In this document: positions 1 to 64,000 of the stretch, in pieces | How the letters are laid out: each line of letters starts with the position of its first letter | How positions within the stretch are numbered: the stretch's first letter is position 1 | From: an uncultured Candidatus Saccharibacteria bacterium | Lineage (GTDB): Bacteria; Patescibacteriota; Minisyncoccia; Phycocordibacterales; UBA6065 | Direction of reading: 5' to 3' | Assembly: GCA_964368835.1 (NCBI GenBank) | Contig: CAYJCZ010000001.1 | Span: 89,481-153,480, forward strand | DNA length: 64,000 nucleotides | Translations under genes and position numbers: made by a program | The notes under the pieces: generated by a model | What the model was told of the DNA's origin: nothing | Database searches by the model: none | Seen by the model: the letters and a program-made list of their open reading frames with translations, nothing else

Positions 1-125
1 ATAAAATAAGCATTATTTTTAGATTCTTCAAAGAACTTTCGTCTAAGACGGTCCGTAATATTAAGACGAAAGCACATATAGGGCTTACAATCGCGCTTTA
101 CTCCGTAAAGCATGTTTTTGTTTAT

Positions 126-1088
126 ATGGCTCTACTTATACCTCTTACCGCCTCTGCAGGCGTTTTTTCATTCATTTCTGACCTCATTGGAAAGGAGGCT
201 GATGCGGAGGTTCGCACAAGCTCCCAGTATCTAGGGGTGCTTCAGGCTCATGTTGGTCCAGGATCTACTTCCCCGGTAGGTGGCGGTGAGATCCAGATTG
301 TCGAGGGTGGTGCGCTTATTCAGGAGGCTGGAGTTATCGGTACTCAGGCCGATCTTACGGAGGCACGGTCAACTCAGATTAGTATCTATGTTGTTCGAAA
401 GGGCGATTCTCTTTCACAGATTGCTCAGATGTATGACGTCACTGTTAATACAATCAAATGGTCTAACAGCATCACAGGTGCAATCAAGGAAGGTGATGAA
501 CTCATCATTTTGCCTATTTCTGGCGTAAGTCACACGATAAAGAAGGGTGATACTGCACGTTCAATTGCTACCAAATACAAAGCTAGCCTCGACGATATCC
601 TAAGCTATAACAATATTAAGGTGACCGACACTCTAGAAATTGGTTCAATTCTTATTGTTCCTGACGGTGAGGTTCAGGCGTCTCCGGTAGTTGCTTCAGG
701 AAAAGTAACTTCGAAGCTTCGAAACGCGGGAGGTCCTGTGTACAAGGATTTTTATATTCGCCCTATTGAAGGTGGAGCAAGAACACAGGGTCTCCATGGA
801 CTTAACGGAGTTGATTTGGCCGCACCAGTGGGCACTCCTATTCGCGCATCAGCAGGAGGAGTGGTTATTATTTCTCGATCATCTGGATACAACGGTGGAT
901 ATGGATCTTATGTCGTTATTTCGCACTCAAATGGCACACAGACGTTGTATGCTCACATGAACAAAGTTCAGGCGATACAAGGCACAACGGTAGCCCAGGG
1001 GGAGCTTATTGGAACCGTAGGAAGCACAGGTAAATCAACCGGACCACATGTCCACTTTGAAGTTCGAGGAGCTGCTAACCCGTTCTAG
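126..1088 (+). CDS. LysM-domain M23 family metallopeptidase (cell-wall endopeptidase-like)
   Basis: Two LysM-like segments (YVVRKGDSLSQIAQMY..., HTIKKGDTARSIATKY...). C-terminal M23 signature HxxxD/HxH-like block GYGSYVVISHSNG...GSTGKSTGPHVHFEV. Confidence 0.8.
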   Translation: MALLIPLTASAGVFSFISDLIGKEADAEVRTSSQYLGVLQAHVGPGSTSPVGGGEIQIVEGGALIQEAGVIGTQADLTEARSTQISIYVVRKGDSLSQIAQMYDVTVNTIKWSNSITGAIKEGDELIILPISGVSHTIKKGDTARSIATKYKASLDDILSYNNIKVTDTLEIGSILIVPDGEVQASPVVASGKVTSKLRNAGGPVYKDFYIRPIEGGARTQGLHGLNGVDLAAPVGTPIRASAGGVVIISRSSGYNGGYGSYVVISHSNGTQTLYAHMNKVQAIQGTTVAQGELIGTVGSTGKSTGPHVHFEVRGAANPF

Positions 1089-2638
1089 TTTTTAAAATGT
1101 TTTTGTCGGTATTGAAGCGCTTCCAGAATATGGGGCGCTTCAATTGTTTTAGATGAATCAATATCGGCAATAGTTCGAGCAAGTTTTACGATGCGATGAT
1201 ACCCGCGCCCAGATATGTCATACGTTTTCGCTGCGTTATTGAGCGTTTCTTGAGCATCACTTGAAAGAAAGAGAGCACGCGCGAGGTCACGGGATGGAAT
1301 TGATGAATTTGATGAGATGTCTAAGCCGAGTGTTTGAAAACGGATTTTTTGGGCGGCGCGAGCAGTATTAACAATAGTACGAGCTTTCTGGGTTTGCTCT
1401 GAACTTGTTTTTTCTTGCATCAGTTTCTCATGATCAACTTTTGATACTTCGATCCACATGTCTATGCGATCAATAATTGGTCCGGATATTTTTCTCGAAT
1501 ACCTGGCGATATCTTGTGGTGCACAAATGCACTGCTTCCCTTTTACCCCTTTGTTTCCACAAGGACAGGGATTGAATGCTGCCACAAGTATGAAATGCGC
1601 GGGAAATTTTGCAGTTCCGCGTGACCGTGAGATTGAAATGACTCTATCTTCAAGTGGTTGGCGTAATGATTCAATAACTCGCTTATCAAATTCCGGAAAT
1701 TCGTCTAAAAACAAAATACCTCTGTGAGCGAGAGTGATTTCACCGGGTTTCGGCGAACTTCCTCCACCTACAAGTGATGAATACGATGCTGTGTGATGTG
1801 GTGCGCGAACAGGTGTGTGCAACATAACATTTCCCTCAAGAGATCCTGCAATTGAATGAATCTCAGTCACTTCAAGCATTTCTTCGAATGAAAGTGCAGG
1901 CAGAATGCTATGAAGTGCTCGGGCAAGCATTGTTTTGCCTGTTCCGGGCGGTCCAAAGAGGGCTATGTTATGAATTCCCGACGCTGCGATGATAAGTCCT
2001 CTTTTTGCAGCTTCTTGGCCAATGACGTCATCGAGGTCGTATGAATCGATATGTTTGTGGACCAACTCCATCGGATCAATTGTTTGAGTTGGGACGAGAT
2101 ATGATTTTTCAGCGCCCTCTTTTGTATCAAGGTGAGAGATAACATCAGCCAGATGCGAGATGCCATAAACTGAAACACCTCTAATTAAAGAAGCTTCTGC
2201 GGCATTCTCTTTTGGAACGTATATTTCACTTATTCCATGAGCAAGAGCAAGTTTTGCGTACGACAGTGCCCCGTGAACAGGACGGAGTGTTCCATCGAGG
2301 GCCAGTTCGCCGATAAAAAGTTTTCCCTGAGGATCAAATTCGATTTCCTCGGCAGAAAGTAAATATCCGAGCGCAATTGGTAAATCAAATGCAGGACCTT
2401 CTTTTTTAATATCTGCTGGTGCCAGTGAAACAGTAATTTTTGCATTCGTCTGTTTTGGAGACTTGAAGCCAGAATTTTTTATTGCAGCAGAGACGCGGTC
2501 TCGAGCCTCTTCGATTGCCTTGTCTGGGAGGCCTACGATTGAGAACGTGTGCAGACCGCGCGACATATCAATCTCAACCGAGATAATATGAGCTTTAAGT
2601 AAATGATTTTGAGCGCTGAGTACTTTTGAAAATTTCAT
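1085..2638 (-). CDS. comM: YifB/ComM family Mg-chelatase-like AAA+ ATPase
   Basis: Walker A GPPGTGKTMLARAL. Length about 517 aa. Typical YifB N-terminal Lon-like region and C-terminal domain. Confidence 0.85.
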   Translation of the reverse strand: MKFSKVLSAQNHLLKAHIISVEIDMSRGLHTFSIVGLPDKAIEEARDRVSAAIKNSGFKSPKQTNAKITVSLAPADIKKEGPAFDLPIALGYLLSAEEIEFDPQGKLFIGELALDGTLRPVHGALSYAKLALAHGISEIYVPKENAAEASLIRGVSVYGISHLADVISHLDTKEGAEKSYLVPTQTIDPMELVHKHIDSYDLDDVIGQEAAKRGLIIAASGIHNIALFGPPGTGKTMLARALHSILPALSFEEMLEVTEIHSIAGSLEGNVMLHTPVRAPHHTASYSSLVGGGSSPKPGEITLAHRGILFLDEFPEFDKRVIESLRQPLEDRVISISRSRGTAKFPAHFILVAAFNPCPCGNKGVKGKQCICAPQDIARYSRKISGPIIDRIDMWIEVSKVDHEKLMQEKTSSEQTQKARTIVNTARAAQKIRFQTLGLDISSNSSIPSRDLARALFLSSDAQETLNNAAKTYDISGRGYHRIVKLARTIADIDSSKTIEAPHILEALQYRQKHFKN

Positions 2639-2706
2639 TTACCCAGTTTAGTGGGTAGACATAAAAATAAAATAAAAACCGCGAGTTGATCGCAGTTTTT
2701 ATTTTA

Positions 2707-3081
2707 CTAGCCTTTCATGTGAGCGACACAAGTCCTTGCCGCCGGATTTGCTTCGAGGCGAGCATGCTCAATCTCCTCTCCGCCCACTTCACAGATTCCG
2801 TATGTTCCCTTCTTGATCTTATCTAGGGCAAGTTTTACATCGTTGTATTGAATCTCAAGTGGTTTTAGGATCGCAGTGTTCGATTCATAGCTTTCAATAT
2901 TGTCTGCAATGTCAGCAGAATCAGATGCGTTAACGTCTACATCGCCCGATGAAGCTTCCCAATCCTTTGGGTTACTTGGATTCTTGTGTCCAACACTTTT
3001 AAGCTCAGTTTCAAGTGTTGCAAGCTCCTTTTCGAGTTTAGTCTTGAAGATTCCTGTATCAATTTTGGTTTGTTTTTTCAT
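2707..3081 (-). CDS. DksA/TraR family C4-type zinc-finger protein
   Basis: Coiled-coil N-terminus and C-terminal Cys4 motif CEVGGEEIEHARLEANPAARTC typical of DksA/TraR. Confidence 0.7.
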   Translation of the reverse strand: MKKQTKIDTGIFKTKLEKELATLETELKSVGHKNPSNPKDWEASSGDVDVNASDSADIADNIESYESNTAILKPLEIQYNDVKLALDKIKKGTYGICEVGGEEIEHARLEANPAARTCVAHMKG

Positions 3082-3121
3082 GTGTGTTTTCGATTGTTCC
3101 CTATAATAGCGGGATTTTCCG

Positions 3122-4270
3122 CTACTGTATAGTACGTACCGTAAGGAGCTTTTCGAGCACGTATTTAAGGGCAGAGGTATTTGTTGAGATTACAATGGTG
3201 TCTTTGTCGGCAAAGGCATACATAAGTATTGATTCGCCCACTTCATTTTTAAACACACGTGTGTCCGTGTTGGCTACAACGGTATCGGTGAATACTGTTG
3301 TGGTCGCCATCATTTCTTCTTGAGGATGTGTTACGCGTATAAGTGGCAAAAGGTCTGTACGCATATTCTTTTCCCATTCAAGCATTCCAGAAAAAGCATT
3401 TTGGAAGAACGTATTCTTTACGATAATAAACGGACTGTTTGCATCGTAAATATACGTCCCAATCATGTATGTATCTGAAAGTGATCGCTTTAATCGATCT
3501 GGCATTTTTGTATTTCTAAATACCTGAGAGATTGGCGCAAACGTTGTTGAAGTCGACGTGTTTGTCGGAATGATTGTATAGATATTTCCAAGACCAGCGT
3601 TCGACGCAGCAAGTTTAGAGCTAATGAGAATGAGAGGGTCGCTTTTCGGTTCAAGGTACACAGTTGAACCTTTTGTTGAAGGAACAATAGTTTTTACTGT
3701 TGTTGGGATCGGTGTCTTCTCGACAGTGTCCTGTGATGATGTAAACCAGTAATACCAACCGCCGCCAATGAGTGCAATTATGATGATTGCAATTACGACA
3801 AATATCCCCGGTGAGCTTGGTTTTTTTTCTTCAACTTGAACCTTGCTTCTCGCTTCCCTTCTTTTCTGCTCTGCGATTGCAATATCGATTGTTGAAACGT
3901 TCTGGTATTTTACAGCTTCCTCAGCATCGCTTTTGAAAGTACGAAGAGGTTTAATTGAAGGATCGTTCATAGGTTCGATCTTTTCTGGCACTGCTTCTAC
4001 CGGTTTTGGAACTGGTGGAGTTGGTGGAAGTGGTATATCGAGAGGCTCCGATGTGGTATTGAGTCGGTCGACTGATTCTTGGAGGCTTCCTTTTGAGAAT
4101 TCGTTGTCTTCAGCAATACCAGAGCCGGATACAATATCTACGCCTTCAGCGTGAAGATCAGGGTATGTTGGACGTGTTGGATCGCCTGGAAGGCCTTCTG
4201 GTTCTTTTTGAGGTATCGGATTATTGGGTTCCATATGCTTATTATATACTTTACTTACGATTTTGGGCAC
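3122..4270 (-). CDS. hypothetical membrane protein (Pro-rich N-terminal region, single TM)
   Basis: Long ORF. Pro-rich low-complexity N-terminus, hydrophobic segment FVVIAIIIIALIGGGWYYWF, then a C-terminal domain. Confidence 0.5.
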   Translation of the reverse strand: MPKIVSKVYNKHMEPNNPIPQKEPEGLPGDPTRPTYPDLHAEGVDIVSGSGIAEDNEFSKGSLQESVDRLNTTSEPLDIPLPPTPPVPKPVEAVPEKIEPMNDPSIKPLRTFKSDAEEAVKYQNVSTIDIAIAEQKRREARSKVQVEEKKPSSPGIFVVIAIIIIALIGGGWYYWFTSSQDTVEKTPIPTTVKTIVPSTKGSTVYLEPKSDPLILISSKLAASNAGLGNIYTIIPTNTSTSTTFAPISQVFRNTKMPDRLKRSLSDTYMIGTYIYDANSPFIIVKNTFFQNAFSGMLEWEKNMRTDLLPLIRVTHPQEEMMATTTVFTDTVVANTDTRVFKNEVGESILMYAFADKDTIVISTNTSALKYVLEKLLTVRTIQ

Positions 4271-4349
4271 GGTCGAGTGATAATTTGTTGATTAGGCGAG
4301 ATAAAGAAAGGCCGCGGCACCTTCCGGTGCCGCGGCCACATTTCTTAAT

Positions 4350-5000
4350 TTATCTTAATTTTCGAATCACTTTTCGCATTCCTCCCATTTTTCCTTGATC
4401 TCCTTGTCGCTGAGGTTTGTCATTGTGTTCTTGTCGGTTTTCCTCATTTCGATCGGTTTTCTTTGGGAATTCCCTGTGATCTCGACCGTTGTAACGGCCA
4501 CCCATCACGTATCGCCCTGCATTTTCATCCATGTCGATGAAATCGTCTGCGACTTCCTTGAGCTTTCCAGATGCTGACTTACCGAATGAAATTACTTCCA
4601 CTTGGCATCCATTCATCTTTAAGTACTCAATAAGAGGGATAAAGTCACCATCGCCTGATGCGATAACGACCACGTCGAGCTTTGATGCGAGTTTAACTGC
4701 ATCGATTGCCAAACCTACGTCCCAATCAGCCTTTTTTGAGCCAGATGAGAAGATTTGAAGATCTTTTGTCTTTGTTTCGATACCGATCTTTGTAAGAGCG
4801 TCGAAAAAGCCTTTTTCTTCGCCTGTTTCTGTGGTGATCACATATGCGATCGCACGAACAAGCTGACGTCCGGCTAGGGCGTCTCCTAGAACATTATCGA
4901 AGTTCACCCTTCCTTGATGAAGGTTTTTTGCGCTGTGATAGAGATTCTGCGCATCGAGGAATACGCCTACGCGCTGTTCCTTGTGTTTAATTACTGCCAT
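4350..5000 (-). CDS. NYN/LabA-like domain protein with basic C-terminal tail
   Basis: N-terminal VGVFLDAQNLYHSAK and ASGDGDFIPLIEYLK motifs typical of NYN (LabA-like) PIN-like nucleases. Lys/Arg-rich C-terminus. Confidence 0.7.
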   Translation of the reverse strand: MAVIKHKEQRVGVFLDAQNLYHSAKNLHQGRVNFDNVLGDALAGRQLVRAIAYVITTETGEEKGFFDALTKIGIETKTKDLQIFSSGSKKADWDVGLAIDAVKLASKLDVVVIASGDGDFIPLIEYLKMNGCQVEVISFGKSASGKLKEVADDFIDMDENAGRYVMGGRYNGRDHREFPKKTDRNEENRQEHNDKPQRQGDQGKMGGMRKVIRKLR

Positions 5001-5134
5001 ATAAAATATAGTTACCTACTAATTGACCGTCATAATATTAAAAAATCGAACTTTTTAAAATTTCATGCTTTCCTCAGGGCGGTTTCGTAAAACGAAACCG
5101 CCCTACTTACAAAGTATCGGGCGGCTTCAGTTTT

Positions 5135-5407
5135 TTATTTCTTGAGCTCGTTCTTTTTCGAAATCTCTGAGTTTCGCTTAGGTTGCTTTTGCTTCTTAGC
5201 GAGATACTTCATATGAGTCTGACGATTAGCTACCATCGCGAGGAGTCCTCGTCGAGAGTGCTTGTCTTTATCATGTTTTTTGAGATGTCGAGCAAGTTCT
5301 TCGATCTTTGCTGTTAAAAGCGCGATCTGAACTTCCGGTGAACCAGTGTCCGTTGCGTGGACGCCTGCGTTCTTGATTACTTTGGTTTTCTTTGTCGTTG
5401 AAAGCAT
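5135..5407 (-). CDS. rpsO: 30S ribosomal protein S15
   Basis: [38 protein letters not shown] matches the S15 core. The start was moved to the internal Met (MLSTTKK), since the tracked ORF has an implausible 35-aa leader. Lys-rich C-terminal tail. Confidence 0.85.
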
Positions 5408-5511
5408 GGTGTAAGAAGGATAGCACATAACTTTTGAAAATGCAAGCCCATTCCTGCTTATTTGAGCAGACGGGCCTATATATGAGCTATTTGCTATAAT
5501 ATTGTGCGACA

Positions 5512-6456
5512 TTGATCATATATAGGTACATGGCATCTCTTAAAGACTTAAAAACGCAGTTTCTTGAATATACAGAGATAGAAAAGGGTCGCAGTTTAAA
5601 TACTGTGCAGAATTATGATCGATATATCACTCGATTTTTGCAGTTTTTGAAGAAAGACTCCCCTTCTGACATCACGGATTCTTCTGTGCGCGAGTTTCGT
5701 CTTTGGCTCAACCGTCAGGCAACCGGAAATAACAAAAAGACGGGAGAAACACTTAAAAAGAAGACTCAGAACTATTATTTGATTGCTTTACGCGCTTTTC
5801 TCAAATATTTGGCGCGACAAGGAGTAAAATCGATGGCACCAGAGCGAATTGAGCTCGCAAAGGTTGGTGAACGTCATATTGAGTTTATGTCGAATGAAGA
5901 ACTTCACAGGTTGCTTGAGGCGCCGAAAGGTTCGGATCTCAAATCCTTGCGTGATCGAGCTATTTTGCAGATGTTGTTCTCTACTGGGCTCCGTGTCTCG
6001 GAATTGTGCTCACTTTCTCGAGATACTGATCTGTCGAGCGATGAAATCTCTATTAGAGGTAAGGGTGACAAGGTTCGCGTGGTTTTCCTCTCTGATGAGG
6101 CTAAGAAAGCTACAAAGGCTTACGTAGACAAGCGCGACGACGTAGATGATTCCCTTTTCGTTAAAGTGGCCGTAGAGACGCGTAATAAAGGTGAATCCAT
6201 GCCACTGACCCGCAGATCGGTAGAGCGCATCGTGAAACACTATGCGACAAAGGCCGGGATTATGTCGAAAAAAGTTACACCGCACGTTATTCGTCACTCG
6301 TTTGCGACGGATTTACTCTCTAATGGTGCTGATTTGCGCTCTGTTCAGGCACTTCTTGGTCATGCAAACATTGGAACTACTCAGATTTATACACACGTTA
6401 CAGACAAGCATCTGCGAAACATTCATAAGCAGTTTCATAATAAGAAGGGAAAGTAA
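5512..6456 (+). CDS. tyrosine site-specific recombinase (XerC/XerD family)
   Basis: C-terminal catalytic block [39 protein letters not shown] (R...HxxR...Y). N-terminal SAM-like core-binding domain. Alternative (TTG) start as tracked. Confidence 0.85.
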
Positions 6457-6581
6457 CACATTTACAAACAGGCTTTACTCGCCAGTCCTCGACAAAAAAT
6501 CCGTCAAAGAGAGCCTTGACGGATTTTTTATCTGCGGAGGCTCGCGCAGCTTGTTTGTAAATGTTTTGCTATCATACTGCT

Positions 6582-7379
6582 ATGAAAATCATATCTTGGA
6601 ACGTAAACGGTATACGTGCAGTGCACAAGAAAGGCTTGTTCTTACCTTTTATTGAGAAGTATAAGCCAGATGTTCTGTGTCTCCAGGAAACTAAAGCTGA
6701 GCAGGGTCAGGCAGTGATTGACCTTACAGGATATGAGGAATACTGGAATTCTGCCCTTAAGAAGGGTTATTCAGGTACGGCTATATTTACTAAGGTAAAG
6801 CCGCTTTCAGTTATAAACGGTATTCCAGACAAGATTTGCGAGAAATATGGCTTAAAAGCTGATGATTATGGCGATCCGCGCACCGAAGGTCGGGCTATCG
6901 CCGCTGAATTTAAGGATTTCTATGTAGTTACGGTCTATACACCCAATGCAAAAGACGATTTAACTCGTATTCCCCTTCGACATAAGGAGTGGGATCCAGC
7001 GTTTTTAGCTTATTGCAAAGAACTTGAGAAACAAAAGCCGGTGATCTTCTGCGGAGACCTCAATGTTGCACATACGCCGGATGATCTTGCTCGACCAAAA
7101 GAGAATGTTGGCAAAAAGGGATTCACTGACGAAGAACGTGAAGGTTTTGAAAATATGATTACTGCCGGGTTTGTAGATTCGTTTCGAATTTTCAAAAAAG
7201 GAAATGGTTTTTATACATGGTGGTCACACTTCGCAAATGCTCGCGCACGCAACGTTGGTTGGAGGATAGATTATGTTTTAGTTTCAAAAAAGTTGGAGAA
7301 AAAAATAAAATCCGCGGAGATTCTACCAGAAGTCATCGGATCTGATCACTGTCCCGTTTCTCTAGAAATCGCTTTGTAG
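6582..7379 (+). CDS. xth: exodeoxyribonuclease III
   Basis: MKIISWNVNGIRA start, QETK, and C-terminal SDHCPV are the ExoIII/APE1 EEP-family signature. The start was moved to Met8 of the tracked ORF. Confidence 0.85.
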   Translation: MKIISWNVNGIRAVHKKGLFLPFIEKYKPDVLCLQETKAEQGQAVIDLTGYEEYWNSALKKGYSGTAIFTKVKPLSVINGIPDKICEKYGLKADDYGDPRTEGRAIAAEFKDFYVVTVYTPNAKDDLTRIPLRHKEWDPAFLAYCKELEKQKPVIFCGDLNVAHTPDDLARPKENVGKKGFTDEEREGFENMITAGFVDSFRIFKKGNGFYTWWSHFANARARNVGWRIDYVLVSKKLEKKIKSAEILPEVIGSDHCPVSLEIAL

Positions 7380-7390
7380 AGCCACACAAT

Positions 7391-7420
7391 CAATGTCCTT
7401 AATAAAGGACATTTTTGTTT
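7391..7420 (+). terminator. intrinsic terminator hairpin after xth
   Basis: aatgtcctt-aataa-aggacatt followed by a T run. Confidence 0.5.
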
Positions 7421-7439
7421 TTAAAATTAAATGAGTTAT

Positions 7440-7830
7440 CCACACTACTTGTCCTTTACATGTCTTTTATCGCTGATAGAATGTCTGAGGAGGCAACGGG
7501 GACTAATTCGTTTCGTACGAAGAAGAGCCTCGAAGATGGTTCTTTACACATAAGTCGGTAATCGTTTAAGGTTTGGTCTCGGGTAGCGGTTCGGGTTGGT
7601 GCTCAACGTTGTGCGCTTATCAGGTGATGAACGTAGATCGTTGAGTGTCACAGAACCGGCACTCAACTTGGTCCACAAGGACCTACATTTGAAAGGAAAG
7701 CTCCAGCGAGCGCAGAAAACGCCTCCTCAAAAGGCAACATAATTAATTATTGCGTGCCTCCCTAGTGGAGAAAACGCTCTGTACTCACTAAGCGTCCCTT
7801 TCATAACCGTCGCACACTTGCGGCGGTTTG
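7440..7830. other. GC-rich non-coding block, candidate structured RNA (identity unassigned)
   Basis: About 390 nt with no credible ORF, visibly higher GC than its surroundings and many short perfect helices (GGTCC-ACAA-GGACC; GTTGAGTG...CACTCAAC; CTCAACG...CGTTGAG). Flanked by the xth terminator and the cca terminator. Confidence 0.25.
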
Positions 7831-7847
7831 TTGTTTCTGGACAATCA

Positions 7848-7875
7848 AGCAAAAATGGCTCTGTTGAGCCATTTT
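7848..7875. terminator. bidirectional hairpin terminator (AAAAATGGCTC-TGTT-GAGCCATTTTT)
   Basis: Perfect 7-bp stem flanked by A and T runs, immediately downstream of the cca stop on the minus strand. Related copies at 13513 and 13564. Confidence 0.6.
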
Positions 7876-7877
7876 TA

Positions 7878-9383
7878 TTATTTTACGTTATGTTTGCCGC
7901 GAATCTTTGCTACCTCCTCTTCGTCTGCTTTTGCTCGCATATCCTTCCCAACCGCCGCCTGCTTTTTAAGTTCTACTTCATCAATGCTACTTAATTCCTC
8001 TGCCCTCTTGGTTAAGTATTCTTTTGTATTAAGTTTTGGATCTTCAAGGACTTCTTCCATGAGTGCATTGAGTATAAGTCCTATTTTTGGTCCGGGAGGC
8101 ATTTTTATAATCTCCATAATCTCCTTTCCATCGATTTTAAGCATCCCTACGGTGATTGGATCACGCAAAGCTTCCTCAATCATCGCTTTGTACTTTCGGA
8201 GGCGGTACGGGCTTTCCTTGGGCCTTCCAGTGCCTATTCTGTCGCAGATGCGAACGTTCATGAGGTCCCAGATGTGATCCTTCCCTACGTTAGCAATCAT
8301 TCGGCGTACCGCAGAGAGTGTGATTTGCTCTGTGTCCGAGAAAAACATGTGCCAACGGACAAGTTTCACAACCATTTCTATGGTTTTTCCTGGAAAATTG
8401 AGGTTTTTCAACACTTTTTCAGTCATTCGGGCACCAACCACCTCATGGCCGTAAAACGTAAACTGATTGGTTTCACGTGAAAACCTTCGTGTTGCCGGCT
8501 TGCCTATGTCATGAAATAGAGCCGCAAGACGGATCTCAAGAGGATATTTCTTGTCAGCTGAATGCTGTGCTGTTCGAAGGAGGTGTTCCCAAACGTCATA
8601 TGAATGAGCCTGATTCTGCTCTACCCCATAGCTTTCCTCGAGCTCTTTGGCAATAAATGGTATTACACCTAGTTCCCTGCAGAGTGTTAGGGCGTTCATA
8701 GGAGTGTCAGACATAAGAATTCGCACGAATTCATCACGTACTCTTTCCTTTGCGATATGCTCAAGGAGTTTTGAGTGGGTTTGAAGCGCCTCAAGAGTAT
8801 CTTTTTCTATTGTAAGGCCAAGCTCGGCCGCGATTCTGATTGCCCTCATTATTCGAAGCGCATCTTCAGAAAGTCGCTCATGAGCATCACCAACGGTCCT
8901 CAGAAGCCCATCCTTCAAGTCCTTTTCCCCATCAAAAAGGTCAGTAATGTTTCCCGTGAAACCACCATTTTTAGCCGTTTTATCGATTTTGAGGGCTAAA
9001 GCATTGATTGTGAAGTCTCGACGCTTGAGATCATCCTCCAGTTTTGTACTAAAAGACACAGTATCTGGGCGTCTTTTGTCCGAATATTCTGATTCGACAC
9101 GGAAAGGTGTTACCTCTATCACCTTTAGTCGTTCGTCGGTGGCTTCATCAAATACCACACCTACTGTCCCAAAAGTGTTTTCATAGAAAGTATGTGGAAA
9201 GGTTTTCTGGATTTGTTCAGGATTAGCATCTGTTGTGACATCCCAGTCTTTTGGTTCCCGACCAATCAAAAGATCTCGTACGCACCCGCCCACAAGATAT
9301 GCCTGGAATCCCGCTTTTTCCAACCCTTCTGTTACATGTGAAACTTCCGAAGGAATATTGAAGGAGTGTTCTTTCTTTGCCAT
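7878..9383 (-). CDS. cca: CCA-adding tRNA nucleotidyltransferase (class II, HD domain), Lys-rich C-terminal extension
   Basis: GFQAYLVGGCVRDLLIGREPKDWDVTT head-domain motif plus a downstream HD block (LFHDIGK). Confidence 0.85.
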   Translation of the reverse strand: MAKKEHSFNIPSEVSHVTEGLEKAGFQAYLVGGCVRDLLIGREPKDWDVTTDANPEQIQKTFPHTFYENTFGTVGVVFDEATDERLKVIEVTPFRVESEYSDKRRPDTVSFSTKLEDDLKRRDFTINALALKIDKTAKNGGFTGNITDLFDGEKDLKDGLLRTVGDAHERLSEDALRIMRAIRIAAELGLTIEKDTLEALQTHSKLLEHIAKERVRDEFVRILMSDTPMNALTLCRELGVIPFIAKELEESYGVEQNQAHSYDVWEHLLRTAQHSADKKYPLEIRLAALFHDIGKPATRRFSRETNQFTFYGHEVVGARMTEKVLKNLNFPGKTIEMVVKLVRWHMFFSDTEQITLSAVRRMIANVGKDHIWDLMNVRICDRIGTGRPKESPYRLRKYKAMIEEALRDPITVGMLKIDGKEIMEIIKMPPGPKIGLILNALMEEVLEDPKLNTKEYLTKRAEELSSIDEVELKKQAAVGKDMRAKADEEEVAKIRGKHNVK

Positions 9384-9448
9384 GGGACTATTGTACTTCC
9401 ATTGGCATTTTTTGGGAAATCAGAACCGTGCTATACTGTTATATAAAT

Positions 9449-10141
9449 ATGAAAGCAAGGTTGGAAGATAGAAATAAGGCCATAGAATTAAGAAAGCAGG
9501 GTCACAGCTACAAGGAGATCCAGGCTTTTGTACGTGTGTCTAAGGGGCTACTTTCTATGTGGCTCTCAGATCTCAAGCTGTCCTCGGACGAGGAAAAGAG
9601 GTTACACACAAAGCTTCAGGAACGTAAAAATAGGGGAAAGCTAAACTCAAAGATCTTAAATAATTCCAGGCGACTTGATCGTGAACGAAGGGTAGCAAAG
9701 GAAGGGGAGCAGATGTATAAAAAGTGGAAAAACGATCCACTGTTTCTTATGGGTGTGATGCTGTTTTGGACACAGGGTTCACAGTCGTCTCCTGATTTTA
9801 ATTTTATGAGTAAGGACACCGACATGATCTTTGTGATGAACGCATGGGTTCAAAAGTATCTTGGTGTAGGGAAGGAGGATGTAAAAGTAAGGATTTTCCT
9901 GCCAGAAGGCTCACAATCACATGGGATCACTGGTTTTTGGGCTAAAAATCTGGGTATTTCCGAGGATTTGATAAAGGTTTCACGTGAAAAGTCCCGTAAA
10001 GTGGCCTTAAAAAATGATCCTTTCAATAAAGGGTGTGTAAGACTAACGATTTTTGGCGTTAGATATAGGCGACTTATGACTATATGGCAGAAACTGACGA
10101 TAGATTTCCACGGAAAGGCTTTACTTGGCCATAGAATCTAA
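9449..10141 (+). CDS. hypothetical protein with N-terminal helix-turn-helix
   Basis: MKARLEDRNKAIELRKQGHSYKEIQAFVRVSKGLLSMWL resembles the HTH of small DNA-binding or transposase N-domains. No catalytic domain recognised. Start moved to the internal ATG. Confidence 0.45.
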   Translation: MKARLEDRNKAIELRKQGHSYKEIQAFVRVSKGLLSMWLSDLKLSSDEEKRLHTKLQERKNRGKLNSKILNNSRRLDRERRVAKEGEQMYKKWKNDPLFLMGVMLFWTQGSQSSPDFNFMSKDTDMIFVMNAWVQKYLGVGKEDVKVRIFLPEGSQSHGITGFWAKNLGISEDLIKVSREKSRKVALKNDPFNKGCVRLTIFGVRYRRLMTIWQKLTIDFHGKALLGHRI

Positions 10142-10145
10142 AAAT

Positions 10146-10221
10146 TGGTGCTTCCGGAGGGATTCGAACCCCCAACAACGGTTCCGAAGACCGGTATGAT
10201 ATCCATTTCACTACGGAAGCA
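10146..10221 (-). tRNA. tRNA-Arg (anticodon TCG, tentative)
   Basis: Read on the minus strand: TGCTTCC acceptor paired with GGAAGCA, T-arm GGGGGTTCGAATCCCTC, 3-prime CCA encoded, anticodon loop CTTCGGA. Confidence 0.7.
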
Positions 10222-10280
10222 ATGTGCATATCATACGTGAAAATGAATATAAATCAAAAATATGATAGGATTTTTGGTAG

Positions 10281-10493
10281 ATGATCCCAATAAATCGACA
10301 ACGAGCGATAGATGACTTCATTCTGTTTACAACACCGCAGCCTTTTGATACAAGGCCCATGGCTAGTCCGGTAAAGACTGGCTTTACAGGCACAACACTT
10401 GCAGTTAGCCATGTTGATCCTAAGACAGGTAAGCATCCGCCTGGAGATGTACCGTCTGAGGAGGCAGCAAAGCAAATCACCCAAGAGGGGTGA
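10281..10493 (+). CDS. possible 70-aa ORF (alternatively part of a small RNA)
   Basis: The ORF ends inside a strong hairpin plus T-run (ATCACCC-aaga-GGGGTGAT-TTTTT). The region is GC-rich and lies between two tRNAs; coding status is uncertain. Confidence 0.25.
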   Translation: MIPINRQRAIDDFILFTTPQPFDTRPMASPVKTGFTGTTLAVSHVDPKTGKHPPGDVPSEEAAKQITQEG

Positions 10494-10547
10494 TTTTTTC
10501 TTAACAATTTGGAAAATATTCATTGTTGGTGTAGTATTTTCGCTATC

Positions 10548-10618
10548 GCGGGTATCGTTTAGTGGTAGGACACGTCCTTGCCAAGGATGAGGTGAGAGTT
10601 CGATTCTCTCTACCCGCA
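10548..10618 (+). tRNA. tRNA-Gly (GCC)
   Basis: GCGGGTA acceptor, anticodon stem-loop CGTCC-TTGCCAA-GGATG, T-arm GAGTTCGATTCTC. No encoded CCA. Followed by a hairpin plus T-run at 10627-10650. Confidence 0.75.
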
Positions 10619-10969
10619 CAAAGTAAAAAGCGCCTCTTGGGGCGTTTTTTGTTGCTATAAAAGGGACATTCGCCTGTCTTTGAAGTAAAGAGCGGTTTTG
10701 AAACATTAAGGGCATGAATTGCGTATAAAAAAATTCTAAAATACCGCAATAGGGTATGTGTTTTTTGAAAAACTGTGGATAACTCTGGGGATTGTGTTTA
10801 AAAGACAGTCTTTGAGAATTGCGACTAAATCTGTCTTTTGTCCTTATAAGCGCTCTATAAGGCCATAAATTGACATTTCGAATATTAGATTAAGTAATTC
10901 ACAGATTTATCCACGTCTAACAACTTTTCAGTTTAGATTTACTTTATCTGCCTGTGAAATGATGGAAAA

Positions 10970-11368
10970 ATGAAGAAATTTACATCACCAAGCCAGAAAA
11001 CCGGTGAGTTTGCTGAGAATCTTGCTGCTTTATACTTGAAAAAGATGGGTTTCACTATTCTCGATAGAAACTATACTCAAAAATGGGGAGAGATAGATAT
11101 AGTGGCTAGAAAGGGGAGAATTGTTCATTTTGTTGAGGTAAAGAGTGTTACACGTGAAAACTTTGCTACTTTTGCTGGTGATGAAGCGCGTCCAGAAGAC
11201 CAGATGCATGTTCGAAAACAAACGCGACTCATAAGGACAATAAAGACATATCTAGTCTCGCACGAGGTTGTCGACTGGCAATTTGACCTTTTGGCCTTGT
11301 ATCTCGATCATGCCCAAAGAAAAGCCTATGTAAGGCCTTTGTACGATATTATCTTAGGAGAACATTAG
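10970..11368 (+). CDS. YraN/UPF0102 family endonuclease-like protein
   Basis: GEFAENLAALYLKKMGFTILDRNY...GEIDIVARKG matches the conserved UPF0102 (YraN) N-terminal motif. Confidence 0.75.
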   Translation: MKKFTSPSQKTGEFAENLAALYLKKMGFTILDRNYTQKWGEIDIVARKGRIVHFVEVKSVTRENFATFAGDEARPEDQMHVRKQTRLIRTIKTYLVSHEVVDWQFDLLALYLDHAQRKAYVRPLYDIILGEH

Positions 11369-11412
11369 GTTTTTTGGCTGATTATGCTAGTATGTGGAAG
11401 TTCAAAAAATAT

Positions 11413-11485
11413 CGGGGCGTGGTGTAACGGCTAACATGCTTGACTTGGGATCAAGTGACTCTGGGTTCGAATCCCAGCGCCCCGA
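11413..11485 (+). tRNA. tRNA-Pro (TGG)
   Basis: CGGGGCG acceptor paired with CGCCCCG, anticodon stem-loop CTTGA-CTTGGGA-TCAAG, T-arm CTGGGTTCGAATCCCAG. Confidence 0.75.
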
Positions 11486-11505
11486 CAAGACGAAGTTTTT
11501 GGTGG

Positions 11506-11820
11506 ATGATGATCTGTATGCCAAAAAACTCTTTCATTAACGATAGATATAAGAAAGTGAGGGGAGGTTACTCACGTCTTTTAGAGATTTCCTGTGAAAA
11601 GTGCAAAGAACCTGTTTGTTCGTATCAGAAGGATGGTCCAGGTGGATTACGTAGGATGTATCTAGACCGAATACTTAATCCTCGCGTCTCAATAACTCGA
11701 AAAGACTTTTCTTGTTCAAACAATCACTTGCTTGGAGTAAAGATTGTGTACGAAAAAGAAAACCGACCAGCATTTCGACTTTTTGTAGATGCTATAAAGA
11801 AAAAGATTATCAAATCCTAA
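11506..11820 (+). CDS. small Cys-rich (zinc-ribbon-like) hypothetical protein
   Basis: CEKCKEPVCSY and CSNNH Cys pairs. The tracked ORF starts inside the tRNA-Pro, so the start was moved to the first ATG after the tRNA. Its stop overlaps the next gene's ATG (TAATG). Confidence 0.45.
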   Translation: MMICMPKNSFINDRYKKVRGGYSRLLEISCEKCKEPVCSYQKDGPGGLRRMYLDRILNPRVSITRKDFSCSNNHLLGVKIVYEKENRPAFRLFVDAIKKKIIKS

Positions 11821-12125
11821 TGTCTAAAAAATTTACGCGGACAATTGAAGACTTTGTGTGCGAACACTGCGGCACTGCTGTTGTCGGTAATGGCTATACA
11901 AATCATTGTCCAAAATGTTTATGGTCAAAGCACGTTGATATAAATCCAGGAGACAGGGAAGAGACGTGTGGTGGACTTATGGAGCCAATTCAAATAGAAA
12001 AAGAAGGTAAAGATTTTAAACTTACTCAGAAATGCGTGAAGTGTGGTTTCGCTAGGCGAGATCATTTGCGTGACGAAGACAATTTCGAAGCTTTCCTAGC
12101 GCTCTCTCGAAAATTCGGCCAGTAG
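11820..12125 (+). CDS. RNHCP-domain zinc-finger protein
   Basis: CEHCGTAV...GYTNHCPKCLWSKH...CVKCGF matches the RNHCP motif family. Start at the internal ATG overlapping the upstream stop. Confidence 0.6.
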   Translation: MSKKFTRTIEDFVCEHCGTAVVGNGYTNHCPKCLWSKHVDINPGDREETCGGLMEPIQIEKEGKDFKLTQKCVKCGFARRDHLRDEDNFEAFLALSRKFGQ

Positions 12126-12436
12126 ATTTCGTCAAGAAGATTAAAACGACTTATCTATAGGGCTAATTGACTTTTTCGTTTGAAATGGTGAATTCGGATG
12201 GTAATTGAAAGAAAATGCACTCCATCCATCCTAATTCTCTGAGTAAGGCCCGACAAACTTTTTATTGTCATTGGAATCAATCGGTGTCAAATTTTTCAGC
12301 CAGCTTTGACAGTACAATTCTCTCGTGATTTTTTATATTTCGTTTAGAATACAGGTCTATACTTTCATATGAAAGGGAGGACAGCACTCATCTTTCATAA
12401 AGGTTTTGTTTATAAGAACAACTAATGTGAAATACC

Positions 12437-12514
12437 ATGACAGGTACACCAAACACCCCAAAACAGCCTAAGCAGCCTAAGAAGCCAGCGGCTCCAGTTC
12501 CTCCAACTGCGTAA
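12437..12514 (+). CDS. possible 25-aa Pro/Lys-rich micro-ORF
   Basis: ATG...TAA encoding MTGTPNTPKQPKQPKKPAAPVPPTA, followed directly by a terminator hairpin (AAAACTCCGGA-tta-CTCCGGAGTTTTG at 12519-12548). Confidence 0.2.
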   Translation: MTGTPNTPKQPKQPKKPAAPVPPTA

Positions 12515-12616
12515 GGTATTCAAAACTCCGGATTACTCCGGAGTTTTGTTTTACACGGCTTAACCATTAGAAATTAATAGGGAAGTATGATACATTGATT
12601 CTCGTCAAAGTTACTT

Positions 12617-12687
12617 GCGGGCGTGGTTTAATGGTAGAACGATTGCCTTCCAAGCAGTACGTCCGGGTTCGATTCCCGGCGCCCGCA
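12617..12687 (+). tRNA. tRNA-Gly (TCC)
   Basis: GCGGGCG acceptor paired with CGCCCGC, anticodon stem-loop ATTGC-CTTCCAA-GCAGT, T-arm TCCGGGTTCGATTCCCGG. Confidence 0.75.
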
Positions 12688-12765
12688 CATTTTGTGAGAG
12701 ACCGAGGTGTTTGAAGGTTGATAAAGTCAGTACACAGACTTTATTAATTAAGTTATTGTAGGGGT

Positions 12766-12975
12766 ATGGAAAATAAAAAAACAGCAAAATCTTGGTTGAT
12801 ACTAGGTGCGGTCTTTATCGTCATTCTGTTTATCGCAGCCTATCTGATTAACTCAGAGATACTAGATGTGTCATATGGTGCATATACCTTGATATCAGCA
12901 ATATTCGGATTCGGCGGAACACTTTTTCTGCTTATTGGAATCATTAAACTCATCATCGAAAAGTTTCGAAAATAG
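12766..12975 (+). CDS. small membrane protein (2 predicted TM)
   Basis: 69 aa with two hydrophobic helices. Followed by the hairpin terminator at 13021-13050. Confidence 0.4.
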   Translation: MENKKTAKSWLILGAVFIVILFIAAYLINSEILDVSYGAYTLISAIFGFGGTLFLLIGIIKLIIEKFRK

Positions 12976-13020
12976 GTTTACGAACCGAGCAGGAGCCTAG
13001 AATATCTATAAGAGGAAACA

Positions 13021-13050
13021 CAAAACCCACCATGAGGTGGGTTTTGTTTT
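13021..13050. terminator. bidirectional hairpin terminator
   Basis: AAAACCCACC-atga-GGTGGGTTTTGTTTT, between convergent genes. Confidence 0.6.
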
Positions 13051-13066
13051 AGCTTGTGAGCAATAA

Positions 13067-13339
13067 TTATTTTACTGCGTCTTTCAAAGCCTTTGCTGCT
13101 CGGAACTTTGGAACCTTCATTGCTGGGACTGATATTGTCTCTCCAGTTCGAGGATTTCGAGCCTGGCGAGCCTTTCTCGTCTTTACAGAGAAGATACCGA
13201 GGCCTGCGATCGATACTTCATCGCCCTTCTTTAGACCTGCGACGATTGAATCGAACACCTTATCTACTACCTGCTCTGCCTGTACCTTGGTTGTATTGAG
13301 AACACCATGGACTGCTTCTACGATTGCTGCTTTGTTCAT
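13067..13339 (-). CDS. hup: HU family DNA-binding protein
   Basis: MNKAAIVEAV...GDEVSIAGLGIFSVKTRKARQARNPRTGETI is the canonical HU/IHF fold sequence. Confidence 0.85.
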   Translation of the reverse strand: MNKAAIVEAVHGVLNTTKVQAEQVVDKVFDSIVAGLKKGDEVSIAGLGIFSVKTRKARQARNPRTGETISVPAMKVPKFRAAKALKDAVK

Positions 13340-13563
13340 TTGATTGAAACTAGCTTATAAAGATTTACCCATAGAACCTATTACATCACTTTACATGTGA
13401 GACGTTTGGCCGCTCATAAATAAAGTAGTCTAGTGAGTTCTATCTCAGCGCGGAGAATCGCGAGGTATGGTCTATATAAAGTATATATGAAGCCATTTAT
13501 TAGGCAAATGACAAAAATATGGCTCTGTTGACAACTTTTAGACTGAAAAACAGAAATAACTAA

Positions 13564-13593
13564 AAAATGGCCCTATTGAGCCATTTTTTAAGA
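13564..13593. terminator. hairpin terminator downstream of rny (copy of the AAAAATGGC...GCCATTTTT motif)
   Basis: AAAAAATGGCC-ctatt-GAGCCATTTTTT. A degenerate copy lies at 13513-13540. Confidence 0.5.
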
Positions 13594-13595
13594 TT

Positions 13596-15125
13596 TTATC
13601 TCGCGAAATCAACCACTCTAGACTCGCGTATTAATGTAATTTTAATTTCACCTGGATACTTGAGATCGCGTTCTATCCTTTCTGCTATTGTACGTGCCAT
13701 ATTTTTTGATTCTATATCTGTGATTTCTTCCGGCTTAACAAATATGCGGATTTCGCGACCAGCTTGGAGTGCGTATGCTTTTTCTACACCAGGAAGGGAG
13801 GTTGCTATAGCCTCAAGATCCTGAAGTCGCTTGAGATAATTCTCTACGCTGTCATGTCGTGCGCCAGGGCGAGCGCCAGAAATTGCATCGGCCACCTGAA
13901 CGATGATCGATTCGACGGTTTCGTACGGATATTCCTCGTGATGAGCCTGCATTGCCTTAACGATTGCTTCATCCGCACCGAATTTCTGAAGGATTCTGCG
14001 ACCAATCTCGACATGTGTTCCCTGAACCTCATGATCAAGTGCCTTACCGATGTCATGAACAAGTGCTCCTGCCTTGGCGATTTGAACGTTTGCGCCCAAT
14101 TCCTCAGCTATCATGCCTGCTATGTGTGCCATTTCTACTGAGTGTTGGAGGACATTCTGCCCATAGGAGGTTCTGAAGTAGAGACGTCCCAATATAGCGA
14201 CAATTCGAGGGTCGAGATTCATAACGCCTGTTTCAAAGGTCGCTTGCTCGCCCTTTTCCTTAATTATCTTGTTTATGTCCTCTTTTGCTTTCTCAACAAG
14301 TTTTTCAATCTTTGCTGGCTGAATACGGCCGTCGGCAATGAGGGCTTCAAGTGCAAGTCGTGCTACCTGACGGCGGATAGGGTCAAATGACGATAGGGTA
14401 ATGCTTCCTGGGGTGTCATCAACAATGACTTCGACACCCGTTGCACGTTCAAAGCTTTTAATATTTCGCCCTTCTTTGCCAATAACCTTACCTTTGATTT
14501 CATCTGATGCGATGGCAACAGTAGTGGAAAATATATCTGCCGTAACAGCATTTCCAAGTCTCTGGATCGCCGTAGCCAAAATATCCTTTGCACGAGATTC
14601 AATCTTCTCCTGGTTAGACATTTCAAGCTTCTGCATTCGAACAACAAGATCGTCTCCATACTTTTTCTCTATGTCTTTGACGAGCTCATCCTTTGCTTCG
14701 GTTGTTGTGAGTCGTGCTGTCTTTTCAAGCACCTCAGTTCTGTCAGTCAAAAGCTTATCTGCCTTTTCTTTGATTGCTCGTATTTCGACAGCCTTACCTT
14801 TGATGCTTTCAACTTCTGAGTCTAGATCCGCCTGACGCTTCTCAAGAAGGTCTTCTTTCTTTATAAGTCGTTCTTCGGTTGCCTTAAGTTTTTCTTCTTT
14901 TTCTTTTGCCGTTTCTCGCGACTCTTTGAGAGTTTCAGCTGCCTTGTGTTCAGCTTGGAGAATAATTTTCTTTGCTTCTTCTTGCGCACCAACTTCCATC
15001 TTTTTTATCTCAAGCTCCATTGAACCGCGCTTGCCCAATGAAATGATGAGTCGCAAGTAATAGCCCAAAGCGATCCCAACAAGCCCTGCGATGCTTGCGA
15101 GAAGTATGACGATTTTAAGTGACAT
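13596..15125 (-). CDS. rny: ribonuclease Y
   Basis: N-terminal TM, long coiled-coil, KH domain (IGKEGRNIKSFERATGVEVIV) and HD domain (VHDIGKALDHE). Confidence 0.9.
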   Translation of the reverse strand: MSLKIVILLASIAGLVGIALGYYLRLIISLGKRGSMELEIKKMEVGAQEEAKKIILQAEHKAAETLKESRETAKEKEEKLKATEERLIKKEDLLEKRQADLDSEVESIKGKAVEIRAIKEKADKLLTDRTEVLEKTARLTTTEAKDELVKDIEKKYGDDLVVRMQKLEMSNQEKIESRAKDILATAIQRLGNAVTADIFSTTVAIASDEIKGKVIGKEGRNIKSFERATGVEVIVDDTPGSITLSSFDPIRRQVARLALEALIADGRIQPAKIEKLVEKAKEDINKIIKEKGEQATFETGVMNLDPRIVAILGRLYFRTSYGQNVLQHSVEMAHIAGMIAEELGANVQIAKAGALVHDIGKALDHEVQGTHVEIGRRILQKFGADEAIVKAMQAHHEEYPYETVESIIVQVADAISGARPGARHDSVENYLKRLQDLEAIATSLPGVEKAYALQAGREIRIFVKPEEITDIESKNMARTIAERIERDLKYPGEIKITLIRESRVVDFAR

Positions 15126-15343
15126 GTGTAATGGCGGCAGCTCTTCTAGCGGTCTGGATGAAATTGTGGAGGTGTCAGTTCGGGCGGGGAAAGGAAATTA
15201 GGGTTCAAGAGAATCGGTAGAGAACAACCGGTAATTTAAAAGTGGTAACGACCTCATACTACATATAAAGGAGTGGGGTGGCAAGACATAACAAAAAAAG
15301 CCTTCAAAAATAATTTCGAAGGCTTTCTTATTGTAATTTCTTA

Positions 15344-15919
15344 TTAAAGTATCTTGTCTACAACTCCATACTTTTTTGCTTCTTCAGCATCCATAAAGAA
15401 ATCTCGGTCGACATCTTTTTCAATCTGACTGATAGACTTGCCGGTGTTGTCTGCAAGAATTTTGTTGAGACGTTCACGAGTTTTCAAAATATGTTTTGCG
15501 GTGATTGCGATATCTGCAGCCTGACCTTCAACTCCACCAAGTGGCTGATGGATCATTACTTCAGCGTTCGGCAAAATGAATCGCTTTCCTTTTTCACCTG
15601 CAGACAAAATGACTGCACCCATTGATGCTGCCATTCCCACGCATACAGTCGAGACATCATTCTTGATGTGGTTCATCGTGTCGATGATTGCAAGACCTGC
15701 AGTGACTGAACCGCCTGGTGAATTTACATAAAGTGAAATATCTTTTTTCGAATCCTCTGATTGAAGGAAAAGAAATTGAGCAATGATGGTGTTAGCAACA
15801 TGATCATCAATTGGGCCAGAAAGAAAAATAATATTTTCTTTGAGGAGTCGTGAGTAGATATCATACGCTCGCTCGCCGAGGTTTGTTTTTTCAATGACTG
15901 TTGGGATGAGTATGGACAT
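15344..15919 (-). CDS. clpP: ATP-dependent Clp protease proteolytic subunit
   Basis: [14 protein letters not shown]...[13 protein letters not shown] active-site Ser block and overall ClpP length. Confidence 0.9.
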
Positions 15920-16055
15920 GTTTTTGTTGCTTACTGATTAATGTGGGATAGCGACACAATAGCAAAACCGAAGGGAAGTGCAAATGATTGACAGAACTAT
16001 TTGACCCTCTAGTATATACGTTGGTCCACCGCAACATTCAACTGATCTTTACCAC

Positions 16056-16286
16056 ATGCTTATCGGAAGATGGTTCGCTACATCAATTTTGCTCGCGATT
16101 TGTTCAACGCCGGCAGTGCTATATTCGGTCGCGCGATTTCAATCAGCGCCATCACGTTTTCAGGAGGCGTGCATTTCGTCTTCTGGCACATTTATCTTGT
16201 CAGGCCTTCAACTTATTTTTGCTATCATTTTTCTTTTTGGAATTGCCGCCATTTGGGTGCCACTTCCAGAACAGCGCCGTCCATAG
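16056..16286 (+). CDS. possible small membrane protein (76 aa)
   Basis: Hydrophobic two-helix ORF whose stop sits in the loop of a hairpin plus T-run (CCGTCC-atag-GGACGG-TGTTTTTT) at 16277-16305. Otherwise the clpP-rsmE intergenic region has only overlapping spurious ORFs. Confidence 0.25.
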   Translation: MLIGRWFATSILLAICSTPAVLYSVARFQSAPSRFQEACISSSGTFILSGLQLIFAIIFLFGIAAIWVPLPEQRRP

Positions 16287-16331
16287 GGACGGTGTTTTTT
16301 ATTTTTCGGAGTTTAGTGTAGAGTGTTTCTC

Positions 16332-17021
16332 ATGAGGTTACACCGCTTTTTCACCAAGCATATTATCGATAAAGGAAATATAAATTCTTTCTCAAATAAA
16401 GATCAAATCCACCAGTTACGGCGTGTTTTCAGGTTACATTCTGGGGATAAGTGCATCTTCTTCGAGGGGAATGGAGAGGAACATGTTTGTGAGGTCATAT
16501 CGATGACAGACGTTAAACTCGAGTTTCGAGTGCTTGAAACACATCCTGTGAAACCTGTTATTCGCAAGCTGTCTTTGGCGGTGTCTCTTATCAAAAAGGA
16601 CAATTTTGAATGGGTAATTCAAAAAGGAACGGAGCTTGGGGTGACAGAATTTATCCCCCTTGTGAGCGAACGAAGTGAGAAGAAAGGTTTCAATATGGAG
16701 CGTGCGGAAAAGATTATGATTGAGGCGCTCGAGCAGTCAGGACGAGGTGATACTGCGCACATTCAATCTCCGATTGATCTCGATGTTTTTCTTGCTTCAG
16801 AAAAAAGAAAGATCATTGCCTTTAACACATCTGGGATAAAATTTTCATCAAAAAATTCTAAAGAAGAAATTGTTGCATGTATCGGACCTGAAGGCGGTTG
16901 GTCAGAAAAAGAAATTGAAATGTTTAAAGATAAAGGTGTTGAAGTGGTAGAACTTGATACTCCAGTTCTGCGAGCCGAGACCGCAGCGATCGCCGTAGCT
17001 ACATTATTTTTGGCGCAATAA
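16332..17021 (+). CDS. rsmE: 16S rRNA (uracil1498-N3)-methyltransferase RsmE family
   Basis: MRLHRFF start, PUA-like N-domain, C-terminal GPEGGWSEKE SPOUT motif. Confidence 0.8.
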   Translation: MRLHRFFTKHIIDKGNINSFSNKDQIHQLRRVFRLHSGDKCIFFEGNGEEHVCEVISMTDVKLEFRVLETHPVKPVIRKLSLAVSLIKKDNFEWVIQKGTELGVTEFIPLVSERSEKKGFNMERAEKIMIEALEQSGRGDTAHIQSPIDLDVFLASEKRKIIAFNTSGIKFSSKNSKEEIVACIGPEGGWSEKEIEMFKDKGVEVVELDTPVLRAETAAIAVATLFLAQ

Positions 17022-17028
17022 ATTCAAT

Positions 17029-17060
17029 AAAAAAACCGCGCATCACGAGCGCGGTTTTTT
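17029..17060. terminator. bidirectional terminator between rsmE and tig
   Basis: AAAAAACCGCGC-atcacga-GCGCGGTTTTTTT. Confidence 0.65.
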
Positions 17061-17062
17061 TA

Positions 17063-18109
17063 TTACTTTTGTTTTTCTAGGAATTCAAACACGGCCTGGT
17101 TGGTAAGAATTTGTTCAAAGTAAACGCGAGCGCTTTCTGGATTTACATCTTTGTGATGTTCTTGAGCGTGCTTAACTTCAGCTTCAATTTTTTCTTTATC
17201 CGCTTCGATCTTTTCTTTCTTTGCGATGTGATCAATTGCGAGATCAAGCTTCACTCGTTTCATTGCATCCACTTTCCATTCTTTTTTTAGATCATCTTCA
17301 GACTTTTTCAAATGCTTGAGATACTCTTCAAATTTAAGTCCCATGCGCTCAATATCATGCGTCATCTGAGAAAGCATTCGGCGTAATTCTGCTTCAACAA
17401 GTACTTCAGGAATTACAACTTCCAAATCTTTGGTGAGCGCATCAACAAGTTCAAGTCGCTTCTTTTCTTTAGCCTTGTGTTCCTTTTCGCTTTCAAGATT
17501 CTTTCGAAGGATTGCTTTGAAGTCAGCGACATCTTTAAACTCACCCCAAGTTTTTACAAGATCATCAGTGAGTTCAATTGGCTTTGCTGGCTCATCTGCA
17601 TCACTTTTCTTTGTACCGATGCGAGCGTAATTATTCTTGATGTCTTCAATTGCTTTGTCGACTTCTGTGTCCGTCACGGCGATCACATCATCCTTCTTTT
17701 TATTTTCTTTTGCTGCAATTTCTTTGTAACCAAACTTTCCTATTTCAGGAACGACTGCAGTGATGATAGTAAATTCAAGTGGATTACCTTCTGCGATTTT
17801 TGTAATTGAAACTCGTGGATGTCCGATCGCATCAATTTTTTCTGCTTCAAGAATGTGACTGTATGCGTGTGAGATTGCATGCTCAGCTGCCTCGCTTAAA
17901 AGTGCAGCACCGCCAATTTTTTCTCGAACAAGTTTTTCAGGAGCCGCACCCTTTCTAAAGCCGGGCATAGTTATCTCCTTTTTAATTTCCATGAGTGTTT
18001 CTTCTACCGCTTCCGCAAACTCCTTGGCATCTATCGAGCTCTTAATCTCAACTTCGCCTGTTTCAGGGAGCTTCTTTGTAACTGCTTTATATGAATGATG
18101 TGATGACAT
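17063..18109 (-). CDS. tig: trigger factor
   Basis: PGFRKGAAPEKLVREKIG ribosome-binding N-domain signature. Start moved to the internal Met (MSSHHSY), since the tracked ORF has a 72-aa extra leader overlapping the upstream gene. Confidence 0.8.
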   Translation of the reverse strand: MSSHHSYKAVTKKLPETGEVEIKSSIDAKEFAEAVEETLMEIKKEITMPGFRKGAAPEKLVREKIGGAALLSEAAEHAISHAYSHILEAEKIDAIGHPRVSITKIAEGNPLEFTIITAVVPEIGKFGYKEIAAKENKKKDDVIAVTDTEVDKAIEDIKNNYARIGTKKSDADEPAKPIELTDDLVKTWGEFKDVADFKAILRKNLESEKEHKAKEKKRLELVDALTKDLEVVIPEVLVEAELRRMLSQMTHDIERMGLKFEEYLKHLKKSEDDLKKEWKVDAMKRVKLDLAIDHIAKKEKIEADKEKIEAEVKHAQEHHKDVNPESARVYFEQILTNQAVFEFLEKQK

Positions 18110-18212
18110 ATATATGTATTGTTGTGACAGGAAGTCTATCCGCAAAGAGCGGTTTTGTCCATAAATTGAATATGAGGGTAAGCAAAAGCCCCGTTTCCGG
18201 GGCTTAGTGCTT

Positions 18213-18506
18213 TTATATGCTTTCGAGACCTGTGAGATCAACATCTGTTGAGCCACTTGTCTGAAGTTCTGCTTCGAGGTCAGATACTTCGTCAGAATTG
18301 TTTGATGGAGGCATTGCTTCATCATTTGCGAGCATGGTTTCAGTAGTAGTAACTGTTGCTTCTGCTCCGTTTCTATTAGTGATTTTCTCTCCCCAGAAAT
18401 AAAGCGCAGCTATAACAAGAAGAATGAGTACAACAACAATAGCGATAATAGGGCCGAGGCTCTTCCTATGCATTGTTTCTGGTGCCTGAGGTTGAATTGG
18501 ATCCAT
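18213..18506 (-). CDS. hypothetical single-pass membrane protein, acidic C-terminus
   Basis: TM helix IIAIVVVLILLVIAALYFW. Terminator AAGCCCCGGAAACGGGGCTTTT downstream at 18181-18212 on the minus strand. Confidence 0.45.
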   Translation of the reverse strand: MDPIQPQAPETMHRKSLGPIIAIVVVLILLVIAALYFWGEKITNRNGAEATVTTTETMLANDEAMPPSNNSDEVSDLEAELQTSGSTDVDLTGLESI

Positions 18507-18525
18507 ATGTTTTTACTTATACTAA

Positions 18526-19332
18526 TTAAATTGTGCCACTAGATGTAGTGCTTGTTGTAGATGTAGAGGTAGTCGTTGTTGCTGGTCGTGGTTTGCTGTC
18601 ATCCCTTCGATCCTCTCTTCGGTCCTCTCTACGAACATCACCCTGCATACCCTTCATATCTGCAACAACCTTCATAAGTGCCTGTCGCGCATCCTGGATT
18701 GCAGTCTGAGCCTTTTTTACGGCCGTCTTAAGCGCTTCTGAGGTAGTTTTTGGTGTGGTGGTTGATACTGGTACTGAGAAGACTGCTTGTACTGTGGTGC
18801 TTGCAGTAGCGAGCTTTGAAACAGCAATCGCGAGATCAGCTCGAGCGGCAGTGGTTGTTGCACCTGCAGTCTCGAATTTTGTAAGACGAGTTTCTATTCG
18901 AGTTTTCGTAGAATTTAGTTCTGCCAAAGCACGAACGAGTCTTTTGCCAGAGTTTTCAAGAATGTTTGAGAGTCTCTCTGAGATATCATCCTTCTTATCC
19001 TCTCTTCGATCCTTGATTTCCTCCTTTCGCTCCTTCAAATCCTCCTTTTTCTCCTCACGCTCTTCGTTCATGTCGTCTTTCTTGTCTCGAAGTTCAGTCT
19101 TCTTTGCTTCGATCTGAGCCTTAAGAGCGTCTCTCTTTGATTCAAGCTCTTCCTTCTTTTTTTCGAGCGCCTCTTTGTTGCTAGAGGTCGCTGCTCGCGC
19201 TTTCACATTCACTTTAACTGGCGTTGTTGAGCCATTTACAGTGAGTTCAAGTGACGCTTCTTCTGCTGAAACGGTGAGCGCTCCAGAGAAGATAAATGCC
19301 ACAGCCGCGAATAATGCTACTGATGTTTTCAT
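18526..19332 (-). CDS. secreted charged coiled-coil protein with Thr/Ser-rich C-terminus
   Basis: Signal peptide, K/E/R/D-rich heptad-like repeats, REDRREDRRDD, then TTTTSTSTTSTTSSG. Confidence 0.5.
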   Translation of the reverse strand: MKTSVALFAAVAFIFSGALTVSAEEASLELTVNGSTTPVKVNVKARAATSSNKEALEKKKEELESKRDALKAQIEAKKTELRDKKDDMNEEREEKKEDLKERKEEIKDRREDKKDDISERLSNILENSGKRLVRALAELNSTKTRIETRLTKFETAGATTTAARADLAIAVSKLATASTTVQAVFSVPVSTTTPKTTSEALKTAVKKAQTAIQDARQALMKVVADMKGMQGDVRREDRREDRRDDSKPRPATTTTSTSTTSTTSSGTI

Positions 19333-19410
19333 AAGATATTTCTTTGTTATAGCCGCCTTTGTACAGACACAAAGCCTGAGACATAGTGCGGATCTCCATA
19401 TTATACAACA

Positions 19411-19448
19411 AAAAGCCCGCTGTGCCTTTGCACAGCGGGCTTTTTGTT
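19411..19448. terminator. bidirectional terminator
   Basis: AAAAAGCCCGCTGTGC-cttt-GCACAGCGGGCTTTTTGTT. Confidence 0.65.
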
Positions 19449-19456
19449 CGGGTGTC

Positions 19457-19996
19457 TTATTTCTTTTCTTTCTTTGCCTTTGACTCTTTGTAGAGTTCTA
19501 CAGATCGTTCAAATGCCTTTTCTGCCTCTTTCTTACCCTCAAACCCATGTACGGTAACTTCTTTATTCTGAAGTTTCTTGTATGTTGAGTAAAAATGCTC
19601 GATTTCCTTGATGGTGTGCTTGTTTACATCCTTTAGATCAACTACATCTGAGAATCGTGGGTCGTCAGTAGGTACCGCGATCACTTTTGCATCAGAATCA
19701 CCTGAATCGGTCATGTCCATAATTGCAACAGGGCGAACACGAACGAGAATTCCTGGGAGTAGTGGATATGTAGTGAGAACCACAACGTCGAGGGCATCGC
19801 CGTCATCCCAAAGGGTCTGAGGAACGAATCCGTAATCAAACGGGAAGTCCTGAGCGGTATGAGCTACTCGGTCGAGTGCAATAATACCGGTTTCTTTGTC
19901 GATTTCGTACTTATTCTTTGAACCTTTGTTAATTTCGATAACAACGTTCATCTTATGTGCTGTACCTGATGGCAAGCCGTGAAGTAAATTCATCAT
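19457..19996 (-). CDS. ppa: inorganic pyrophosphatase (family I) with Lys-rich C-terminal tail
   Basis: VVIEINKGSKNKYEID...DFPFDYGFVPQTLWDDGDALDVVVL matches family I PPase active-site blocks. Confidence 0.85.
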   Translation of the reverse strand: MMNLLHGLPSGTAHKMNVVIEINKGSKNKYEIDKETGIIALDRVAHTAQDFPFDYGFVPQTLWDDGDALDVVVLTTYPLLPGILVRVRPVAIMDMTDSGDSDAKVIAVPTDDPRFSDVVDLKDVNKHTIKEIEHFYSTYKKLQNKEVTVHGFEGKKEAEKAFERSVELYKESKAKKEKK

Positions 19997-20020
19997 ATTT
20001 CTATTTAACCCTTATAAATA

Positions 20021-21163
20021 CTACTCAGAAACAGGTTCTGCGGTCTCTGCCTTTGCAACTCCAACTGGTCGAATGTCGATCTTCCAACCGGTAAGTTTTG
20101 CTGCAAGACGTACGTTTTGACCACCTTTACCGATAGCAAGTGACTGCTGATCTTCTTTTACCTCTACCGTGGCTGTTTTTGTAACTTCATCGAGAACTAT
20201 TGATGAAGGTTTAGCTGGAGAAAGTGAATCTTCGATAAACTTCTTTGGATCTGCTGACCATTCGATAATATCGATCTTTTCGTTGTTAAGTTCGCTTGTA
20301 ACAGTCGTAACTCGAACACCTCGCTGTCCAACAAGTGATCCAATAGGATCAATGTGTGAATCATGAGACATAACAGCGATTTTTGATCGTGATCCTGCCT
20401 CTCGAGCGACTGCCTTTACTTCAACAGTCTTATTTGCGATCTCAGGAGCCTCGATTTCAAAGAGTTTTTCGAGGAATTTTGGATGTGATCTAGAAAGTTT
20501 AAGGAATACGCCTCGAGGAGACTCTTCTACGCGGAAAAGGTATGCGCGAAGTCGCTCACCTTGCTTGTAGTGTTCGCTTCGGATTTGCTCTTCAAAGGGC
20601 AAAATACCCGTTGCACGGCCCATATCTACGAAAATAGTGCCTCGTTCGATTCTCTGGACGGTTCCCGAGACAATATCACCTTCACGCTTGCCGTATTCAC
20701 CCAAAACTGACACTTTTTCAGCTTCTCGGATCTTCTGAATGATGACCTGCTTTGCTGTTTGAGCTGCAATTCGGCCGAAATCATCTTTTGGTTCAAGAGG
20801 GAAGAGCATTTCCTCATCGAGTTCCACGTTTTTCTTGATCATTCGTGCTTCGTCAATCCAGATATGGTGTTCTGGGTTGTATCGAACACGTTCATCGTCA
20901 TCTGCGAGCTCAGGAAGCTCTTCTCCCTCAGGAATATCGATAACTTTTGTGTCATCTACGGCGATTTTTACCTGAAAGAACTCGGTTGCGCCTGTATTTA
21001 CGTCAAAAGTAGCTCGAACAATCTGTCCGCGCTTGCCGTACTCCTTCTTATAAGCGGTAGCTAGAGCCATTTCTATGGCTTCGAGTATCTTTTCCTTTGG
21101 AATTCCTCGTTCTTCCTCGAGCTGGCCGAGTACAGAATGAATTACTTTAAGATCAAACAACAT
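20021..21163 (-). CDS. nusA: transcription termination/antitermination factor NusA
   Basis: N-terminal NusA domain, S1 domain and two KH domains. About 380 aa. Confidence 0.9.
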   Translation of the reverse strand: MLFDLKVIHSVLGQLEEERGIPKEKILEAIEMALATAYKKEYGKRGQIVRATFDVNTGATEFFQVKIAVDDTKVIDIPEGEELPELADDDERVRYNPEHHIWIDEARMIKKNVELDEEMLFPLEPKDDFGRIAAQTAKQVIIQKIREAEKVSVLGEYGKREGDIVSGTVQRIERGTIFVDMGRATGILPFEEQIRSEHYKQGERLRAYLFRVEESPRGVFLKLSRSHPKFLEKLFEIEAPEIANKTVEVKAVAREAGSRSKIAVMSHDSHIDPIGSLVGQRGVRVTTVTSELNNEKIDIIEWSADPKKFIEDSLSPAKPSSIVLDEVTKTATVEVKEDQQSLAIGKGGQNVRLAAKLTGWKIDIRPVGVAKAETAEPVSE

Positions 21164-21340
21164 GGGTGATATTTCTATTAATAACGATGCTAATAAAGTG
21201 CCTATTAAACAAGAAAGTCCGCCCGGAGGGCGAACTTACATACTTCATAGCATATATTTTTATCTGGCATTTGTCAAATGAAAGCTATACACAGGTTATC
21301 TACACAATTTAGGTTTTGACTTGTCCATATCCTTGCTATT

Positions 21341-22594
21341 ATGGTATGGATGAAATCTCTTTTTGTAAAAATTCTCTTCGTTCTTTCACTCTCTGTACTT
21401 CCTCTCTTTGCATCCGCTGATGTTGGAAACGTCACTGGCTACGCATGGTCCGACAATATTGGTTGGATTAGTTTTACGTGTCTTAACACGAGCACGTGTG
21501 CAAGTAATGGTGGTAACGACTACGGTGTTACAGAAAATCCTGGTGGCAGTCTCACCGGCTACGCATGGTCAGATAATATAGGATGGGTCAAATTTGGCGG
21601 TCTCGCTAGTTTTCCATCTGGAGCGGGTACTGTTGCTCAGAACGCTCAGCTTGTTGGAGCAAATCTTGTTGGATGGGCACGAGCGTGTGCCGGAACAGCA
21701 GGAGGAGATTGTTCAAGCATGACAAGTCGAACAGACGGTTGGGATGGTTGGATTTCACTTGGAGGTACAAACTACGGTGTAACAAAAGTTGGTCAACAGT
21801 TTACGGATTATGCATGGGGCGGAGATGTAGTAGGTTGGATACTTTTTGACATACAAAATAAATTCCCAGCTGTCTGTGCTGGATGTGGAGTTATAGGTGG
21901 CGGCGGAGGAAGCAATGCGGATCTCGATGTGCGAAGTGGTGGAGCAGGTGGACCATCAATAGTAGGTAACGGTGCAGTCCTCTACGGCACTATCCCAACT
22001 TTTGTGTGGACGATCGTATCTCCGACAATGACATGCGATATCACAAAAACAGCTGGAGGCACAGCATTCACCTCTATATTAGGAGAGACCACATCAGGCT
22101 CTCGTGCCGGCAATCCTCTTAGCTCAGCTGGTCTTCATACATATCATCTTGAATGTACAAACCCTGCATATACAAAAGATGTAAGCTTTACCGTAGCGCC
22201 TCAAGTCACAGGCTTCTCAATGGGTGGAACTGAAACGGCTCGCATTCAATTCTTGGGATCAGGTCCTGCGAATTCTGAAATAAAGTCTCTATTTGTAACT
22301 CCTGGAGGTGGATTTAGTAATCCAGTTACAATTTCTATAACAGGTTTTCCTACTCCTCCTGCAGGAACCACCTTCACATATTCACTCGGAGGTAGTCCGT
22401 TTGTAGCAAATCCACCATCAGTTGTGATCAGTGATCCGTATCTCGCAGGTCAGACATTCCAGATTCGTTCATCAAGACCGATTTCAAATACATACACAAT
22501 CACTCTCACAGGTACAGCAAGCGGAGCATCAAATGTAACAAAGGACATCATTCTTGATCCTCGAGCATTTGATCCTTCATTTAATGAAATTTAA
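21341..22594 (+). CDS. secreted protein with novel Trp-rich GYAWSDNIGWI-x-F repeats
   Basis: Signal peptide, then at least four repeats: GYAWSDNIGWISF, GYAWSDNIGWVKFGG, DGWDGWISLGG, DYAWGGDVVGWILFD. C-terminal Thr/Ser/Gly-rich beta-rich region. No family recognised. Confidence 0.6.
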   Translation: MVWMKSLFVKILFVLSLSVLPLFASADVGNVTGYAWSDNIGWISFTCLNTSTCASNGGNDYGVTENPGGSLTGYAWSDNIGWVKFGGLASFPSGAGTVAQNAQLVGANLVGWARACAGTAGGDCSSMTSRTDGWDGWISLGGTNYGVTKVGQQFTDYAWGGDVVGWILFDIQNKFPAVCAGCGVIGGGGGSNADLDVRSGGAGGPSIVGNGAVLYGTIPTFVWTIVSPTMTCDITKTAGGTAFTSILGETTSGSRAGNPLSSAGLHTYHLECTNPAYTKDVSFTVAPQVTGFSMGGTETARIQFLGSGPANSEIKSLFVTPGGGFSNPVTISITGFPTPPAGTTFTYSLGGSPFVANPPSVVISDPYLAGQTFQIRSSRPISNTYTITLTGTASGASNVTKDIILDPRAFDPSFNEI

Positions 22595-22600
22595 ACGAGC

Positions 22601-22870
22601 ATGAAAAAGATTATTCTCATAATTGTTGTGTTGGCCGCGGTTGTCCTCCTTGTGCTATGGAAAGTATCGCAGGATAATGTAAAGCAAGAATCAACTTCAG
22701 TAGAAACTGCCCGAGCGCTCGACAGACTGGCGGCGCCGACACCGGAAGAAAAGCCTCTTACACCAGAGCAACAGGAAGCAATTCAAGGTTTATCAGCTCC
22801 TCAGACTCAGAAATCAGAGGCGCAGATGAAACAAGAAGCTGAAGCGTTACGATTATTAGAAGGAAAATAA
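22601..22870 (+). CDS. small secreted/membrane-anchored hypothetical protein
   Basis: N-terminal hydrophobic helix, Gln/Glu/Ala-rich C-terminus. Tightly packed in the operon. Confidence 0.4.
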   Translation: MKKIILIIVVLAAVVLLVLWKVSQDNVKQESTSVETARALDRLAAPTPEEKPLTPEQQEAIQGLSAPQTQKSEAQMKQEAEALRLLEGK

Positions 22871-22886
22871 AAGCACAACAAAACCC

Positions 22887-23474
22887 ATGACTCGAATTAC
22901 AACGATTACCATAGCAACACTAAGCGCACTCTCACTCACTCTCTTTCCACTTGGAGCAGGTGCGTGGACAGGTCCGTCCGCAACACCGCCAGGTGCAAAC
23001 ACTGCGGCTCCTCTTAATGTGTCTGGCAACTCTCAGGCAAAGGCAGCAGGACTTCTTCTTGCAACTTCGGCGGCTACGTACGGTCTTCTTGTGCAGAATG
23101 GAAACGTGGGTATTGGGCTTCTCAATCCAGTCTACAAGCTTGAGATTGCAGGGAGTGTAGGAGCAGGTGCTTTCTTCTATACGTCAGATCGAAATCTCAA
23201 GAAGAATATTTCTCCATTGAACGGCTCTCTTTCAAAAATTTTGAGCCTCGAAGGTGTTTCGTTTGCTTGGAAGGATACTGGAGCAAAGAGCGTGGGCCTC
23301 GTAGCGCAGGATGTTGAAAAGGTGTACCCAGAGCTTGTTCATACAAATCCTCAGAGTGGTATCAAGTCTGTTGAATACGGAAACCTTGTAGCACCACTTA
23401 TTGAAGCAATCAAAGAACAGCAGAAGCAGATTGATCAATTAAAAGCAGAGGTGAAGGCACTTAAGGGGGAATAA
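22887..23474 (+). CDS. secreted Gly/Ala-rich protein with C-terminal intramolecular-chaperone (peptidase S74-like) domain
   Basis: C-terminal SDRNLKKNI...LSLEGVSFAWKD...VGLVAQDVEKVYPELV...VEYGNLVAPLIEAIKEQQKQIDQLKAEVKALK matches the tail-fibre/endosialidase C-terminal chaperone domain pattern (SDxRxK auto-cleavage region, IAQE..PELV, LIEA.KEL, coiled tail). Confidence 0.65.
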   Translation: MTRITTITIATLSALSLTLFPLGAGAWTGPSATPPGANTAAPLNVSGNSQAKAAGLLLATSAATYGLLVQNGNVGIGLLNPVYKLEIAGSVGAGAFFYTSDRNLKKNISPLNGSLSKILSLEGVSFAWKDTGAKSVGLVAQDVEKVYPELVHTNPQSGIKSVEYGNLVAPLIEAIKEQQKQIDQLKAEVKALKGE

Positions 23475-23478
23475 ATAT

Positions 23479-23928
23479 ATGGATCCAATAATTCAAGCAA
23501 ACCCAGAGCAAAAGCAATCTCCGAAATTTGTGTTAGTTGGGATACTTTTGTTAGCTGCTGTTGGTCTTGGTGGCTACATCTATATGACACCTGGTACCTC
23601 TAAGACAGTAGAGCAAGATGGATATACCCAAAAAGAGGCAGTGGAATATGTAAAGACATCTGCAACAAATGCAGTAGCTGCAAATTCAGTTAACATCTCT
23701 GGTTGCGCACCTGATGTAAAAGTAGCTCAGGTAAATATGGGGGATGCTTTGGAATTTAATAACCCCGACAGAATTGGTCACACGATTTGGTTCAGTCCCG
23801 ATCAAACATACCTCATTCCACTTCAAAGTAAGGTAAGTATCAAGCTCAATTTTTTGAAATTTCCAGGCGTAGTTGATTATATGTGCGATTCCAAGTTTGT
23901 CGGCCAGGTTTTTATTACCAATAAATAA
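23479..23928 (+). CDS. hypothetical membrane-anchored protein
   Basis: N-terminal TM ([20 protein letters not shown]), about 125 aa extracytoplasmic domain with 2 Cys. Confidence 0.45.
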
Positions 23929-25811
23929 TGAAAGCGCTAACTATGAGAGCTTTAATACGAAAAATCGGAATAGTTTGCTTTACTGTTTTGTCACTTGTGG
24001 TGGTGCTTGGGAATAATGCTTTTGCCGCTGAGCGCTATCAAGTGGATCCTGGGCAGACGGCTATAATTGATGAATGGGGTGTTTGTTACAACGTAACAAA
24101 CAATGTTCCTAATCCACCTGTCTTTGTCCCAACTAGAACATCGGGGGAATGGAGTTCATTTTATACAAACGTACCGCCTAATGTGCAGTTGACACCATGT
24201 GTTGCTGGAATTCCTGGGTGTATGGATCCTGTGGCTACAAATTATGATCCTGCAGCAACTATAAATGTTGGATGTACATATGCACCCGGCTGCGATCCTA
24301 TTGCTGGAACCACTTGTACCTCTGGTAGCAATGTGTGCGGCCAGTACACGACAGACAGTTATGACTGTACAGGTAGTTGTCCTGCGGTCACACCGCCTGA
24401 CACAAACTGTCCTATGATTGTTGTGGGATGTACAAGTCCCGGCGCTCTAAACTATAATCCCGCAGCTAATGTGAGTGGTCTTTGTCTATGGCCAACAGGA
24501 TGTATGACTCCTGGTTATGACAATTATGATCCAGCTGCTGTGGTTCCTGATTCTTGTAATTGTAATGCTGGTAGGTCATGGAACGGTAATGCGTGTCAGG
24601 ATGATGCGCTTCCAATTGACGGAGGTTGGTCGGCTTGCAGTGTTTCTTGTGGGGGTGGAACTCGTAGCTGTGATAATCCAGCACCAGCAAACGGAGGTGC
24701 GGCTTGTACCGGTTCAACAGATTGCAACACACAGGCTTGCCCTACAGGTCCTGTAGATGGAGGTTGGTCAGGATGGGGACCTTGCTCTGCTTCTTGCGGA
24801 GGAGGAACTCAAAGCCGTTCATGTGATAACCCTGTACCTGCAAACGGAGGCGCTGCCTGTTCTGGTAGTTCATCACAAGCTTGCAACACTCAGGCGTGTT
24901 TAGCGGGATGTACAACTGAAACCTGTGGAGCAACTGCTCCTAATGGTGATGTTTGTGGTTCACCTGTTGATCCTGGATGTGGTGGCGGTCCAGTCGGACC
25001 TCGTGGATGTAGTACTGAAACTTGCGGAGCAGTAGCTCCTAATGGAGACATTTGCGGCTCACCAACTGACCCTGGATGTGGTGGCGGTCCAGCATGTGTT
25101 CCAAGTTGTGCAGGAAGGACTTGTGGGGCAACTGATAGTTGCGGCACAGGAACTTGCGGTTCACCAACTGACCCTGGATGTGGTGGCGGTCCAGCATGTG
25201 TTCCAAGTTGTGCAGGAAGGACTTGTGGGGCAACTGATAGTTGCGGCACAGGAACTTGCGGTTCACCAACTGACCCTGGATGTGGCCCAATTGGCCCTGC
25301 AGGTTGTACGACTGAGTCTTGCGGAGCAACTGCTCCCAACGGTGATATGTGTGGAGGGGTTTGTGATTCAGGTTGCCCAGCAGCAGGATCACCTGGATGT
25401 ACTGGAGCTTGTACTACAGAAACCTGCGGTGCTCAATCTCCTAACGGATCTGTCTGCGGTAGTAATTGTGATGCGGGATGTCCTGGTGCTGGTGGACCAG
25501 GTTGTGGAGGAGGCGGGGGCGGAGGAGGACCTACGTGTGACCCAACATGCGGGTGCGGAATGCACGAGGAGTTCGTTTGCGATATTATGGATTTGGAATG
25601 CACGTGCGATTCATCCCCGTCTGGATGTAGTTTAGATACTCCACCGACATCATGTTCAGCTTTTGAGTGTAATTGTAACGAATATGGCGAGTATCCTAAT
25701 TGTACTGATTGGTACGGTAATCCCGGAGGATTCAGTTGTACGGTTACGGGTTGTGGTATGAACTGTAATCTTGCCTGCACCATAGGTTCAGATCGATGTG
25801 TGCCAGATTAA
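23928..25811 (+). CDS. secreted cysteine-rich protein with two thrombospondin type-1-like repeats and tandem 34-aa Cys-rich repeats
   Basis: Signal peptide. TSP1-like [39 protein letters not shown] and [43 protein letters not shown]. Then [28 protein letters not shown] repeats. Confidence 0.7.
25081..25284 (+). repeat. perfect 102-nt tandem duplication (2 copies) inside the Cys-rich gene
   Basis: gtggcggtccagcatgtgttccaagttgtgcaggaaggacttgtggggcaactgatagttgcggcacaggaacttgcggttcaccaactgaccctggatgtg occurs twice back-to-back. It encodes identical 34-aa units, with older diverged copies flanking. Confidence 0.85.
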
Positions 25812-25844
25812 ATTTAAAAGTCCTGTTAAGTTTATATAATTAAA

Positions 25845-26396
25845 ATGAACAACACACTTAAGATAGTCATCGCCTTACTTCTATGTATTTGTGTTGGATA
25901 TTTTATTTATAGTAAACAGACAAAGAGTACATCGCCACAATTGAATAATAGTGGAACAACTAGCATAAATACTTATAAGTTTGCCGAAGGAAGTTTGCCA
26001 AATAATCCGAATATTAAAACCAGTGAACAGAAGTTTCTTTTTGAGAATCTTTTGAAGCGAGATTCAACATTGGAGGAAAGAAAAAAAATTCTAACTATGG
26101 CAGTAAATGCAGCCGTGGATACCAATGCGCTCGTCCTTAGCGAAAATTGCCTGTCTAATCCGCCTGTAATTAAAATGACGTACGCTTCGAAGTTAAGTGT
26201 CTCAAATACATCAAAAACTGATCAACAGATGATAATTGGTACAAGCAGTGTAATATTGCCAAAAAATTCAGTAAAGACTGTCACGCTTGAGCAGTTGGGA
26301 GTAGGGCAGCTTGCTTCTAAAGGAGTAGTGTTGAAGAGTTATGCCTGCACAGGATTAGATTATCCAGCTGGGTTCATTGTTGTATATCCAAACTAA
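25845..26396 (+). CDS. hypothetical membrane-anchored protein
   Basis: N-terminal TM, Asn/Ser/Thr-rich extracytoplasmic region. Confidence 0.45.
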   Translation: MNNTLKIVIALLLCICVGYFIYSKQTKSTSPQLNNSGTTSINTYKFAEGSLPNNPNIKTSEQKFLFENLLKRDSTLEERKKILTMAVNAAVDTNALVLSENCLSNPPVIKMTYASKLSVSNTSKTDQQMIIGTSSVILPKNSVKTVTLEQLGVGQLASKGVVLKSYACTGLDYPAGFIVVYPN

Positions 26397-27660
26397 AATT
26401 TTCAACAGGCAATTTTTTGCTTTTAGTTGCCTTTTCTTAATTGTATTAAGTGGCTTTTTTCTACGCTTTTATAGTATTGGTTCGCAGTCTTTATGGATAG
26501 ATGAAATTTATACTGTGAACGCTGCATTTTCTGTACTCGAACACGTTATCCCTCTACTTGACTCCGGTCAAATATATACAAATAATTTTGTTTCTGTATA
26601 TCTCACGGCTCTTACTATTAAGATTGCTGGGTTTGATGTATTTAATCCTTGGGCCTCAAGGTTACCGTCTGTTTTTTTTGGAACCTTACTCATCCCATTA
26701 GTGTATTTTCTTTCAAAGAAAGTATTCGAGAATGAAAAAGCTGCATTTTTTTCGGCGTTTTTAATTGCTTTTTCGTATCTTGAAATTGCATGGTCTAGGC
26801 AGGTAAGAGGATATGCTGCACTAGCTTTTTTTATAACCATAGCTTTGTATCATCTTTGGAATTATCTTTTGGAAGCAAAAACACGGAATTTGTTAATATT
26901 TTTTGTGTATTATGTACTCGCATGTCTATCTCACTGGGCTGCACTTACATTTACACCTTCATTACTATTAGTTCTCGTAATTAAAAAACAGATACCAGTT
27001 GAAAAGCTGTGGGGGAAGATATTGTTTTTTACGCTATTTGTAATACCTCCTTTGATTCTTTTAAAATTTAAGTATCCGGTTTCAGGAGGGATTTTCCTAA
27101 GGTATGCAGTCTTCCCATTTTTTCCTATCGTGAGTATTCTTTTTGGCTATATTGTTGTTAGGTTATTTGAGTACCCTTCAGTAAAAGGCAGGTTAGTTCC
27201 AAAATTAGTTTTGGCAGGTTGTGTTGCGATAATTGTTTTCATGATGCCACTTCAGCTTATTCCACTTAAGACACACGAACTTTATCTCCAGGCCCCCCAG
27301 CCAGATTTTAATAAGGTTTTTTCAATTATTCTAAATGAAAGAGAGAGTGATGATGTTGTCATCACATTGCGTCCAGTTTTGAGTCGTCTGTATTTAGGTA
27401 GCGACGGTCTATGGCTCTCGCTTAAATCAAAAAAAGTTGATGAAATTGATATGTACGTTGGAGCAAAACCACTTGTTAAATCATCCGAGTTAATGGACGT
27501 AATTAATTTTGGGAGTGGTTTTATTGTGGTGGATGGGCACTCGTTTTTCACTATTCTACTGAAAAAATATCCAGAAATTTTTGAGCATCCCAAGCTTAAA
27601 CTTAGAATGTATTCCTGTGGTGCAAAACAATTAGACTGTATCTGGCTTTACCGTTTTTAA
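26377..27660 (+). CDS. GT-C fold glycosyltransferase (PMT_2/ArnT-like, GT39/GT83 type), polytopic membrane protein
   Basis: About 11 TM helices with a first-loop DE motif (SLWIDEIYTVNAA) characteristic of PMT/ArnT-type polyprenyl-phosphate-sugar dependent transferases. Confidence 0.6.
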   Translation: MLYIQTKIFNRQFFAFSCLFLIVLSGFFLRFYSIGSQSLWIDEIYTVNAAFSVLEHVIPLLDSGQIYTNNFVSVYLTALTIKIAGFDVFNPWASRLPSVFFGTLLIPLVYFLSKKVFENEKAAFFSAFLIAFSYLEIAWSRQVRGYAALAFFITIALYHLWNYLLEAKTRNLLIFFVYYVLACLSHWAALTFTPSLLLVLVIKKQIPVEKLWGKILFFTLFVIPPLILLKFKYPVSGGIFLRYAVFPFFPIVSILFGYIVVRLFEYPSVKGRLVPKLVLAGCVAIIVFMMPLQLIPLKTHELYLQAPQPDFNKVFSIILNERESDDVVITLRPVLSRLYLGSDGLWLSLKSKKVDEIDMYVGAKPLVKSSELMDVINFGSGFIVVDGHSFFTILLKKYPEIFEHPKLKLRMYSCGAKQLDCIWLYRF

Positions 27661-27771
27661 AGTTACAATTAGAACACACGTTTGCTTTTTTTTCTAATAG
27701 GCGTATGCTTTAGCTAGAGCACTATATGTTGTCAATGATGTTGTTTAAAATCATGTTTTTGGAGGTAATAA

Positions 27772-28818
27772 ATGAAATCTACAGGCTTTGTTTCTGTTTG
27801 GTTTCCGTACGTGGCGATTTCGCTACTACTGTTTGTTGAATGTTTTTCAGCTCCGAACGTAAAGACGGCTTTTGTTCCGTCATTCGTTCCAACACCACTC
27901 GAGGACCTCACTACCACAGATCCTTCAATCCGTCGTCAGATTCCACTTCTCAGCGGTTGGGTTGTCAGAAATCAAGCTAGAATTGTTGGAAATCCACGAT
28001 TGATAATCAAGGATGGTAGTTTGGTGGGTGTCGATGTTGATTATGTTAATGATGAACCCAGTCCGATTGAGTTGGGCTACAAACGGTTTGAAACTCCTTT
28101 TGCACTCCCTTCAGACGTCTCTGAAAAGAGGGTAGAAGAGGAGGTTTGGAAGAAAATTTGCAAACAGGGTTCAGACCAGACAAGTGACTTCTTCGGCAGT
28201 TATTCCTTGGGGCTAAATTTAGTTCAAGGGGATAAGGAAAGAATTGTATACGGTATTTGGTATCTACGAAAAAATACCACCTATACTCGATACGATTCGA
28301 AGAAAAATAAGTTTGTCACATCGGCACCACAGGTTTATCTGAGAAGGATAATGGAGCTTGCTGCATTGCCAGCTCCGACGCCGTTACTGGTTACAGAGAG
28401 GCCAGATCTGCGTTTGGTGACCGAGGAGAAAGAAGTTACCCTTACCCTGACAGCGGCACATGTACCCTTCAAATTGGAGGTTGATTCCAAGTTGGCCACC
28501 GTGATGGAGCCTGTAAGGGTCGTTGCGGAGTGGTTGGATGTCCAGCCTGTTTTAAGGAATGGAAAGATCGATCAGCTTAAGATTGTTCGGGTGGCCGCAG
28601 GTACTCCTTTAGAGAAGGCTGGTGTCAGGGTTGGCCAGCAAATCCGGAGTATCCAAGGGGTGAACGTAATCGGACTGACTGAGCGAGAGTATGATCAAAA
28701 GATGATCGAAACTCCTGTAAAGGGAACATTTCAGATCGAGGTGATTGATTCCTTTGGTAAGATTACTCGTATTAATCTGATCCAGAGCCCGTCTCCACTA
28801 GCATCTGTATCTCCTTGA
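27772..28818 (+). CDS. secreted hypothetical protein with C-terminal PDZ-like segment
   Basis: Signal peptide. C-terminal IVRVAAGTPLEKAGVRVGQQIRSIQGVNV resembles a PDZ binding loop. Confidence 0.5.
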   Translation: MKSTGFVSVWFPYVAISLLLFVECFSAPNVKTAFVPSFVPTPLEDLTTTDPSIRRQIPLLSGWVVRNQARIVGNPRLIIKDGSLVGVDVDYVNDEPSPIELGYKRFETPFALPSDVSEKRVEEEVWKKICKQGSDQTSDFFGSYSLGLNLVQGDKERIVYGIWYLRKNTTYTRYDSKKNKFVTSAPQVYLRRIMELAALPAPTPLLVTERPDLRLVTEEKEVTLTLTAAHVPFKLEVDSKLATVMEPVRVVAEWLDVQPVLRNGKIDQLKIVRVAAGTPLEKAGVRVGQQIRSIQGVNVIGLTEREYDQKMIETPVKGTFQIEVIDSFGKITRINLIQSPSPLASVSP

Positions 28819-28836
28819 GATTGTTTCAGGCACTTG

Positions 28837-28868
28837 CAAACCAATGAATTCGTTCATTGGTTTTTTAT
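28837..28868. terminator. bidirectional terminator
   Basis: AAACCAATGAA-ttcg-TTCATTGGTTTTTTATTTT. Confidence 0.6.
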
Positions 28869-29122
28869 TTTCGTGAAACGAAGGAAAGATTATACAGCGC
28901 CAGAAAAAAAGGAAATAAGTTTGCAAGAAACCCAACTAAATCCTTTTTGCCTAACGAAAAGTAAGCCATAAGAAGCAGACTGCCAGATATGCTTGTGTAC
29001 CAAAAGTAGACAGGAAGTACACTTTTTTGAGCCTGTCTTGATGCAATAACCTGTATGACCCACCGTAAGGAGAAAAGCGCTACGCCTGTGAATCCGACTA
29101 TATTCCAGAAATAACTAGTCAT
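28865..29122 (-). CDS. LAB_N (lipid-A-disaccharide-synthase N-terminal like) small membrane protein
   Basis: WNIVGFTGVALFSLRWVIQVIASRQAQKSVLPVYFWYTSISGSLLLMAYF matches the about 90-aa LAB_N family usually paired with a GT2 polyprenyl-phosphate glycosyltransferase. Start moved to the internal Met. Confidence 0.6.
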   Translation of the reverse strand: MTSYFWNIVGFTGVALFSLRWVIQVIASRQAQKSVLPVYFWYTSISGSLLLMAYFSLGKKDLVGFLANLFPFFLALYNLSFVSRK

Positions 29123-29768
29123 TTTTAATTTTCGATTTAAATATATAAATATCAACTAATCCTTTAATGGTTCTATTGCTGAGATTATATTTCGTCTTCC
29201 CCGCAAATCTTTTTCTTGCCTGGATAGGGACCTCAATCAAAGTCAGACCTGCACTCTCCAAAAAACTTGGAATAAACCTGTGCATCCCTTCAAAAAGATG
29301 TAAGTGGGGAAGGTGACTCTTTCGAATAAGCTTCATTGCACCAGTATCCCGAGCGCTGTCCCGTGTAAATATACTTCTTACCCGGTTTGCGATTTTTGAG
29401 GCCGCACGATTCACGATACTCCTTTTTCTATTGATTCGATAGCCACATACAAAATCCGCCTGTAGCGAAGCCTCAAGTAATTTATGAATATCCTGGGGAT
29501 CACATTCACCATCTCCGTCCATGAGTACACATAATTCGTGACTTGCCTGATTAAGACCGTGCCAGGTCGCATGGCTTTGGCCTTTTCTCTCTGCAAAAGA
29601 GAGTAATGTAACGTTTTCCCGCTCTGAGACAATGGCCTGTGTTCGGTCTGTACTGCCATCGTTAACCACAAGTATTTCTGCTGCAGGGTGCATTTTTTCT
29701 ACCTCGTCGAGCACAAATCTAATGCTTTCTTCTTCATTGTGGACAGGGATAATAATAGAAAACTTCAT
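29115..29768 (-). CDS. GT2 family glycosyltransferase (polyprenyl-phosphate sugar synthase, DPM1/ArnC-like)
   Basis: MKFSIIIPVHNEEESI...VVNDGSTD...DGDGE GT-A DxD-type motifs. About 217 aa. Confidence 0.8.
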   Translation of the reverse strand: MKFSIIIPVHNEEESIRFVLDEVEKMHPAAEILVVNDGSTDRTQAIVSERENVTLLSFAERKGQSHATWHGLNQASHELCVLMDGDGECDPQDIHKLLEASLQADFVCGYRINRKRSIVNRAASKIANRVRSIFTRDSARDTGAMKLIRKSHLPHLHLFEGMHRFIPSFLESAGLTLIEVPIQARKRFAGKTKYNLSNRTIKGLVDIYIFKSKIKND

Positions 29769-29797
29769 AGGTCCTCATTCTACCGCCTTTAGAGGCA

Positions 29798-29826
29798 ACA
29801 AAAAACTCCCCGAAGGGAGCTTTTGT
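29798..29826. terminator. bidirectional terminator
   Basis: AAAAAACTCCCC-gaa-GGGAGCTTTTGT. Confidence 0.6.
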
Positions 29827-29835
29827 AGCGACTGA

Positions 29836-30582
29836 TTACTTTGCGAGGGCTGCTTTAATCTGGCTTTCAAGGCTGTCTGCTGAGACTGCGCCGCCGAGTA
29901 CTGTATTACCCTTTGCGGTAACAATCACGCTGTAAGGCGTACCTTTTGCTCCAGCTGAGATGCCACTCTGGTACTGCGCTTCTACTTTAGCTGCATATTT
30001 GCCGCTATCAAGGCAGGTCTGGAACTTTGCTCGATCAAGACCAATATAAGCAGCGATGTTTGGAAGTTCTGATGCTTCGAGTCGGTTGTTTGTTGGGCTT
30101 ACTTCAAACAATCGGTCGATATATTTCCAGAATCCATCATTTCCACCAAGTTCTGCTGCACATTCAGATGCTTCAGCTTCTTTTCGTGCCTTTGAATGGA
30201 GAGCATCAAGAGGGAAGTGTCGATATACCCACGCAACATCAGTTCCAGCAAATTTTGCTGTGACTGTCTTGAGTGTTGAATGGAACTGCTTACAGAACGG
30301 ACATTCGAGATCAGAATATTCAACTATGACTGCTTTTGCCTTTGCGTTACCACGGATATGGTCAGCAGAGGTAACTGCTGGAACCTTGACCGCTGCTGCA
30401 GCTGTAGGAGCCGCAGCCGTAGGATTTGCAGCTACTGCTGCAGTTGTTCCTTTTACTGCCATGCCTCCAACATTGCTTAGGCCAAAATAAAGTCCTGCGC
30501 CAATAAAGAGTCCCGCGAGGGCAACTGAAAGGGGAAGCGTGAGCCAATCCCTATAATCTGATTTTTGATCAATGTGTGTCAT
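29836..30582 (-). CDS. DsbA-like thiol:disulfide oxidoreductase, membrane-anchored
   Basis: N-terminal TM, Ala-rich linker, thioredoxin-fold CPFC active site (YSDLECPFCKQFH). Confidence 0.75.
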   Translation of the reverse strand: MTHIDQKSDYRDWLTLPLSVALAGLFIGAGLYFGLSNVGGMAVKGTTAAVAANPTAAAPTAAAAVKVPAVTSADHIRGNAKAKAVIVEYSDLECPFCKQFHSTLKTVTAKFAGTDVAWVYRHFPLDALHSKARKEAEASECAAELGGNDGFWKYIDRLFEVSPTNNRLEASELPNIAAYIGLDRAKFQTCLDSGKYAAKVEAQYQSGISAGAKGTPYSVIVTAKGNTVLGGAVSADSLESQIKAALAK

Positions 30583-30652
30583 GCGTATAAACGTGTGAAA
30601 AAATAACAGGTTGATTGTATCACGCTCGATATATTTTTGTTATGCTTTACGT

Positions 30653-31105
30653 ATGTTCAAGCGACAGTTTAAAAGTATGTGGCGCACCAATGCACCCAAG
30701 AGGATTTTCAAGAAAATTATCCTCGCGCTTCTTATCACCCTCGTTGTGTACGGTATCGGTTCGCTTCTGGTTAAAGACACCGTTGAGGCACCGCAATCTC
30801 CGGTCGCAACAGTGTTTATGACAAAAGATGGCTTTGTTCCAACAGAAATTGCCATAAAGCGTGGCCAATCAATTGAATTTATCAATAGTTCACCTGTTGG
30901 ATGTTTGGCAGGGGACGCGGAGTGTAATGTCTGGCCGGTATCAGATCCGTATCCATCTCACGATCTTTATCCGGAGTTTAATTCACAAAAACCAGTACAG
31001 CCGGGCACTTCCTGGATTTTCACCTTTAAAAAATCAGGTAATTGGGGTTTTCACGATCATTTAAGGTACAAGAATCGTGGTGTGATCCGTGTTATTGGCG
31101 AGTAA
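30653..31105 (+). CDS. membrane-anchored protein with possible cupredoxin-like domain
   Basis: N-terminal TM, then a beta-rich segment with Cys/His residues (CLAGDAEC...GFHDHL). The family call is tentative. Start moved to the internal Met. Confidence 0.35.
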   Translation: MFKRQFKSMWRTNAPKRIFKKIILALLITLVVYGIGSLLVKDTVEAPQSPVATVFMTKDGFVPTEIAIKRGQSIEFINSSPVGCLAGDAECNVWPVSDPYPSHDLYPEFNSQKPVQPGTSWIFTFKKSGNWGFHDHLRYKNRGVIRVIGE

Positions 31106-31165
31106 GAGCAATCCCCAGTTTTTCCTGCCGATTGTGCGATATACTAAAGGGGATTCACTCAATCT

Positions 31166-32914
31166 ATGTACATCGAAGAGCAACAACTAAAAACCTTCAT
31201 CGTTGATTCCGGTCTCGTTTCAAAAAAAGACATCGCTGATGCCGAAAAGGAAGCACGATCAAAAAAAACCGGTCTCGGTGAAATACTTGTTGTACAAGGA
31301 AAGCTATCAGAAGACGATCTTCGTAAAACCCAAGCGTATATTTTGGGAATTCCTTTCGTGGACCTCAAAGGGCAGAAGATTGATTTTACGGTTCTTTCAC
31401 TTGTTCCAGAACCAATTGCACGTAGCCACAATATAGTCGCTTTCAAGAAAACGTCTGACACGCTCGAGGTTGCCATGCTTGATACCGACGACCTTCACGC
31501 AATCGACTTTATTAAAAAGAAGGTGGGTCTGCGCATCATGCCGCGTCTGACCGATGCTGAATCAATCAAATCGGTTCTACTCCAGTATCAAAAAAGCCTC
31601 AAAGCTGAGTTCGGAGACCTTATCAAGAAGGAAACAGCTACTCTAAAGGCTCTTTCAGAGGAAATAGGGGGTAAGGCAAACGAGGGGGATCTCAAAAAGA
31701 TGGCCGAAGACCTCCCGGTTATTCGTGTCGTTGATACGCTTTTGAAGCATGCCATCATACAGGGTGCATCCGACGTTCATATTGAACCGATGGAAAAGGA
31801 GCTTTTGGTGCGATATCGAATTGACGGTCTTCTCCACGATGCTATGGTGCTCCCTAAAGAGGCAGAAACCTCCATTACGGCGCGTATCAAGGTGCTTTCG
31901 AATCTGAAGCTTGATGAGAAGCGTTTGCCTCAAGACGGGCGTTTTAAAGTCGAAATGAACGAAGAGAAAGTGTCGCTTCGTGTGTCGATTTTGCCAACAT
32001 TTTATGGTGAAAAGACAGTTATGCGACTTTTGCGAGAATCTGTTTCAGGTTTTAGTCTTGAGCACCTTGGTTTTCATGGGGAAGCGCTCGAACGTATCCA
32101 TGCAGCAACAAAGCTTGCGACGGGTATGATCCTTGCGACGGGACCTACAGGATCTGGTAAGTCTACAACCCTCTATACAGTGCTTGATATTTTGAATACA
32201 CCTGACGTAAACATCTCAACTGTTGAGGACCCGGTTGAATATCAGATGCCTCGAGTTAATCAGACCGCTGTTCGCCCAGATATCGGCTTTACATTCGCAG
32301 TGGGACTACGAACTCTCGTTCGACAAGACCCCGATATCATCATGGTGGGAGAAATTCGAGATAACGAGACTGCTGCGCTTGCCGTAAACGCTGCACTTAC
32401 TGGTCACTTGGTGCTTTCTACGCTTCACACCAACTCTGCTGCTGGTGCAATGCCACGACTTCTTGATATGAAGATCGAGCCGTTCCTTCTTGTATCGACG
32501 CTTTCGGTGGTGATTGGTCAGCGACTTGTGCGAAGACTCACCGAATCTCGAGAGCGCAGGCCTCTTACAAAAGCGGAACTCACTGCACTAGGCAAAGTAG
32601 TGGATCTTGATCGAATGCTCAGTATCTTGCGCGCAGAAAAAGCAATTGGTCCAAAAGATGAGTGGGACAAAGTTATGTTTGGAGTGCCGCGAGTGACACC
32701 CGATAACGATGGATACAAAGGGCGAGTTGGTATTCACGAAGTTTTGAAAATGTCTCCAACTATTAAGGAGCTTATTATGAAAGGGGCAACATCGGGCGCT
32801 ATAGAAGAACAAGCAAAGCGAGAGGGAATGGTTACGATGCTTGAAGACGGTATTTATAACGCTGCTCAAGGATATACGACTATCGAAGAGGTGCTTCGTG
32901 TGGTGACGGAATAA
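31166..32914 (+). CDS. pilB: type IV pilus assembly ATPase PilB (GspE family)
   Basis: N-terminal GSPII_E N-domain, Walker A LATGPTGSGKSTTLYTVL, Asp/His boxes, Walker B. About 580 aa. Confidence 0.9.
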   Translation: MYIEEQQLKTFIVDSGLVSKKDIADAEKEARSKKTGLGEILVVQGKLSEDDLRKTQAYILGIPFVDLKGQKIDFTVLSLVPEPIARSHNIVAFKKTSDTLEVAMLDTDDLHAIDFIKKKVGLRIMPRLTDAESIKSVLLQYQKSLKAEFGDLIKKETATLKALSEEIGGKANEGDLKKMAEDLPVIRVVDTLLKHAIIQGASDVHIEPMEKELLVRYRIDGLLHDAMVLPKEAETSITARIKVLSNLKLDEKRLPQDGRFKVEMNEEKVSLRVSILPTFYGEKTVMRLLRESVSGFSLEHLGFHGEALERIHAATKLATGMILATGPTGSGKSTTLYTVLDILNTPDVNISTVEDPVEYQMPRVNQTAVRPDIGFTFAVGLRTLVRQDPDIIMVGEIRDNETAALAVNAALTGHLVLSTLHTNSAAGAMPRLLDMKIEPFLLVSTLSVVIGQRLVRRLTESRERRPLTKAELTALGKVVDLDRMLSILRAEKAIGPKDEWDKVMFGVPRVTPDNDGYKGRVGIHEVLKMSPTIKELIMKGATSGAIEEQAKREGMVTMLEDGIYNAAQGYTTIEEVLRVVTE

Positions 32915-32917
32915 TTC

Positions 32918-32964
32918 GGGCGCATAAAAAAGAGCCTCAATCGAGGCTCTTTTTTATGCGCCCG
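32918..32964. terminator. strong bidirectional terminator
   Basis: GGGCGCATAAAAAAGAGCCTC-aatc-GAGGCTCTTTTTTATGCGCCC nested inverted repeat. Confidence 0.7.
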
Positions 32965-32971
32965 GCGCTCT

Positions 32972-33757
32972 TTATTTAATCTCGTAAGTAATCGTCACAT
33001 TCGAGACAATCTTGCTTTCACCAGTTGGAAGTGAGACCTGGTTTGATACTTCCTGTGCAACAGCTGAACCACCCATGCCTACATCTTTTGCCATGTAGTA
33101 AGGCTGATACGGAGACTGTTCATAGAAGCTTGTAATACCAACGATCTTTACGCCAAGTGATGCTGCGAGCTCTTCTGCCTGAGTCTTTGCATCTTCGATA
33201 GCCTTATCTCGCGCTTCTCGAAGAAGTTCATCCTGCTTATCAACAGAGAATGAAAGGCCAGAAACATTCGTTGCTCCGAATTCACCTATACCTGAAAGGA
33301 GAGTTCCGGCATCTTCAAGTTTTCGTACCTTGATTTGAATAGTTTGAGATACGACATATCCTGCGAGAACCTGCTTACCTGCAACATATGCTGTGCCGTT
33401 TGTGTAATCGTAACGAGGGTAAATATCGTATGAGATTGTCTTTACGTCCCTGTCTTCAACACCTGCTTTCTTTATATAAGCGAGGATTGAATCCATTTTC
33501 TGAGCTGACTTTGTCTGAGCGTCGCTTACTTTTGACGCCTCTTCGCTTACCGTAAAGGTAAATGTTGCGATGTCGGGAGTAGCAACAACTTCACCTTTGC
33601 CTGATACGTTGATCTGGCTTGGCATGTTTGTAGACTTGCCGATATACGACATTGATTTAAATTCTGAAGCGATTTTGACGCCGACAAATGCAATAAGAAT
33701 AATGCAAAGGCCGGTAAGAAGACTCCTCATAAGAGGATTGTTATTTATTGAATCCAT
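32972..33757 (-). CDS. SIMPL/DUF541 family secreted protein
   Basis: N-terminal TM or signal, then a TFTFTVSEEASKVSDAQTKSAQKMDSILAYIKKAGV...YDIYP pattern typical of the DUF541 (26 kDa periplasmic immunogenic protein) family. Confidence 0.55.
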   Translation of the reverse strand: MDSINNNPLMRSLLTGLCIILIAFVGVKIASEFKSMSYIGKSTNMPSQINVSGKGEVVATPDIATFTFTVSEEASKVSDAQTKSAQKMDSILAYIKKAGVEDRDVKTISYDIYPRYDYTNGTAYVAGKQVLAGYVVSQTIQIKVRKLEDAGTLLSGIGEFGATNVSGLSFSVDKQDELLREARDKAIEDAKTQAEELAASLGVKIVGITSFYEQSPYQPYYMAKDVGMGGSAVAQEVSNQVSLPTGESKIVSNVTITYEIK

Positions 33758-33873
33758 TTTAATATAATTAATAATCTAGTTAGTGGGCGATTGTGCTGCA
33801 ATCAGCCCGTAAAGGTGCCGCTGGGGCCCTCTAGTAATAGAAGACGGACGAGGTCAACTATTCTTACACATCT

Positions 33874-34758
33874 CTACTTTTTTCCGCGGCACGATATTTC
33901 TGCCGATAGTACAAGATTATCAAATAAAGAAAGGACCGTCATTGGGCCAACACCGCCGGGAACGGGTGATATTGCCGAAACAACAGGAGAAACTTCTTTG
34001 AAATTCACATCGCCAACAAGTTTTCGCGTAGGCATTTCTTCGTCGAACTTTTTACCAGTAGTGCTATTGATCCCTACATCTACTACGATTGCACCGGGCT
34101 TAATGTATGAGGCATCGATATGTTCTGGTTTTCCGATAGCAACGATAACAATGTCCGCTTCCTTGGAAATTTCTTTGGGGTTTGGTGTTTGAGAATGACA
34201 GACGGATACAAGGGCGCCTTTTTGTGTGAGGAGGGAGGCGGTTGGAAGACCTACAAGCCGAGAACGGCCAAAGACGGCCACTTTTTTACCTTTCGGGTCG
34301 ATATTATAAAAATCCATGAGGAGTCCTACACCTTTTGCGGTTGCTGGAATAAATTTGGTTTTAGATGTGAGACCGTCGACATCTTTTGTAGGATCAATTT
34401 CTTCGATAAGGCTGTCTTTGTCAGTGTGTGAAGGAATAGGGAGTTGGATGATGATGCCGTGAACATCGGTTCTTTTGTTGAGGAGAGAAATTTGTTCTCG
34501 TACTACTTCTGTCGTCGTGGTTTCAGGTAAATGAATATGTTCAACCGCTGCGCCTATTGATAGGGCGAATTTCTTTTTCTGTTCGATGTAGATTACAGAC
34601 TCTTTGTTATTACCAATCTGGATTAAGGCAAGAAGCGGTTGTACGGGCAATGCCTTTAGACGCACCATAAGCTGTGCTTTAAAGAAATCCCGGGCCTTTT
34701 TTCCATCGAGAAGCTGTGACATGAAAGTGACTATATCATGCGTATTCCCGAGAGTCAC
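33874..34758 (-). CDS. folD: bifunctional methylenetetrahydrofolate dehydrogenase/cyclohydrolase
   Basis: Conserved FolD blocks (PVQPLLALIQIGNN...; VFGRSRLVGLPTASLL; VVDVGIN). Confidence 0.9.
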   Translation of the reverse strand: MTLGNTHDIVTFMSQLLDGKKARDFFKAQLMVRLKALPVQPLLALIQIGNNKESVIYIEQKKKFALSIGAAVEHIHLPETTTTEVVREQISLLNKRTDVHGIIIQLPIPSHTDKDSLIEEIDPTKDVDGLTSKTKFIPATAKGVGLLMDFYNIDPKGKKVAVFGRSRLVGLPTASLLTQKGALVSVCHSQTPNPKEISKEADIVIVAIGKPEHIDASYIKPGAIVVDVGINSTTGKKFDEEMPTRKLVGDVNFKEVSPVVSAISPVPGGVGPMTVLSLFDNLVLSAEISCRGKK

Positions 34759-34766
34759 TTGGCAGA

Positions 34767-35321
34767 CTAAAGCGTCCTAGCAACAAGATAGATAAGAAAG
34801 ATTCCAATAGCGTTGAAGGTATATGAGATAAGCATGAAACGTCTGGTTGAGATCTTTGAAAGACCCATGAGAGCAAGGCCAATTTCGTCAGGAAGAGGGG
34901 ATGCAATGATGAGTGCGCCAACAAGTGCAAGTGACCAGCGAACGAATCGATAGCGGAAAATATGGCGTATTCGACGAGATTTTGCGTGAGCTAAAAGATA
35001 ACTAATATCATTTGATATGTGGCCTTTAACGAAACTAAAGATGACCAGGTCTCCAATGACAGAACCGAGTGCGCCAACAAGAGCGATAACAACAGGTGGG
35101 AAGGCGAGGCTTAGCTTTGCGAGAACTACAATTGCGGGCGCTGTTGTAAATGCAGAGGTAAAGAAAAGACCCGCTACAAAGGCACCGACGATGTAGTAGC
35201 CGTCTACATGAGCAAGAAAATCATCGATGATCCCAGAGCGGACAAGGAGGAGTGCAACAATGATTGAAATTACCACCACTCCTATGTCCCGCATGATTCT
35301 GCCGTGAGCTTTAGTTTCCAT
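34767..35321 (-). CDS. hypothetical polytopic membrane protein
   Basis: Five to six hydrophobic helices. Start moved to the internal Met (METKAHG) to remove overlap with the upstream gene. Confidence 0.45.
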   Translation of the reverse strand: METKAHGRIMRDIGVVVISIIVALLLVRSGIIDDFLAHVDGYYIVGAFVAGLFFTSAFTTAPAIVVLAKLSLAFPPVVIALVGALGSVIGDLVIFSFVKGHISNDISYLLAHAKSRRIRHIFRYRFVRWSLALVGALIIASPLPDEIGLALMGLSKISTRRFMLISYTFNAIGIFLIYLVARTL

Positions 35322-35382
35322 GGGGTGTATTCTACCAGCTAATCTACCCAGCAAAAAGCCACCCGTGAGGATGGCTTTTGTT

Positions 35383-36039
35383 TTAAATAGTGATTTCCTT
35401 TGCTGGATTGAAGTTTCCGTCCTCTGCGATGAAAATCTTTGTTCGAGGAACTGAAGGGGCTGTTGACATTGGCTCACCCTGATCTCGATCAAGATAGCTT
35501 ACTGATACTACAGCCTGAGCTGCTCCTTTGTTGTCGCTTATGACGTCAACGCGGATACCAGTGATAGTAACTCGGTCACCAACGAGAGCATATGACTTGT
35601 CAGTCAAAGCGCTACCTGAGTCTTCAAACAATACAATGTACTTGTATGTACCTGAACCGCCTGAATTAACAGCGAGTGAGGTTACAACATACTTTGCACC
35701 GCCGACTTCTTTTTCTACAGCGACATCGCCAAGAGTAAGTGTACCCTTAACATTTCCTTCGCTGAACTTTGCTGTACCGTTTTCAAGAGCTACACGTGCA
35801 CCGCTTTCAGATGCTGAAACTGACGCGCTCTTAAGTCTTCCGAGAAGGGAAGTGTCTGTAGATTCCTTAGTTACAGGAGCATAATCTTCCTTTGTAACAC
35901 CTGAAGGAGTCTCAGTTGGGGTTTCTGTTCCGTTGTTTTCTGTATTTGGGGTCGCTGAGTCAGAACCATTAAACGCCATGTAAGCGATTACGGCTAGGAC
36001 GATCAAGACTACCAATACTGCTATTCCTTTCTTATTCAT
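35383..36039 (-). CDS. secreted/membrane-anchored hypothetical protein
   Basis: N-terminal TM, Thr/Glu/Pro-rich linker, beta-rich C-terminal domain. Confidence 0.45.
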   Translation of the reverse strand: MNKKGIAVLVVLIVLAVIAYMAFNGSDSATPNTENNGTETPTETPSGVTKEDYAPVTKESTDTSLLGRLKSASVSASESGARVALENGTAKFSEGNVKGTLTLGDVAVEKEVGGAKYVVTSLAVNSGGSGTYKYIVLFEDSGSALTDKSYALVGDRVTITGIRVDVISDNKGAAQAVVSVSYLDRDQGEPMSTAPSVPRTKIFIAEDGNFNPAKEITI

Positions 36040-36118
36040 ATGAATTGTTAACTACTGTCAGTAAAATTGACTCGGCCATTGTAGCACGAGGTTTTTCGAT
36101 CTCAAAGCTATTTCTCCT

Positions 36119-37198
36119 CTAGATTGTGTGAACTTCTATGTCTTCTTTTCCGTCAGAAATGACCACAGAAAAAGAGATTCTACCCAAAAGTTGACCGCGT
36201 GGGCTTGCTACATCCACTCTCCACTGACCGGGGAAAAGGTTTTCTTTGACGGAATATGTCCTAAATCCTCCATCGCGACCTCCGGTGATGCCGAGTTTGA
36301 CGGTATTTGCGGTTGTCCACGCTCGGTCTTTGGTGTCGTAGTACTGCCAGTTGTGAATAACGTCAGTCTTTAGATTGGTCGGTGCAAATATGGCTGTTAT
36401 GGCATAGAGAGGCTGACCGGGCACCATATGAATTGTCGGATCGGCAGAAAAAATTTTAAACCATTCTTGTTCTTCGCCAAACGCGTGGTACGTTCCATCG
36501 GGAAGTTTAATAAGTGATCGATAAATACCAACTTCCTTGAGGGCAAGCGGGATTGGGGGAATGAGGTTGGTGAAGTAGAGAGCATTCATGATTCCAAAGA
36601 TGAGAAAAATGAGAAGCGTAAAGTATGGAGCGCTCCTCTTTGTTCTCTGAGGCGCAAACCATGAAAGCATATATACAAATAGGCCGGTGATGATAAGGCT
36701 TGTGATACCAGAGACGATAAAAATAGGGTCACCCATTTTGCCAAGGATGATAGGGAGGAAAAAGATAAGATATGAGAAAAGTGCTGTGAAATATACAGCG
36801 ATTTGAAAGCTTAAGCGGAGGTAGTTTTTTCGAAGGATCTCGTTTCCGACTATGTAACCAACGAGAAGGAGAAGGAACGGCCAGCTCGCGGTGATGGTTC
36901 CACTTTTTGAATAGAACAGGAAGGATGCGCTGAAAAGACCTCCGAGACAGAATTGCATCATGAATACCAGGATGAGATGGATTGTTCCTGAATGCTCGCT
37001 CTCATATTTTGTCTGGCGAATGTTTAGGAGCACAATCGAGAGCGCAGAAATGATGAGGTAGCTTATGAGGAGTGCGTTTGAGAAAAACACATCGATGCGG
37101 CGAAGCATGAGGTTATCAAAGATAAAGCCTCCCAATACGGTGACAGGGGAAACATAGCGTTCGTATTTAGTGAAGAAGGCGATTGTTTTATCAATCAT
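36119..37198 (-). CDS. hypothetical polytopic membrane protein with C-terminal soluble domain
   Basis: About 8 TM helices, then an approximately 130-aa C-terminal domain. Confidence 0.45.
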   Translation of the reverse strand: MIDKTIAFFTKYERYVSPVTVLGGFIFDNLMLRRIDVFFSNALLISYLIISALSIVLLNIRQTKYESEHSGTIHLILVFMMQFCLGGLFSASFLFYSKSGTITASWPFLLLLVGYIVGNEILRKNYLRLSFQIAVYFTALFSYLIFFLPIILGKMGDPIFIVSGITSLIITGLFVYMLSWFAPQRTKRSAPYFTLLIFLIFGIMNALYFTNLIPPIPLALKEVGIYRSLIKLPDGTYHAFGEEQEWFKIFSADPTIHMVPGQPLYAITAIFAPTNLKTDVIHNWQYYDTKDRAWTTANTVKLGITGGRDGGFRTYSVKENLFPGQWRVDVASPRGQLLGRISFSVVISDGKEDIEVHTI

Positions 37199-37257
37199 GA
37201 ACTTATTATTGCACAGAGAGCTGTACAGAGGAAAATAAACTGATTTAGTTTATAAAA

Positions 37258-37743
37258 TTACTGAACAGTGCTTGTCGATACCACCATGCTTGGTGTTGAT
37301 GTGGCGTTTTTTGATATTTTGCACGCGTATCGTCGGTTGAGTGCGTCAACGGTTACATCATTTACATCACCTGTTTCTGCGAGGTCGTATCTATTTTGAA
37401 ATGCACGTACTGCGGCTAGTGTAGAAGGGCCAAAGTATGCTGTGAGATAAACTCCACCCCCGGTTTCTTCATTTGGATCAATGTATAAGCCCTCGTTTTT
37501 AAGCGCCGCTTGAAGTGCTTTTACTTCGATAGGGTAGTACGCAACGCCGCCTGGGCCGAGGATTCCTTCGTTTGATGGATTTTTCAGATCTTTTTTATCG
37601 CCAAACTGGGTGTTATAGCTGAACGTAAAACAAAAACCAGAGGTGTGGGGCTTAAAGAATAAGAACGCAGCAGATGTAACTACGATAAGCGCTACGAGAA
37701 TAATAAGAGCCTTTTGGTTTTGAGTAATTGATTTTGATTCCAT
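37258..37743 (-). CDS. membrane-anchored protein with putative peptidoglycan-binding (PG_binding_1-like) domain
   Basis: KALQAALKNEGLY...GYFGPSTLAAVRAFQNRYDLAETGDVNDVTVDAL resembles the PG-binding repeat (LQ..L...G......G.FG..T..AV..FQ). Confidence 0.5.
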   Translation of the reverse strand: MESKSITQNQKALIILVALIVVTSAAFLFFKPHTSGFCFTFSYNTQFGDKKDLKNPSNEGILGPGGVAYYPIEVKALQAALKNEGLYIDPNEETGGGVYLTAYFGPSTLAAVRAFQNRYDLAETGDVNDVTVDALNRRYACKISKNATSTPSMVVSTSTVQ

Positions 37744-37761
37744 ATTTTTATTACCTGCAGA

Positions 37762-38067
37762 TTACTCTTGTGAACCACTTTTTGCAAATTTACCGAGAAT
37801 AAAAACGTTGCCGGTTGAAGTAACAAACATTTTGCGCTCCATTGGATCAGGGGTAAAGCATGCGTACTGTGCCGTGACGCTATATCCGAAAGGGACGCGG
37901 GATGATGAGGTTACTTGGGTAAACAAACACGGCTCGCTTGATCCTGATTTTTCTGCCTCTTTCTGTGAGTACACGGTGAGCTTATCCATTACATAGCCCT
38001 GATTTACCCACGGACCCCAAGCAAAAACAACTGCGGCTCCTAAAAGAAATGTAACGATTGTTTGCAT
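37762..38067 (-). CDS. small secreted hypothetical protein
   Basis: Signal peptide. 101 aa. Confidence 0.4.
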   Translation of the reverse strand: MQTIVTFLLGAAVVFAWGPWVNQGYVMDKLTVYSQKEAEKSGSSEPCLFTQVTSSSRVPFGYSVTAQYACFTPDPMERKMFVTSTGNVFILGKFAKSGSQE

Positions 38068-38081
38068 GTTATTTTAATTAT

Positions 38082-38483
38082 TTATTCTGTTGTAACACCA
38101 TCGAATTCAGGACCATCTTTTTCTGCTTCTTCTTTTGTTTTTCTTGAGATTCCGTCTTTGTGGTGGGCAGGGGAGTAGATTGTATAGAGTTTCAGGTCCT
38201 CTGTTTTAGAATCATTTATGACATTGTGTCGTGCTCCTGCAGGGACGATGACAGCATCGCCATCGCGTACAGTGTGCACTGTGTCGTTTATAAGTACGCG
38301 TCCTTCACCTTTTTCGAATCGAAAGAATTGGTCATTATCCTCGTGAATTTCGCTGCCAATCTCTTCTCCTGGTAACAAGCTCATTAGTACAAGCTGGGAG
38401 TGTGCGCCTGTGTAAAGAACTTTTCTGTATTCTTTATTGTTAACTGTGGCAGTTTCTATGTTTGTTTTATAGCCTTTTTTCAT
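38082..38483 (-). CDS. cupin-domain protein
   Basis: SLLPGEEIGSEIHEDNDQFFRFEKGEG...DGDAVIVPAGARHNV two-motif cupin signature. Confidence 0.7.
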   Translation of the reverse strand: MKKGYKTNIETATVNNKEYRKVLYTGAHSQLVLMSLLPGEEIGSEIHEDNDQFFRFEKGEGRVLINDTVHTVRDGDAVIVPAGARHNVINDSKTEDLKLYTIYSPAHHKDGISRKTKEEAEKDGPEFDGVTTE

Positions 38484-38513
38484 AGCTATAGTATAGCAAC
38501 TTCTTTCGCGTAC

Positions 38514-39167
38514 TTATCGTACTTTTTCGAGTTCGCTTGCTTCAGTTACTTTGAGAACCAACGTCGCAGGCACAGATGGTGTGGTGGTTATTGGCTGGTT
38601 TTGCTTTCGCTGAAGATAATTAACTGAGATTTCAGAAGTATTTGGATCAAACTTAACAGACTGTATTGTGATTCTATCTCCGATAATTACCATGTTTGTT
38701 GTTTTCTGGCCGTCTTCGGTGCTTACGATAGCTGCGATTTGATAGAGAGGTCCCGCGTTTTTGTTTTGTCGGGTAAGAAGGAAGGCAACGTCAGATTTTT
38801 TGTCACCGTTAAAATCTCCAATCGTTTCATAGCCAATGTGCTGAAGAGACTCGTTGTTTGAAGGATCGCCGGCAGTAATGAGGGCGAATCCATTTACGAG
38901 TTTGACTTGTCTTCCATCAAAGAGAATCCATGTGTTCTTTGTGTCGTAAGGCGCTTTCTTGATTGGTGCGGCGGTTGTAGTTGTAATGACTCCTGCGGGT
39001 TTAGTGGTGACAGGTGTAGGTTTTGTTTCGACGGTTGTTGTAACAGCCGGTGTTTCTTCGATGACAGGCGCCTCAATCGAGAGGGGACGATTCATGAATA
39101 CAACAAGTGCAATCAATACAACTAATAGAATGATAATAATTGTTGTCGGCTTTTTGATATTTTCCAT
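38514..39167 (-). CDS. membrane-anchored hypothetical protein with Thr/Pro-rich linker
   Basis: N-terminal TM, TTT/PT-rich linker, C-terminal beta-rich domain. Confidence 0.45.
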   Translation of the reverse strand: MENIKKPTTIIIILLVVLIALVVFMNRPLSIEAPVIEETPAVTTTVETKPTPVTTKPAGVITTTTAAPIKKAPYDTKNTWILFDGRQVKLVNGFALITAGDPSNNESLQHIGYETIGDFNGDKKSDVAFLLTRQNKNAGPLYQIAAIVSTEDGQKTTNMVIIGDRITIQSVKFDPNTSEISVNYLQRKQNQPITTTPSVPATLVLKVTEASELEKVR

Positions 39168-39224
39168 AGTGATTCAAGTATAGCACTGACGGAAATAGAC
39201 AAAACAGGGTATGAAATTGTGAGT

Positions 39225-39614
39225 TTAGTTAAACCTTACAGCAAAACTGTACATACCCATCTGGCAAATACCTTCGAGTGTGGTTCCGGCGGCCTGTGGA
39301 GGCACTTCGATTTCAGTCACACCTGTGGAGGGAAGATTAGTTCTATATCCAATGCTTGGAATTGTAAGTGAGGCAGAACAATCAAATGTACCTGATGTAG
39401 TTACTTTCAGTGTTGTTGGGATATTTGCCTGAGCAGAAATTAGTTGTGGGGAATATCCACCTTTAGCTTTGATGTCGATAGTTTGGGCAAGTGGAGTCAT
39501 TTCTCCCTGAATGACAGTGGATGTGACAGGTGCGGCTTCTTCTTTATTACCAATCACAAATATACCTCCAATAAGCAGGGCTGCGGCTATCAAAAGTATT
39601 GTTGGTGTTTTCAT
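39225..39614 (-). CDS. small secreted protein, possible cupredoxin-like fold
   Basis: Signal peptide. C-terminal TFDCSASL...GICQMGMYSFAVRF is reminiscent of cupredoxin_1-type small copper proteins. Tentative. Confidence 0.35.
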   Translation of the reverse strand: MKTPTILLIAAALLIGGIFVIGNKEEAAPVTSTVIQGEMTPLAQTIDIKAKGGYSPQLISAQANIPTTLKVTTSGTFDCSASLTIPSIGYRTNLPSTGVTEIEVPPQAAGTTLEGICQMGMYSFAVRFN

Positions 39615-39617
39615 TGG

Positions 39618-40415
39618 TTATAAATTAAAGAAGGGAGAAATAAGTCCTACTGCAACAAGGCTTGTGAGAAGATTAAGGACTCCAAAGAATATAACAATTA
39701 ATCCGGCAGACTTAAAGAATACACCCGATTGGGTTTTGGTGTGAATTCCAAGTGAGCTAAAGCTTAGGAGTGCGAGAACGGGGAGGGTTCCGAGTGCAAA
39801 GACAAACATTGTCATGGCTCCGGTCCAAAAACTGCCAGTGCCAAGCGTGTATATTTGCATCGATTGAGTGAATCCACAGGGCAGAAAGAATGTGGCAAGA
39901 CCGACAAGGAGCGGGGTAAGTGTGTGGTTTATTTTTTTGAGCCCCTGAATGTGATTTGAAAGAAACTCAGGGAGTCTTGGTTGGAGCTTATCTATCCATG
40001 GGAACACATCAAGAAGATTAATTCCTAGTATAAGGAGAACTATCGCCACAAGGATGCTTAGTACAAAGACGCTTGTTGCACCGAGTTGGAATACTGAACC
40101 AAGAGCACCGATCACTCCTCCAAGGATAAAGAATGAAACAAGTCGTCCTACATGGAAGAGCAATTGTGGACGCACTTTGTTATGTTCTTTTGCAAAGCTT
40201 GCTGACACTGACAGTACAAGTCCTCCAACAACCGCCATACAGCTGGAGACTGATGCGATGAGGCCAATAATAAATGCCGTGCCGTAGGTTACGTCTGTTG
40301 CAGTGATTAGGTTAACGATACCGAGCTTTTGAAGCAGAATGAAAAAAGCAATAAAAACCAGTGCGATAGGGAGCGCAATTTTAAATTCTGACCATGTGGC
40401 TGTTTGTTCCTGCAT
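39618..40415 (-). CDS. DsbD_2/CcdA-like membrane protein (two conserved Cys motifs)
   Basis: Six to eight TM helices with SSCMAVVGG and FFLPCGF motifs, as in the DsbD_2/TauE-like family commonly paired with small cupredoxin-like proteins. Confidence 0.5.
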   Translation of the reverse strand: MQEQTATWSEFKIALPIALVFIAFFILLQKLGIVNLITATDVTYGTAFIIGLIASVSSCMAVVGGLVLSVSASFAKEHNKVRPQLLFHVGRLVSFFILGGVIGALGSVFQLGATSVFVLSILVAIVLLILGINLLDVFPWIDKLQPRLPEFLSNHIQGLKKINHTLTPLLVGLATFFLPCGFTQSMQIYTLGTGSFWTGAMTMFVFALGTLPVLALLSFSSLGIHTKTQSGVFFKSAGLIVIFFGVLNLLTSLVAVGLISPFFNL

Positions 40416-40416
40416 T

Positions 40417-40971
40417 TTAATATGACTTGAAGTGTACGTGTCCGTGAGTTGAGGTCATCTTGCGATAGAAGTGAAGTTCAGGATTAATGCGCTTTGATTC
40501 AAAGACAATTTGGTCCATTCCTTCCCAAAGGAGAAACCATGCCGCTGGTTCCAGAAACACCAAAAGGAATGAAGTAAGGAGATTATCAGTTTCTGAATGG
40601 AAGTGGATGAGTGCCGCACCAACCATAGAGATGATACCGAGCGCGACCATACTGAGGCCGAATTTCATAATTCTGCTGCGGTCCTGGGCGAGTAGGAGAT
40701 GATGCTTTTTGAAGTGACCAGAAAGTCTTTCGCGAATAGTTGCTTCGTGAGATTCGCTACGATCCTTTTCGGGAACAAATAGAACTAATTCAACATCACC
40801 GGCTTTATCATGTGACGCTCGCTTTATTTCACCCAAAAAATCAACCGAAAGCGCTCGGCGTGAATAAGGTCGCATATCAAAGTCAGAAAATATGTCGTCA
40901 TAATGCTCGAGCCGAAGTGAAATCTCTGGCATCTCGTCTAAAAGAGGCGCTTGTGATGTGTGATGTTCCAT
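40417..40971 (-). CDS. hypothetical protein with C-terminal membrane helices
   Basis: ORF only; overlaps the next gene by 1 nt. Confidence 0.4.
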   Translation of the reverse strand: MEHHTSQAPLLDEMPEISLRLEHYDDIFSDFDMRPYSRRALSVDFLGEIKRASHDKAGDVELVLFVPEKDRSESHEATIRERLSGHFKKHHLLLAQDRSRIMKFGLSMVALGIISMVGAALIHFHSETDNLLTSFLLVFLEPAAWFLLWEGMDQIVFESKRINPELHFYRKMTSTHGHVHFKSY

Positions 40972-41139
40972 ATCGGTATAATACCAAAAAAGAGATTAGG
41001 TTGTGAGCGGGAAGTGTGTCCTAAAAACAATTGAGGCATCTTTTTGTCAAATTCAATCGTATTACCGATAGGGTAGTAAAACCGCTCGTAATGACGAGTA
41101 GTGAATCTATTATCTTCGGGTTAATAATTAAATATATTT

Positions 41140-41514
41140 ATGAAAAACATAAAAAACATTAAGCTCTCTTTAGGCTTGATGGGTGGATTGGGAGTAGTGG
41201 CATTGCTTTTGGCGATGTCTCCTATACAAGCTCAAGCATACGAGGTGAATATTTTGACAGACAGTGATCTTACTTTGGGTATGACAGGCCAGAAGGTTAT
41301 CGTACTACAGGGTCTTTTACAAGAATTGGGATATATGACCATACCAGCAGGAGTATCATTGGGCTATTACGGTTCTATGACCAAGGATGGCGTGGCACGA
41401 TATCAGGCGGCACAAAACATTTCGCCTGCAGCTGGATATTTTGGACCAGCAACGAAGGTTGTAATGCATCAGCAATTTCTCTCTCGAGGATGGCTTACAA
41501 TGTTGGGTTGGTAA
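41140..41514 (+). CDS. secreted protein with peptidoglycan-binding-like domain
   Basis: Signal peptide. VIVLQGLLQELGY...GYYGSMTKDGVARYQAAQNI matches the PG_binding_1 pattern. Terminator at 41538-41562. Confidence 0.55.
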   Translation: MKNIKNIKLSLGLMGGLGVVALLLAMSPIQAQAYEVNILTDSDLTLGMTGQKVIVLQGLLQELGYMTIPAGVSLGYYGSMTKDGVARYQAAQNISPAAGYFGPATKVVMHQQFLSRGWLTMLGW

Positions 41515-41564
41515 TTTAAAAAATTCGTGAGACAAAAAAACCGCATGAGCGGTTTTTTTGTGAT

Positions 41565-41999
41565 TTAAAGTGTGATCTCATAGATACCTCTGGTCTCGGG
41601 GGAGGTGTCTATTAGTCTGATCCAAGTCGGTGTCACAAGGAAGCACTTTTGATCCTCGAGAAGGACGAATTTCGTTGTTTGTTTACCTTTTAACGCGAGT
41701 AGTTCGCCATATTTTAACGCCTCAACATCTGACAATTCGCGAGCGATGCCCTCGTATTGAACACTGCCGGTTTCTTTACTCCAGCCAATAACCATAGAGA
41801 TTTTCTTGTTTGTCTGCAGGTTTTTATACTTTCGAGTTTTGCTTGATGTGCTAAAGATAAGGCTCAAATCATCTCTTTCTGCAAAAGCCATAACGGCCGA
41901 TTCTGGCTGGTTCTTTGTATTATCGATGGTTGAAATAACCGATAGTTGTTGGCCTTTGAGGAGGTTTTTAATTTTATCTTTAATGGTTGAGTCGTTCAT
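41565..41999 (-). CDS. pyridoxamine 5-phosphate oxidase-like FMN-binding split-barrel protein
   Basis: Length and motifs (LSVISTID...ESAVMAFAERDDLSLIFSTS...) resemble the PNPOx-like general stress protein 26 family. Confidence 0.5.
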   Translation of the reverse strand: MNDSTIKDKIKNLLKGQQLSVISTIDNTKNQPESAVMAFAERDDLSLIFSTSSKTRKYKNLQTNKKISMVIGWSKETGSVQYEGIARELSDVEALKYGELLALKGKQTTKFVLLEDQKCFLVTPTWIRLIDTSPETRGIYEITL

Positions 42000-42007
42000 A
42001 TGCTTCT

Positions 42008-42391
42008 TTATTCTGAATCAACTTCGACTCGAAAGCCACCGTAACAGAAACGCTTCCCATCAAACGGCATCCCCATTGCCTGCATTTCTGGACTATTCAT
42101 AGCGGGATCAGCCATAACTTTTGCGTTGACCTCATCGCGGTGTTCGCGTGAATTAAAAACTATAAATGAGAGCCAGACCGTCTCATCTTCTTTTGCATCG
42201 GCGGCACTCATAAACGAACGAGGCTTCATACCCATGCCTTCTGGGTGCAGATCGTCTCCGATACATTCTTTGTAATCGAGTGCGCCGTGTTTCATCCACA
42301 CTTCTTTTCCAAGTGTTGCCATCTTTTTATATTCAGCGATTTTATCTTTTGGAATGACAAGCAAGAATCCGTCTACGTATTTATTGTTCAT
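42008..42391 (-). CDS. DUF1428 family protein
   Basis: MNNKYVDGFLLVIPKDKIAEYKKMA...HGALDYKEC...EDETVWLSFIVFNSREHRDEVNAKVMADP matches the conserved DUF1428 (YbaA-like) pattern. Confidence 0.65.
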   Translation of the reverse strand: MNNKYVDGFLLVIPKDKIAEYKKMATLGKEVWMKHGALDYKECIGDDLHPEGMGMKPRSFMSAADAKEDETVWLSFIVFNSREHRDEVNAKVMADPAMNSPEMQAMGMPFDGKRFCYGGFRVEVDSE

Positions 42392-42474
42392 TGGTGTAAT
42401 TGTTTATACTGGCTATTACCTAATATATTACTCAAATATAATACTTGAATCTACCTCGCCATGTTTCGTTTGGG

Positions 42475-42500
42475 GGTGCTGTCGTAGGGGATGTTAGAAC
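42475..42500 (-). promoter_or_regulatory. 26-nt conserved motif copy 1 (sense: GTTCTAACATCCCCTACGACAGCACC), about 100 nt upstream of the DUF1428 gene
   Basis: One of three near-identical copies (42475, 43065, 45382), plus a palindromic variant at 43761, each 90-110 nt upstream of a minus-strand gene start. Confidence 0.45.
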
Positions 42501-42504
42501 CGTA

Positions 42505-42993
42505 TTATCTGGTTTTTATGACTGAGTCACCAATTAGATATAAAACGAGAGTTTGCCATGTCATAAATATATAAATCCAAGATGAGTCATTGTAATAAGG
42601 ATACGGCAAGCTGGATACAATGCCACCAATGAGCGAAATAAATAGTACTTTACGCATAGTGATTTTTTCGAGTAATTTGCTCGCAGTAAGAGTCATTACA
42701 AAACTTCCAAATGCTCCAGCGACGAAAAAAGTGATGTAGTCATTACCCGCAAGGGCTACACAAATTAAATAGCTTAGATAGAAGGTTGCGGTGGATATAC
42801 CAATCCATCCAATGGTACGCAAGATGACAAATTTATTTGTCCAATTCACAAATATGACAAGCCAGATTGTAGCAATTCCAAATACCAAGCCCGGTGCGAG
42901 TATAAATCCATATGGATCGGATAATAATATATAAGAAATAAATCCTGATACAAGACCTGTGATTACAAGCAGCAATCTTAAAAGTATTTTCAT
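42505..42993 (-). CDS. hypothetical polytopic membrane protein
   Basis: Five hydrophobic helices. Apparently leaderless, with an extended -10 (TGATATGAT) ending about 7 nt before the ATG. Confidence 0.5.
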   Translation of the reverse strand: MKILLRLLLVITGLVSGFISYILLSDPYGFILAPGLVFGIATIWLVIFVNWTNKFVILRTIGWIGISTATFYLSYLICVALAGNDYITFFVAGAFGSFVMTLTASKLLEKITMRKVLFISLIGGIVSSLPYPYYNDSSWIYIFMTWQTLVLYLIGDSVIKTR

Positions 42994-43064
42994 ACCAAAA
43001 TCATATCAGGTTAGAGCAGAGAAAGCTTTGTGATTATTAGATGAGAGGGGAGAAACTAACAATG

Positions 43065-43090
43065 GGTGCCGTCGTGGAGGAAGTTGGAAC
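43065..43090 (-). promoter_or_regulatory. 26-nt conserved motif copy 2 (sense: GTTCCAACTTCCTCCACGACGGCACC), contiguous with the conserved promoter module
   Basis: Immediately upstream (in sense orientation) of CCCATTGTTAGTTTCTCCCC...TGATATGAT...ATG. The whole 100-nt module is duplicated upstream of the gene at 45407-46459 (46460-46560). Confidence 0.45.
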
Positions 43091-43167
43091 TGGGTTTGAG
43101 AGGAGAAATAACGCGAGTGTCTATATTCCTGCGTCTTATCCCATCTCTGAATACAACAAATGTAAAT

Positions 43168-43200
43168 AAAAAAGCTCTGGATTTCTCCAGAGCTTCGCAA
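43168..43200 (-). terminator. intrinsic terminator of the GC-rich ORF
   Basis: Sense strand GAAGCTCTGGA-gaaa-TCCAGAGCTTTTTTATTT. Confidence 0.6.
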
Positions 43201-43206
43201 AGTGAA

Positions 43207-43635
43207 TTACCGTCCTTCCGGCCCGTATCCACGCATCCGTGTGTCATGATCCTCCTGCTTTTCTTCGTCTGTACGATGAGTGTCATGATCACCCTGCTTG
43301 AGAAACGCTTCATGCTCACGCTTGTTGCGTTGATGTTCATCAAGCGTACGGTCAATGACAGAAGACTGCCCTCCATGCCGCTCATAAGAAATTTGAGCAT
43401 TAAAGGCTGCATCGCACTCGGCGTCGATATTGGCTTTCCCTTTGCGATAGCCGAGCTGGAAGCAGGGAGAGTAACGGCTGAGGCTCTGACTCCGTATAAC
43501 CTCGTCATTGTAGCCTCGATCGTAACCCTTTTGCCATTCCTTTTTAGCTGAATCCACATTGCCTCCTAGTTCGGGGCAGGGAGGAATGTGAGCTGTCTCA
43601 CTACCTCCGCAATATCTGCATGCTGTTGAGCTCAT
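43207..43635 (-). CDS. hypothetical GC-rich ORF (charged, His/Asp/Glu-rich; CxxC pair at N-terminus), compositionally atypical
   Basis: 142-aa ORF with its own terminator. Two other long ORFs overlap it in other frames, a sign of locally high GC. Product unknown. Confidence 0.35.
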   Translation of the reverse strand: MSSTACRYCGGSETAHIPPCPELGGNVDSAKKEWQKGYDRGYNDEVIRSQSLSRYSPCFQLGYRKGKANIDAECDAAFNAQISYERHGGQSSVIDRTLDEHQRNKREHEAFLKQGDHDTHRTDEEKQEDHDTRMRGYGPEGR

Positions 43636-43760
43636 AGAATGTGCTAGCGGTGAATTATTCGTGTCACCTGATTTCCTTAGGAATCACACGTTGCTCGAAT
43701 GAGCGGATTTTGAAGAACTTAACTTTATGAATCCACGATCGAAATCGTGAACTCAATGAA

Positions 43761-43784
43761 GTGGAGGATGGTTAGATCCTCCAA
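43761..43784 (-). promoter_or_regulatory. palindromic variant of the 26-nt motif (GTGGAGGATGGTTAGATCCTCCA)
   Basis: The GGAGGAT core is paired with its inverted repeat ATCCTCC. It sits among three consecutive perfect hairpins in the 43740-43810 intergenic space. Confidence 0.35.
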
Positions 43785-43829
43785 TTTTGTGAATGATTCT
43801 CCATTCACGAGAGTTTGCAGAGAATACTG

Positions 43830-44348
43830 CTATTTAAGAACGCCGAGGAAGCAAACGCGAACGAAGCCTTTCTCGGTCTGGGGCAACCACAGTTTCCAGG
43901 GTTTTCCCGTCCCAGAAGCAATAAGCCCAGGAGCACGACCTACGGCCGTGATCGATCCAAGGGCGACGATCGGAATAGAATTTTGTCCCGCTTTGGGATT
44001 TTTGATCCCGTAGTCGAGAAGATCGCCGAGAGTGCCTGGTCGATAGCCTTCCTTGTTCATTTCGATGATCACCTTATCTTCATTGTTGAAGCTTCGATTG
44101 GGCCAAAAGCAGAAAAGCTTTTGACCTTGCCCGAGAACCAGAGTCTCGGGACCGAAGGTGTCTTCATTGATGTCGATGGGATGACCATTGAATGTCTTGA
44201 AGTGGCTGGGCATGTCTTTCAGGTTCATGGTAGTAGTATTCATTATAGTGATTTGATTGACAGTGTAAGGATTCTTCAGAATCAGCGTATGCCGATTTAC
44301 CGAAAACTCCCGATTTCTGCCAACCAACTCTGCATTCAAAGAACTCAT
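43830..44348 (-). CDS. hypothetical protein, paralog A of a diverged gene pair (with the ORF at 46676-47077)
   Basis: Start set at MSSLNAELVG, 7 nt after a consensus TTGACT-N17-TATAAT promoter. The promoter plus first codons are alignable at nucleotide level with 47078-47180. The proteins share an FNNEDKVIIEMNK / FNINEEKRVIALAK block. Confidence 0.45.
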   Translation of the reverse strand: MSSLNAELVGRNREFSVNRHTLILKNPYTVNQITIMNTTTMNLKDMPSHFKTFNGHPIDINEDTFGPETLVLGQGQKLFCFWPNRSFNNEDKVIIEMNKEGYRPGTLGDLLDYGIKNPKAGQNSIPIVALGSITAVGRAPGLIASGTGKPWKLWLPQTEKGFVRVCFLGVLK

Positions 44349-44444
44349 ATTTACGTATATATTATACACCTATTTGATGTAAAAGTCAAGTATTGTGAGC
44401 GTCAAAATAGCCCTATAAATAGGGGTTAAATTGGAGAAAAAATC

Positions 44445-44640
44445 GATGGGTGCCTAGAGAGACCGCGGGTACGCTTATCGCCCTCGACTAAAACTTTTTC
44501 GTCAAAAAGTTTTGTCTAGGCACCGCCTCGCACCCATCGGAAACCTTCGGGTCCCGCTCCGGCGTCCGATTCTCTCCCGCATGTCTACTAGACATGCTTA
44601 CGGCACCCAACAGAAAAACCGCTTTCGCGGCTTTTCAATT
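44445..44640. ncRNA. GC-rich structured element (candidate small RNA or structured insertion), identity unassigned
   Basis: A 9-bp long-range helix (GATGGGTGC at 44445 with GCACCCATC at 44530) encloses nested helices, including a perfect 10-bp hairpin AAAACTTTTT-cgtc-AAAAAGTTTT and an ACC-TTCG-GGT hairpin. Followed by GCATGTCTA-c-TAGACATGC and a terminator-like CCGC-GAAA-GCGG-TTTTT (minus-strand sense) at 44614-44636. Absent from the paralogous upstream region at 47078-47220. Confidence 0.3.
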
Positions 44641-44745
44641 GGGTCACTATCCGAACACAGTTATAACCATTTTGGAGGATAGGGAGTATATGGAATCTTT
44701 GTATGCAAAGTTTCTGGTTGTTAAGTATCTAAGAATAGAAGTTCC

Positions 44746-45309
44746 TTAATTTAATTCAGCAATATCACTTTTAGCTAAATAAGTTTTGATTTTTTCGATT
44801 TCTTCTAATACATTCTTCTTTCCAGACTCTGATTCAGCCCAGTTATCTTTTGTGAAAGGGTAGTATTCAGAATAATATGCAGCCGCTTTGAGTTTTATAT
44901 TAGCAGGTGTGTGTCTGCGTAGTGTCATCAGTGAACGACGGGCGTGATAATTTTTTACAACCCCAACAATTGTGTGGATGCTTTTAAGACCAATTTCTTT
45001 ATCAATCACCTTTAATGAAAACAGAACATTTTCTAATGTATTTGTAGACTCATTTTCTATAAGGATGTCATCTCTTTTAACACCAAGATTTATCAACTCA
45101 TTAGCCATATGATCACCCTCAATAATACCGGTTTGAGCATTTATACCGCCACTCACAATTATTTTAGGAACCAAACCCGTTCTGTATAGTTCGGCTGCTT
45201 TTTCAACAGAGCCCTTCCATGCATTCCATGTCCCAAATACTAAAGCCACATCGGCACTTTGATCAGTATCGTTAAGGAAAATATATTCCGATAGTTCCTT
45301 GTTCGTCAT
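44746..45309 (-). CDS. DUF218 (YdcF/SanA/ElyC-like) domain protein
   Basis: ALVFGTWNAWKGSVEKAAELYRTGLVPKIIVSGG...ENESTNTLEN matches the DUF218 core. Confidence 0.7.
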   Translation of the reverse strand: MTNKELSEYIFLNDTDQSADVALVFGTWNAWKGSVEKAAELYRTGLVPKIIVSGGINAQTGIIEGDHMANELINLGVKRDDILIENESTNTLENVLFSLKVIDKEIGLKSIHTIVGVVKNYHARRSLMTLRRHTPANIKLKAAAYYSEYYPFTKDNWAESESGKKNVLEEIEKIKTYLAKSDIAELN

Positions 45310-45381
45310 AGGAAAAAGTATAACAGTTCAATTCCGTGTAGCCTAAATAACCACTAAATCACAAGGGTTTGAATTTTCAGG

Positions 45382-45407
45382 GGTGCCGTCGTGGAGGATG
45401 TTAGAAC
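45382..45407 (-). promoter_or_regulatory. 26-nt conserved motif copy 3 (sense: GTTCTAACATCCTCCACGACGGCACC), overlapping the stop codon of the upstream gene and about 95 nt upstream of the DUF218 gene
   Basis: Differs at only 3 positions from copy 1. Confidence 0.45.
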
Positions 45408-46459
45408 TATTCTCTGTGCAAAATAATTCTTGTTGCATGCAGAACGCCTTGTGCATCTGTGGGGCCAGTAACCAATAGTCTAAATCCACCCGGTCCATCA
45501 TAGGGGCGTTTCATAATTTCTACTATTTCACTGAAGTTATCGTAATTTTGTTCCTTTGCAGATACAAACACTCTTTCGCCGTCAGACATATAACTTTCAG
45601 AATATTTAGCAGTAGAATAGTCTATCTTTAGTTTTTCTCCTTCGTAGTCGGATGTATGCCACAAACCATCGGCTGGGAAAGTGCCTCCAGATACAAATGT
45701 CACTACTTCGCCATCAATGGAGTAAACCGATGATTTTGTGAAAGTTTCGAGAGGCACTGGTTCGCCGAACATGACTTCATATCGAGAAGAGCACGGACAA
45801 TATGGCTCAGATACTCGGTCTGGAAAATCTTTATATCCAGCATGGATCAAGCTTTTGCGGTAGATGATTGAATAAAGATAATTGTCAGCGATTTTCACAT
45901 AACTTCCGACAGAACCATATGGGCCATCGGCGGAAGGTCCGTGAACTTCCTTATTGTCAATTTTTACAGACCAAGTCCAACCTCTCTTTTTCAACTCTGA
46001 CTCATAATACATGGATAGAGCTTGGTAGTTTGTATATTTATTGCCCTCATCAAGATTTTCTTCGCGAGACGTCCACCTGCTGTTTACATTTACAGGTATG
46101 GTTTTGTACTGGAATGGTTCAGATACAGTTATCGAGAGCTCAGTTCTTGTAGGGGACTCAGACTTCCAAGATAGTGATTGGAAGAGAGGGGGATAATCCG
46201 TAAGTCTTTGACTTACTCCAGCATATCCACCACCATCACCATCATAACCAATATTACTTTTTGTCGATGTTGCAGTCACGGCCTCAGGTCTAATATTTTC
46301 TTGAGATTGATCCTTACTTAAAAAATAAAATCCGCCAATTACAATTAAAAAAGCAATTAGAGCGATTACTAAAATATTCTTAGACAGATGTTTTGGTTCC
46401 TGAATAATACTTTGAGATTCGCTCGGAACATGAGGTGCCGATTGTTGTTGATTTTCCAT
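45407..46459 (-). CDS. hypothetical secreted/membrane-anchored protein (350 aa)
   Basis: N-terminal TM after a short cytoplasmic segment. Apparently leaderless, with an extended -10 (TGGTATGAT). Its upstream 100 nt is homologous to 42994-43090. Confidence 0.5.
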   Translation of the reverse strand: MENQQQSAPHVPSESQSIIQEPKHLSKNILVIALIAFLIVIGGFYFLSKDQSQENIRPEAVTATSTKSNIGYDGDGGGYAGVSQRLTDYPPLFQSLSWKSESPTRTELSITVSEPFQYKTIPVNVNSRWTSREENLDEGNKYTNYQALSMYYESELKKRGWTWSVKIDNKEVHGPSADGPYGSVGSYVKIADNYLYSIIYRKSLIHAGYKDFPDRVSEPYCPCSSRYEVMFGEPVPLETFTKSSVYSIDGEVVTFVSGGTFPADGLWHTSDYEGEKLKIDYSTAKYSESYMSDGERVFVSAKEQNYDNFSEIVEIMKRPYDGPGGFRLLVTGPTDAQGVLHATRIILHRE

Positions 46460-46629
46460 ATCAAAATCATACCAGGTTAAAACTGAAAAAGCCTTGAGGT
46501 TATTAGACGAAAGGGAAGAAACTAACGATGGGTCGAGACAGGTCGGCTATTCTGGAGGTGTTGGGGGATAGGGAGTATTTAAATATAGTAGGGGAGAAGT
46601 TGGAGTATGTGGCATTATTTGCATAACAA

Positions 46630-46658
46630 AACCCGCGGAGCACTTTCGTGATGCGGGT
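46630..46658 (-). terminator. terminator-like hairpin after paralog B
   Basis: Sense strand AACCCGC-atcacgaaagtgctcc-GCGGGTTTTGTT. Confidence 0.4.
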
Positions 46659-46675
46659 TGGAAATGAAATCTCAA

Positions 46676-47077
46676 TCAATGCTTCTTGATAACGTAACAG
46701 TAGTTATAGTCCACTAGAAATGGTACTACGAAGGCGTTTATGATTCTTAATTCAGCCTTTTGACACACTTCGAGCAAACGTTTGGCAAGAGCAATCACCC
46801 GTTTTTCTTCATTGATGTTAAACGTAATGGAGATTTGAGGGGGATAACAATGCGTGTTGTCTTCGATATTGCAGCCTAGTGACTTGATTTCTGGCCACTC
46901 TTTCAATTGACTCGCTAATACCCTAAGTGTCACGCGATCATTATCCATATCTGTTTTGGCACTATTAACGGTTTTGGTAGCCACCGTCGGGGCATTGGAA
47001 TTGTCAGATGTGTTTGTCATGAGCAGGAACGGCCGATAATTCAGCCGCTTTTGTCCATGACAACCATCCTGTATCAA
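46676..47077 (-). CDS. hypothetical protein, paralog B (alternative TTG start as tracked)
   Basis: Shares the promoter/5-prime module and a C-terminal block with the ORF at 43830-44348. The start codon is uncertain: the position homologous to ATG in A is AAT here. Confidence 0.4.
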   Translation of the reverse strand: MIQDGCHGQKRLNYRPFLLMTNTSDNSNAPTVATKTVNSAKTDMDNDRVTLRVLASQLKEWPEIKSLGCNIEDNTHCYPPQISITFNINEEKRVIALAKRLLEVCQKAELRIINAFVVPFLVDYNYCYVIKKH

Positions 47078-47220
47078 AGAACTATTACCTATATATTATA
47101 TCATTTTACACTCAAAAGTCAAGTATAGGCTAGAACCAAAATAGTCCTTTGAATTTGGGTTAAATGGGAGAAAGAATAGATTATAAAAATGACGCTTATA
47201 TCGTCTCTTTAAAATCAAAT

Positions 47221-47616
47221 TTAAAAATATTTCTTTATTTCCATAGGCCAGACCAAAAGGCTCTTTACCAAGTCAGTATCAACCCAAAGTGCCTCAAAGA
47301 ATGTGTCTTTGTCGGTTCCAATATTCTCTGGGCTATTTGGCTGCAAGTGGGGAATACCGCTTATGAATTTAAATTCAAAAGTATGATGTGTCCTTCCGTT
47401 AGAACAGACAAATGATTCTATTTTTCTTATGAATGATGATTCGATTGAAGTTTCCTCCCATACTTCTCTGACCACAGCTTGCTCCGGTGTTTCACCTTCT
47501 TCAAGTGTTCCTCCAGGGAGCATATATACATCTTCTCCAGGTTTATGTCTGCAAAGCATTAGAACTTTTCCATCTTTAATTATGAGTGCCGCAGCTCGAT
47601 CCTTTTTCATTTGCAA
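47221..47616 (-). CDS. NUDIX hydrolase
   Basis: Nudix box GGTLEEGETPEQAVVREVWEETSIE. Confidence 0.75.
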   Translation of the reverse strand: MQMKKDRAAALIIKDGKVLMLCRHKPGEDVYMLPGGTLEEGETPEQAVVREVWEETSIESSFIRKIESFVCSNGRTHHTFEFKFISGIPHLQPNSPENIGTDKDTFFEALWVDTDLVKSLLVWPMEIKKYF

Positions 47617-47669
47617 AGTATATCAAAACCGAATAAGAATCACTTCTTACCCCTAAAGTCATCTTATTC

Positions 47670-47747
47670 TGGTGGGGTGCCTAGAGGGAATCGAACCCTC
47701 GACGCCGGGACCACAATCCAGCGTTTTACCACTAAACTATAGGCACC
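47670..47747 (-). tRNA. tRNA-His (GTG) with genomically encoded G-1 and 3-prime CCA
   Basis: Minus-strand read: G-GTGCCTA...CTGGA-TTGTGGT-CCCGG...GAGGGTTCGATTCCCTC-TAGGCAC-C-CCA. The extra 5-prime G opposite discriminator C is the His identity element. Confidence 0.75.
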
Positions 47748-47757
47748 ATTTTTAAGG

Positions 47758-47790
47758 GAAACGGCGGGCGGTATACCGCCCGCCGTGTTT
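47758..47790. other. perfect palindromic hairpin between tRNA-His and tRNA-Leu
   Basis: GGCGGGCGG-tata-CCGCCCGCC (9-bp GC stem). Possible processing or termination signal. Confidence 0.4.
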
Positions 47791-47794
47791 CCTT

Positions 47795-47876
47795 GTGCGC
47801 GGAAGAGGACTTGAACCTCCATGCCTTGCGGCGCTACCACCTCAAGGTAGTGTGTCTGCCAATTCCACCATCCGCG
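47795..47876 (-). tRNA. tRNA-Leu (GAG), long variable arm
   Basis: GCGCGGA acceptor, anticodon stem-loop CTACC-TTGAGGT-GGTAG, variable arm GCGCCGCAAGGC, T-arm GGAGGTTCAAGTCCTCT. Confidence 0.75.
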
Positions 47877-47971
47877 CATTTACTAGCTTTGGCATAATAG
47901 CTTAAACACTCTGGATTTTCAACTTTCTATAGGAGATCAAAAGAAAACCCGCTCTGTGAGCGGGGTGTTTC

Positions 47972-48403
47972 TTATTTTGCTGGAGCTGTTTCTGCCTTAG
48001 CTTCTTCTTTCTTTGGAGACTTCACAACATCAGTGTTTCCTCCTTTTTCAGAGCGAAGGTTTCGCATCTGGCGTCGGATTTCTTTTGCTGCCTTCTCTCG
48101 TACGAAGTAGAGTTTTGATCGGCGGACCTTAGACTTTCGGATGGTTTCGATTTCATCGATCATCGGAGAGTAAAGAGGGAAGATTCGTTCAACGCCTACG
48201 CCGTCGATAACTTTTCGAACGGTAAATGTAGCGCCTGCTTCGTCACCATGCTTTCGAGAAAGGATTAGACCTTCAAAAGCCTGGAGTCGGGTCTTGTCGC
48301 CTTCTTTAATTTTCTGCCAAACGCGAACAGTGTCTCCTGAGCGGAGCTTAAGGGCCTTTCGAGCGGCCATATCTATAGGTGAAGTAATTACTTTGCTTTC
48401 CAT
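47972..48403 (-). CDS. rplS: 50S ribosomal protein L19 with Lys/Glu-rich C-terminal extension
   Basis: [58 protein letters not shown] matches the L19 core. Confidence 0.85.
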
Positions 48404-48495
48404 GAAATTGATGTATTAACGTGGTCGTTAATCTAACATGCAGGCATAAAATTAGCAAGAAAGAGCCATATTTGGCTCTTTCTTTGCGATTTCTG

Positions 48496-48568
48496 TGCGC
48501 CCTGAGGGACTTGAACCCCCGACCTTCTCAGTGTAAATGAGCTGCTCTACCAACTGAGCTAAGGGCGC
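48496..48568 (-). tRNA. tRNA-Val (TAC, tentative)
   Basis: GCGCCCT acceptor, D-arm AGCTCAGTTGGTAGAGC, anticodon loop TTTACAC, T-arm GGGGGTTCAAGTCCCTC. Confidence 0.7.
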
Positions 48569-48653
48569 ATTTCCTATCAGGCATAAACAATAGCTTATTA
48601 GAAGAGTTTTATCAAATTTTTATCTTATATTGCTATATTTTTCGTAAATTTCT

Positions 48654-48962
48654 ATGGCATACAAGAAAATTGAAGATTTATACGCCGCGCAAAAGAGACA
48701 TAGGGTTAAAGTCAGGGGACTCCTTTTCAATTTTTTACTTACCAAATCCTGTATTGATTGTGGCGAGAAAGATCCGATAGTACTTGATTTTGATCACCGA
48801 ACACCTGATACTAAATTCAAGCCGATTTCAAAAATGCTGTCAGGTCACTATTCCTGGGAGTCGCTTATGAGGGAAATAAAGAAATGCGACATTAGATGTG
48901 CTAACTGTCATCGTCGCAGGTCACACAAACAATTTGGTTATTTCGGAAGAATGCCCTTGTAG
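48654..48962 (+). CDS. HNH endonuclease
   Basis: CIDCGEK...DFDHRTPD...CANCHRRRSH HNH/zinc-finger motifs. The 3-prime end overlaps the first 10 nt of tRNA-Arg. Confidence 0.75.
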   Translation: MAYKKIEDLYAAQKRHRVKVRGLLFNFLLTKSCIDCGEKDPIVLDFDHRTPDTKFKPISKMLSGHYSWESLMREIKKCDIRCANCHRRRSHKQFGYFGRMPL

Positions 48963-49024
48963 TTTAATGGATAAAACTCCGGACTTCTAAGCCGGGTATC
49001 GTGGTTCGATTCCACGCGAGGGCA
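48953..49024 (+). tRNA. tRNA-Arg (TCT, tentative)
   Basis: GCCCTTG acceptor paired with CGAGGGC, anticodon loop CTTCTAA, T-arm CGTGGTTCGATTCCACG. Followed by a bidirectional terminator at 49033-49064 (AAAACCACTCC-agtgc-GGAGTGGTTTTATTTTT). Confidence 0.7.
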
Positions 49025-49065
49025 CATGAAAAATAAAACCACTCCAGTGCGGAGTGGTTTTATTT

Positions 49066-49371
49066 TTACATCGATGGATCATCAAGTATCTCCATGGGTA
49101 TTGCAGAGGCATCACTATCTCTTTGTTCAATATTCTTGATTGCTTTGTCTATGTTTTCCTTAGTGAGGCGGATTGTTGGGGTGGTCTGCTCTGCAGGATC
49201 TTCTATGGCATCTGAGGTAAGTTTGATAAATGTCAGCACGCTCATAGAGAGCACAATGATAAGTCCGACAACAAATCCCCATAATGCAAAATGCCAATCA
49301 TACTCAGGGGTTTGACCAAGTCTTGCAAATGGGGAACGTATGCCGTCTATAATTTTGTGAAAGAATTTCAT
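49066..49371 (-). CDS. small membrane protein at the distal end of the pilM/N/O operon
   Basis: Single TM helix. Co-oriented and contiguous with the pilO-like gene. Confidence 0.4.
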   Translation of the reverse strand: MKFFHKIIDGIRSPFARLGQTPEYDWHFALWGFVVGLIIVLSMSVLTFIKLTSDAIEDPAEQTTPTIRLTKENIDKAIKNIEQRDSDASAIPMEILDDPSM

Positions 49372-49373
49372 TT

Positions 49374-49919
49374 CTATTCTTTTATATACTGAATCAATTC
49401 AAGATTAAATGACCATGAGGTTGTAGCATTTTTCTCGTCAGTGCTTCCCATTTTTATAAAATTCACACTCTCTATACGAGAAATATAGGGTAGGGCATCG
49501 AGTGTTGAAATAAATCCAACGATTTTCTCCCATCTGCCACTGCCGGACATTTTCACTCGAAGTTGGGGATAAGGGGAATCTCCCTTTGTCGGTTCAACAT
49601 TAATTGATCCAAAATCTGCTCGAACACCGACTTGTGCTGCTTTATCCTCGAGAATATTGATAAACTCTGGCACACCTTCTTCAGTTACAAATCGATTCTC
49701 AATCCGAAGGAGGGCATCTTTTGAGTTTCTGAGGGTATTTCGTACTGTGCTTGCGTATGTGGATTCTGAATTTCGATTACGCGCTTCCTCTGCAATTGAT
49801 GCTATGCCACCGCTAATCTGCGAGCTTTTATAAATTAGAAAGATCCATGCTGCAAGCACGACAAGTACGCAGAGTGAGAGGAAGATGACGGTAACTTTTG
49901 AGGTTGATGAGTTTTTCAT
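49374..49919 (-). CDS. type IV pilus assembly protein PilO-like
   Basis: Short N-terminus, single TM, coiled segment and C-terminal domain. Position after the PilN-like gene in the pilM operon. Confidence 0.5.
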   Translation of the reverse strand: MKNSSTSKVTVIFLSLCVLVVLAAWIFLIYKSSQISGGIASIAEEARNRNSESTYASTVRNTLRNSKDALLRIENRFVTEEGVPEFINILEDKAAQVGVRADFGSINVEPTKGDSPYPQLRVKMSGSGRWEKIVGFISTLDALPYISRIESVNFIKMGSTDEKNATTSWSFNLELIQYIKE

Positions 49920-49920
49920 A

Positions 49921-50454
49921 TTAGATTTTTGAATCTATGCTAATTGAAAATGGTACATCTTTGCTGCGTGTGAGGCTTCCGACAGGGAGGTTAACGTTCG
50001 TAAATGACGGCTCACCTTGGAGTCGTTTTGAAAATGACACAAGTGCGTCACGAGAAGGGGCTATGCCAGTAATTGAGATTGAGTCTGTCTCCTTATTTCG
50101 ACGAATGGCAAGCGCATCGATTCGGATGTCACTGCCTTTTTTAGATAAAATTCGCTCGAGCACGGTTGCGATTGGAATTTCTGTGCTGTCGACTTCAATT
50201 GCAATGATTCTGCGTTTTGCTGCAGACACTTCGCTATCAATTGAGATGTTTGTTTCCGCTGCCGGGTCAGTCTCAGGACCTTTTTCTATCTGTGCTGCCG
50301 TAAGTCTTGAATCGAGAAGTACATACGTGGGTAAAGTGAGCGCTGCGCCTACTATAAAGAGCAATCCAAGCATACACGCATAGATTATGGCGAAACGAGA
50401 CTTGTATTGTCCCATTACTTGCGCCCTGTATTCATCAAAGAGGAATGTAAACAT
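49921..50454 (-). CDS. type IV pilus assembly protein PilN-like
   Basis: Short cytoplasmic N-terminus then TM (FAIIYACMLGLLFIVGAALTL). Immediately downstream of pilM. Confidence 0.5.
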   Translation of the reverse strand: MFTFLFDEYRAQVMGQYKSRFAIIYACMLGLLFIVGAALTLPTYVLLDSRLTAAQIEKGPETDPAAETNISIDSEVSAAKRRIIAIEVDSTEIPIATVLERILSKKGSDIRIDALAIRRNKETDSISITGIAPSRDALVSFSKRLQGEPSFTNVNLPVGSLTRSKDVPFSISIDSKI

Positions 50455-50459
50455 GGTGA

Positions 50460-51563
50460 TTATAATAGTGCGCCTATAACAGTTCCATACTCGAAAGAAT
50501 CTCGATAGAGAATATCAGGTACATTTTCTTCTACAGATAGAATATTCGTCCACACAGACCCTGTTTTTGCAGGAATCTTTGCTTCACTTGAAATATATCG
50601 AGAGAAACCTGCAATAAGTGCATCGCTACCTGAGAGTATGATGTTCTTTATCTCTTTAACCTCGTTAGTTTTCTTGTTTTGTGTTCTCCAATAAACGAGC
50701 ATTTTTCCAAGTTCGTCTTGAATAATTGAGAAAATCGGTGCCATGGCTTCAAAAAGCTTCATGTCTCCATCACTTTCGGCAAACGCCTTCTCAAGTTTGA
50801 GCTCTCGAGCTGCTGCCTCGGTAATACCGAATTCCTTCGCTATTGCTTGATCAAGATCAACTGACCCTACTTCAAGTGTAGAGCTAAACACGACTGCACC
50901 TTTTTCAACAATAAATACAACCGAGTGATGTTCGTTTACAGAGACGACTGCATGAATATCAGTATCGTGTTTTGCAAAGAGGGAACGGGAAAGTGCTCGG
51001 GCTTCGGTTTCGATTGATACGACCTGTACGCCGCTTGCAGTAAAGAGATTCATCATTTCACCGGCGGTTCTTTTTGAAATAACTGATACAGCCACGGTGC
51101 TTGTGTTCGTGTCAGCGTCTTTTGATATAACTTCATATTCGAATACTGCTTCACTTGGGTGAACGGGAACGTTCTCCTCGAGGATTCCTTCAATAGCAGC
51201 CCTCATTTCACCCTGCTTTATTGTTGGGATTTTTACCTTAAATACGTATGCTTCACCTTCATGAATCACAAGGCGAACCGAGCTGCATTTTTGAGCAGCT
51301 GCCCATGTTGTAAGTGCTGCCACAGCCTCTGCTCGAGATTTATCATTAAGTGAACCAAGGTGGACGTGGGGGAAAGGGATGGATCCGTAAGCTTTTGCGG
51401 TGAGTGAATCTCGGTTGTGGTGTAGTTCAAAGAAACGAAGTCGGTCATCGCTAATGTCGACTGCCATATTAGACAGGATAAGCGATCGAGGCACAGGGAA
51501 TGCCCTTTGTATAAAACTCTTTTTCTTCGAAGCTTGTGCTTTGGGAACTATAGAAGGGTTCAT
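50460..51563 (-). CDS. pilM: type IV pilus assembly protein PilM (actin-like ATPase fold)
   Basis: About 367 aa with two actin/FtsA-like lobes. Typical PilM N-terminal region. Confidence 0.75.
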   Translation of the reverse strand: MNPSIVPKAQASKKKSFIQRAFPVPRSLILSNMAVDISDDRLRFFELHHNRDSLTAKAYGSIPFPHVHLGSLNDKSRAEAVAALTTWAAAQKCSSVRLVIHEGEAYVFKVKIPTIKQGEMRAAIEGILEENVPVHPSEAVFEYEVISKDADTNTSTVAVSVISKRTAGEMMNLFTASGVQVVSIETEARALSRSLFAKHDTDIHAVVSVNEHHSVVFIVEKGAVVFSSTLEVGSVDLDQAIAKEFGITEAAARELKLEKAFAESDGDMKLFEAMAPIFSIIQDELGKMLVYWRTQNKKTNEVKEIKNIILSGSDALIAGFSRYISSEAKIPAKTGSVWTNILSVEENVPDILYRDSFEYGTVIGALL

Positions 51564-51576
51564 CCCAAATAGTATA

Positions 51577-52200
51577 CTATATATTTTCTATTTTTTTGTG
51601 TCGGGATTTCGCTCGTTCTCGTAGAATTTCGATAACGATAGGGAGAAGTGACAAAGCAATGATTCCAAGGATCACAACTTCTAGATATTTTTCGATTCCG
51701 GGCACAACTTGGCCTAAATAGTAGCCTCCTAGGATAGAAAGTTGGGTCCAAAGCAGGCCTCCAGCAACATTCCACACAAGGAATGTTTTATATGGCATTT
51801 TGCCAACACCGGCAATAATTGGTGCAAAAGTACGAATGATTGGCACAAAGCGAGCCAAAAGAATGGTCTTTACTCCGTGCTTTTTATAGAACGCTTCAGC
51901 TCGGAGAGCGTGCTTCTTGTGGAATATAAATGAATCTTCTCTGGAGAATAGGGAGGGACCTACACGTTTACCGAATGCATAACCGACACTATCACCCGCA
52001 ATGGCTGCAATTGCTGACCCAATAAGCAAAACTGATAGGGTGAGATGTCCTTGTGACGCAAAAAGGCCGGCAGTAAAGAGAAGTGAGTCGCCGGGAAGGA
52101 AAAAACCAAAGAAAAGTCCAGATTCAGCGAATACAATAGCTATAATTCCAATCGTACCGAGTGTTTCTATGAGAAATTTTGGCTCTAAGAATTCTGGCAT
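51577..52200 (-). CDS. DedA/SNARE-associated family membrane protein
   Basis: LFTAGLFASQGHLTL...GDSVGYAFGKRVG...KHGVKTILLARFVPIIRTF DedA signature. Confidence 0.8.
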   Translation of the reverse strand: MPEFLEPKFLIETLGTIGIIAIVFAESGLFFGFFLPGDSLLFTAGLFASQGHLTLSVLLIGSAIAAIAGDSVGYAFGKRVGPSLFSREDSFIFHKKHALRAEAFYKKHGVKTILLARFVPIIRTFAPIIAGVGKMPYKTFLVWNVAGGLLWTQLSILGGYYLGQVVPGIEKYLEVVILGIIALSLLPIVIEILRERAKSRHKKIENI

Positions 52201-52290
52201 GTGTTGTGTGTTGTTCTAACTGTATACATATTCACGTTGTGAGGCAATGTGTACTTTATAAAGATGATATACTAATACAAATATTTATAT

Positions 52291-53505
52291 ATGCTTTTTT
52301 CATTTAAGGCAGTTCGAAAAGACGGTTCTCACTATGAAGGTACGCTCGAAGCGACTGATAAGTTTGCTTTGTATCGTGATCTTCATGCAAAAGGGGATAA
52401 CATTTTGTCTGTAAAAGAGAAATCTTCGGGAGGAAATTTAAAGAAGTTCTTCTCTATGTCATTTGGTGGGGCTAAAATGGCGGATCGTATTGCGTTTGCA
52501 AAAAATCTCGCAGCAATGCTTAAGGCGGGATTGCCTCTCGCCCGAGCGCTTACAGTGTTGGAGCGTCAGATGACGGGAAAGGTGTGGAAACCTATTTTTA
52601 AGGTATTAAATGAAAACCTAGCCAAAGGTCTCACACTCTCGCAGTCCCTTTCGATGTTTCCAAAGACGTTTTCTCCTTTGTTCGTATCTATGGTTGGGGC
52701 AGGTGAAGAGTCCGGCTCTCTTTCTCAATCATTAGGCATTGTCGGAGATCAGCTCGAAAAGTCCTACATGCTTCAAAAGAAAGTACGTGGCGCCATGATG
52801 TACCCAGCAATTATCTTGGCAATCATGCTTATAATTGCCATCCTCATGCTTGTATACGTGATTCCAAAACTCACTGCAACATTCAAGGAGTTTAATACTG
52901 AGCTTCCATTTGCGACAAAACTTATTATCGGAGCAAGCGACTTCTTTGCAAGCTACTATATCCTCATAATACTAGTGCTTATTTTACTTGTAACAGGTTT
53001 TTATGTGTTCTCAAGGACAGCGCTCGGTAAGCATGTTATTGGGTGGAGTATTTTGAGGATCCCTATCATTGGTCCAATTTCAAAAGAAGTTAACTCAGCT
53101 CGAACGGCTCGTACACTCTCATCACTTCTGTCATCAGGTGTAGAAGTTGTTACATCCATAAAGATCACATCAACAGTCGTCCAAAACGTGCATTACAGGG
53201 ATATGCTTACTGACACAGCTGAAAAAATACAGAAAGGTGCAACACTCCAGTCACTTTTTACGCCTCGTCAGGATATTTACCCATCATTTGTGTCTGAAAT
53301 GATTGGAGTGGGAGAGGAGACTGGTACTCTTTCAAAAACTCTCTTTGAGGTAGCAATTTTCTATGAGAATGAGGTTGAACAGAAGACAAAAGACATGTCA
53401 ACAATCATCGAACCATTCCTTATGGTTTTCATGGGTGTGGCCGTAGGATTCTTTGCTCTCGCCATGATCTCTCCAATTTACTCACTCTCAAATAATATCT
53501 CGTAG
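52291..53505 (+). CDS. pilC: type IV pilus assembly inner-membrane platform protein PilC (GspF family)
   Basis: Two GspF repeats each with TM helices. About 404 aa. Confidence 0.85.
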   Translation: MLFSFKAVRKDGSHYEGTLEATDKFALYRDLHAKGDNILSVKEKSSGGNLKKFFSMSFGGAKMADRIAFAKNLAAMLKAGLPLARALTVLERQMTGKVWKPIFKVLNENLAKGLTLSQSLSMFPKTFSPLFVSMVGAGEESGSLSQSLGIVGDQLEKSYMLQKKVRGAMMYPAIILAIMLIIAILMLVYVIPKLTATFKEFNTELPFATKLIIGASDFFASYYILIILVLILLVTGFYVFSRTALGKHVIGWSILRIPIIGPISKEVNSARTARTLSSLLSSGVEVVTSIKITSTVVQNVHYRDMLTDTAEKIQKGATLQSLFTPRQDIYPSFVSEMIGVGEETGTLSKTLFEVAIFYENEVEQKTKDMSTIIEPFLMVFMGVAVGFFALAMISPIYSLSNNIS

Positions 53506-53511
53506 TTCTCC

Positions 53512-53973
53512 ATGTTCGCAGCCCACATAAAAAAGTCAGCAGGGTACACGCTTTTGGAGCTCATGATAATCGTGGCAATTTCATCATTACTGGCTGGTCT
53601 GGCATACACGTCGTTTACTGCTTTTTCTCGAAATGAGGCTTTGGATGCTGGCACTGCCTCGATTGTGGCTGGTCTGCGAGATGCACGAGCACGAACTCTT
53701 GCATCAGTTGATGGTTCGCAATATGGAATCTACATAGAACAGTCAAAATACACGTTATTTAAAGGCGCACTCTATGATGCGGGTTCTAACCTCAACTCGA
53801 TTACCGACTTTAATTCATATATAAAGGCATCTTCAACACTTACGTCGATTGTGTTTCAGAGGGTGACGGGAAATACCACTGCATCTGGTACAATAGATGT
53901 ATACCTTATAACCGATCCTTCTCAGAAAAATACGATATCTGTCGCTTTAACAGGGTTAGTAGATGTAGACTAA
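53512..53973 (+). CDS. type IV pilin/pseudopilin (class III signal peptide)
   Basis: Prepilin motif KKSAG-YTLLELMIIVAI (G then x4 E, hydrophobic helix). Confidence 0.7.
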   Translation: MFAAHIKKSAGYTLLELMIIVAISSLLAGLAYTSFTAFSRNEALDAGTASIVAGLRDARARTLASVDGSQYGIYIEQSKYTLFKGALYDAGSNLNSITDFNSYIKASSTLTSIVFQRVTGNTTASGTIDVYLITDPSQKNTISVALTGLVDVD

Positions 53974-54452
53974 TGAAAAAAGCAAAAGGCTCAACATTGA
54001 CGGAGGTTGTTATCGTGGCCGGCATACTCTCAACAGTATCGCTCGCATTTTTAGGCACATTTGCAGTCATCTCGAAGTTTCATGAAAAAAATCTAAGGGC
54101 TATCAAGGCTGGCCTTTTGGCTGAAGAGGGAATGGAGGCGGTGCGAATTATTAAGGGAAGAGACTTCAATACACTTTCTACTTTAGCTCAGTCTGGACCT
54201 TCCACACCTCAGTATTTAGAGGTGTCACCATCTACATGGAACACAACCACTACTCCAGAAGTGGTCGACAATCTTTACTATAGATATTTTGTTGTAAGTC
54301 CTGCATACAGAACGGTAGATTCAGATCCGACACAATCTTCTGCCGGTAACACACTCGACCCAAACACTGTCTATGTTGATGTCACTGTTGAGTGGCTTTG
54401 GCGTAATGCAACAACATCAAATTCTTATAAGGCTTTCATGACAAACCTATGA
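53973..54452 (+). CDS. type IV pilin-like protein
   Basis: Prepilin motif AKG-STLTEVVIVAGIL. Confidence 0.7.
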   Translation: MKKAKGSTLTEVVIVAGILSTVSLAFLGTFAVISKFHEKNLRAIKAGLLAEEGMEAVRIIKGRDFNTLSTLAQSGPSTPQYLEVSPSTWNTTTTPEVVDNLYYRYFVVSPAYRTVDSDPTQSSAGNTLDPNTVYVDVTVEWLWRNATTSNSYKAFMTNL

Positions 54453-54982
54453 TTTTTCCCTTAAACAAAAATCGAAGCGGCGGATACACCCTTACCGAGA
54501 TGCTCATTACAATCGGGCTTATGACGATGCTTCTTTTGCTCATTGTCGACACTTCACTTTCAATCGCAGCGTCCCATAAGCGCGCACAAAAGTATCTTGA
54601 AATAAATGCTTCTGCCATGGGCGCTTTTTCTAGGTTCTCAAGAGATATTCGAAGAGCAACCTCTGTTGATGAGATCAATAGTGTGATTGGGGCTAGCTCA
54701 GGCAAGTTGGTTCTCAACATGAAGAAGGCAGATGGTACGGATGATGTAACCACTTTTTATCTAGACGGTGATCGTGTGAAAGAAATCTATAATGATGAGG
54801 AAAGAGGGGACATAACTCCTGGTCCGGTCAATGTGACGAATTTAACCTTTAGGTTATTCGAGGATGCTACAACTACCGCGGTTAGAGTTGAACTCACAGT
54901 GGCGCCAGATAACACTGATTTGAATATACCAGCGGTCAATTTTTATAGTACGTATGTGTTACGCGGATCTTATACTCAATAA
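54449..54982 (+). CDS. type IV pilin-like protein
   Basis: Prepilin motif RSGG-YTLTEMLITIGLM. Confidence 0.7.
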   Translation: MIFPLNKNRSGGYTLTEMLITIGLMTMLLLLIVDTSLSIAASHKRAQKYLEINASAMGAFSRFSRDIRRATSVDEINSVIGASSGKLVLNMKKADGTDDVTTFYLDGDRVKEIYNDEERGDITPGPVNVTNLTFRLFEDATTTAVRVELTVAPDNTDLNIPAVNFYSTYVLRGSYTQ

Positions 54983-54985
54983 TAT

Positions 54986-56767
54986 ATGCAAAACTTACTA
55001 CACAAATTCTTTCAGGGTTTTAGGGGCAAAGAAGGGGGATACGCACTACTTACCGCACTCGTCTTCTTTCTCACGGCATCAGCTGCGGTAGTTGCTGGGA
55101 TTTCAGATGCAGTTTTTCGTGAGACAAAAATCATTCGTAATGAAACAGCATCTAAACAGAGTTACTTTCTTGCTGAGTCAGGTGCAGAGGATGTTGTGTA
55201 TCGAATACAAGAAAATTTAGGCTACGATAGCAGTGAGACTTACAGCATCGGAGAGTCGACGACTGTTGTTACTGTGGGGGCAGGAGCTACTGGTGATCAG
55301 GAAATAGTGAGTACGGGAGATGCTGGAGGAACACAGCGAACTGTAACAATCACTACTAATTCTGGAAACAATGCGAATTTTTCTTTTGCGTTGCAAGGTG
55401 GTCTAGGTGGTATCTATCTTGATGGGGGCGCAACAATCGAAGGTGATGTGTATACAACTGGTTCGGTGAGTGGGTGTGGTAGCTGTACCATAACGGGTAA
55501 TGTAATTGCGGCTGGTAAATCGAATTCAATTCTAGACCAAGATAATAGTTTGCCTTTGACTCCGACCGCTTCAATGTCATTCGGTTCATCAAAATCAACT
55601 CAAGATTTTGCTCAAAGTTTTCAAGTATCAACTGCGCTTTCTTTGGTTGATATAGAGTTTTATATTAAAAAAGTCGGTAGTCCTTCAAATGCTACGGTGC
55701 GTGTAACTACTGACAACAGTGGCAAGCCATCTAACACTATTTTGACCAGCGGAACTCTTTCTTCATCACTTCTCTCGACCTCATATGAATGGGAAAGAAT
55801 TTCGCTTACCGCTAATCCGGTTTTGACTCCAGCAACAACATATTGGGTTGTCATTGATTCCTATGTGGGCTCGGATTACTACGTGATTGCAGCAAATAAC
55901 ACGATAAACGGTTATTCGTATCCTTCAGGTTCTGCTCGATATGGTAATTATGGAAGTGGATCATGGATCTCATCACCACCACCTGGCCTTGATGGATATT
56001 TCAAGATCAATATTGGTGAAAACCAAGATGGTATAACCGGAGAAGATCAGTGGAACCAGTTGCCTGTATCAAGCGCATACTCATATGAAAGCTCTTATGT
56101 TAATGCAACAGGGGATTTGTATTGCCAGATAGGTACTGATAACAACAAACCTTGCGATACTTCACGTGCAGATCCTGTTGTCCAAGAGTTCCCAATGACG
56201 GATGAGTTGATTGATACGCTCAAAAATAAAATTGATGTAAGCGAGGGTAATGTATACGTAGGTGATTACGTAGCGACGAACGACGACTATATCTTCGGGA
56301 AAAAGATTGAAGGCAATCTCACTATAAGTAATGGTAGAAGGGTAAATATTGGCGGGATAGTATGGGTTACAGGTAATGTAACAATAGACGGCGGTGCAGA
56401 AATAACTAATTTGGGAGGAGATAGTAGTTCAATAATAATTGCAGATGGATCAATTAGTCTTACAAACGGAGCAGAGGTAATGCCAAATGAATATGGTGAC
56501 GGTCAAATCATTTTCCTCTCCACAATGGGAGTGGGTTCAACTCCCGCAGTCACTGTTAGTGGCGGTGCAGAAGATACGGTGGTGTTTGCTCCAAACGGAG
56601 AAATCTCAATTTCAGGTGGTGCTCGAGTCACCGCAGCAGCAGCGTACACACTTTACGCTGACGGGGGAGCGACGATTATGTATGATTCAAGCGTTTCAAA
56701 TATGGTCATTTCTAATGATGAAGGAGTATCGGAATCGAGCATAAAATCTTGGAAGGAGACAGAGTAG
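54986..56767 (+). CDS. large pilus-associated protein (593 aa) with pilin-like N-terminal helix (PilX/PilY-like role possible)
   Basis: KEGG-YALLTALVFFLTASAAVVAGI hydrophobic N-terminus but Thr instead of Glu at +5. Large Gly/Thr/Ser-rich beta domain. Confidence 0.5.
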   Translation: MQNLLHKFFQGFRGKEGGYALLTALVFFLTASAAVVAGISDAVFRETKIIRNETASKQSYFLAESGAEDVVYRIQENLGYDSSETYSIGESTTVVTVGAGATGDQEIVSTGDAGGTQRTVTITTNSGNNANFSFALQGGLGGIYLDGGATIEGDVYTTGSVSGCGSCTITGNVIAAGKSNSILDQDNSLPLTPTASMSFGSSKSTQDFAQSFQVSTALSLVDIEFYIKKVGSPSNATVRVTTDNSGKPSNTILTSGTLSSSLLSTSYEWERISLTANPVLTPATTYWVVIDSYVGSDYYVIAANNTINGYSYPSGSARYGNYGSGSWISSPPPGLDGYFKINIGENQDGITGEDQWNQLPVSSAYSYESSYVNATGDLYCQIGTDNNKPCDTSRADPVVQEFPMTDELIDTLKNKIDVSEGNVYVGDYVATNDDYIFGKKIEGNLTISNGRRVNIGGIVWVTGNVTIDGGAEITNLGGDSSSIIIADGSISLTNGAEVMPNEYGDGQIIFLSTMGVGSTPAVTVSGGAEDTVVFAPNGEISISGGARVTAAAAYTLYADGGATIMYDSSVSNMVISNDEGVSESSIKSWKETE

Positions 56768-56792
56768 AGGTGAATGCTCTTGATAATATGAA

Positions 56793-58640
56793 ATGAAAGA
56801 ACGAATTCGAACAATACGGAAGAATTCACAAACAGGGATGCTTTTTTCCTGGCGTGCAGATGAGAGGGGAATAACTCTCGTCGAAACACTCATTGGTGCT
56901 TTTGTTTTTCTCTTGATTGCTACCGCGGTCTATCAAAGTTACGGTCTCATATTCAAGTTGATTGGGATGACCCGCCTTAAGACTGCTGCTTTTGAGCTTG
57001 CTCAGGAACGTGTCGAGACAGTACGCAGTATGCCGTATGCCGATATTGGTATCATAAGCGGTGTACCTGTTGGAACAATTCCGAGAGTTCAAGATTACAC
57101 TCGATCTGGCTATACATTCCGTGCTACTACTACGGTGCGAAATGTGGATGATCCGTTTGATGGGTTGATTGGAGGCCTGCCCAATGATCTTTCTCCTGCT
57201 GATCATAAAGTTGTTGAGCTTTTGATCGGTTGTGTATCTGCATGTGTAGGTTTTACACCTATCGAAGTAACTACAACTGTCGCCCCTCGAAGTCTTGAGA
57301 CTACAACAGGGAACGGGGCATTGTTTGTTGAAGTGATTGATGCAAATGGTCAGCCCGTGCCTTCTGCAAACGTAAACATCCAAGGCCAAGGCACTTCAAC
57401 GGTCTCAATAACAGAGCTTACGAATACGTCTGGAGTCTTTCAGCTTGTTGATGTTACGCCTGGAAGTTTTCTTTATAAGGTGACGGCGAGTAAGAATCTT
57501 CATTCTACGGAGACGACATACACTCCCGGCGCGCTTGCAAACCCAAATCCAACATTTCCACATGCCACCGTTGCAGCAGGTGTTGTGACGAGACTTACTC
57601 TTGCAATAGATCAAATAAGTACAATTACCGTAAAGTCTGTAAACGAAACATGTGCGCCAATCCCTTTCATTCCTTTCACTATTACGGGGCAGAAGAAAAT
57701 TGGTACAGCGCCTGATGTCTATAAATACACAAGGAGTGACACGACTGATGTAAACGGGCAGTATGTCTTATCGAATGTAGAATGGGATACATATGATTTT
57801 GCACTCGATGGAGGTAATACCGTTTCAGGAACGATACCTTTTGTACCATTCCCACTTTCGCCGAATGTTTCTCAAGAATTGCTAGTTGTACCAAAACCAT
57901 TGGTGCCAGATACACTCTTGGTAAAGGTGAGAGACAAAGCGACAAAATTACCAATCGCAAATGCGAGCGTTACGCTTTCGAGACCTGGTTATACGAGCAC
58001 ACTTCAAACTAATCGAGGGTTTTTCTTGCAAAGCGACTGGTCCGGAGGAACAGGGGAGGTATATTTCTCTGCCGGAAATATGTTCGATTCAACTGACTCT
58101 GGAATCGAGTATCTCGGCACGCCGGGTGAAATATCGTTGAAAAATGTATTTGGTACATATGTTGCGCTCGGTACTCTTACGTCTTCTTGGTTTGATGTTG
58201 GTACTGCATCTACGACTCTGTATGGTCTTGATTGGCTTCCAGTCTCTCAAAATCCTCTAGCAGGCGCTGATAGCGTGAAGTTTCAATTAGAGACGAGGGA
58301 TGATATTGGCGTTCCTCTTGGTGGTTTTATAGGACCTGATGGCACTTCAGGAACTTACTACACGACACCTGGAACAGCTATATCAGGTGATCACACTAAT
58401 AAGAGGTATGTGAGGTATAAGGTGTATCTATCTACTGCAGATTCTTCGGTCACGCCACTTATTTCTGATCTTTCTCTTACGTTTGGAACAAATTGTACTC
58501 CGTTTGGACAAGTATTTTATTCTGGACTATTGGGAGGCGCATATACGATTGATGCGACCGCTCCGGGGTATACAAATTATACAGGCAACGTTACGGTGAA
58601 TTTTGGGGCTAACAGTGTTGATGTCGAACTAGAACCATAG
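56793..58640 (+). CDS. very large minor pilin (615 aa) with Ig-like/carboxypeptidase-regulatory-like beta domains
   Basis: Prepilin motif ERG-ITLVETLIGAFVFLLIA. Repeated beta-sandwich-like segments (GNGALFVEVIDANGQPVPSANVNIQGQG). Confidence 0.6.
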   Translation: MKERIRTIRKNSQTGMLFSWRADERGITLVETLIGAFVFLLIATAVYQSYGLIFKLIGMTRLKTAAFELAQERVETVRSMPYADIGIISGVPVGTIPRVQDYTRSGYTFRATTTVRNVDDPFDGLIGGLPNDLSPADHKVVELLIGCVSACVGFTPIEVTTTVAPRSLETTTGNGALFVEVIDANGQPVPSANVNIQGQGTSTVSITELTNTSGVFQLVDVTPGSFLYKVTASKNLHSTETTYTPGALANPNPTFPHATVAAGVVTRLTLAIDQISTITVKSVNETCAPIPFIPFTITGQKKIGTAPDVYKYTRSDTTDVNGQYVLSNVEWDTYDFALDGGNTVSGTIPFVPFPLSPNVSQELLVVPKPLVPDTLLVKVRDKATKLPIANASVTLSRPGYTSTLQTNRGFFLQSDWSGGTGEVYFSAGNMFDSTDSGIEYLGTPGEISLKNVFGTYVALGTLTSSWFDVGTASTTLYGLDWLPVSQNPLAGADSVKFQLETRDDIGVPLGGFIGPDGTSGTYYTTPGTAISGDHTNKRYVRYKVYLSTADSSVTPLISDLSLTFGTNCTPFGQVFYSGLLGGAYTIDATAPGYTNYTGNVTVNFGANSVDVELEP

Positions 58641-58642
58641 AT

Positions 58643-59248
58643 ATGAATTTTACTAAAAAAAATCTTCGGGGCTTTACGTTAGCAGAAACACTTGTTGCTG
58701 TTGCAATTGTGTCTATCATTGCTATTTCCCTGGGTGTTTTCCAGGGTGACATATTCAAGAAAGAGAGAATAGCCCGCACGCGCATTCTTGCGACAGAACA
58801 AGAACGCATTGCCCTCCGAAGGTTTATAGAAGAAGCGCGTAACATTTCAACATCATCCACCGGAGCATATCCTATATTGGTAGCGGATAGTTTTGCTTTT
58901 ACTTTTTATGCTGATACAGATAATGATAATTTGAAAGAACGATTTCGATATTACATACAAAATGGGAGCTTGAAAAAGGCTGTTATGAAGCCTGTTGGAT
59001 CACCTGCGACATATACCGGGGCAGAAAAAGTAACTACGGTAGTTTCATCTATTGCTACCTCAAGCATGCAGGTGTTTACGTTCTATGACACAAACGGTTT
59101 GACGCTATCGAATCCTGCAAATGTTTCTTCGATTCGTAGCGTCCAGATGAAAGTTGCATCAGTTGTGTATGGTTCAAACGGTGTTGCGACTACGAGTGTC
59201 TCTCAGGAAACCCGCGCGACTTTGAGAAATCTAAAAGATAATTATTAA
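58643..59248 (+). CDS. type IV pilin-like protein
   Basis: Prepilin motif LRG-FTLAETLVAVAIVSI. Confidence 0.7.
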   Translation: MNFTKKNLRGFTLAETLVAVAIVSIIAISLGVFQGDIFKKERIARTRILATEQERIALRRFIEEARNISTSSTGAYPILVADSFAFTFYADTDNDNLKERFRYYIQNGSLKKAVMKPVGSPATYTGAEKVTTVVSSIATSSMQVFTFYDTNGLTLSNPANVSSIRSVQMKVASVVYGSNGVATTSVSQETRATLRNLKDNY

Positions 59249-59249
59249 T

Positions 59250-60662
59250 ATGAACATCTCACGCAACAAAGGAATAATGCTCATTCAGGTTCTCATCTTT
59301 GGTGCAGTTGCTGCGCTTATTATCGGAGCAATTGTTTCATGGGCAGGTAATAGCCTTCGAGATGCTCGCTATACTGCAGAAAGGGAACAAGCCTTCTATA
59401 TTGCTGAGGCGGGAATTGAATACTATCGATGGCATTTGGCTCATGCTCAGCTTGATTTTCAAGATGGTACCGGCGCACCAGGACCATACGTTCATAATTA
59501 TTACGATACGTCTGGTAATTTGTTGGGTACATTTAGTTTAAATATAACGGCACCTTTGGCAGGTTCTACGATCGTTACTATTCGATCCACTGGAAGTGTT
59601 GTGTCTAATCCCGCACTTTCTCGAGTGATTGAAGCTCGCCTCGCTATCCCTTCGCTTGCAAAGTACGCCTTCGTTGCCAATACGGATATGAGATTTGGTG
59701 CAGGTACTGAAGTTTTTGGCGCGCTTCACTCTAATAGTGGTGTTAGGTTTGATGGATTGGCACATAATATTGTTACATCTGCCGTTGCAACATACGATGA
59801 TCCTGACCACAGTGGGGCAAACGAGTTCGGCGTCCATACTCACACGCCTGTAGATCCACTGCCTCCAGCCGCGGTTCCGAATGTACCCGCAGTATTTGAG
59901 GCTGGTAGGCAGTTTCCTGTGCCTGCTGTGAACTTTAACGGATTTACGGCTGATTTAGCGATCATGAAGACTGATGCGCAATTGGGCGGTCGCTATCTAG
60001 CACCATCTGGTGATGATGGATATCAGGTTATATTGCGCACGAACGATACAATGGATGTCTATCGTGTTAATAGCCTTAGGAATCCTCCTGGAGGATGTTC
60101 GAACACGGCAGGTCAAACTGACTGGGGAACATGGAGTGTAAACAATCGAACATTCATAGCCAATTATCCAATTCCAGCAAACGGTATTCTGTTTGTTGAA
60201 GATGATGTGTGGGTCGAGGGACAGATAAATACTGCTCGTATTACTATCGCGGCGGCAAAATTCCCTGAATCAGCAATCGATCTCAAGCATATAACGGTTA
60301 ATAACGATTTGAGATACACAAACTACGACAGTACGGATGTTATCTCTCTTGTGGCGCAGGGCAATGTTAACGTGGGTCTTTATAGTGAAGACAATCTACA
60401 GATTGATGCGGCACTCCTAGCAAAGTCGGGTAGGGTGGGCAGGCATTACTATGCAAGTAACTGCAGTGCTAACTATATTCGCACTACACTTACACTCTTT
60501 GGGATGATAGCTACAAACCAGCGATACGGTTTTGCATATACAGATAATACAGGCTATACAAATCGTACCATCACCTATGATGCAAACCTCTTGTACTCAC
60601 CACCACCATCGTTCCCACTCTCATCAGACCAGTACACAACCATTTCGTGGAGAGAGCTCTAG
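59250..60662 (+). CDS. large pilin-like protein (470 aa) with hydrophobic N-terminal helix
   Basis: NKG-IMLIQVLIFGAVAAL (Gln at +5), then a large beta-rich domain. Last gene of the pilin run. Confidence 0.5.
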   Translation: MNISRNKGIMLIQVLIFGAVAALIIGAIVSWAGNSLRDARYTAEREQAFYIAEAGIEYYRWHLAHAQLDFQDGTGAPGPYVHNYYDTSGNLLGTFSLNITAPLAGSTIVTIRSTGSVVSNPALSRVIEARLAIPSLAKYAFVANTDMRFGAGTEVFGALHSNSGVRFDGLAHNIVTSAVATYDDPDHSGANEFGVHTHTPVDPLPPAAVPNVPAVFEAGRQFPVPAVNFNGFTADLAIMKTDAQLGGRYLAPSGDDGYQVILRTNDTMDVYRVNSLRNPPGGCSNTAGQTDWGTWSVNNRTFIANYPIPANGILFVEDDVWVEGQINTARITIAAAKFPESAIDLKHITVNNDLRYTNYDSTDVISLVAQGNVNVGLYSEDNLQIDAALLAKSGRVGRHYYASNCSANYIRTTLTLFGMIATNQRYGFAYTDNTGYTNRTITYDANLLYSPPPSFPLSSDQYTTISWREL

Positions 60663-60688
60663 GCCTGTGGGGATGATATAATCCCTCT

Positions 60689-61471
60689 ATGGCAAAGATA
60701 CACACAACAGCAAAGAAACATTTCATATTAGTGGGTAATTGGAAGATGAATCCGGATACTCTGGAAGATGCAAAAAAACTTTTTAGTGCGCTATCACGCA
60801 AAGCACAGAAAACAACAAAGGTTTCTGTCGTCATTGCGCCTCCGTATCCATTTATAGGTCCACTGTCGGGCAAATCAGACGTGATTTCTATTGCAGCACA
60901 AGATGTATCAAATGAACCTCGAGGCGCGTTCACGGGCGGCGTAAGCGCTCGACAGGCAAAGGCAGCGGGAGCAAGCTCAACTATTATTGGCCACAGTGAA
61001 AGGCGAAAGGCAGGGGACACAGATGAAGTTATCGCTCAAAAGACTTTTGAGGCGCTTGATGCAGGACTTCGCGTAATACTTTGTGTTGGTGAGAAGGAGC
61101 GTGATCAGCATGCTCACTACTTGCGAGCAATTCGAGATCAGATTCTTATTGTCTTTTCAAAAATCGATAAAAAGAAAGCGTCATGGATTACGATTGCGTA
61201 TGAGCCAGTGTGGGCGATAGGAAAGAGCTACGATACCGCACCTAAACCATCAGATATTCATGAAATGTCTATCTATATAAAGAAAGTTATTTCAGAGGTA
61301 TTGGGCCAGAAACCGGGGTTGAAGTTCCAGGTGCTCTATGGCGGATCAGTAAATTTTGAGAATGCTCAGGCGATCTTAAGTGATGGCGCAGTAGACGGAC
61401 TTTTGGTGGGCAGACAGTCTCTTGATCCTGATGCGTTTGGGAACATGATTGAATATGCAAACAACCTTTAA
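60689..61471 (+). CDS. tpiA: triosephosphate isomerase
   Basis: VGNWKMN, GHSERR, and the C-terminal YGGSV TIM motifs. Confidence 0.9.
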   Translation: MAKIHTTAKKHFILVGNWKMNPDTLEDAKKLFSALSRKAQKTTKVSVVIAPPYPFIGPLSGKSDVISIAAQDVSNEPRGAFTGGVSARQAKAAGASSTIIGHSERRKAGDTDEVIAQKTFEALDAGLRVILCVGEKERDQHAHYLRAIRDQILIVFSKIDKKKASWITIAYEPVWAIGKSYDTAPKPSDIHEMSIYIKKVISEVLGQKPGLKFQVLYGGSVNFENAQAILSDGAVDGLLVGRQSLDPDAFGNMIEYANNL

Positions 61472-62582
61472 AAAAATTTCAGACGTCAAAGATCTAAAAG
61501 GAAAAAGAATCCTGCTTCGGGTGGACTTCAATGTGCCTATTGTCGGGGAAGAGGTACGCGATGATTTTAGGATTCAGAGAACTCTGCCAACAATTCAGAT
61601 GTTAAGTGATGCGGGTGCAAAAGTAATTGTCATAGCTCATCTAGAGAGTGATCTCACGGATTCATTGGGCCGAGTGGCAACATATATTTCAAAATCAATT
61701 CCACTGAAAGCATTCGTCACAGATATAAAGGCAGCGCCAACTGTGGTTGATTCTATGCAGAATGGAGAGGTAATTATGCTTGAGAATTTGCGCAAAAATG
61801 CTGGTGAAAAGACAAACGATCTAGCTTTTGCAAAAGAACTTGCAGAGCTTGCTGATATATATGTAAACGATGCTTTTTCGGTTTCTCATAGGTCGCATGC
61901 TTCAATCGTGTCGATTCCAAAGTTTCTTCCTTCATACGCCGGCCCACTTTTGGCCAAGGAAGTAGAGGAGCTTTCAAAATCATTTAATCCGTCTCGACCG
62001 TTTCTATTTGTACTCGGGGGTGCAAAATTCGATACAAAGCTTCCTTTGATTGAAAAATTTCTAGCAATTGCTGACTATGTTTTTGTCGGAGGTGCTCTCT
62101 CAAACGATATCTTTAAGGAAAAAGGTTATGAAATGGGGCGCTCGCTTGTGGCAAAGCAGAGAATCAACCTCCGTCACATTGAACGTAATCCAAAACTTAT
62201 TGTGCCGACAGACGTTGTTGTTGCAAGTGGGGTGACTAAGGATGTAAGGACTCCGGAAAGCCTTGGTATTGATGAAAGCATACTCGATGCAGGTCCTCAG
62301 ACCATCAGCAGTATGTCTGATCTTTTAAGTGAAGTATCTTTTGTGCTTTGGAATGGACCGCTTGGAGATTACGAACATGGATATTCGGAAGGTACGGAAG
62401 GATTGGCAAAAGCGATTGTCGCAAGCAATGCTAAATCAATCATTGGAGGAGGGGACACCATTGCTGTTATTGCCAAAGCAGGACTTCTCGATAAATTTTC
62501 CTTCATCTCAACGGGCGGTGGCGCTATGCTTGAGTTCCTAGCAAAAGGCACTCTACCGGGTATTGAGGCTCTCGCTAATTAG
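61449..62582 (+). CDS. pgk: phosphoglycerate kinase
   Basis: RVDFNVP N-terminal motif, hinge, and C-terminal GGGDT nucleotide-binding motifs. Overlaps the tpiA end by 23 nt. Confidence 0.9.
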   Translation: MNMQTTFKKISDVKDLKGKRILLRVDFNVPIVGEEVRDDFRIQRTLPTIQMLSDAGAKVIVIAHLESDLTDSLGRVATYISKSIPLKAFVTDIKAAPTVVDSMQNGEVIMLENLRKNAGEKTNDLAFAKELAELADIYVNDAFSVSHRSHASIVSIPKFLPSYAGPLLAKEVEELSKSFNPSRPFLFVLGGAKFDTKLPLIEKFLAIADYVFVGGALSNDIFKEKGYEMGRSLVAKQRINLRHIERNPKLIVPTDVVVASGVTKDVRTPESLGIDESILDAGPQTISSMSDLLSEVSFVLWNGPLGDYEHGYSEGTEGLAKAIVASNAKSIIGGGDTIAVIAKAGLLDKFSFISTGGGAMLEFLAKGTLPGIEALAN

Positions 62583-62964
62583 TCTCGAGGCACTTCTTAA
62601 TTTTTTCTGCATTTCCTGCGAAGTCTTTTTTGTCAGCAGAAACGTTTCTATCAGGAAAGACCCATATGTGGGCGTGGTGAACTTCTTCTCCTACAATTTT
62701 TGAAAGTACAAAGTCAGTATTAAATGCTTTCTTTTGAGCGAGCGCGATTTTTTGAGCGATTTCAAAGTATGCGCCCGCATTCGGAACATCCCACACCCAG
62801 CGGTAATGGGTCTTTGGAATGATGAGGGTGTGGCCAGCAGATTCTGGGTTGATGCTCAAGAACGCCAAAAACTCTTTATCCTCATATACCTTGGTTGAAG
62901 GGATTTCACCTTTAACAATCTTACAAAACACGCAATTGGTTTCCATAAAATAAAAATACCACAC
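62575..62964 (-). CDS. HIT (histidine triad) family hydrolase
   Basis: CVFCKIVKGEIPS...GHTLIIPKTH and the C-terminal HxHxH-like HHAHIWV. Confidence 0.8.
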   Translation of the reverse strand: MWYFYFMETNCVFCKIVKGEIPSTKVYEDKEFLAFLSINPESAGHTLIIPKTHYRWVWDVPNAGAYFEIAQKIALAQKKAFNTDFVLSKIVGEEVHHAHIWVFPDRNVSADKKDFAGNAEKIKKCLETN

Positions 62965-62993
62965 TTTTGAGGGTGTGGCATTGAGCCTTTCGC

Positions 62994-63476
62994 TTAAGGC
63001 TCGCCGAGCGTATCGACGATGTGCGTAATAAGGTTATCGCATTCTTGTGCAGCATGTAAGGTTCTCAGGAATGCATCATCATCGAAATAATCGATGAGGG
63101 TGACAGCACCTGCTGGGTCAATATGACAGACCTGGATCATGAGCGTGTCCGAGTTCGAAGCAACAAGCGCCAGTTTTGGTCCTGCGAGGACCGGCTCGGC
63201 TTGATTGATCAATGGGATGATCATCATGTTGTTGCCGCGTATTTCCGTCTGCTCGTGAAGTTTTCTGAGGAGGTAATCCCTGAAGTCGGGCTCGCTCAGA
63301 AGCTCAACAAAAGCGCTGTTTATATTTACCAAGTGCTGAGAGGTCTGCTCCTCAAGTTCAACCTTCCATTGGGCGGGATTTTCATTCTTGCGATTTTCCC
63401 ATTCTTCCTTTGTTTGGCGCATTTTGCGCAGGTTTTGGAGGTAGCTATCGAGGTGACTTTGATGTTGTGCAACCAT
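62994..63476 (-). CDS. hypothetical protein
   Basis: 160-aa ORF. No recognisable family. Confidence 0.4.
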   Translation of the reverse strand: MVAQHQSHLDSYLQNLRKMRQTKEEWENRKNENPAQWKVELEEQTSQHLVNINSAFVELLSEPDFRDYLLRKLHEQTEIRGNNMMIIPLINQAEPVLAGPKLALVASNSDTLMIQVCHIDPAGAVTLIDYFDDDAFLRTLHAAQECDNLITHIVDTLGEP

Positions 63477-63564
63477 GTGTTTTAGGGGATTCTGTCGTTA
63501 TTTATCCATATAAAACAGATTATGTCAAACATAACAAGCGTACCCTCCGTGTTAAAATGCCTCT

Positions 63565-64000
63565 ATGAAATATTTTCTCCGAGAGGCTGTTGTAGAAAAA
63601 CCGCCAGAATTTTCTGTGTTCTCTGATACTGTTTCGCATCTTTTGCTGTCTCGAGGAGTAGCAACACTCAAGGATGCTCAGATTTTTCTCGATCCTGACT
63701 ATGATTTACATACACATGATCCATTTTTAATGCGACATATGGATCGTGCTGTTGAAAGGGTATACAGGGCGATAAAAAATAATGAAAAAATAGTCGCCTT
63801 TAGTGATTATGATGCAGATGGTATTCCAGGAGCTGTAGTTTTTTCAGATGCGCTCGAGAAGATTGGTTACAAAAATTTTGAAATATATATTCCGCATCGT
63901 CACGATGAAGGGTTTGGACTTAATATGGAGGCGATCAAAGGTTTTATTGAAAGCGGGACCAAGGTCATGCTCACAATTGATTGCGGAATTGCCGATATTG
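63565..64000 (+). CDS. recJ: single-stranded-DNA-specific exonuclease RecJ (DHH family), 3-prime truncated by window end
   Basis: DPDYDLHTHDPFLM...VAFSDYDADGIPGAVVF...HRHDEGFGLN...TIDCG DHH motifs I-III. Confidence 0.8.
   Translation, partial: MKYFLREAVVEKPPEFSVFSDTVSHLLLSRGVATLKDAQIFLDPDYDLHTHDPFLMRHMDRAVERVYRAIKNNEKIVAFSDYDADGIPGAVVFSDALEKIGYKNFEIYIPHRHDEGFGLNMEAIKGFIESGTKVMLTIDCGIADI

Follow-up and report, generated by a model that had tools for sequence, protein, structure and literature searches.

What does the block of genes between nusA and pilB do in this uncultured Candidatus Saccharibacteria bacterium, an ultra-small member of the Paceibacteria (CPR/Patescibacteria)? Within the window, the whole 64,000-nucleotide stretch of DNA that was analysed, a first-pass annotation read seven plus-strand genes as one operon for a possibly glycosylated surface fibre or adhesin, ending in a GT-C glycosyltransferase. 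With slightly better than even confidence, we instead favour a variable island of surface proteins at the junction of the divergent nusA and pilB genes, built in two layers: a module of three genes (P1–P3) and an accessory part. P1–P3 are good candidates for host attachment.

The interval encodes eight secreted or membrane proteins (P1–P8; Table 1). P1–P7 are as tightly packed as originally described, with gaps of, in order, 6, 16, 4, −1, 33 and −20 nt, and an N-terminal hydrophobic segment in each bears out the description of their products as exported or membrane-anchored. No terminator was found inside the P1–P7 unit. The sole convincing plus-strand terminator lies 3′ of P8, so the co-directional unit extends beyond the GT-C gene and probably comprises eight genes, with P8 last. 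P8 matches PDZ_6 slightly below the 27-bit cutoff (E=6e-6, 26.3 bits) and had no relative in any fetched locus. P12, conserved in two of the compared loci (L004 and L009), can be assigned a cupredoxin fold only tentatively because its single match falls under the 27-bit cutoff (E=4e-4, 20.9 bits). The Pfam matches for P3, P5, P7, LAB_N and GT2 all exceed the gathering score; those of P3 (Peptidase_S74), P5 (TSP_1) and P7 (PMT_2 GT-C) confirm the domain types first proposed. The Ig-like domains of P1, the trimeric-fibre type of P3 and the TSP1 and Cys-rich repeats of P5 agree with the view that these are adhesin-type rather than housekeeping proteins.

Table 1. Features of the nusA–pilB interval (window coordinates)
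Feature	Position	Strand	Description
nusA	20021..21163	−	conserved left flank of island, divergent
P1	21341-22594	+	417 aa
P1 signal peptide	21341..21418	+	residues 1-26, hydrophobic N-terminus, ...LFASA/D
P1 Trp-rich N-terminal domain (W domain)	21419..21886	+	residues 27-182; four GxAWSxNIGWIxF-type hairpins
P1 Ig-like beta-sandwich domains (two)	21908..22570	+	~residues 190-286 and 289-410; DSSP of model
P1 C-terminal tail motif	22574..22591	+	P-S-F-N-E-I; consensus P-x-[FYWIVLM]-x-E-x-COOH
P2	22601-22870	+	89 aa
P3	22887-23474	+	195 aa
P3N, N-terminal module of mature P3	22965..23072	+	residues 27-62; WTxPxxxPPxxNxxxPxNxxxxxQxKxG
P3 S74 chaperone/autoprotease domain	23184..23471	+	residues 100-195; dyad Ser100/Lys105; C-terminal coiled coil
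P4	23479-23928	+	149 aa
P5	23928-25811	+	627 aa
P5 thrombospondin type-1 repeats (two)	24591..24899	+	~residues 222-324; PF00090
P5 tandem DNA repeats	24906..25285	+	near-identical 99/102-nt units encoding Cys-rich units; TRF
P6	25845-26396	+	183 aa
P7	26377-27660	+	427 aa
P8	27772-28818	+	348 aa; N-terminally anchored, PDZ-domain; 111 nt after P7
Terminator hairpin	28838-28863	+	11-bp stem and T-run; between convergent units
LAB_N small membrane protein	28865-29155	−	PF07578 E=5e-20; overlaps GT2 gene
GT2 polyprenyl-phosphate glycosyltransferase	29115-29768	−	217 aa; PF00535 E=2e-25
DsbA-like thiol-disulfide oxidoreductase	29836..30582	−	Thioredoxin_4 and DSBA matches
P12, small anchored protein directly 5′ of pilB	30611..31105	+	sub-threshold Cupredoxin_1 match only
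pilB (T2SSE/MshEN ATPase)	31166..32914	+	PF00437 E=9e-119; conserved right flank

P1 has no match in Pfam or NCBIfam, and its full-length homologs in Paceibacteria extend down to about 37% identity. Ala26, the last residue of the signal peptide, is conserved in at least 90% of homologs, and Cys232 and Cys272 are invariant. In the structure prediction, a check that the first-pass annotation had proposed together with a Foldseek search, the confident AF2 model (pLDDT 84) shows a beta-barrel, eight-stranded and formed by the W domain, and two Ig-like domains. The modelled Ig pair matches tandem Ig domains of PrgB, AgI/II, SbsC and RbmA in the PDB and resembles the tandems of Gram-positive adhesins and S-layer proteins. 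The W domain belongs to a large, widespread family (~8,600 cluster representatives) with no sequence match in Pfam or the PDB. Its start lies directly after the signal peptide, in 115 of 118 homologs no more than about 55 residues from the N-terminus and mostly at residues 20–50. Its fusion partners are solely binding-type modules (Ig, fn3, PKD, CARDB, LamG, TSP1, propellers); an enzyme domain was never seen among them. At the other end, the short tail motif has low pLDDT in the model. Of 241 W-domain proteins, 205 have its Glu at −2 and 181 its Pro at −6; the motif is carried by 46 of 77 W ORFs against 13 of 1286 other ORFs (Fisher p=7e-53).

P2 is a bitopic membrane protein in which an acidic amphipathic motif (...EQQEAIQGLSAP...) is repeated two to three times. 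P3, by its sequence, would be a short, secreted fibre that ends in an intramolecular chaperone. Its Peptidase_S74 match (PF13884, E=4.7e-16, 59 bits) is accompanied by PDB sequence matches to 6f45 and 8jov (T5 pb1 and another tail-fibre chaperone). S100, D101 and K105 (SDxxxK) are invariant in 24 P3 homologs, and the dyad matches S911/K916 of endoNF and S587/K592 of MyRF. Cleavage is predicted between Thr99 and Ser100. The resulting 73-residue mature protein (27–99) is too short for a receptor-binding tip and thus may be a stub or adaptor in the studied genome. P3N, which has no Pfam match, has invariant P, P, Q and K residues. S74 is present in just 15 of 64 P3N proteins, and several tandem P3N paralogs have differing C-termini.

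Comparison with 79 Paceibacteria genome loci, whose selection by P1 similarity biases synteny counts toward P1 orthologs, indicates which genes travel together. Only P1-P2-P3 is conserved across the set, at times with the N-terminal ~90 residues of P5. Within three genes on either side of 75 W genes, a P3N gene occurs in 41 cases (6 of 542 background genes) and a P2-like small TM-repeat gene, detected by a crude regular expression, in 23 (1 of 542); one or the other accompanies 54. The order varies, from P1-P2-P3 here to P2-P3-P1 in L026, L040 and L050; this speaks for selection to keep the genes together. NusA on the minus strand lies upstream of 31 of the 55 W-domain loci with at least 5 kb of upstream flank (tblastn), and PilB on the plus strand downstream of 28 of 57. 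The usual sites of the module are two junctions, nusA–pilB and fusA–tuf. The nusA/pilB context had been missed in the first-pass annotation; this junction holds related cassettes in many Paceibacteria.

These positions bear on whether P1–P3, instead of binding hosts as adhesins, might be abundant structural proteins of the envelope that form an S-layer-like coat or a wall scaffold. In many genomes the module lies within str/S10 ribosomal operons, a setting that points to very high expression. In addition, the family is very large and widespread, the Ig tandem is similar to that of SbsC, among others, and the conserved N-terminal domain and C-terminal tail could provide lattice or head-to-tail contacts. 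However, the C-terminal partner domains are highly diverse and adhesin-type, P3N paralogs with differing ends stand in tandem, and the strain-level turnover of the cassette described below is more what one would expect of specificity determinants than of a uniform coat. A purely structural role is therefore possible but unlikely; coat and adhesin roles are not mutually exclusive.

The same neighbourhood invites a link to type IV pili, which have been proposed to be central to contact between CPR bacteria and their hosts (PMC6744442). P1–P3 could be wall-spanning, tip-adhesin or assembly factors co-expressed with pilB: where the W gene precedes pilB it is co-directional, sometimes only 250–900 nt away, and the pair is followed by pilC, pilins, tpiA and pgk. 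A metagenomic protein match (P0325) also fuses TSP1 to a pilin N-methyl motif. Nonetheless, Pfam reveals no prepilin N_methyl motif in P1–P8, and in the studied genome pilB lies 19 kb from pilC and the pilins. Sampling from pilB recovers a W gene in only 3 of 24 loci with at least 2.5 kb of upstream flank, nusA directly adjoining pilB in several, which implies that the module is dispensable for the pilus and that the link is positional. Far from any pilus genes, the W and P2 pair also occurs between fusA and tuf, and rpsJ and rplC have a P3N gene between them. We consider a pilus-accessory role improbable.

Beyond the module, the genes are local. P4, P6, GT-C, GT2 and LAB_N were found only in three or four close relatives (L001, L004, L020, partly L009), at odds with the idea of one conserved seven-gene system; the expected co-occurrence in related genomes holds only for P1-P2-P3 and, at times, the N-terminal part of P5. 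P4 and P6 are N-terminally anchored and without a family match (P4 in Pfam and NCBIfam, P6 in Pfam); homologs of P4 are limited to L001, L004, L009 and L020. P5 comprises a signal peptide, a conserved N-terminal region of ~90 aa that adjoins P3 genes in L009, L019, L020 and L025, three GCxxPxAxNYxPAA repeats, two TSP1 repeats, ~33-aa CGxxxPNGxxCG repeats and a Cys-rich tail, with 77 Cys in its 627 aa. The TSP_1 match (E=8.6e-8, 32.7 bits against a cutoff of 21.6) covers two stretches with WSxW and CSxxCG motifs in the translation. The tandem DNA repeat has a 102-nt period, 2.3 copies and 99% matches (TRF), and P5 is 560 aa long in the strain variant L001. This strain shares 96.8% nucleotide identity over P1–P4 and the first part of P5, up to 24988. 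Its homology is lost after about 25528, through the C-terminal part of P5, P6 and the start of P7. The P4–P7 stretch is thus strain-variable, being partly replaced in this otherwise 97%-identical strain, where P6 is only 29% identical and P7 has 62% protein identity. GC content is 0.35–0.37 in P6 and P7 (P6 0.37) versus 0.43 for the window.

This turnover bears on the reading of the block as a single seven-gene operon whose GT-C, fed by GT2/LAB_N, glycosylates the proteins encoded upstream. P7 has a GT-C fold of the PMT_2/PMT family (E=7.6e-10; PF13231, 39.7 bits against a cutoff of 26.1), at least six TM-like segments and a WIDE motif within the first loop; it has no detectable sequence match among solved structures. 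PMT-family enzymes carry out O-mannosylation of secreted proteins in Actinobacteria, and all three parts of a lipid-linked sugar system are encoded here; among solved structures, GT2 is closest to ArnC, dolichol-P-mannose synthase and GtrB. Tight co-directional packing, with no internal terminator, also fits. Yet PMT_2-family enzymes act on lipids and glycans as well, the unit runs on into P8, and the GT2/LAB_N pair, although of the polyprenyl-phosphate-sugar type as first proposed, is convergent on the opposite strand, 1.2–1.5 kb downstream of P7. Among 82 loci, P7 occurs only in L001, L004 and L020; the set of GT-C, GT2 and LAB_N goes with the module in just 3 of ~80 loci, and L001 swaps P6 and carries a diverged P7 while keeping P1–P4. 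With so few relatives and such divergence, the glycosyltransferase counts as a local accessory and does not define where a fibre operon ends. A dedicated glycosylated-fibre operon is unlikely, whereas the adhesin half of that description is supported: the proteins are predicted to be secreted or at the surface, with adhesin-type architectures, and P1–P3 recurs. A degraded prophage or phage-derived element, suggested by the tail-fibre annotation of P3, can be discounted almost entirely. The C-terminus of P3 matches many PHROG tail-fibre families (best E=3e-35; residues 86–195 only) and T5 pb1, but these matches are confined to the ~100-residue chaperone domain, and no other gene has a convincing PHROG match. 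Every protein has a Sec-type signal or an anchor, the chromosomal position of the module is constant among genomes with NusA only 55–95% identical, and neither W-domain relatives in 2.9 M viral contigs nor a viral fold match were found.

For the two-layered island, we infer a surface location from signal peptides and domain types. In the module recurrent across Paceibacteria, Sec-exported P1 would present its Trp-rich barrel, two Ig-like spacers and short conserved tail (P-x-hydrophobic-x-E-x) alongside small, bitopic P2 with its repeated acidic motifs. P3 would likewise be exported via Sec, trimerise through its phage-type chaperone and then cut itself at the predicted site, leaving a short trimer that bears P3N. 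The conserved N-terminal modules (W-barrel and P3N) may anchor these proteins in the cell envelope, perhaps via P2, with the variable distal parts contacting host or partner surfaces. The lineage- or strain-specific second layer would comprise the Cys-rich TSP1 protein, its tandem repeats growing and shrinking, two small anchored proteins, the GT-C and the PDZ protein, with the GT2/LAB_N donor pair and DsbA alongside. DsbA could oxidise the many cysteines, and the GT-C system might modify an envelope polymer or one island protein. By analogy with capsule and O-antigen loci, recombination between the conserved flanking genes may diversify the island.

As the first-pass annotation suspected, the literature searched yielded no equivalent system. 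By analogy, the closest counterpart of P3 is the mosaic adhesive trimer (MAT) fibre family of Bdellovibrio bacteriovorus. These fibres are found on the surface of the predator, where they bind glycans of its prey; they have a signal peptide, an N-terminal domain that does not vary, a trimeric fibre and an end of either S74 or non-S74 type (Caulton et al. 2024, PMC10769870). Like P3, they are chromosomal, non-phage and Sec-exported, belong to an organism that lives on other cells, and place an invariant module directly after the signal peptide, ahead of variable distal parts. Ends with and without the S74 SDxxxK number 13 and 8 among Bdellovibrio MATs and 15 and 49 among P3N proteins. The VGIGxxxPxYKL motif of P3 resembles the MAT capping-loop motif, with spacing that differs by one residue. 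In contrast, the N-terminal unit is ~36 aa in P3N and ~130 aa in MATs, the 73-residue mature P3 compares with fibres hundreds of angstroms long, the studied organism has no outer membrane, and MATs, unlike P3N genes, are not reported to be linked to genes for W-barrel or small membrane proteins. With phage chaperones (endosialidase K1F endoNF, T5 pb1; Peptidase_S74), P3 shares an above-threshold Pfam match, the invariant Ser/Lys dyad at +5, the extreme C-terminal position and the C-terminal coiled coil. Unlike phage S74 fibres, it is encoded in a cellular genome, has a Sec signal peptide and an upstream part unrelated to phage proteins, and its cleavage is a prediction.

As in GtrA/B/C, ArnC/ArnT, Ppm1/Pmt and CsbB/GtcA/YfhO, a stretch of 3.4 kb has the genes for a GT2, a small membrane protein and a GT-C; unlike in these lipid-linked periplasmic systems, the GT2 is short (217 aa), its partner is LAB_N rather than GtrA, and the genes are split between the two strands. 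Variable loci with conserved flanks are familiar from pneumococcal cps, between dexB and aliA, and O-antigen loci, between galF and gnd. The island likewise has conserved flanks (nusA, pilB), content that varies between species and even 97%-identical strains, and an empty site in some genomes, although proteins, not sugar-pathway genes, make up most of its cargo. Finally, avidin/streptavidin, Neisseria TbpB/HpuA/fHbp and OmpA-type barrels share the W domain's predicted 8-stranded up-and-down topology, and several small 8-stranded beta-barrels are ligand- or peptide-binding surface modules.

We read the gene block between nusA and pilB, with moderate confidence, as a two-layer surface-protein island that combines a recurring module with a local accessory cassette. 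The first layer would comprise a W-barrel/Ig protein (P1, named for its Trp-rich N-terminal W domain), a small repeat membrane protein (P2) and a MAT-like fibre (P3), a set that recurs widely. The second would comprise a Cys-rich TSP1 protein (P5), small anchored proteins, a GT-C protein (P7) and a PDZ protein (P8), with GT2/LAB_N and DsbA genes beside them. The host is a small-genome member of the Patescibacteria (CPR), class Paceibacteria, and the nearest loci are MAGs labelled Ca. Paceibacterota, Taylorbacteria, Parcubacteria or Nomurabacteria. Many module-bearing MAG records, among them the fetched loci L004, L008 and L017, are titled 'uncultured Candidatus Saccharibacteria', with NusA and PilB up to 95-96% identical to those of the window. 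Given the Paceibacterota, Parcubacteria and Taylorbacteria labels of other close loci, this title looks like a placeholder.

The seven plus-strand ORFs of the first-pass annotation (P1 to P7) lie exactly where it had placed them and are as tightly packed as it described, with intergenic gaps of 6, 16, 4, -1, 33 and -20 nt. It had also called the products signal-peptide or membrane-anchored proteins; all seven have a hydrophobic N-terminal segment, and P7 is multi-pass. Pfam identifies Peptidase_S74 in P3, TSP_1 in P5 and PMT_2/PMT in P7, and P1 has no match in Pfam or NCBIfam. The PMT_2/PMT matches bear out the GT-C assignment of P7 but not its place as the final gene, since the co-directional P8 gene follows it and the sole good plus-strand terminator of the unit lies 3′ of P8. 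This terminator, a single hairpin with a perfect 11-bp stem and T-runs, lies where the P8 and LAB_N genes converge and, from its sequence, looks bidirectional. GT2 and LAB_N genes are indeed present downstream (Pfam), but on the minus strand and convergent, as is the DsbA gene. On the nusA side lies the gene of a 268-aa protein in which a signal peptide is combined with a long coiled-coil-like stretch rich in Lys and Glu and a C-terminal tail rich in Thr and Ser. Pfam gives no match for this protein, which is conserved in L004 and L005, there too next to the genes for the PPase and NusA.

Features of the island and its surroundings (window coordinates)
Feature	Position	Strand	Remark
268-aa protein	18526-19332	-	
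nusA	20021-21163	-	left flank of block
P1	21341-22594	+	W-domain protein
P2	22601-22870	+	
P3	22887-23474	+	Peptidase_S74
P4	23479-23928	+	
P5	23928-25811	+	TSP_1
P6	25845-26396	+	
P7	26377-27660	+	GT-C
P8	27772-28818	+	PDZ
Terminator hairpin	28838-28863	+	
P12	30611-31105		anchored protein before pilB
pilB	31166-32914	+	right flank of block
pilC region	52291-62582		
True pilins	53512-59248		

Recurrence of the module was assessed in 79 species-level genome loci encoding W-domain proteins, searched with all window proteins. Among loci with enough flank, NusA (minus strand) is encoded upstream in 31/55 and PilB (plus strand) downstream in 28/57; 21 loci have both flanks, 0.6-8.8 kb apart. The usual layout is a diverging nusA, then genes for a W-protein, a small TM protein and zero to three proteins carrying P3N (the conserved N-terminal module of mature P3), followed by pilB, pilC, three pilins, a large protein, tpiA and pgk. 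Gene order within the module differs among genomes. Neighbours were counted with HMMs for W, P3N and S74 (the Peptidase_S74 chaperone/autoprotease domain) and a crude pattern for P2-like proteins. Within three genes of 75 W genes, P3N was found in 41/75, P2-like proteins in 23/75 and either in 54/75, against background rates of 6/542 genes for P3N and 1/542 for P2-like proteins. The co-occurrence in relatives expected of the whole block thus holds for the W/P2-like/P3N module and not for P4, P6, GT-C, LAB_N and GT2, which turned up in no fetched locus except L001, L004, L020 and, in part, L009. Unexpectedly, a second site recurs as well: in some ten genomes (L027, L029, L030, L033, L039, L046, L048, L062, L064, L069; for example, L027:7362-13482), a W gene and a P2-like gene, encoding a small acidic-repeat membrane protein, lie between fusA (EF-G) and tuf (EF-Tu). 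A P3N-type gene lies between rpsJ and rplC in L039. These placements put surface-protein genes inside the str/S10 ribosomal operons.

Strain-level variation is visible on a contig from another sample (L001), in which P1 is identical to that of the window. DNA identity is 96.8% over 21213-24988 and 91% over the repeats, and homology is gone after ~25528. P5 has 560 residues in L001 versus 627 in the window, and P6 and P7 are 29% and 62% identical, respectively. The P5 gene contains 102-nt tandem repeats that are 99% identical, and the GC content of P6 and P7 is 0.35-0.37 versus 0.43 overall. In this the island resembles a locus diversified through slippage at its repeats together with recombination between its conserved flanks. 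An S-layer-like structural role would agree with the ribosomal-operon insertions, but the diversity fits it less well, and we consider it possible yet unlikely.

In the local cassette, P5 matches PF00090 with 32.7 bits (cutoff 21.6) in two stretches, and its translation shows WSxW and CSxxCG motifs. Metazoan TSP1 proteins dominated the homolog search with P5, which returned no orthologs past the identical entry; the N-terminal ~90 residues of P5 occur directly after P3 in L009, L019, L020 and L025. TSP1 also occurs in other architectures: in a metagenomic protein (P0325; PF07963+PF00090) it is joined to the N-methylation motif of type IV pilins, and in a Ca. Nomurabacteria protein (P0106) to a W-barrel. 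CPR bacteria may use TSP1 recurrently as a surface module. Disulfide formation in the island is probably the task of the neighbouring DsbA. The idea that P4, P6 and P12 are paralogous cupredoxin-like proteins was unsupported in pairwise comparison (E=19 and 0.16); P4 and P6 are tied through one intermediate ORF in L009 only.

P7 matches PF13231 (39.7 bits, cutoff 26.1) and PF02366 (30.8 bits, cutoff 22.7), has at least six TM-like segments and carries an acidic motif, LWIDEIY, after TM1, where PMT_2/PMT (GT39/GT83-like) GT-C proteins have their first-loop acidic motif. Among solved structures, it has no sequence match. GT2 matches PF00535 (E=1.8e-25), and its nearest solved relatives are ArnC (5.6e-17), the dolichol-P-mannose synthase DPMS (1e-9) and GtrB (1e-8). 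Its scores against NCBIfam equivalogs are all far below the cutoffs, so that no sugar specificity is assigned. The GT-C system would presumably glycosylate some acceptor, which might be a co-encoded protein. The whole block could be one operon for a glycosylated fibre, but its GT-C part fails the test of conservation, P7 accompanying the module in only 3 loci, and we regard such an operon as improbable.

The nusA-module-pilB layout raised the idea that the module heads the pilus operon, which was checked from the pilB side in 24 metagenome contig loci (PilB at least 55% identical, at least 2.5 kb of upstream flank). A W gene lies upstream in only 3/24, which rules out the module as an obligate head of that operon, and a W or P3N gene in 4/24. 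In several of these loci nusA is 130-300 nt from pilB and the gap is empty; others have different secreted proteins upstream, some of which end in the C-terminal tail motif of W proteins. These results mark the nusA|pilB junction as a favoured site for variable surface-protein cassettes, and the module as something other than a required pilus part. P1 to P8 have no N_methyl prepilin or T2SS family match in Pfam or NCBIfam; the true pilins match PF07963. A functional connection between module and pilus is possible. An accessory role in the pilus is nevertheless doubtful, as co-occurrence with pilB is not obligate and the module occurs in str/S10 operons as well. In the window, the pilus cluster itself is split: ~19 kb of nearly all minus-strand genes and tRNAs separate pilB from a region with pilC, three to four pilins, three large unknown proteins, tpiA and pgk. 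In most related genomes, pilB, pilC, the pilins, tpiA and pgk are contiguous.

The fibre protein P3 matches PF13884 with 59.3 bits (cutoff 22) over the whole profile (1-58), and its PDB sequence matches are 6f45 and 8jov. Its S74 domain is complete and forms the extreme C-terminus (residues 100-195 of 195), aligning with the T5 pb1 chaperone (6f45) through the SDRxxK site. In the dyad motif S100-D101-R-N-L-K105, S100, D101 and K105 are invariant among 24 homologs. Weak coiled-coil family matches over residues 167-195 agree with the C-terminal trimerising coiled coil of S74 proteins. The Ser/Lys spacing is that of endoNF S911/K916 and MyRF S587/K592, where the equivalent dyad carries out trimer-dependent self-cleavage (PMC8326128). 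By sequence likeness, P3 would trimerise and self-cleave at Thr99|Ser100. Together with signal-peptide removal (…GAGA|W), this cleavage would leave a predicted mature P3 of 73 residues, consisting of P3N (WTxPxxxPPxxNxxxPxNxxxxxQxKxG; no Pfam match) and, as a short stalk, VGIGxxxPxYKL. In longer relatives, inserted sequence separates P3N from the stalk, tandem P3N paralogs with differing C-termini are common, and 15 of the 64 P3N ORFs in the genome loci end in S74. Phage tail-fibre profiles in PHROGs match P3 at their C-terminal ends only. A prophage remnant is excluded by the confinement of PHROG matches to the P3 chaperone domain, the lack of any viral fold match and the lack of W-domain relatives in viral contigs, and its probability is negligible. 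The literature searched had nothing relevant on tail-fibre, S74 or thrombospondin proteins of Patescibacteria.

The W domain of P1 represents a family of ~8,600 clusters at 50% identity with no existing annotation. Its model is a closed 8-stranded barrel, and CW_binding profiles give no match to the Trp repeats even at E<=10; on both grounds we reject a solenoid of the choline-/cell-wall-binding type for these repeats. Foldseek matches of full-length P1 are mostly generic Ig tandems. A C-terminal tail pattern is present across 241 W-domain proteins, with Glu at -2 in 205/241, Pro at -6 in 181/241 and an aromatic or aliphatic residue at -4, independent of the type of middle domain. In the genome loci, P-x-[FYWIVLM]-x-E-x-COOH ends 46/77 W-domain ORFs versus 13/1,286 other ORFs (Fisher p=7e-53); the majority of these 13 are long, have a signal-like segment at the N-terminus and come from the same loci. 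Large proteins with the same tail but no detectable W domain (L006:3639-7190, L009:2405-5071, L020:7707-9908, L024:7631-9922, L087:16-6690) mostly have an N-terminal signal-like segment and adjoin W genes or sit upstream of pilB. The tail motif thus marks a class wider than the W family. In known C-terminal sorting signals (LPXTG, PEP-CTERM and others), a TM helix and a basic tail come after the motif; the tail motif of W proteins closes the chain and no TM helix follows, which makes it unlike sortase or exosortase signals. The P1 tail is modelled with low confidence, as is usual for a short linear motif.

A bolder proposal, which we hold only tentatively and think unlikely to be right in full, is that barrel and tail are the two ends of an undescribed system by which Paceibacteria assemble or anchor surface proteins. 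The W-barrel would hold either the tail of the next subunit, so that subunits chain head to tail, or the acidic motifs repeated in P2, and P3N fibres would dock onto the same scaffold. The whole would be a modular attachment apparatus, shuffled by recombination, on which the host specificity of these episymbionts depends. PDZ domains take C-terminal peptides as ligands and P8 belongs to the same unit as P1, so it is conceivable that P8 reads the P1 tail; because none of the fetched loci has a P8 relative, this is kept as speculation. In NCBIfam, P8 is also weakly similar to GspC, a T2SS protein (E=0.01).

Paceibacteria are among the largest and least understood bacterial groups, and for the way they recognise and hold their hosts the only candidates named to date are type IV pili and generic Ig or peptidoglycan-binding proteins. 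The locus supplies concrete, widely conserved candidates: (i) an unannotated W family with its matching tail; (ii) a CPR counterpart of Bdellovibrio prey-recognition fibres; (iii) a chromosomal hot spot of gene exchange. The W domain merits an entry in profile databases. We infer that the island proteins are located at the cell surface, probably anchored via conserved N-terminal modules, and that the island serves in host attachment.

Work on CPR surfaces names pili, a DsbA/MdbA-like oxidoreductase and generic Ig, PKD and peptidoglycan-binding proteins; the W-barrel and P3N families are unnamed in the part of this literature that could be searched (PMC6744442, PMC10936435). The closest described system is the Bdellovibrio MAT fibre family. 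MAT fibres are trimeric; their members carry a signal peptide and an N-terminal domain that is invariant and lacks a PDB homologue, and they end either in S74 or in a non-S74 part. The predator displays them at its surface, they bind glycans of the prey, and the study that describes them also considers that they might interact with type IV pili (PMC10769870). P3 has a signal peptide followed by a conserved N-terminal module, P3N; this is much shorter than the ~130-aa MAT domain, with which it was compared by description. P3N proteins also form S74 and non-S74 subfamilies with a common N-terminus. By analogy, they may stand on the cell surface and bind partner-cell glycans as MATs do. The kinds of element seen here (surface adhesins, S74 fibres, GT-C systems, variable islands) each have precedents; what is new is the large W-barrel family, so far unannotated, with the motif at its C-terminal tail, the occurrence of a MAT-type fibre version in CPR bacteria, and the linkage of these at two chromosomal junctions that are conserved.

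What the first reader, a model, noticed from the sequence alone, without database searches (positions are those of the whole stretch)
21341..22594. Secreted protein built from a previously unrecognised Trp-rich repeat (GYAWSDNIGWI-x-F)
After a signal peptide the protein has at least four copies of a 35-45 aa unit. Each copy contains two tryptophans in a near-invariant G-Y-A-W-S-D-N-I-G-W-I core (GYAWSDNIGWISF; GYAWSDNIGWVKFGG; DGWDGWISLGG; DYAWGGDVVGWILFD). A Thr/Ser/Gly-rich beta-rich tail follows. I cannot assign this repeat to any named family. The regular aromatic spacing suggests a beta-solenoid or beta-propeller with a carbohydrate- or surface-binding face.
Basis: seen in the sequence. 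Interest (0 to 1): 0.6.

Follow-up and report, generated by a model that had tools for sequence, protein, structure and literature searches.

The report
Unnamed Trp-rich surface-protein repeat domain
A secreted protein of an ultra-small (Patescibacteria/CPR) bacterium begins with a four-fold tryptophan-rich beta-hairpin repeat domain from a very large family that has no name and no match in Pfam, NCBIfam or solved structures; it is most likely the binding head of a cell-surface adhesin whose relatives often sit beside the pilus genes.

Summary
ORF 21341-22594 (+) encodes a 417-aa protein with five parts:
- a Sec signal peptide;
- a ~150-aa all-beta domain of four repeat units. Three are clearly homologous (hhalign E 1e-13 to 1e-17). 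The third is degenerate and split by an insertion;
- a Gly-rich linker;
- two Ig-like sandwiches, not an unstructured "tail";
- a 10-residue C-terminal motif, P-x-F-x-E-I.

The repeat matches nothing in Pfam-A, NCBIfam, PHROGs or PDB sequences. Its confident AlphaFold model (pTM 0.84) has no Foldseek match in PDB or BFVD.

The family is large: 5,382 50%-identity clusters. Nearly all named members are Patescibacteria, with at least two non-CPR cases. The module precedes varied passenger domains (Ig-like, fn3, PKD, CARDB, TSP1).

About 30% of related loci place the gene between nusA and pilB-pilC-pilins. A tail-fibre-like (Peptidase_S74) gene often accompanies it.

My best reading is a fibrillar-adhesin-like surface protein: a glycan-binding Trp-rich head, an Ig-like stalk and a C-terminal attachment signal. 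Confidence is about 0.4. The rivals are a self-envelope anchor and a pilus or filament subunit.

This is a new, unmodelled domain family of a familiar general kind. Interest is moderate.

The parts
21341..22594 (+). Whole CDS, 417 aa plus stop. The likely true start is ATG 21350.
   Evidence: More than 1,250 homologues, all labelled 'hypothetical'.
21341..21418 (+). Sec signal peptide (aa 1-26, ...LPLFASA|DV).
   Evidence: Read directly from the sequence. Predicted helix at 6-18. Least conserved region, 28% mean pairwise identity.
21419..21520 (+). Repeat unit 1 (aa 27-60), hairpin GYAWSDNIGWISF followed by a Cys-x5-Cys loop.
21521..21622 (+). Repeat unit 2 (aa 61-94): YGV strand plus hairpin GYAWSDNIGWVKF.
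   Evidence: U1/U2 hhalign E 2.4e-17.
21623..21772 (+). Repeat unit 3 (aa 95-144), degenerate: LVGWARA, then a ~17-aa low-confidence insertion, then DGWDGWISLGG.
   Evidence: only the second half aligns. pLDDT is 58-67 in the insertion.
21773..21868 (+). Repeat unit 4 (aa 145-176): YGVTKV strand plus hairpin DYAWGGDVVGWILF.
   Evidence: U2/U4 E 3.1e-15, U1/U4 E 2.5e-13.
21869..21916 (+). Linker (aa 177-192) with a CxxC and a Gly run.
21917..22195 (+). Ig-like beta-sandwich 1 (aa 193-285) with invariant Cys232 and Cys272.
22211..22561 (+). Ig-like beta-sandwich 2 (aa 291-407).
   Evidence: pLDDT 92-98. Foldseek hits to tandem Ig-like or FnIII adhesin and matrix proteins (PrgB, AgI/II C123, RbmA; E ~1e-6 to 1e-5).
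22562..22591 (+). C-terminal tail PRAFDPSFNEI, matching the motif P-x-phi-x-E-x-stop. Glu416 is invariant and penultimate.
22601..22870 (+). Conserved downstream partner gene: an 89-aa bitopic membrane protein.
   Evidence: Same position in orthologous loci.
22887..23474 (+). Conserved downstream partner gene: a secreted tail-fibre-like protein with a Peptidase_S74 intramolecular-chaperone domain.
   Evidence: Pfam E 4.7e-16. PHROG tail-fibre C-termini. Within 8 kb in 31 of 80 related loci.
31166..32914 (+). PilB (type IV pilus assembly ATPase). In many relatives it lies immediately downstream of the Trp-rich gene. Here it is 8.5 kb downstream.

Best explanation
The gene encodes a Sec-secreted cell-surface protein of a Paceibacteria (Patescibacteria/CPR) bacterium, laid out like a small fibrillar adhesin.

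Shown here:
- a signal peptide;
- a compact ~150-aa all-beta module made of four ~30-50-aa units. Each unit is a short 'YGV' strand followed by a beta-hairpin G-[YW]-A-W-S-x-x-x-G-W-[IV]-x-F;
- two Ig-like sandwiches;
- a short unstructured C-terminal motif, P-x-phi-x-E-x.

Inferred:
- The C-terminal motif is a sorting or attachment signal that fixes the protein to a conserved component of the cell's own envelope or pilus apparatus.
- The Ig-like domains act as a stalk.
- The distal Trp-rich module is the ligand-binding head. It most likely recognises a glycan, such as a cell-wall or surface polysaccharide of a partner cell. Binding would use stacked aromatic side chains plus Asn/Asp/Ser/Thr hydrogen bonding, as lectins and cell-wall-binding repeats do.

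The module is a mobile domain. It is reused on many proteins with different stalks, and sometimes repeated as a whole.
For: Architecture:
- The signal peptide is read from the sequence. The domains come from AlphaFold models: full length pLDDT 87.4, N-domain alone pLDDT 87.6 and pTM 0.84.
- The C-terminal half matches tandem Ig-like stalks of Gram-positive adhesins and matrix proteins.

Module behaviour:
- The same N-domain (55-65% identity) precedes unrelated domains, including fn3, CARDB, TSP1, PKD, LamG-like and Pur_ac_phosph_N.
- It is N-terminal in 67 of 80 related ORFs.
- It is duplicated as a whole four-unit module in some proteins.

Composition of the 150-aa module: 9 Trp, 5 Tyr, 6 Phe, 28 Gly and 46 Asn/Asp/Ser/Thr, but only 6 Lys/Arg/Glu. 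This is typical of sugar-binding beta domains (established knowledge, not tested here).

The tail behaves like a separate terminal signal:
- The strict motif is at the very C-terminus in 43 of 80 N-domain ORFs versus 10 of 923 other ORFs (Fisher p 1.5e-43).
- Those 10 are neighbouring signal-peptide proteins without the N-domain.
- In remoter CPR relatives the same motif is followed by x-P-x, or by PP plus an ~18-24-aa amphipathic hydrophobic segment. That layout recalls motif-plus-anchor sorting signals.

Context:
- The gene is co-directional with, and 0.8-5.8 kb upstream of, pilB-pilC-pilins in 15 of 51 loci that have enough flank.
- It lies next to tail-fibre-like secreted proteins in 31 of 80 loci.

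Non-CPR relatives lie next to Lcl_C adhesin-domain genes.
Against: - There are no binding data, and no lectin or CBM matches by sequence or by fold.
- The head is the most conserved part of the protein: 61% mean pairwise identity versus 41-46% for the Ig-like domains. That fits a conserved self-ligand at least as well as a host ligand.
- The function of the tail is unknown, and no known sorting-signal model hits it.
- 12 of 80 N-domain ORFs lack the penultimate Glu, and in 13 of 80 the module is internal.
- I could not inspect model coordinates, so no binding face was identified.
- Synteny with the pilus genes also includes unrelated housekeeping neighbours (nusA, ppa, tig), so adjacency alone is weak evidence of functional linkage.
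Confidence: 0.4

Rival explanations
1. The Trp-rich module is a non-covalent anchor to the cell's own envelope (peptidoglycan, a secondary wall polymer or an S-layer). It would play the role that SLH, CWB2, choline-binding or GW modules play in Gram-positive bacteria. The variable C-terminal domains would be the displayed passengers.
For: - One conserved module is shared by many proteins with different passenger domains. This is the pattern of the SLH and CWB2 protein families (established knowledge).
- It is the most conserved region of the protein, as expected for a ligand that does not vary between lineages.
- It has aromatic Gly-Trp hairpin repeats, as in choline-binding and GW modules.
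- An S-layer protein, SbsC, is among the fold matches of the C-terminal half.
Against: - The proteins also carry a second conserved terminal element, the C-terminal motif. In some relatives this has a hydrophobic extension and looks like the anchor. Two anchors are not needed.
- There is no sequence or fold similarity to any known wall-binding module.
- In multi-repeat relatives the modules form most of a large protein, which is unusual for an anchor.
Confidence: 0.2
2. The protein is a subunit or tip adhesin of a surface filament. Either it is carried by the type IV pilus encoded next to it in many genomes (a PilY1-like role), or it is assembled head-to-tail by strand complementation. In the second case the C-terminal motif of alternating hydrophobic residues would be the donated strand, as in the recently described CPR Pam pili.
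For: - In about 30% of related loci it is the first gene upstream of pilB-pilC-pilins.
- The tail consensus V-x-V-x-P-x-phi-x-E-phi has beta-strand periodicity. It is shared by neighbouring secreted proteins without the N-domain.
- Large minor-pilin-like proteins of the pilus cluster end in W-x-E-x (window 59250-60662 '...SWREL').
- There is precedent: Pam pili are Sec-secreted Ig-like proteins joined by donor-strand exchange, with a co-localised tail-fibre-like gene (bioRxiv 10.64898/2026.03.03.709456).
- RbmA, the fold of PamR, is among the fold hits for the C-terminal half.
Against: - No NCBIfam Pam model or pilin model hits the protein at E<=1.
- Both Ig-like domains are predicted complete, with 7 and ~11 strand segments. 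No truncated acceptor domain is evident, and the tail is not docked in the monomer model (pLDDT ~62).
- There is no prepilin signal.
- No PapD-like chaperone was found among the neighbours scanned.
- Pam pili are reported in Saccharimonadia and Microgenomatia, not Paceibacteria.
- In this genome the gene is separated from pilB by 8.5 kb and from pilC and the pilins by 30 kb.
Confidence: 0.2
3. The repeat is a chance or low-complexity pattern, or the ORF is not a real gene.
For: None found.
Against: - There are 5,382 cluster representatives with E<=1e-3 and 2,439 with E<=1e-10.
- Repeat-core residues are invariant across 55 orthologues.
- No motif matches occur in 200 shuffles.
- The structure prediction is confident.
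Confidence: 0.01

Closest known systems
Choline-binding / cell-wall-binding repeats (Pfam CW_binding_1; LytA, CbpA, clostridial toxin CROPs, glucan-binding YG repeats)
   Same: Extracellular tandem beta-hairpin repeats with conserved Gly and aromatic residues (G-W ... aromatic-x-aromatic). They occur on secreted proteins of monoderm bacteria and bind non-protein surface ligands.
   Different: - No HMM match at E<=1.
- The unit is 30-50 aa with three strands, not ~20 aa.
- The units form a closed four-unit module of ~150 aa rather than an open superhelix.
- No Foldseek match to any such structure.
Fibrillar adhesins of Gram-positive bacteria (N-terminal adhesive domain, Ig-like/fn3/PKD stalk, C-terminal anchor; e.g. 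AgI/II, PrgB; survey in PMC9210967)
   Same: Order of parts: signal peptide, distinct N-terminal domain, tandem Ig-like domains, conserved C-terminal signal. The fold hits of the C-terminal half are to such stalks.
   Different: - The head is not any catalogued adhesive domain.
- The stalk is only two domains.
- The C-terminal signal is not LPXTG or any modelled sorting signal, and in this protein it has no membrane segment.
SLH and CWB2 surface-protein families (B. anthracis BSLs, C. difficile Cwps)
   Same: One conserved repeat module (3-4 units) is shared by many secreted proteins with diverse other domains.
   Different: No sequence or fold similarity. Wall binding was not tested.
Pam pili of CPR bacteria (PamA/B/E/T/R; bioRxiv 10.64898/2026.03.03.709456)
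   Same: CPR-specific, Sec-secreted, Ig-like-domain surface proteins with disulfides and a co-localised tail-fibre-like gene. A terminal or linker strand motif is the most conserved element.
   Different: - No hit to any NCBIfam model, the Pam models included.
[quoted passage not shown]
- Different CPR classes.
- No chaperone gene was seen among the neighbours scanned.
PilY1/PilC type IV pilus tip adhesins
   Same: A Sec-secreted beta-rich protein encoded with type IV pilus genes in many genomes.
   Different: No Pfam PilY1/PilC match. The protein is much smaller, the fold differs, and in this window it is not adjacent to the pilins.
Beta-propeller fucose lectins (AFL/FleA, Photorhabdus PHL/PLL)
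   Same: They are the top-ranked, though non-significant, Foldseek hits. They are Trp-rich repeated beta units that bind sugars.
   Different: E >= 1 and TM 0.14-0.16, with six or seven four-stranded blades versus four three-stranded units. This is not a match.

Membership tests
Choline-binding / CW_binding_1 repeats | Match to the ~20-aa repeat HMM (PF01473) | tested here: not met
   No Pfam hit at E<=1 for the window protein or for 6 multi-repeat relatives, and none at E<=0.01 for 78 relatives.
Choline-binding / CW_binding_1 repeats | Open beta-hairpin superhelix (solenoid) fold as in LytA, CbpA and toxin CROPs | tested here: not met
   Foldseek of the N-domain model against PDB gives best E = 1.0, and none of the listed hits is such a structure. 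The model is a closed domain with pTM 0.84. Coordinates could not be inspected.
SLH / CWB2 envelope-anchoring modules | HMM match to PF00395 or PF04122 | tested here: not met
SLH / CWB2 envelope-anchoring modules | Binding to a secondary cell-wall polymer or peptidoglycan | not testable with these tools
   Needs binding assays with the recombinant domain.
Fibrillar adhesins | Signal peptide plus a stalk of tandem Ig-like, fn3 or PKD domains | tested here: met
   Signal peptide read from the sequence. Two Ig-like sandwiches. Relatives carry fn3, PKD and CARDB.
Fibrillar adhesins | A recognised adhesive domain and a recognised anchor (LPXTG, T9SS CTD and similar) | tested here: not met
   No Pfam or NCBIfam model hits on the head or the tail.
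Pam pilins (CPR donor-strand pili) | Hit to NCBIfam CPR_pilus Pam models | tested here: not met
   0 NCBIfam families at E<=1 for the window protein. The only Pam hit was a non-significant one (E 0.13) of PamR to a distant relative.
Pam pilins (CPR donor-strand pili) | Nine-strand NTD sandwich, linker donor strand and truncated Ig-like CTD; PapD-like chaperones in the operon | tested here: not met
   DSSP of the model shows two complete sandwiches after the Trp-rich module. No chaperone-like family was found in neighbours 22601-25811. The judgement rests on secondary structure only.
PilY1/PilC type IV pilus adhesins | PilY1/PilC beta-propeller domain (PF05567) | tested here: not met
PilY1/PilC type IV pilus adhesins | Encoded within the pilus or minor-pilin gene cluster | tested here: inconclusive
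   pilB is co-directional downstream in 15 of 51 related loci. In this window pilB is 8.5 kb away and the pilins are 30 kb away.
Beta-propeller lectins (AFL, PHL/PLL) | Structural superposition on a 6-7-bladed propeller | tested here: not met
   E >= 1 and TMq 0.14-0.16.

The most novel reading that the evidence does not exclude
The four-unit Trp-rich module is a new protein fold. Together with the C-terminal L-P-x-[FWY]-x-E-[VI] motif it marks a previously undescribed CPR surface-display or filament-assembly system. In this reading the tail is a new sorting or donor-strand signal, shared by co-encoded secreted proteins and ancestrally linked to the type IV pilus locus. Its partner, possibly the Trp-rich module itself, assembles these proteins on the cell surface for host contact.
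Probability: 0.15. Interest if true: 0.75.

Novelty: new variant of a known kind. Interest (0 to 1): 0.45.

Why it matters
Patescibacteria/CPR make up a large share of bacterial diversity. They live attached to other cells, and most of their surface proteins are annotated 'hypothetical'.

This module defines at least 5,382 protein clusters. It is the best-conserved part of a family of secreted proteins that often sits at the head of the type IV pilus locus, so it is a strong candidate for a cell-contact or host-recognition element.

A family model would annotate thousands of proteins at once. The confident but unmatched structure model may be a new fold.

The accompanying C-terminal motif may be a new sorting or assembly signal in bacteria that lack an outer membrane. 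Both ideas are directly testable with recombinant protein and multimer modelling.

Tried and rejected
Searches that found nothing for the repeat:
- Pfam-A, NCBIfam and PHROGs scans of the window protein, of 78 relatives, and of multi-repeat and long-tail relatives.
- Profile searches of PDB sequences with the full-length alignment, which gave 0 hits at E<=10.
- The same search with a 29-position unit profile, which gave only chance hits such as an antibody CDR at E 0.07.
- Foldseek of the N-domain model against PDB (best E 1.0) and against BFVD viral structures (best E 1.1).
- Literature search for the motif strings and for Trp-rich repeats in Patescibacteria.

Ideas considered and dropped:
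- WW/SH3-like proline-peptide binding by the Trp-rich module. Nothing supports it, and the tail is not docked in the monomer model.
- Recognition of the tail by the PDZ protein at 27772-28818. That protein is not co-conserved in any related locus.
- Cleavage right after the invariant Glu. This is weakened because one large subfamily has Arg at that position (LPEFRRVIPR).
- A classical transmembrane anchor after the motif. The extensions are only amphipathic, with mean Kyte-Doolittle 0.3-1.1.
- Restriction of the repeat to CPR. This is rejected: two relatives lie on high-GC non-CPR contigs.
Full report
**1. What is in the sequence**

It is transcribed divergently from nusA (20021-21163, minus strand). 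Homologues begin 'MK...', so the real start is probably the ATG at 21350.

The N-terminus is a standard Sec signal peptide: basic residues, a hydrophobic core, then ASA|D.

GYAWSDNIGW occurs at aa 33-42 and 73-82. DYAWGGDVVGWILFD lies at 156-170. A fourth copy is split into LVGWARA (109-115) and DGWDGWISLGG (132-142).

A relaxed form of the motif occurs nowhere else in the six reading frames of the 64-kb window. It also occurs in none of 200 shuffles.

Nine of the protein's eleven tryptophans are in this region.

**2. The repeat is real, and it is a closed four-unit module**

I cut the N-terminal region of a 78-sequence alignment into four units and compared them profile against profile.
- Units 1 (aa 27-60), 2 (61-94) and 4 (145-176) are mutually homologous at 98-99% probability, E 1e-13 to 1e-17.
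- Unit 3 (95-144) aligns only through its second half (E about 1e-3 to 1e-4). It is best read as a degenerate copy interrupted by a variable insertion.

Each unit is a short 'YGV' strand followed by a hairpin G-[YW]-A-W-S-x-x-x-G-W-[IV]-x-F.

In 55 orthologues of 40-87% identity, all 19 invariant residues of this region are the Gly, Trp, Ala, Ser, Phe, Pro and Asp of the unit cores.

AlphaFold2 predicts the region alone (aa 27-185) as a compact all-beta domain: mean pLDDT 87.6, pTM 0.84. It has twelve main strands in four groups of three. Only the unit-3 insertion has low confidence.

In remoter relatives the four-unit module is duplicated as a whole. P0172, P0133, P0300 and P0310 show motif spacings of about 34, 42 and 30 aa, repeated twice. 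In other relatives the units form arrays of at least 11 hairpins, as in P0131.

**3. The rest of the protein**

The 'Thr/Ser/Gly-rich tail' of the finding is two Ig-like beta-sandwiches, at aa ~193-285 and ~291-407. The first carries the invariant Cys232 and Cys272. Both are predicted at pLDDT mostly above 90.

Foldseek of the full-length model against PDB returns tandem Ig-like or FnIII stalks of surface proteins at E 1e-6 to 1e-4. Examples are PrgB, antigen I/II C123 domains, RbmA, an S-layer SbsC fragment and titin.

The last ten residues are unstructured (pLDDT about 62) but conserved. Glu416, the penultimate residue, is invariant.

**4. No named family and no solved relative**

- Pfam-A (2025 copy) gives no hit at E<=1 for the protein. 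It gives no hit over the repeat region in any of 78 relatives (E<=0.01) or 6 multi-repeat relatives (E<=1). Only the passenger domains hit: fn3, CARDB, TSP1, PKD, Ig_Rha78A_N, Pur_ac_phosph_N and Lcl_C.
- NCBIfam release 20 (June 2026) and PHROGs give nothing.
- Profile searches of all PDB sequences give nothing with the full-length alignment and only chance hits with a unit profile.
- Foldseek of the confident N-domain model finds nothing significant in PDB or in BFVD. The best PDB result is E 1.0. The nominal top hits are propeller lectins at TM 0.14-0.16 and TbpB/HpuA or avidin-like barrels at TM 0.28-0.37. The best BFVD result is E 1.1.
- The motif strings do not occur in the paper library.

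**5. Size and spread of the family**

- A phmmer search with the 159-aa domain against 1.84 billion cluster representatives finds 5,382 proteins at E<=1e-3 and 2,439 at E<=1e-10.
- Wherever a source names the organism among close relatives, it is Patescibacteria. Named groups include Paceibacterota/Parcubacteria, Taylor-, Nomura-, Kaiser-, Yonath-, Vogel-, Sungii-, Nealson-, Falkow- and Terrybacteria, and Minisyncoccia. NCBI labels members 'hypothetical' or, from the passenger domain only, 'PKD domain-containing protein'.
- The repeat is not strictly CPR-specific. P0310 lies in a Desulfuromonadales MAG (locus GC 55%, near an exosortase gene). P0300 lies on an 826-kb contig (locus GC 61%, with a C-terminal membrane anchor). 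Each carries two modules, and each sits directly downstream of an Lcl_C-domain gene.
- All members examined have N-terminal signal or hydrophobic segments and extracellular-type domains.

**6. Genomic context**

Orthologous loci keep the triad of Trp-rich protein, ~90-aa bitopic membrane protein and tail-fibre-like protein with a Peptidase_S74 chaperone domain.

I surveyed 80 species-representative loci with up to 8-kb flanks.
- nusA lies divergently upstream in 21 of 68 loci with enough flank.
- pilB lies co-directionally 0.8-5.8 kb downstream in 15 of 51, usually followed by pilC and pilins.
- The S74-type gene is present in 31 of 80.

The ancestral layout in Paceibacteria therefore appears to be: nusA | Trp-rich gene (with or without other secreted proteins) | pilB pilC pilins.

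In this window the cluster is broken up. pilB is at 31166-32914, and pilC and the pilins are at 52291-60662.

Housekeeping genes (nusA, ppa, tig) share the same synteny. Adjacency alone is therefore only moderate evidence of a functional link to the pilus.

**7. The C-terminal motif**

This is the most unexpected result. A penultimate Glu is present in 68 of 80 N-domain ORFs against 62 of 923 other ORFs in the same loci.

The strict pattern P-x-phi-x-E-x-stop is present in 43 of 80 against 10 of 923, with odds ratio 106 and Fisher p 1.5e-43. All ten exceptions are signal-peptide proteins encoded next to N-domain genes but lacking the N-domain.

The motif is independent of the domain that precedes it.

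In the wider CPR repeat family the same motif, L-P-x-[FWY]-x-[ER]-[VI], takes three forms:
- it is the very end of the protein (105 of 118 close relatives);
- it is followed by 1-5 residues, typically x-P-x (54 of 118 multi-repeat relatives);
- it is followed by PP plus an 18-24-aa amphipathic hydrophobic segment (19 of 118).

No known sorting-signal model matches it. This behaviour is what one expects of a sorting, attachment or donated-strand signal. Its partner is unknown.

**8. How it most likely works**

Secretion, domain order and module mobility are shown here. The rest is inference.

With a likely attachment signal at the C-terminus and Ig-like domains in the middle, the layout is that of a small fibrillar adhesin, with the Trp-rich module as the distal binding head.

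The module's composition fits glycan recognition: 20 aromatic residues, 28 Gly and 46 Asn/Asp/Ser/Thr, but only 6 Lys/Arg/Glu in 150 aa. So does its association with adhesin-type domains, in CPR and next to Lcl_C genes outside CPR. I give this reading about 0.4.

The main counter-argument is conservation. The head is the most conserved part of the protein, at 61% identity against 41-46% for the Ig-like domains. That equally suits a self-ligand.

Two rivals follow from this.
- The module could be a wall or S-layer anchor, in the manner of SLH, CWB2 or choline-binding modules (0.2).
- The protein could be a pilus-associated or strand-exchange filament subunit, with the tail as the joining element (0.2). 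The second rival has a recent precedent in the Pam pili of CPR bacteria. Those are Sec-secreted Ig-like proteins joined by donor-strand exchange, with a co-localised tail-fibre-like gene (bioRxiv 10.64898/2026.03.03.709456). However, this protein hits no Pam model. Its domain plan differs, and both of its sandwiches look complete. It also comes from a different CPR class.

**9. Novelty and verdict**

The repeat is unnamed in Pfam, NCBIfam and PHROGs and absent from solved structures.

It is not a new kind of biological system. Aromatic beta-hairpin repeat modules on secreted adhesin-like proteins are familiar. It is, however, a large and well-defined domain family, unmodelled and possibly a new fold. 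It is coupled to an uncharacterised C-terminal signal, in a lineage whose surface biology is largely unknown.

I rate it a new variant of a known kind, with interest 0.45. There is a roughly 0.15 chance that the module and tail together define a new CPR surface-assembly system, which would deserve about 0.75.

Noticed in passing
window 22562-22591, and loci L003 6124-7920, L022 5626-7827, L011 4515-5996: There is a conserved C-terminal motif P-x-phi-x-E-x-stop (here DPSFNEI). It is shared by Trp-rich proteins and by neighbouring secreted proteins that lack the Trp-rich domain. Remoter CPR relatives extend it by x-P-x, or by PP plus an amphipathic hydrophobic segment. No known sorting-signal model matches.
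   Followed up: partly
window 22887-23474 (+): A 195-aa secreted protein has only ~70 mature residues before a Peptidase_S74 intramolecular-chaperone domain (Pfam E 4.7e-16; PHROG tail-fibre C-termini). It co-occurs with the Trp-rich gene in 31 of 80 related loci. The Pam-pilus preprint also reports a co-localised tail-fibre-like gene.
   Followed up: partly
window 22601-22870 (+): An 89-aa bitopic membrane protein is conserved directly downstream of orthologues. It has weak, sub-threshold NCBIfam similarity to IcmG/DotF (E 6.6e-4) and GspB (E 6.9e-3).
   Followed up: no
window 23928-25811 (+): A 627-aa secreted Cys/Gly-rich protein carries two thrombospondin type-1 repeats (PF00090, E 8.6e-8) and reiterated [13 protein letters not shown]-like units. 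GC content and GC skew rise locally. TSP1 is also found fused to the Trp-rich module in other genomes (P0106).
   Followed up: no
window 31166-32914 and 52291-60662: The type IV pilus genes are split in this genome. pilB is separated by ~19 kb from pilC, three small pilins, a PilX-like pilin with a CarboxypepD_reg domain, and two large proteins. Protein 54986-56767 has a GspK-like N-terminus and a choice-of-anchor R domain. 59250-60662 ends ...SWREL and 54986-56767 ends ...SWKETE. The W-x-E-x ending of 59250-60662 recurs in apparent counterparts in loci L039, L048 and L065.
   Followed up: partly
window 21341 vs 21350: The listed ORF starts MVWMK, but homologues start at MK, so ATG 21350 is the probable start.
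   Followed up: partly
L088 6001-7713 and L089 6001-7425: Non-CPR relatives of the repeat (locus GC 61% and 55%) each carry two four-unit modules. Each lies immediately downstream of an Lcl_C (PF07603) domain gene. Lcl_C is also fused to the repeat in P0121 and P0294.
   Followed up: partly
window 26377-27660, 29115-29768, 29836-30582: A PMT-family (dolichyl-phosphate-mannose-type) glycosyltransferase, a GT2 glycosyltransferase and a DsbA-like thioredoxin lie between the secreted-protein cluster and pilB. They may act in maturation (glycosylation, disulfide formation) of these Cys-containing surface proteins.
   Followed up: no
paper PMC10936435: Highly expressed secreted proteins with Ig-like and PKD domains are reported in archaea-attached Paceibacteria. 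I did not check whether they carry the Trp-rich module.
   Followed up: no

Follow-up and report, generated by a model that had tools for sequence, protein, structure and literature searches.

A short, predicted surface-fibre protein ending in an S74 chaperone domain represents a large N-box family of Patescibacteria

Self-cleavage of S74 chaperone domains is driven by a Ser-Lys dyad within an SDxxxK motif, as described for endoNF, T5 pb1, MyRF and Bd3182 (for Bd3182, PMC10769870). The scissile bond lies N-terminal to the serine, between Thr1263 and Ser1264 in T5 pb1 and between P586 and S587 in MyRF. The corresponding dyads are Ser1264/Lys1269 and S587/K592, respectively. In the phage domains an arginine from the upstream triple beta-helix serves as oxyanion helper (endoNF R897, pb1 R1250). 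In MyRF the helper is Lys671 of the chaperone, and no stalk residue takes part in cleavage. MyRF is a eukaryotic case of a cellular S74 chaperone. The closest bacterial paradigm is found in Bdellovibrio bacteriovorus, which carries 21 signal-peptide-bearing mosaic adhesive trimeric (MAT) fibres, 13 of them ending in an S74 domain with SDxxxK (Caulton et al. 2024, PMC10769870). Both self-cleavage (Bd3182 S782A) and surface localization have been demonstrated for MAT fibres, and a capping-loop motif on their trimeric beta-helix has been described (PMC10769870). Cellular co-option of the S74 domain has thus already been published, since the Bdellovibrio fibres are cellular, signal-peptide-bearing proteins with self-cleaving S74 ends (2024, PMC10769870). 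An earlier reading of the present locus, made from the sequence only, had proposed co-option of the chaperone for a cellular surface filament; the MAT fibres precede it. For Patescibacteria, full-text literature searches brought up no account of fibres of the S74 or MAT-like kind. Apart from type IV pili, little is known of how bacteria of this group (CPR) find and hold their hosts (PMC11665869).

The gene considered here occupies 22887..23474 (plus strand, stop codon included) of the window, that is, the whole 64,000-nucleotide stretch of DNA that was analysed. On the basis of its named homologues, the source is assigned to the ultra-small CPR/Parcubacteria. The open reading frame starts with ATG at 22887 and ends with a stop codon at 23472-23474, and its translation of 195 residues contains the peptide strings quoted in the sequence-only reading. 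A Sec-type signal peptide was predicted by inspection at residues 1-26 (22887..22964, plus strand), where MTR and a hydrophobic core are followed by GAGA and then Trp27. The frame and its predicted signal peptide agree with that reading. A search returned 453 homologues, which appear under source names of the type Parcubacteria/Paceibacterota 'tail fiber domain-containing protein'. In 85 of 120 homologues, a conserved tryptophan motif has its start among the first 40 or so residues (mostly at residues 19-42). Family-wide inspection places AxA-like small residues (-3/-1) before this tryptophan, with the predicted cut 0-2 residues ahead of it. A type IV pilin was considered and rejected, as the protein has no G|FTLIE-type leader. 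Longer paralogues of 230-340 residues carry insertions between the N-terminal conserved box described below and the last beta-helix rung. Matches to Shufflon_N belong to this insert, which is absent here, and were discounted.

Removal of the predicted signal peptide would leave a pro-form of 169 residues with a predicted mass of 17.5 kDa. Predicted self-cleavage would divide it into an N-terminal product of 73 residues (7.1 kDa) per chain and a chaperone of 10.4 kDa. The mature protein has neither an LPXTG motif nor a membrane segment after signal cleavage, and the 73-residue stub has no tip domain. Compared with the 82%-identical orthologue, the gene has a dN/dS of about 0.13; residues 27-99 taken separately give 0.127 and the S74 part gives 0.059. 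These figures are rough, as dS approaches saturation. Purifying selection acts on the gene.

That the protein ends in a self-cleaving-type S74 chaperone domain with an intact catalytic dyad is confirmed. The domain spans residues 100-195 (23184..23471, plus strand) and is matched in Pfam, PHROG, the PDB and Foldseek. Residues 100-152 match the full PF13884 (Peptidase_S74) profile, positions 1-58 of 58, with E=4.7e-16 and a score of 59.3 bits, the cut-off being 22. Residues ~62-195 are matched by 43 PHROG families, always through their own C-terminal ends (best E=3.2e-35), and nearly all of the families shown are tail-fibre or baseplate proteins. A profile built from 26 homologues matches the S74-type PDB chains 6f45 (E=2.7e-12), 8jov and 7dc3, the last being the MyRF ICA domain. 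In an AlphaFold2 monomer model based on 116 sequences, residues 100-195 reach a pLDDT of about 90 or more and include a C-terminal helix at residues 164-194 (nt 23376-23468, plus strand); residues 27-99 are modelled as coil at pLDDT 59-75. With this model, Foldseek against the PDB returned 7dc3 as best match (E=1.5e-5, TM 0.69), followed by the endosialidase chaperone 3gw6/3gud. The S74-like C-terminus recognized by the sequence-only reading is borne out by these matches.

Most of the invariant columns of the protein fall within residues 100-195. The predicted autoproteolytic site is SDRNLK (23184..23201, plus strand), with the Thr99-Ser100 bond as the site of cleavage, Ser100 as nucleophile and Lys105 as general base. 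This assignment is made from the invariant residues and their equivalents in T5 pb1 and MyRF. S100, D101 and K105 are invariant across 116 aligned homologues. Given this invariance and the role of SDxxxK in endoNF, pb1, MyRF and Bd3182, the 'Ser-Asp' dyad named earlier should read Ser-Lys, the actual pair being Ser100-Lys105. The size also needs correcting: the N-terminal product, formerly put at roughly 10 kDa, is predicted here at about 7.1 kDa per chain, and it is the released chaperone that would have about 10.4 kDa. Residues 27-99 contain no arginine, so a helper of the endoNF R897 or pb1 R1250 type is missing. K160 is nearly invariant among homologues, and it could conceivably act as oxyanion helper in a MyRF-like arrangement.

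The part of the protein ahead of the chaperone had been taken for a merely Gly/Ala-rich segment. It holds two conserved modules. The first, here called the N-terminal box (N-box), covers residues 27-56 (22965..23054, plus strand), directly behind the predicted signal peptide. It follows the pattern WTxPxxxPPxGNxxAP(L/I)NxSxxxQxKxGxL, with near-invariant W27, P30, N38, P42, N44, Q50 and K52. No relative of the N-box was found in Pfam, NCBIfam or the PDB. An NVS triplet was dismissed as an N-glycosylation sequon, because its S/T position is not conserved. The second module is a capping-loop or beta-helix rung at residues 71-99 (23097..23183, plus strand; GNVGIGLLNPVYKLEIAGSVGAGAFFYT). The capping-loop motif VG..xxPxxxL is present at residues 71-85 as GNVGIGLLNPVYKL. 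The rung aligns to the MyRF stalk just before its cleavage site and to the repeats of the MAT fibres 8ond (Bd2133) and 8oml. With so little ahead of the cleavage site, the 'minimal fibre' or filament of the sequence-only reading shrinks to a stub, the predicted mature product being 73 residues per chain.

The N-box by itself defines a large family. An exhaustive search of 1.84 billion cluster representatives with a 42-residue N-box profile yielded 8,096 clusters at E<=1e-3, of which 1,932 pass E<=1e-10. The start of the box falls almost always at residues 20-46; in about 142 of the best 150 matches it lies at residues 2-46, right behind the signal peptide. Pfam detects S74 in just nine of the 148 members examined. 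Other members carry collagen repeats, Gp34_trimer (T4 gp34-like), Gp53-like_C, Collar, Shufflon_N, H_lectin, discoidin or fn3 domains. Most of the 148 are without a Pfam match, many of these having Cys-rich tails. All members with a source name are Patescibacteria (Nomura-, Yonath- and Curtissbacteria, and the Parcubacteria group). Neither the S74 fibres of Bdellovibrio nor 80 viral loci contain the N-box, and a pattern scan with a narrower N-box alignment found none in 2.9 million IMG/VR viral contigs. The 195-residue protein is the shortest member of a very large, undescribed mosaic surface-fibre family. Some long members repeat the second half of the N-box at internal positions, so that the box need not be a docking element and may instead be a module from which the structure starts.

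The gene is embedded in a block of eight plus-strand genes, tightly spaced or overlapping, that extends over 21341..28818. Housekeeping genes lie upstream (RNase Y, ClpP, RsmE, trigger factor, pyrophosphatase and NusA). Downstream are genes for a PMT_2 glycosyltransferase, a PDZ protein, a GT2 enzyme, a DsbA-like protein and PilB (31166..32914). The block begins with a gene for an exported protein of 417 residues (21341..22594, plus strand), whose N-terminal ~170 residues contain GYAWSDNIGW-type repeats. This GYAWS-repeat protein has no family or PDB match, and its orthologues or paralogues are found upstream of the S74 gene at loci L002/3, L004-6, L007, L028 and L167-L170. Immediately 5' of the S74 gene is a gene for an 89-residue protein with an N-terminal membrane helix (22601..22870, plus strand). 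Its position is filled by a gene for 93-108 residues in L002, L004, L167, L168 and L169, and sequence similarity was detected to the L002 counterpart only. 'LTxEQxxA'-like repeats were also noted by eye. Between the S74 gene and the next large gene lies a gene for a 149-residue protein (23479..23928, plus strand), also with an N-terminal membrane helix and without a family match; its counterparts are confined to the close relative L002 and a weak match in L168. The PMT_2-family (GT-C) glycosyltransferase gene is at 26377..27660 (plus strand; PF13231, E=7.6e-10), and PMT_2 genes flank the S74 gene also in L002, L004-6 and L168. A terminator-like hairpin closes the block at 28838..28863 (plus strand; 11-bp stem followed by a T run, a consensus match only), and a promoter scan gave nothing above chance.

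The core of this block is a cassette in the order GYAWS-repeat protein, membrane protein of ~100 residues, N-box/S74 protein, PTKT-EW protein. The order is conserved across six other Paceibacterota lineages with S74 proteins 47-82% identical to the one in the window. Five of these have the cassette beside NusA (S74 identities 82, 52, 52, 54 and 48%). In the sixth, at 55% identity, the cassette is present and NusA is not in the stretch examined. The two genes upstream of the S74 gene are missing from the 48%-identical lineage. In two of these lineages, pilB-pilC-pilin genes directly follow the cassette. A PHROG scan of the seven flanking block genes gave no significant match (one portal match, to the 89-residue gene, stood at 0.0013). 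Across 50,697 phage genomes there were 683 matches to the S74 protein, all below 60% identity, and those listed cover residues 69-195 only. The gene at 22887..23474 is chromosomal and vertically inherited in a non-phage context. The sequence-only reading had placed it in a chromosomal surface-protein operon and not in a prophage, a view with which the synteny across Paceibacterota and the lack of phage genes in the flanks agree.

The last member of the cassette (23928..25811, plus strand) encodes an exported, Cys-rich protein of 627 residues. It begins with a domain of ~75 residues (nt 24000-24221, plus strand), termed PTKT-EW after its pattern ..VC..VTN....F(V/I)PTKT..EW..F....P..V.L..C., for which neither Pfam nor the PDB gave a match. 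Behind it come two thrombospondin type 1 repeats (TSP_1, E=8.6e-8, Pfam) and Cys-rich modules. The C-terminal parts of PTKT-EW proteins vary, a fibrinogen-like domain in Bdellovibrio being one example. The distribution of the domain was assessed with a local profile applied to the loci collected around S74 fibre genes. Each of the ten CPR look-up loci has a PTKT-EW gene no more than 700 bp behind its S74 fibre gene; the two genes share a strand except in L009. Among species-representative loci, such a downstream PTKT-EW gene accompanies the S74 fibre gene in 19 of 77 genomic loci versus none of 76 viral ones (Fisher p=1e-6). The 19 loci belong to Paceibacterota and other CPR, Bdellovibrio, Bacteriovorax, Omnitrophota, two bins labelled as DPANN archaea and two proteobacteria-labelled bins; none is from Bacteroidota. 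A second PTKT-EW gene in L004-6 follows a GYAWS-repeat gene and not an S74 gene. The paper on the MAT fibres (PMC10769870) makes no mention of neighbours of the PTKT-EW type.

We lean, with confidence a little better than even, towards the following overall mechanism: an exported protein whose S74 domain nucleates a trimer and cleaves itself at Thr99-Ser100, so that an N-box-headed trimer acts at the cell surface with partners from the operon. For this protein, signal-peptide removal, trimerization, cleavage at that bond and surface display are all inferred. (i) On export, the signal peptide (residues 1-26) would be removed. (ii) The chains would trimerize through the terminal helix (residues 164-194) of the S74 domain. 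(iii) The S74 domain would template folding of the short capping-loop rung that precedes it. (iv) After assembly, Ser100, activated by Lys105, would cut the bond and the 10.4-kDa chaperone would depart. (v) What remains would be a trimeric stub of 73 residues per chain, with the N-box at its head. (vi) At the cell surface, the stub would act with the GYAWS-repeat protein, the small membrane proteins and the adhesin-like PTKT-EW/TSP1 protein, as part of an apparatus by which these ultra-small bacteria may contact other cells. The genes of the block would be co-transcribed with the S74 gene. The stub may also be glycosylated by the neighbouring PMT_2 and GT2 enzymes: these adjacent genes, together with the analogy of actinobacterial Pmt/Ppm, suggest O-glycosylation of the Ser/Thr/Pro-rich N-terminus.

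How the stub would work with its neighbours can be read in more than one way. One tentative model, which we hold to be rather unlikely, has the N-box dock to a cell-surface platform, while release of the chaperone exposes the distal end of the trimer for recruitment of the downstream PTKT-EW protein. Its companion proposal, put forward just as tentatively, is that the mini-fibre serves as a linker and for this reason carries no tip itself, and that the variable C-terminus of the PTKT-EW protein (TSP1, fibrinogen-like or Cys-rich) is the real adhesin. The adjacency at every CPR look-up locus, its frequency at genomic as against viral loci, and the tight spacing or overlap of the genes of the pair speak for such a partnership, as does the unmasking of a binding surface by chaperone release in T5 pb1 and Bd3182 (for Bd3182, PMC10769870). 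Adjacency is not interaction, however; in the window the 149-residue gene separates the pair, and the second PTKT-EW gene in L004-6 sits behind a GYAWS-repeat gene instead. A broader version is more doubtful still: a modular CPR host-contact system of phage-fibre origin, in which the N-box/S74 protein would be stalk or adaptor, self-cleavage would expose its end and PTKT-EW proteins would be exchangeable adhesins.

The roles of the two halves could also be reversed, with the S74 domain itself as functional product, or remaining unreleased, an exposed head or soluble factor for which the N-terminal part is mere leader. The very small stub and the S74 part as the most conserved portion (dN/dS 0.059) fit this idea, yet conservation is just as high in those phage chaperone domains that are shed once assembly is complete. 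We give it little credence: the invariant catalytic serine and lysine favour cleavage, and the near-invariant N-box defines thousands of proteins without S74. The missing anchor would be accounted for if the signal peptide stayed on as a signal anchor and Trp27 lay at the membrane interface, where tryptophan is common, so that three membrane helices tethered the stub. The AxA-type residues placed consistently 0-2 positions before the tryptophan across the family, as for signal peptidase I, make this improbable, and nothing else favours retention of the N-terminal hydrophobic segment. Much the least credible origin is a leftover prophage tail-fibre fragment or a recent transfer from a phage. 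An S74 domain with a capping loop is indeed typical of phage tail fibres, but no phage genes are nearby, the housekeeping synteny holds across lineages down to 47% identity, the gene is under purifying selection and no N-box turned up in the viral collections searched; on these grounds the prophage fragment was rejected. We therefore retain the mechanism set out above, of a self-cleaving protein that would leave an N-box-headed trimeric stub.

If this reading is true, Patescibacteria own trimeric surface proteins of the phage-fibre type in a large and diversifying array, in parallel to the prey-recognition fibres of Bdellovibrio. The 195-residue gene would be the one conserved, syntenic member of that set and, for this reason, a tractable entry point. 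N-box fibre proteins may help CPR bacteria to attach to other cells. That the S74-fibre/PTKT-EW pair is common to them and to predatory bacteria hints at an attachment module shared across unrelated cell-attaching lineages. Should the modular host-contact reading hold, the pair would be a toolkit shared by predators and epibionts that attach to cells (CPR, Bdellovibrionota, Omnitrophota and the DPANN-labelled bins), and the ~8,100 N-box clusters would represent the host-recognition repertoire of CPR bacteria. At 169 residues, the pro-form would be close to the smallest natural substrate for studies of S74 chaperone-assisted trimer folding and self-cleavage.

Comparison with the known systems places the protein at varying distances from each. 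Trimeric autotransporter adhesins are likewise trimeric surface fibres with coiled-coil and beta elements, a likeness that presupposes the predicted trimer of the 195-residue protein. This class was rejected, as Pfam gives no YadA-type membrane anchor, head or stalk domains; a further difference is that the protein comes from a monoderm CPR lineage. Two homologues bear the name 'trimeric autotransporter adhesin' at JGI. With the phage chaperones (K1F endosialidase 3gw6/3gud, T5 pb1 and the T4-like long tail fibre 6f45) the protein shares the Pfam family, the Ser-Lys dyad and the C-terminal coiled coil. It differs from them in its non-phage context and in the absence of the stalk arginine helper; nor is there a match to their long tentacle, as the TM-score to 3gw6 is low. 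The MyRF ICA domain (7dc3) is the best structural match, aligned over capping loop, rung and chaperone (residues 69-195). Both have the short version of the chaperone, and the mature stub (residues 27-99) lacks arginine just as MyRF lacks a stalk helper. MyRF, however, is a eukaryotic transcription factor of the ER membrane, whose DNA-binding trimer is detached by cleavage from a membrane anchor at the C-terminus, and the 195-residue protein has no C-terminal anchor.

The Bdellovibrio MAT fibres are alike in more respects. They too are cellular, with a signal peptide, beta-helix capping loops and a C-terminal S74 domain with SDxxxK. They form a mosaic family whose members may end in other tips instead of S74, which here is true of the N-box family as a whole. 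The bacteria that carry either family attach to other cells, and the downstream PTKT-EW gene is shared. In contrast, MAT fibres begin with a conserved beta-rich N-terminal domain of ~130 residues, where the Patescibacteria proteins have an N-box of ~30-40 residues; the Bdellovibrio S74 proteins in L024, L026 and L036 have this different start domain and no N-box match. They reach from hundreds to 1,800 residues and carry a binding cleft or tip, against a predicted 73 residues here, and their self-cleavage and surface location are demonstrated, whereas both are predictions for the present protein. The N-box family sets itself apart from the MAT fibres by a smaller and different N-terminal module, by its occurrence in Patescibacteria and by a minimal form that would leave only 73 residues.

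Downstream of the S74 fibre gene in the window, and separated from it by the gene for a 149-aa protein, lies a gene (23928..25811) encoding a protein headed by a PTKT-EW domain (24000..24221). This N-terminal domain spans about 75 residues and carries two conserved cysteines; Pfam and PDB give no match to it, and it is previously undescribed. Proteins that start with this domain are encoded directly after S74 fibre genes in genomes of CPR bacteria, Bdellovibrionota and Omnitrophota and in DPANN-labelled bins (comparison loci L002-L006, L008, L009, L011, L012, L015, L018-L020, L023-L026, L030, L033, L036, L051, L071, L073, L074 and L167-L170). No such PTKT-EW-headed gene directly follows an S74 fibre gene in the viral loci. 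The C-terminal parts of these proteins differ, and include thrombospondin type 1 modules, fibrinogen-like modules and acidic YESTYE repeats. In the CPR surface protein of the window, thrombospondin type 1 repeats (WSxCSxxCGGGxxxR) are encoded at 24600..24900, and the remainder consists of repeated Cys-rich modules. The same repeats are present at L012 (6321..7955). Thrombospondin type 1 domains are known mainly from adhesins of animals and apicomplexans.

The fibre cassette, which ends with the PTKT-EW gene, begins with a 417-aa exported protein (21341..22594) bearing GYAWSDNIGW(I/V)xF-type repeats in its N-terminal approximately 170 residues. Paralogues occur in L007, L028, L168 and L170. The repeat domain, for which no match was found among families or PDB, recurs at the cassette head and is also joined to other C-termini, such as the NHL/beta-propeller protein of L170. 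Scattered across the block are genes for three small proteins, each combining an N-terminal membrane helix with a beta-rich C-terminal part (23479..23928, 25845..26396 and 30611..31105). The second has relatives in L004-6 and L168; the third matches Cupredoxin_1 weakly (E=3.9e-4, below the cut-off).

Enzyme genes flank those of the surface proteins: a PMT_2 (GT-C) glycosyltransferase (26377..27660, + strand), and a GT2 enzyme with a DsbA-like thioredoxin (29115..29768 and 29836..30582, both − strand). PMT_2 again adjoins the cassette in relatives, as does GT2 together with LAB_N. This flanking arrangement, with PMT_2 and GT2 recurring, suggests putative O-glycosylation and disulfide formation of the exported proteins of the block.

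The type IV pilus ATPase PilB is encoded at 31166..32914, with 7.7 kb between it and the S74 gene upstream. Two relatives have pilB, pilC and pilin genes directly after the cassette (L167, 8543..11920; L169, 8690..14068). Fibre cassette and pilus genes are therefore neighbours in several Paceibacterota.

Separately, a fibre-like protein with an S74 end from a Bacteriovorax stolpii MAG (L023, 4420..6546) opens with a leader and helix resembling those of type IV prepilins (..QSG|MTLVEIMIAAGLLGGLAIAG); it looks like a pilin/tail-fibre fusion. Longer paralogues of the window's S74 protein, which share its conserved N-terminal box (P0023, P0028, P0030, P0035, P0041 and P0085; 266-327 aa), carry an additional inserted stretch, GWYxESYGGGWYMQDxTWIRSY.... 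Its Pfam match is Shufflon_N, which represents the constant part of PilV, an adhesin of conjugative pili.
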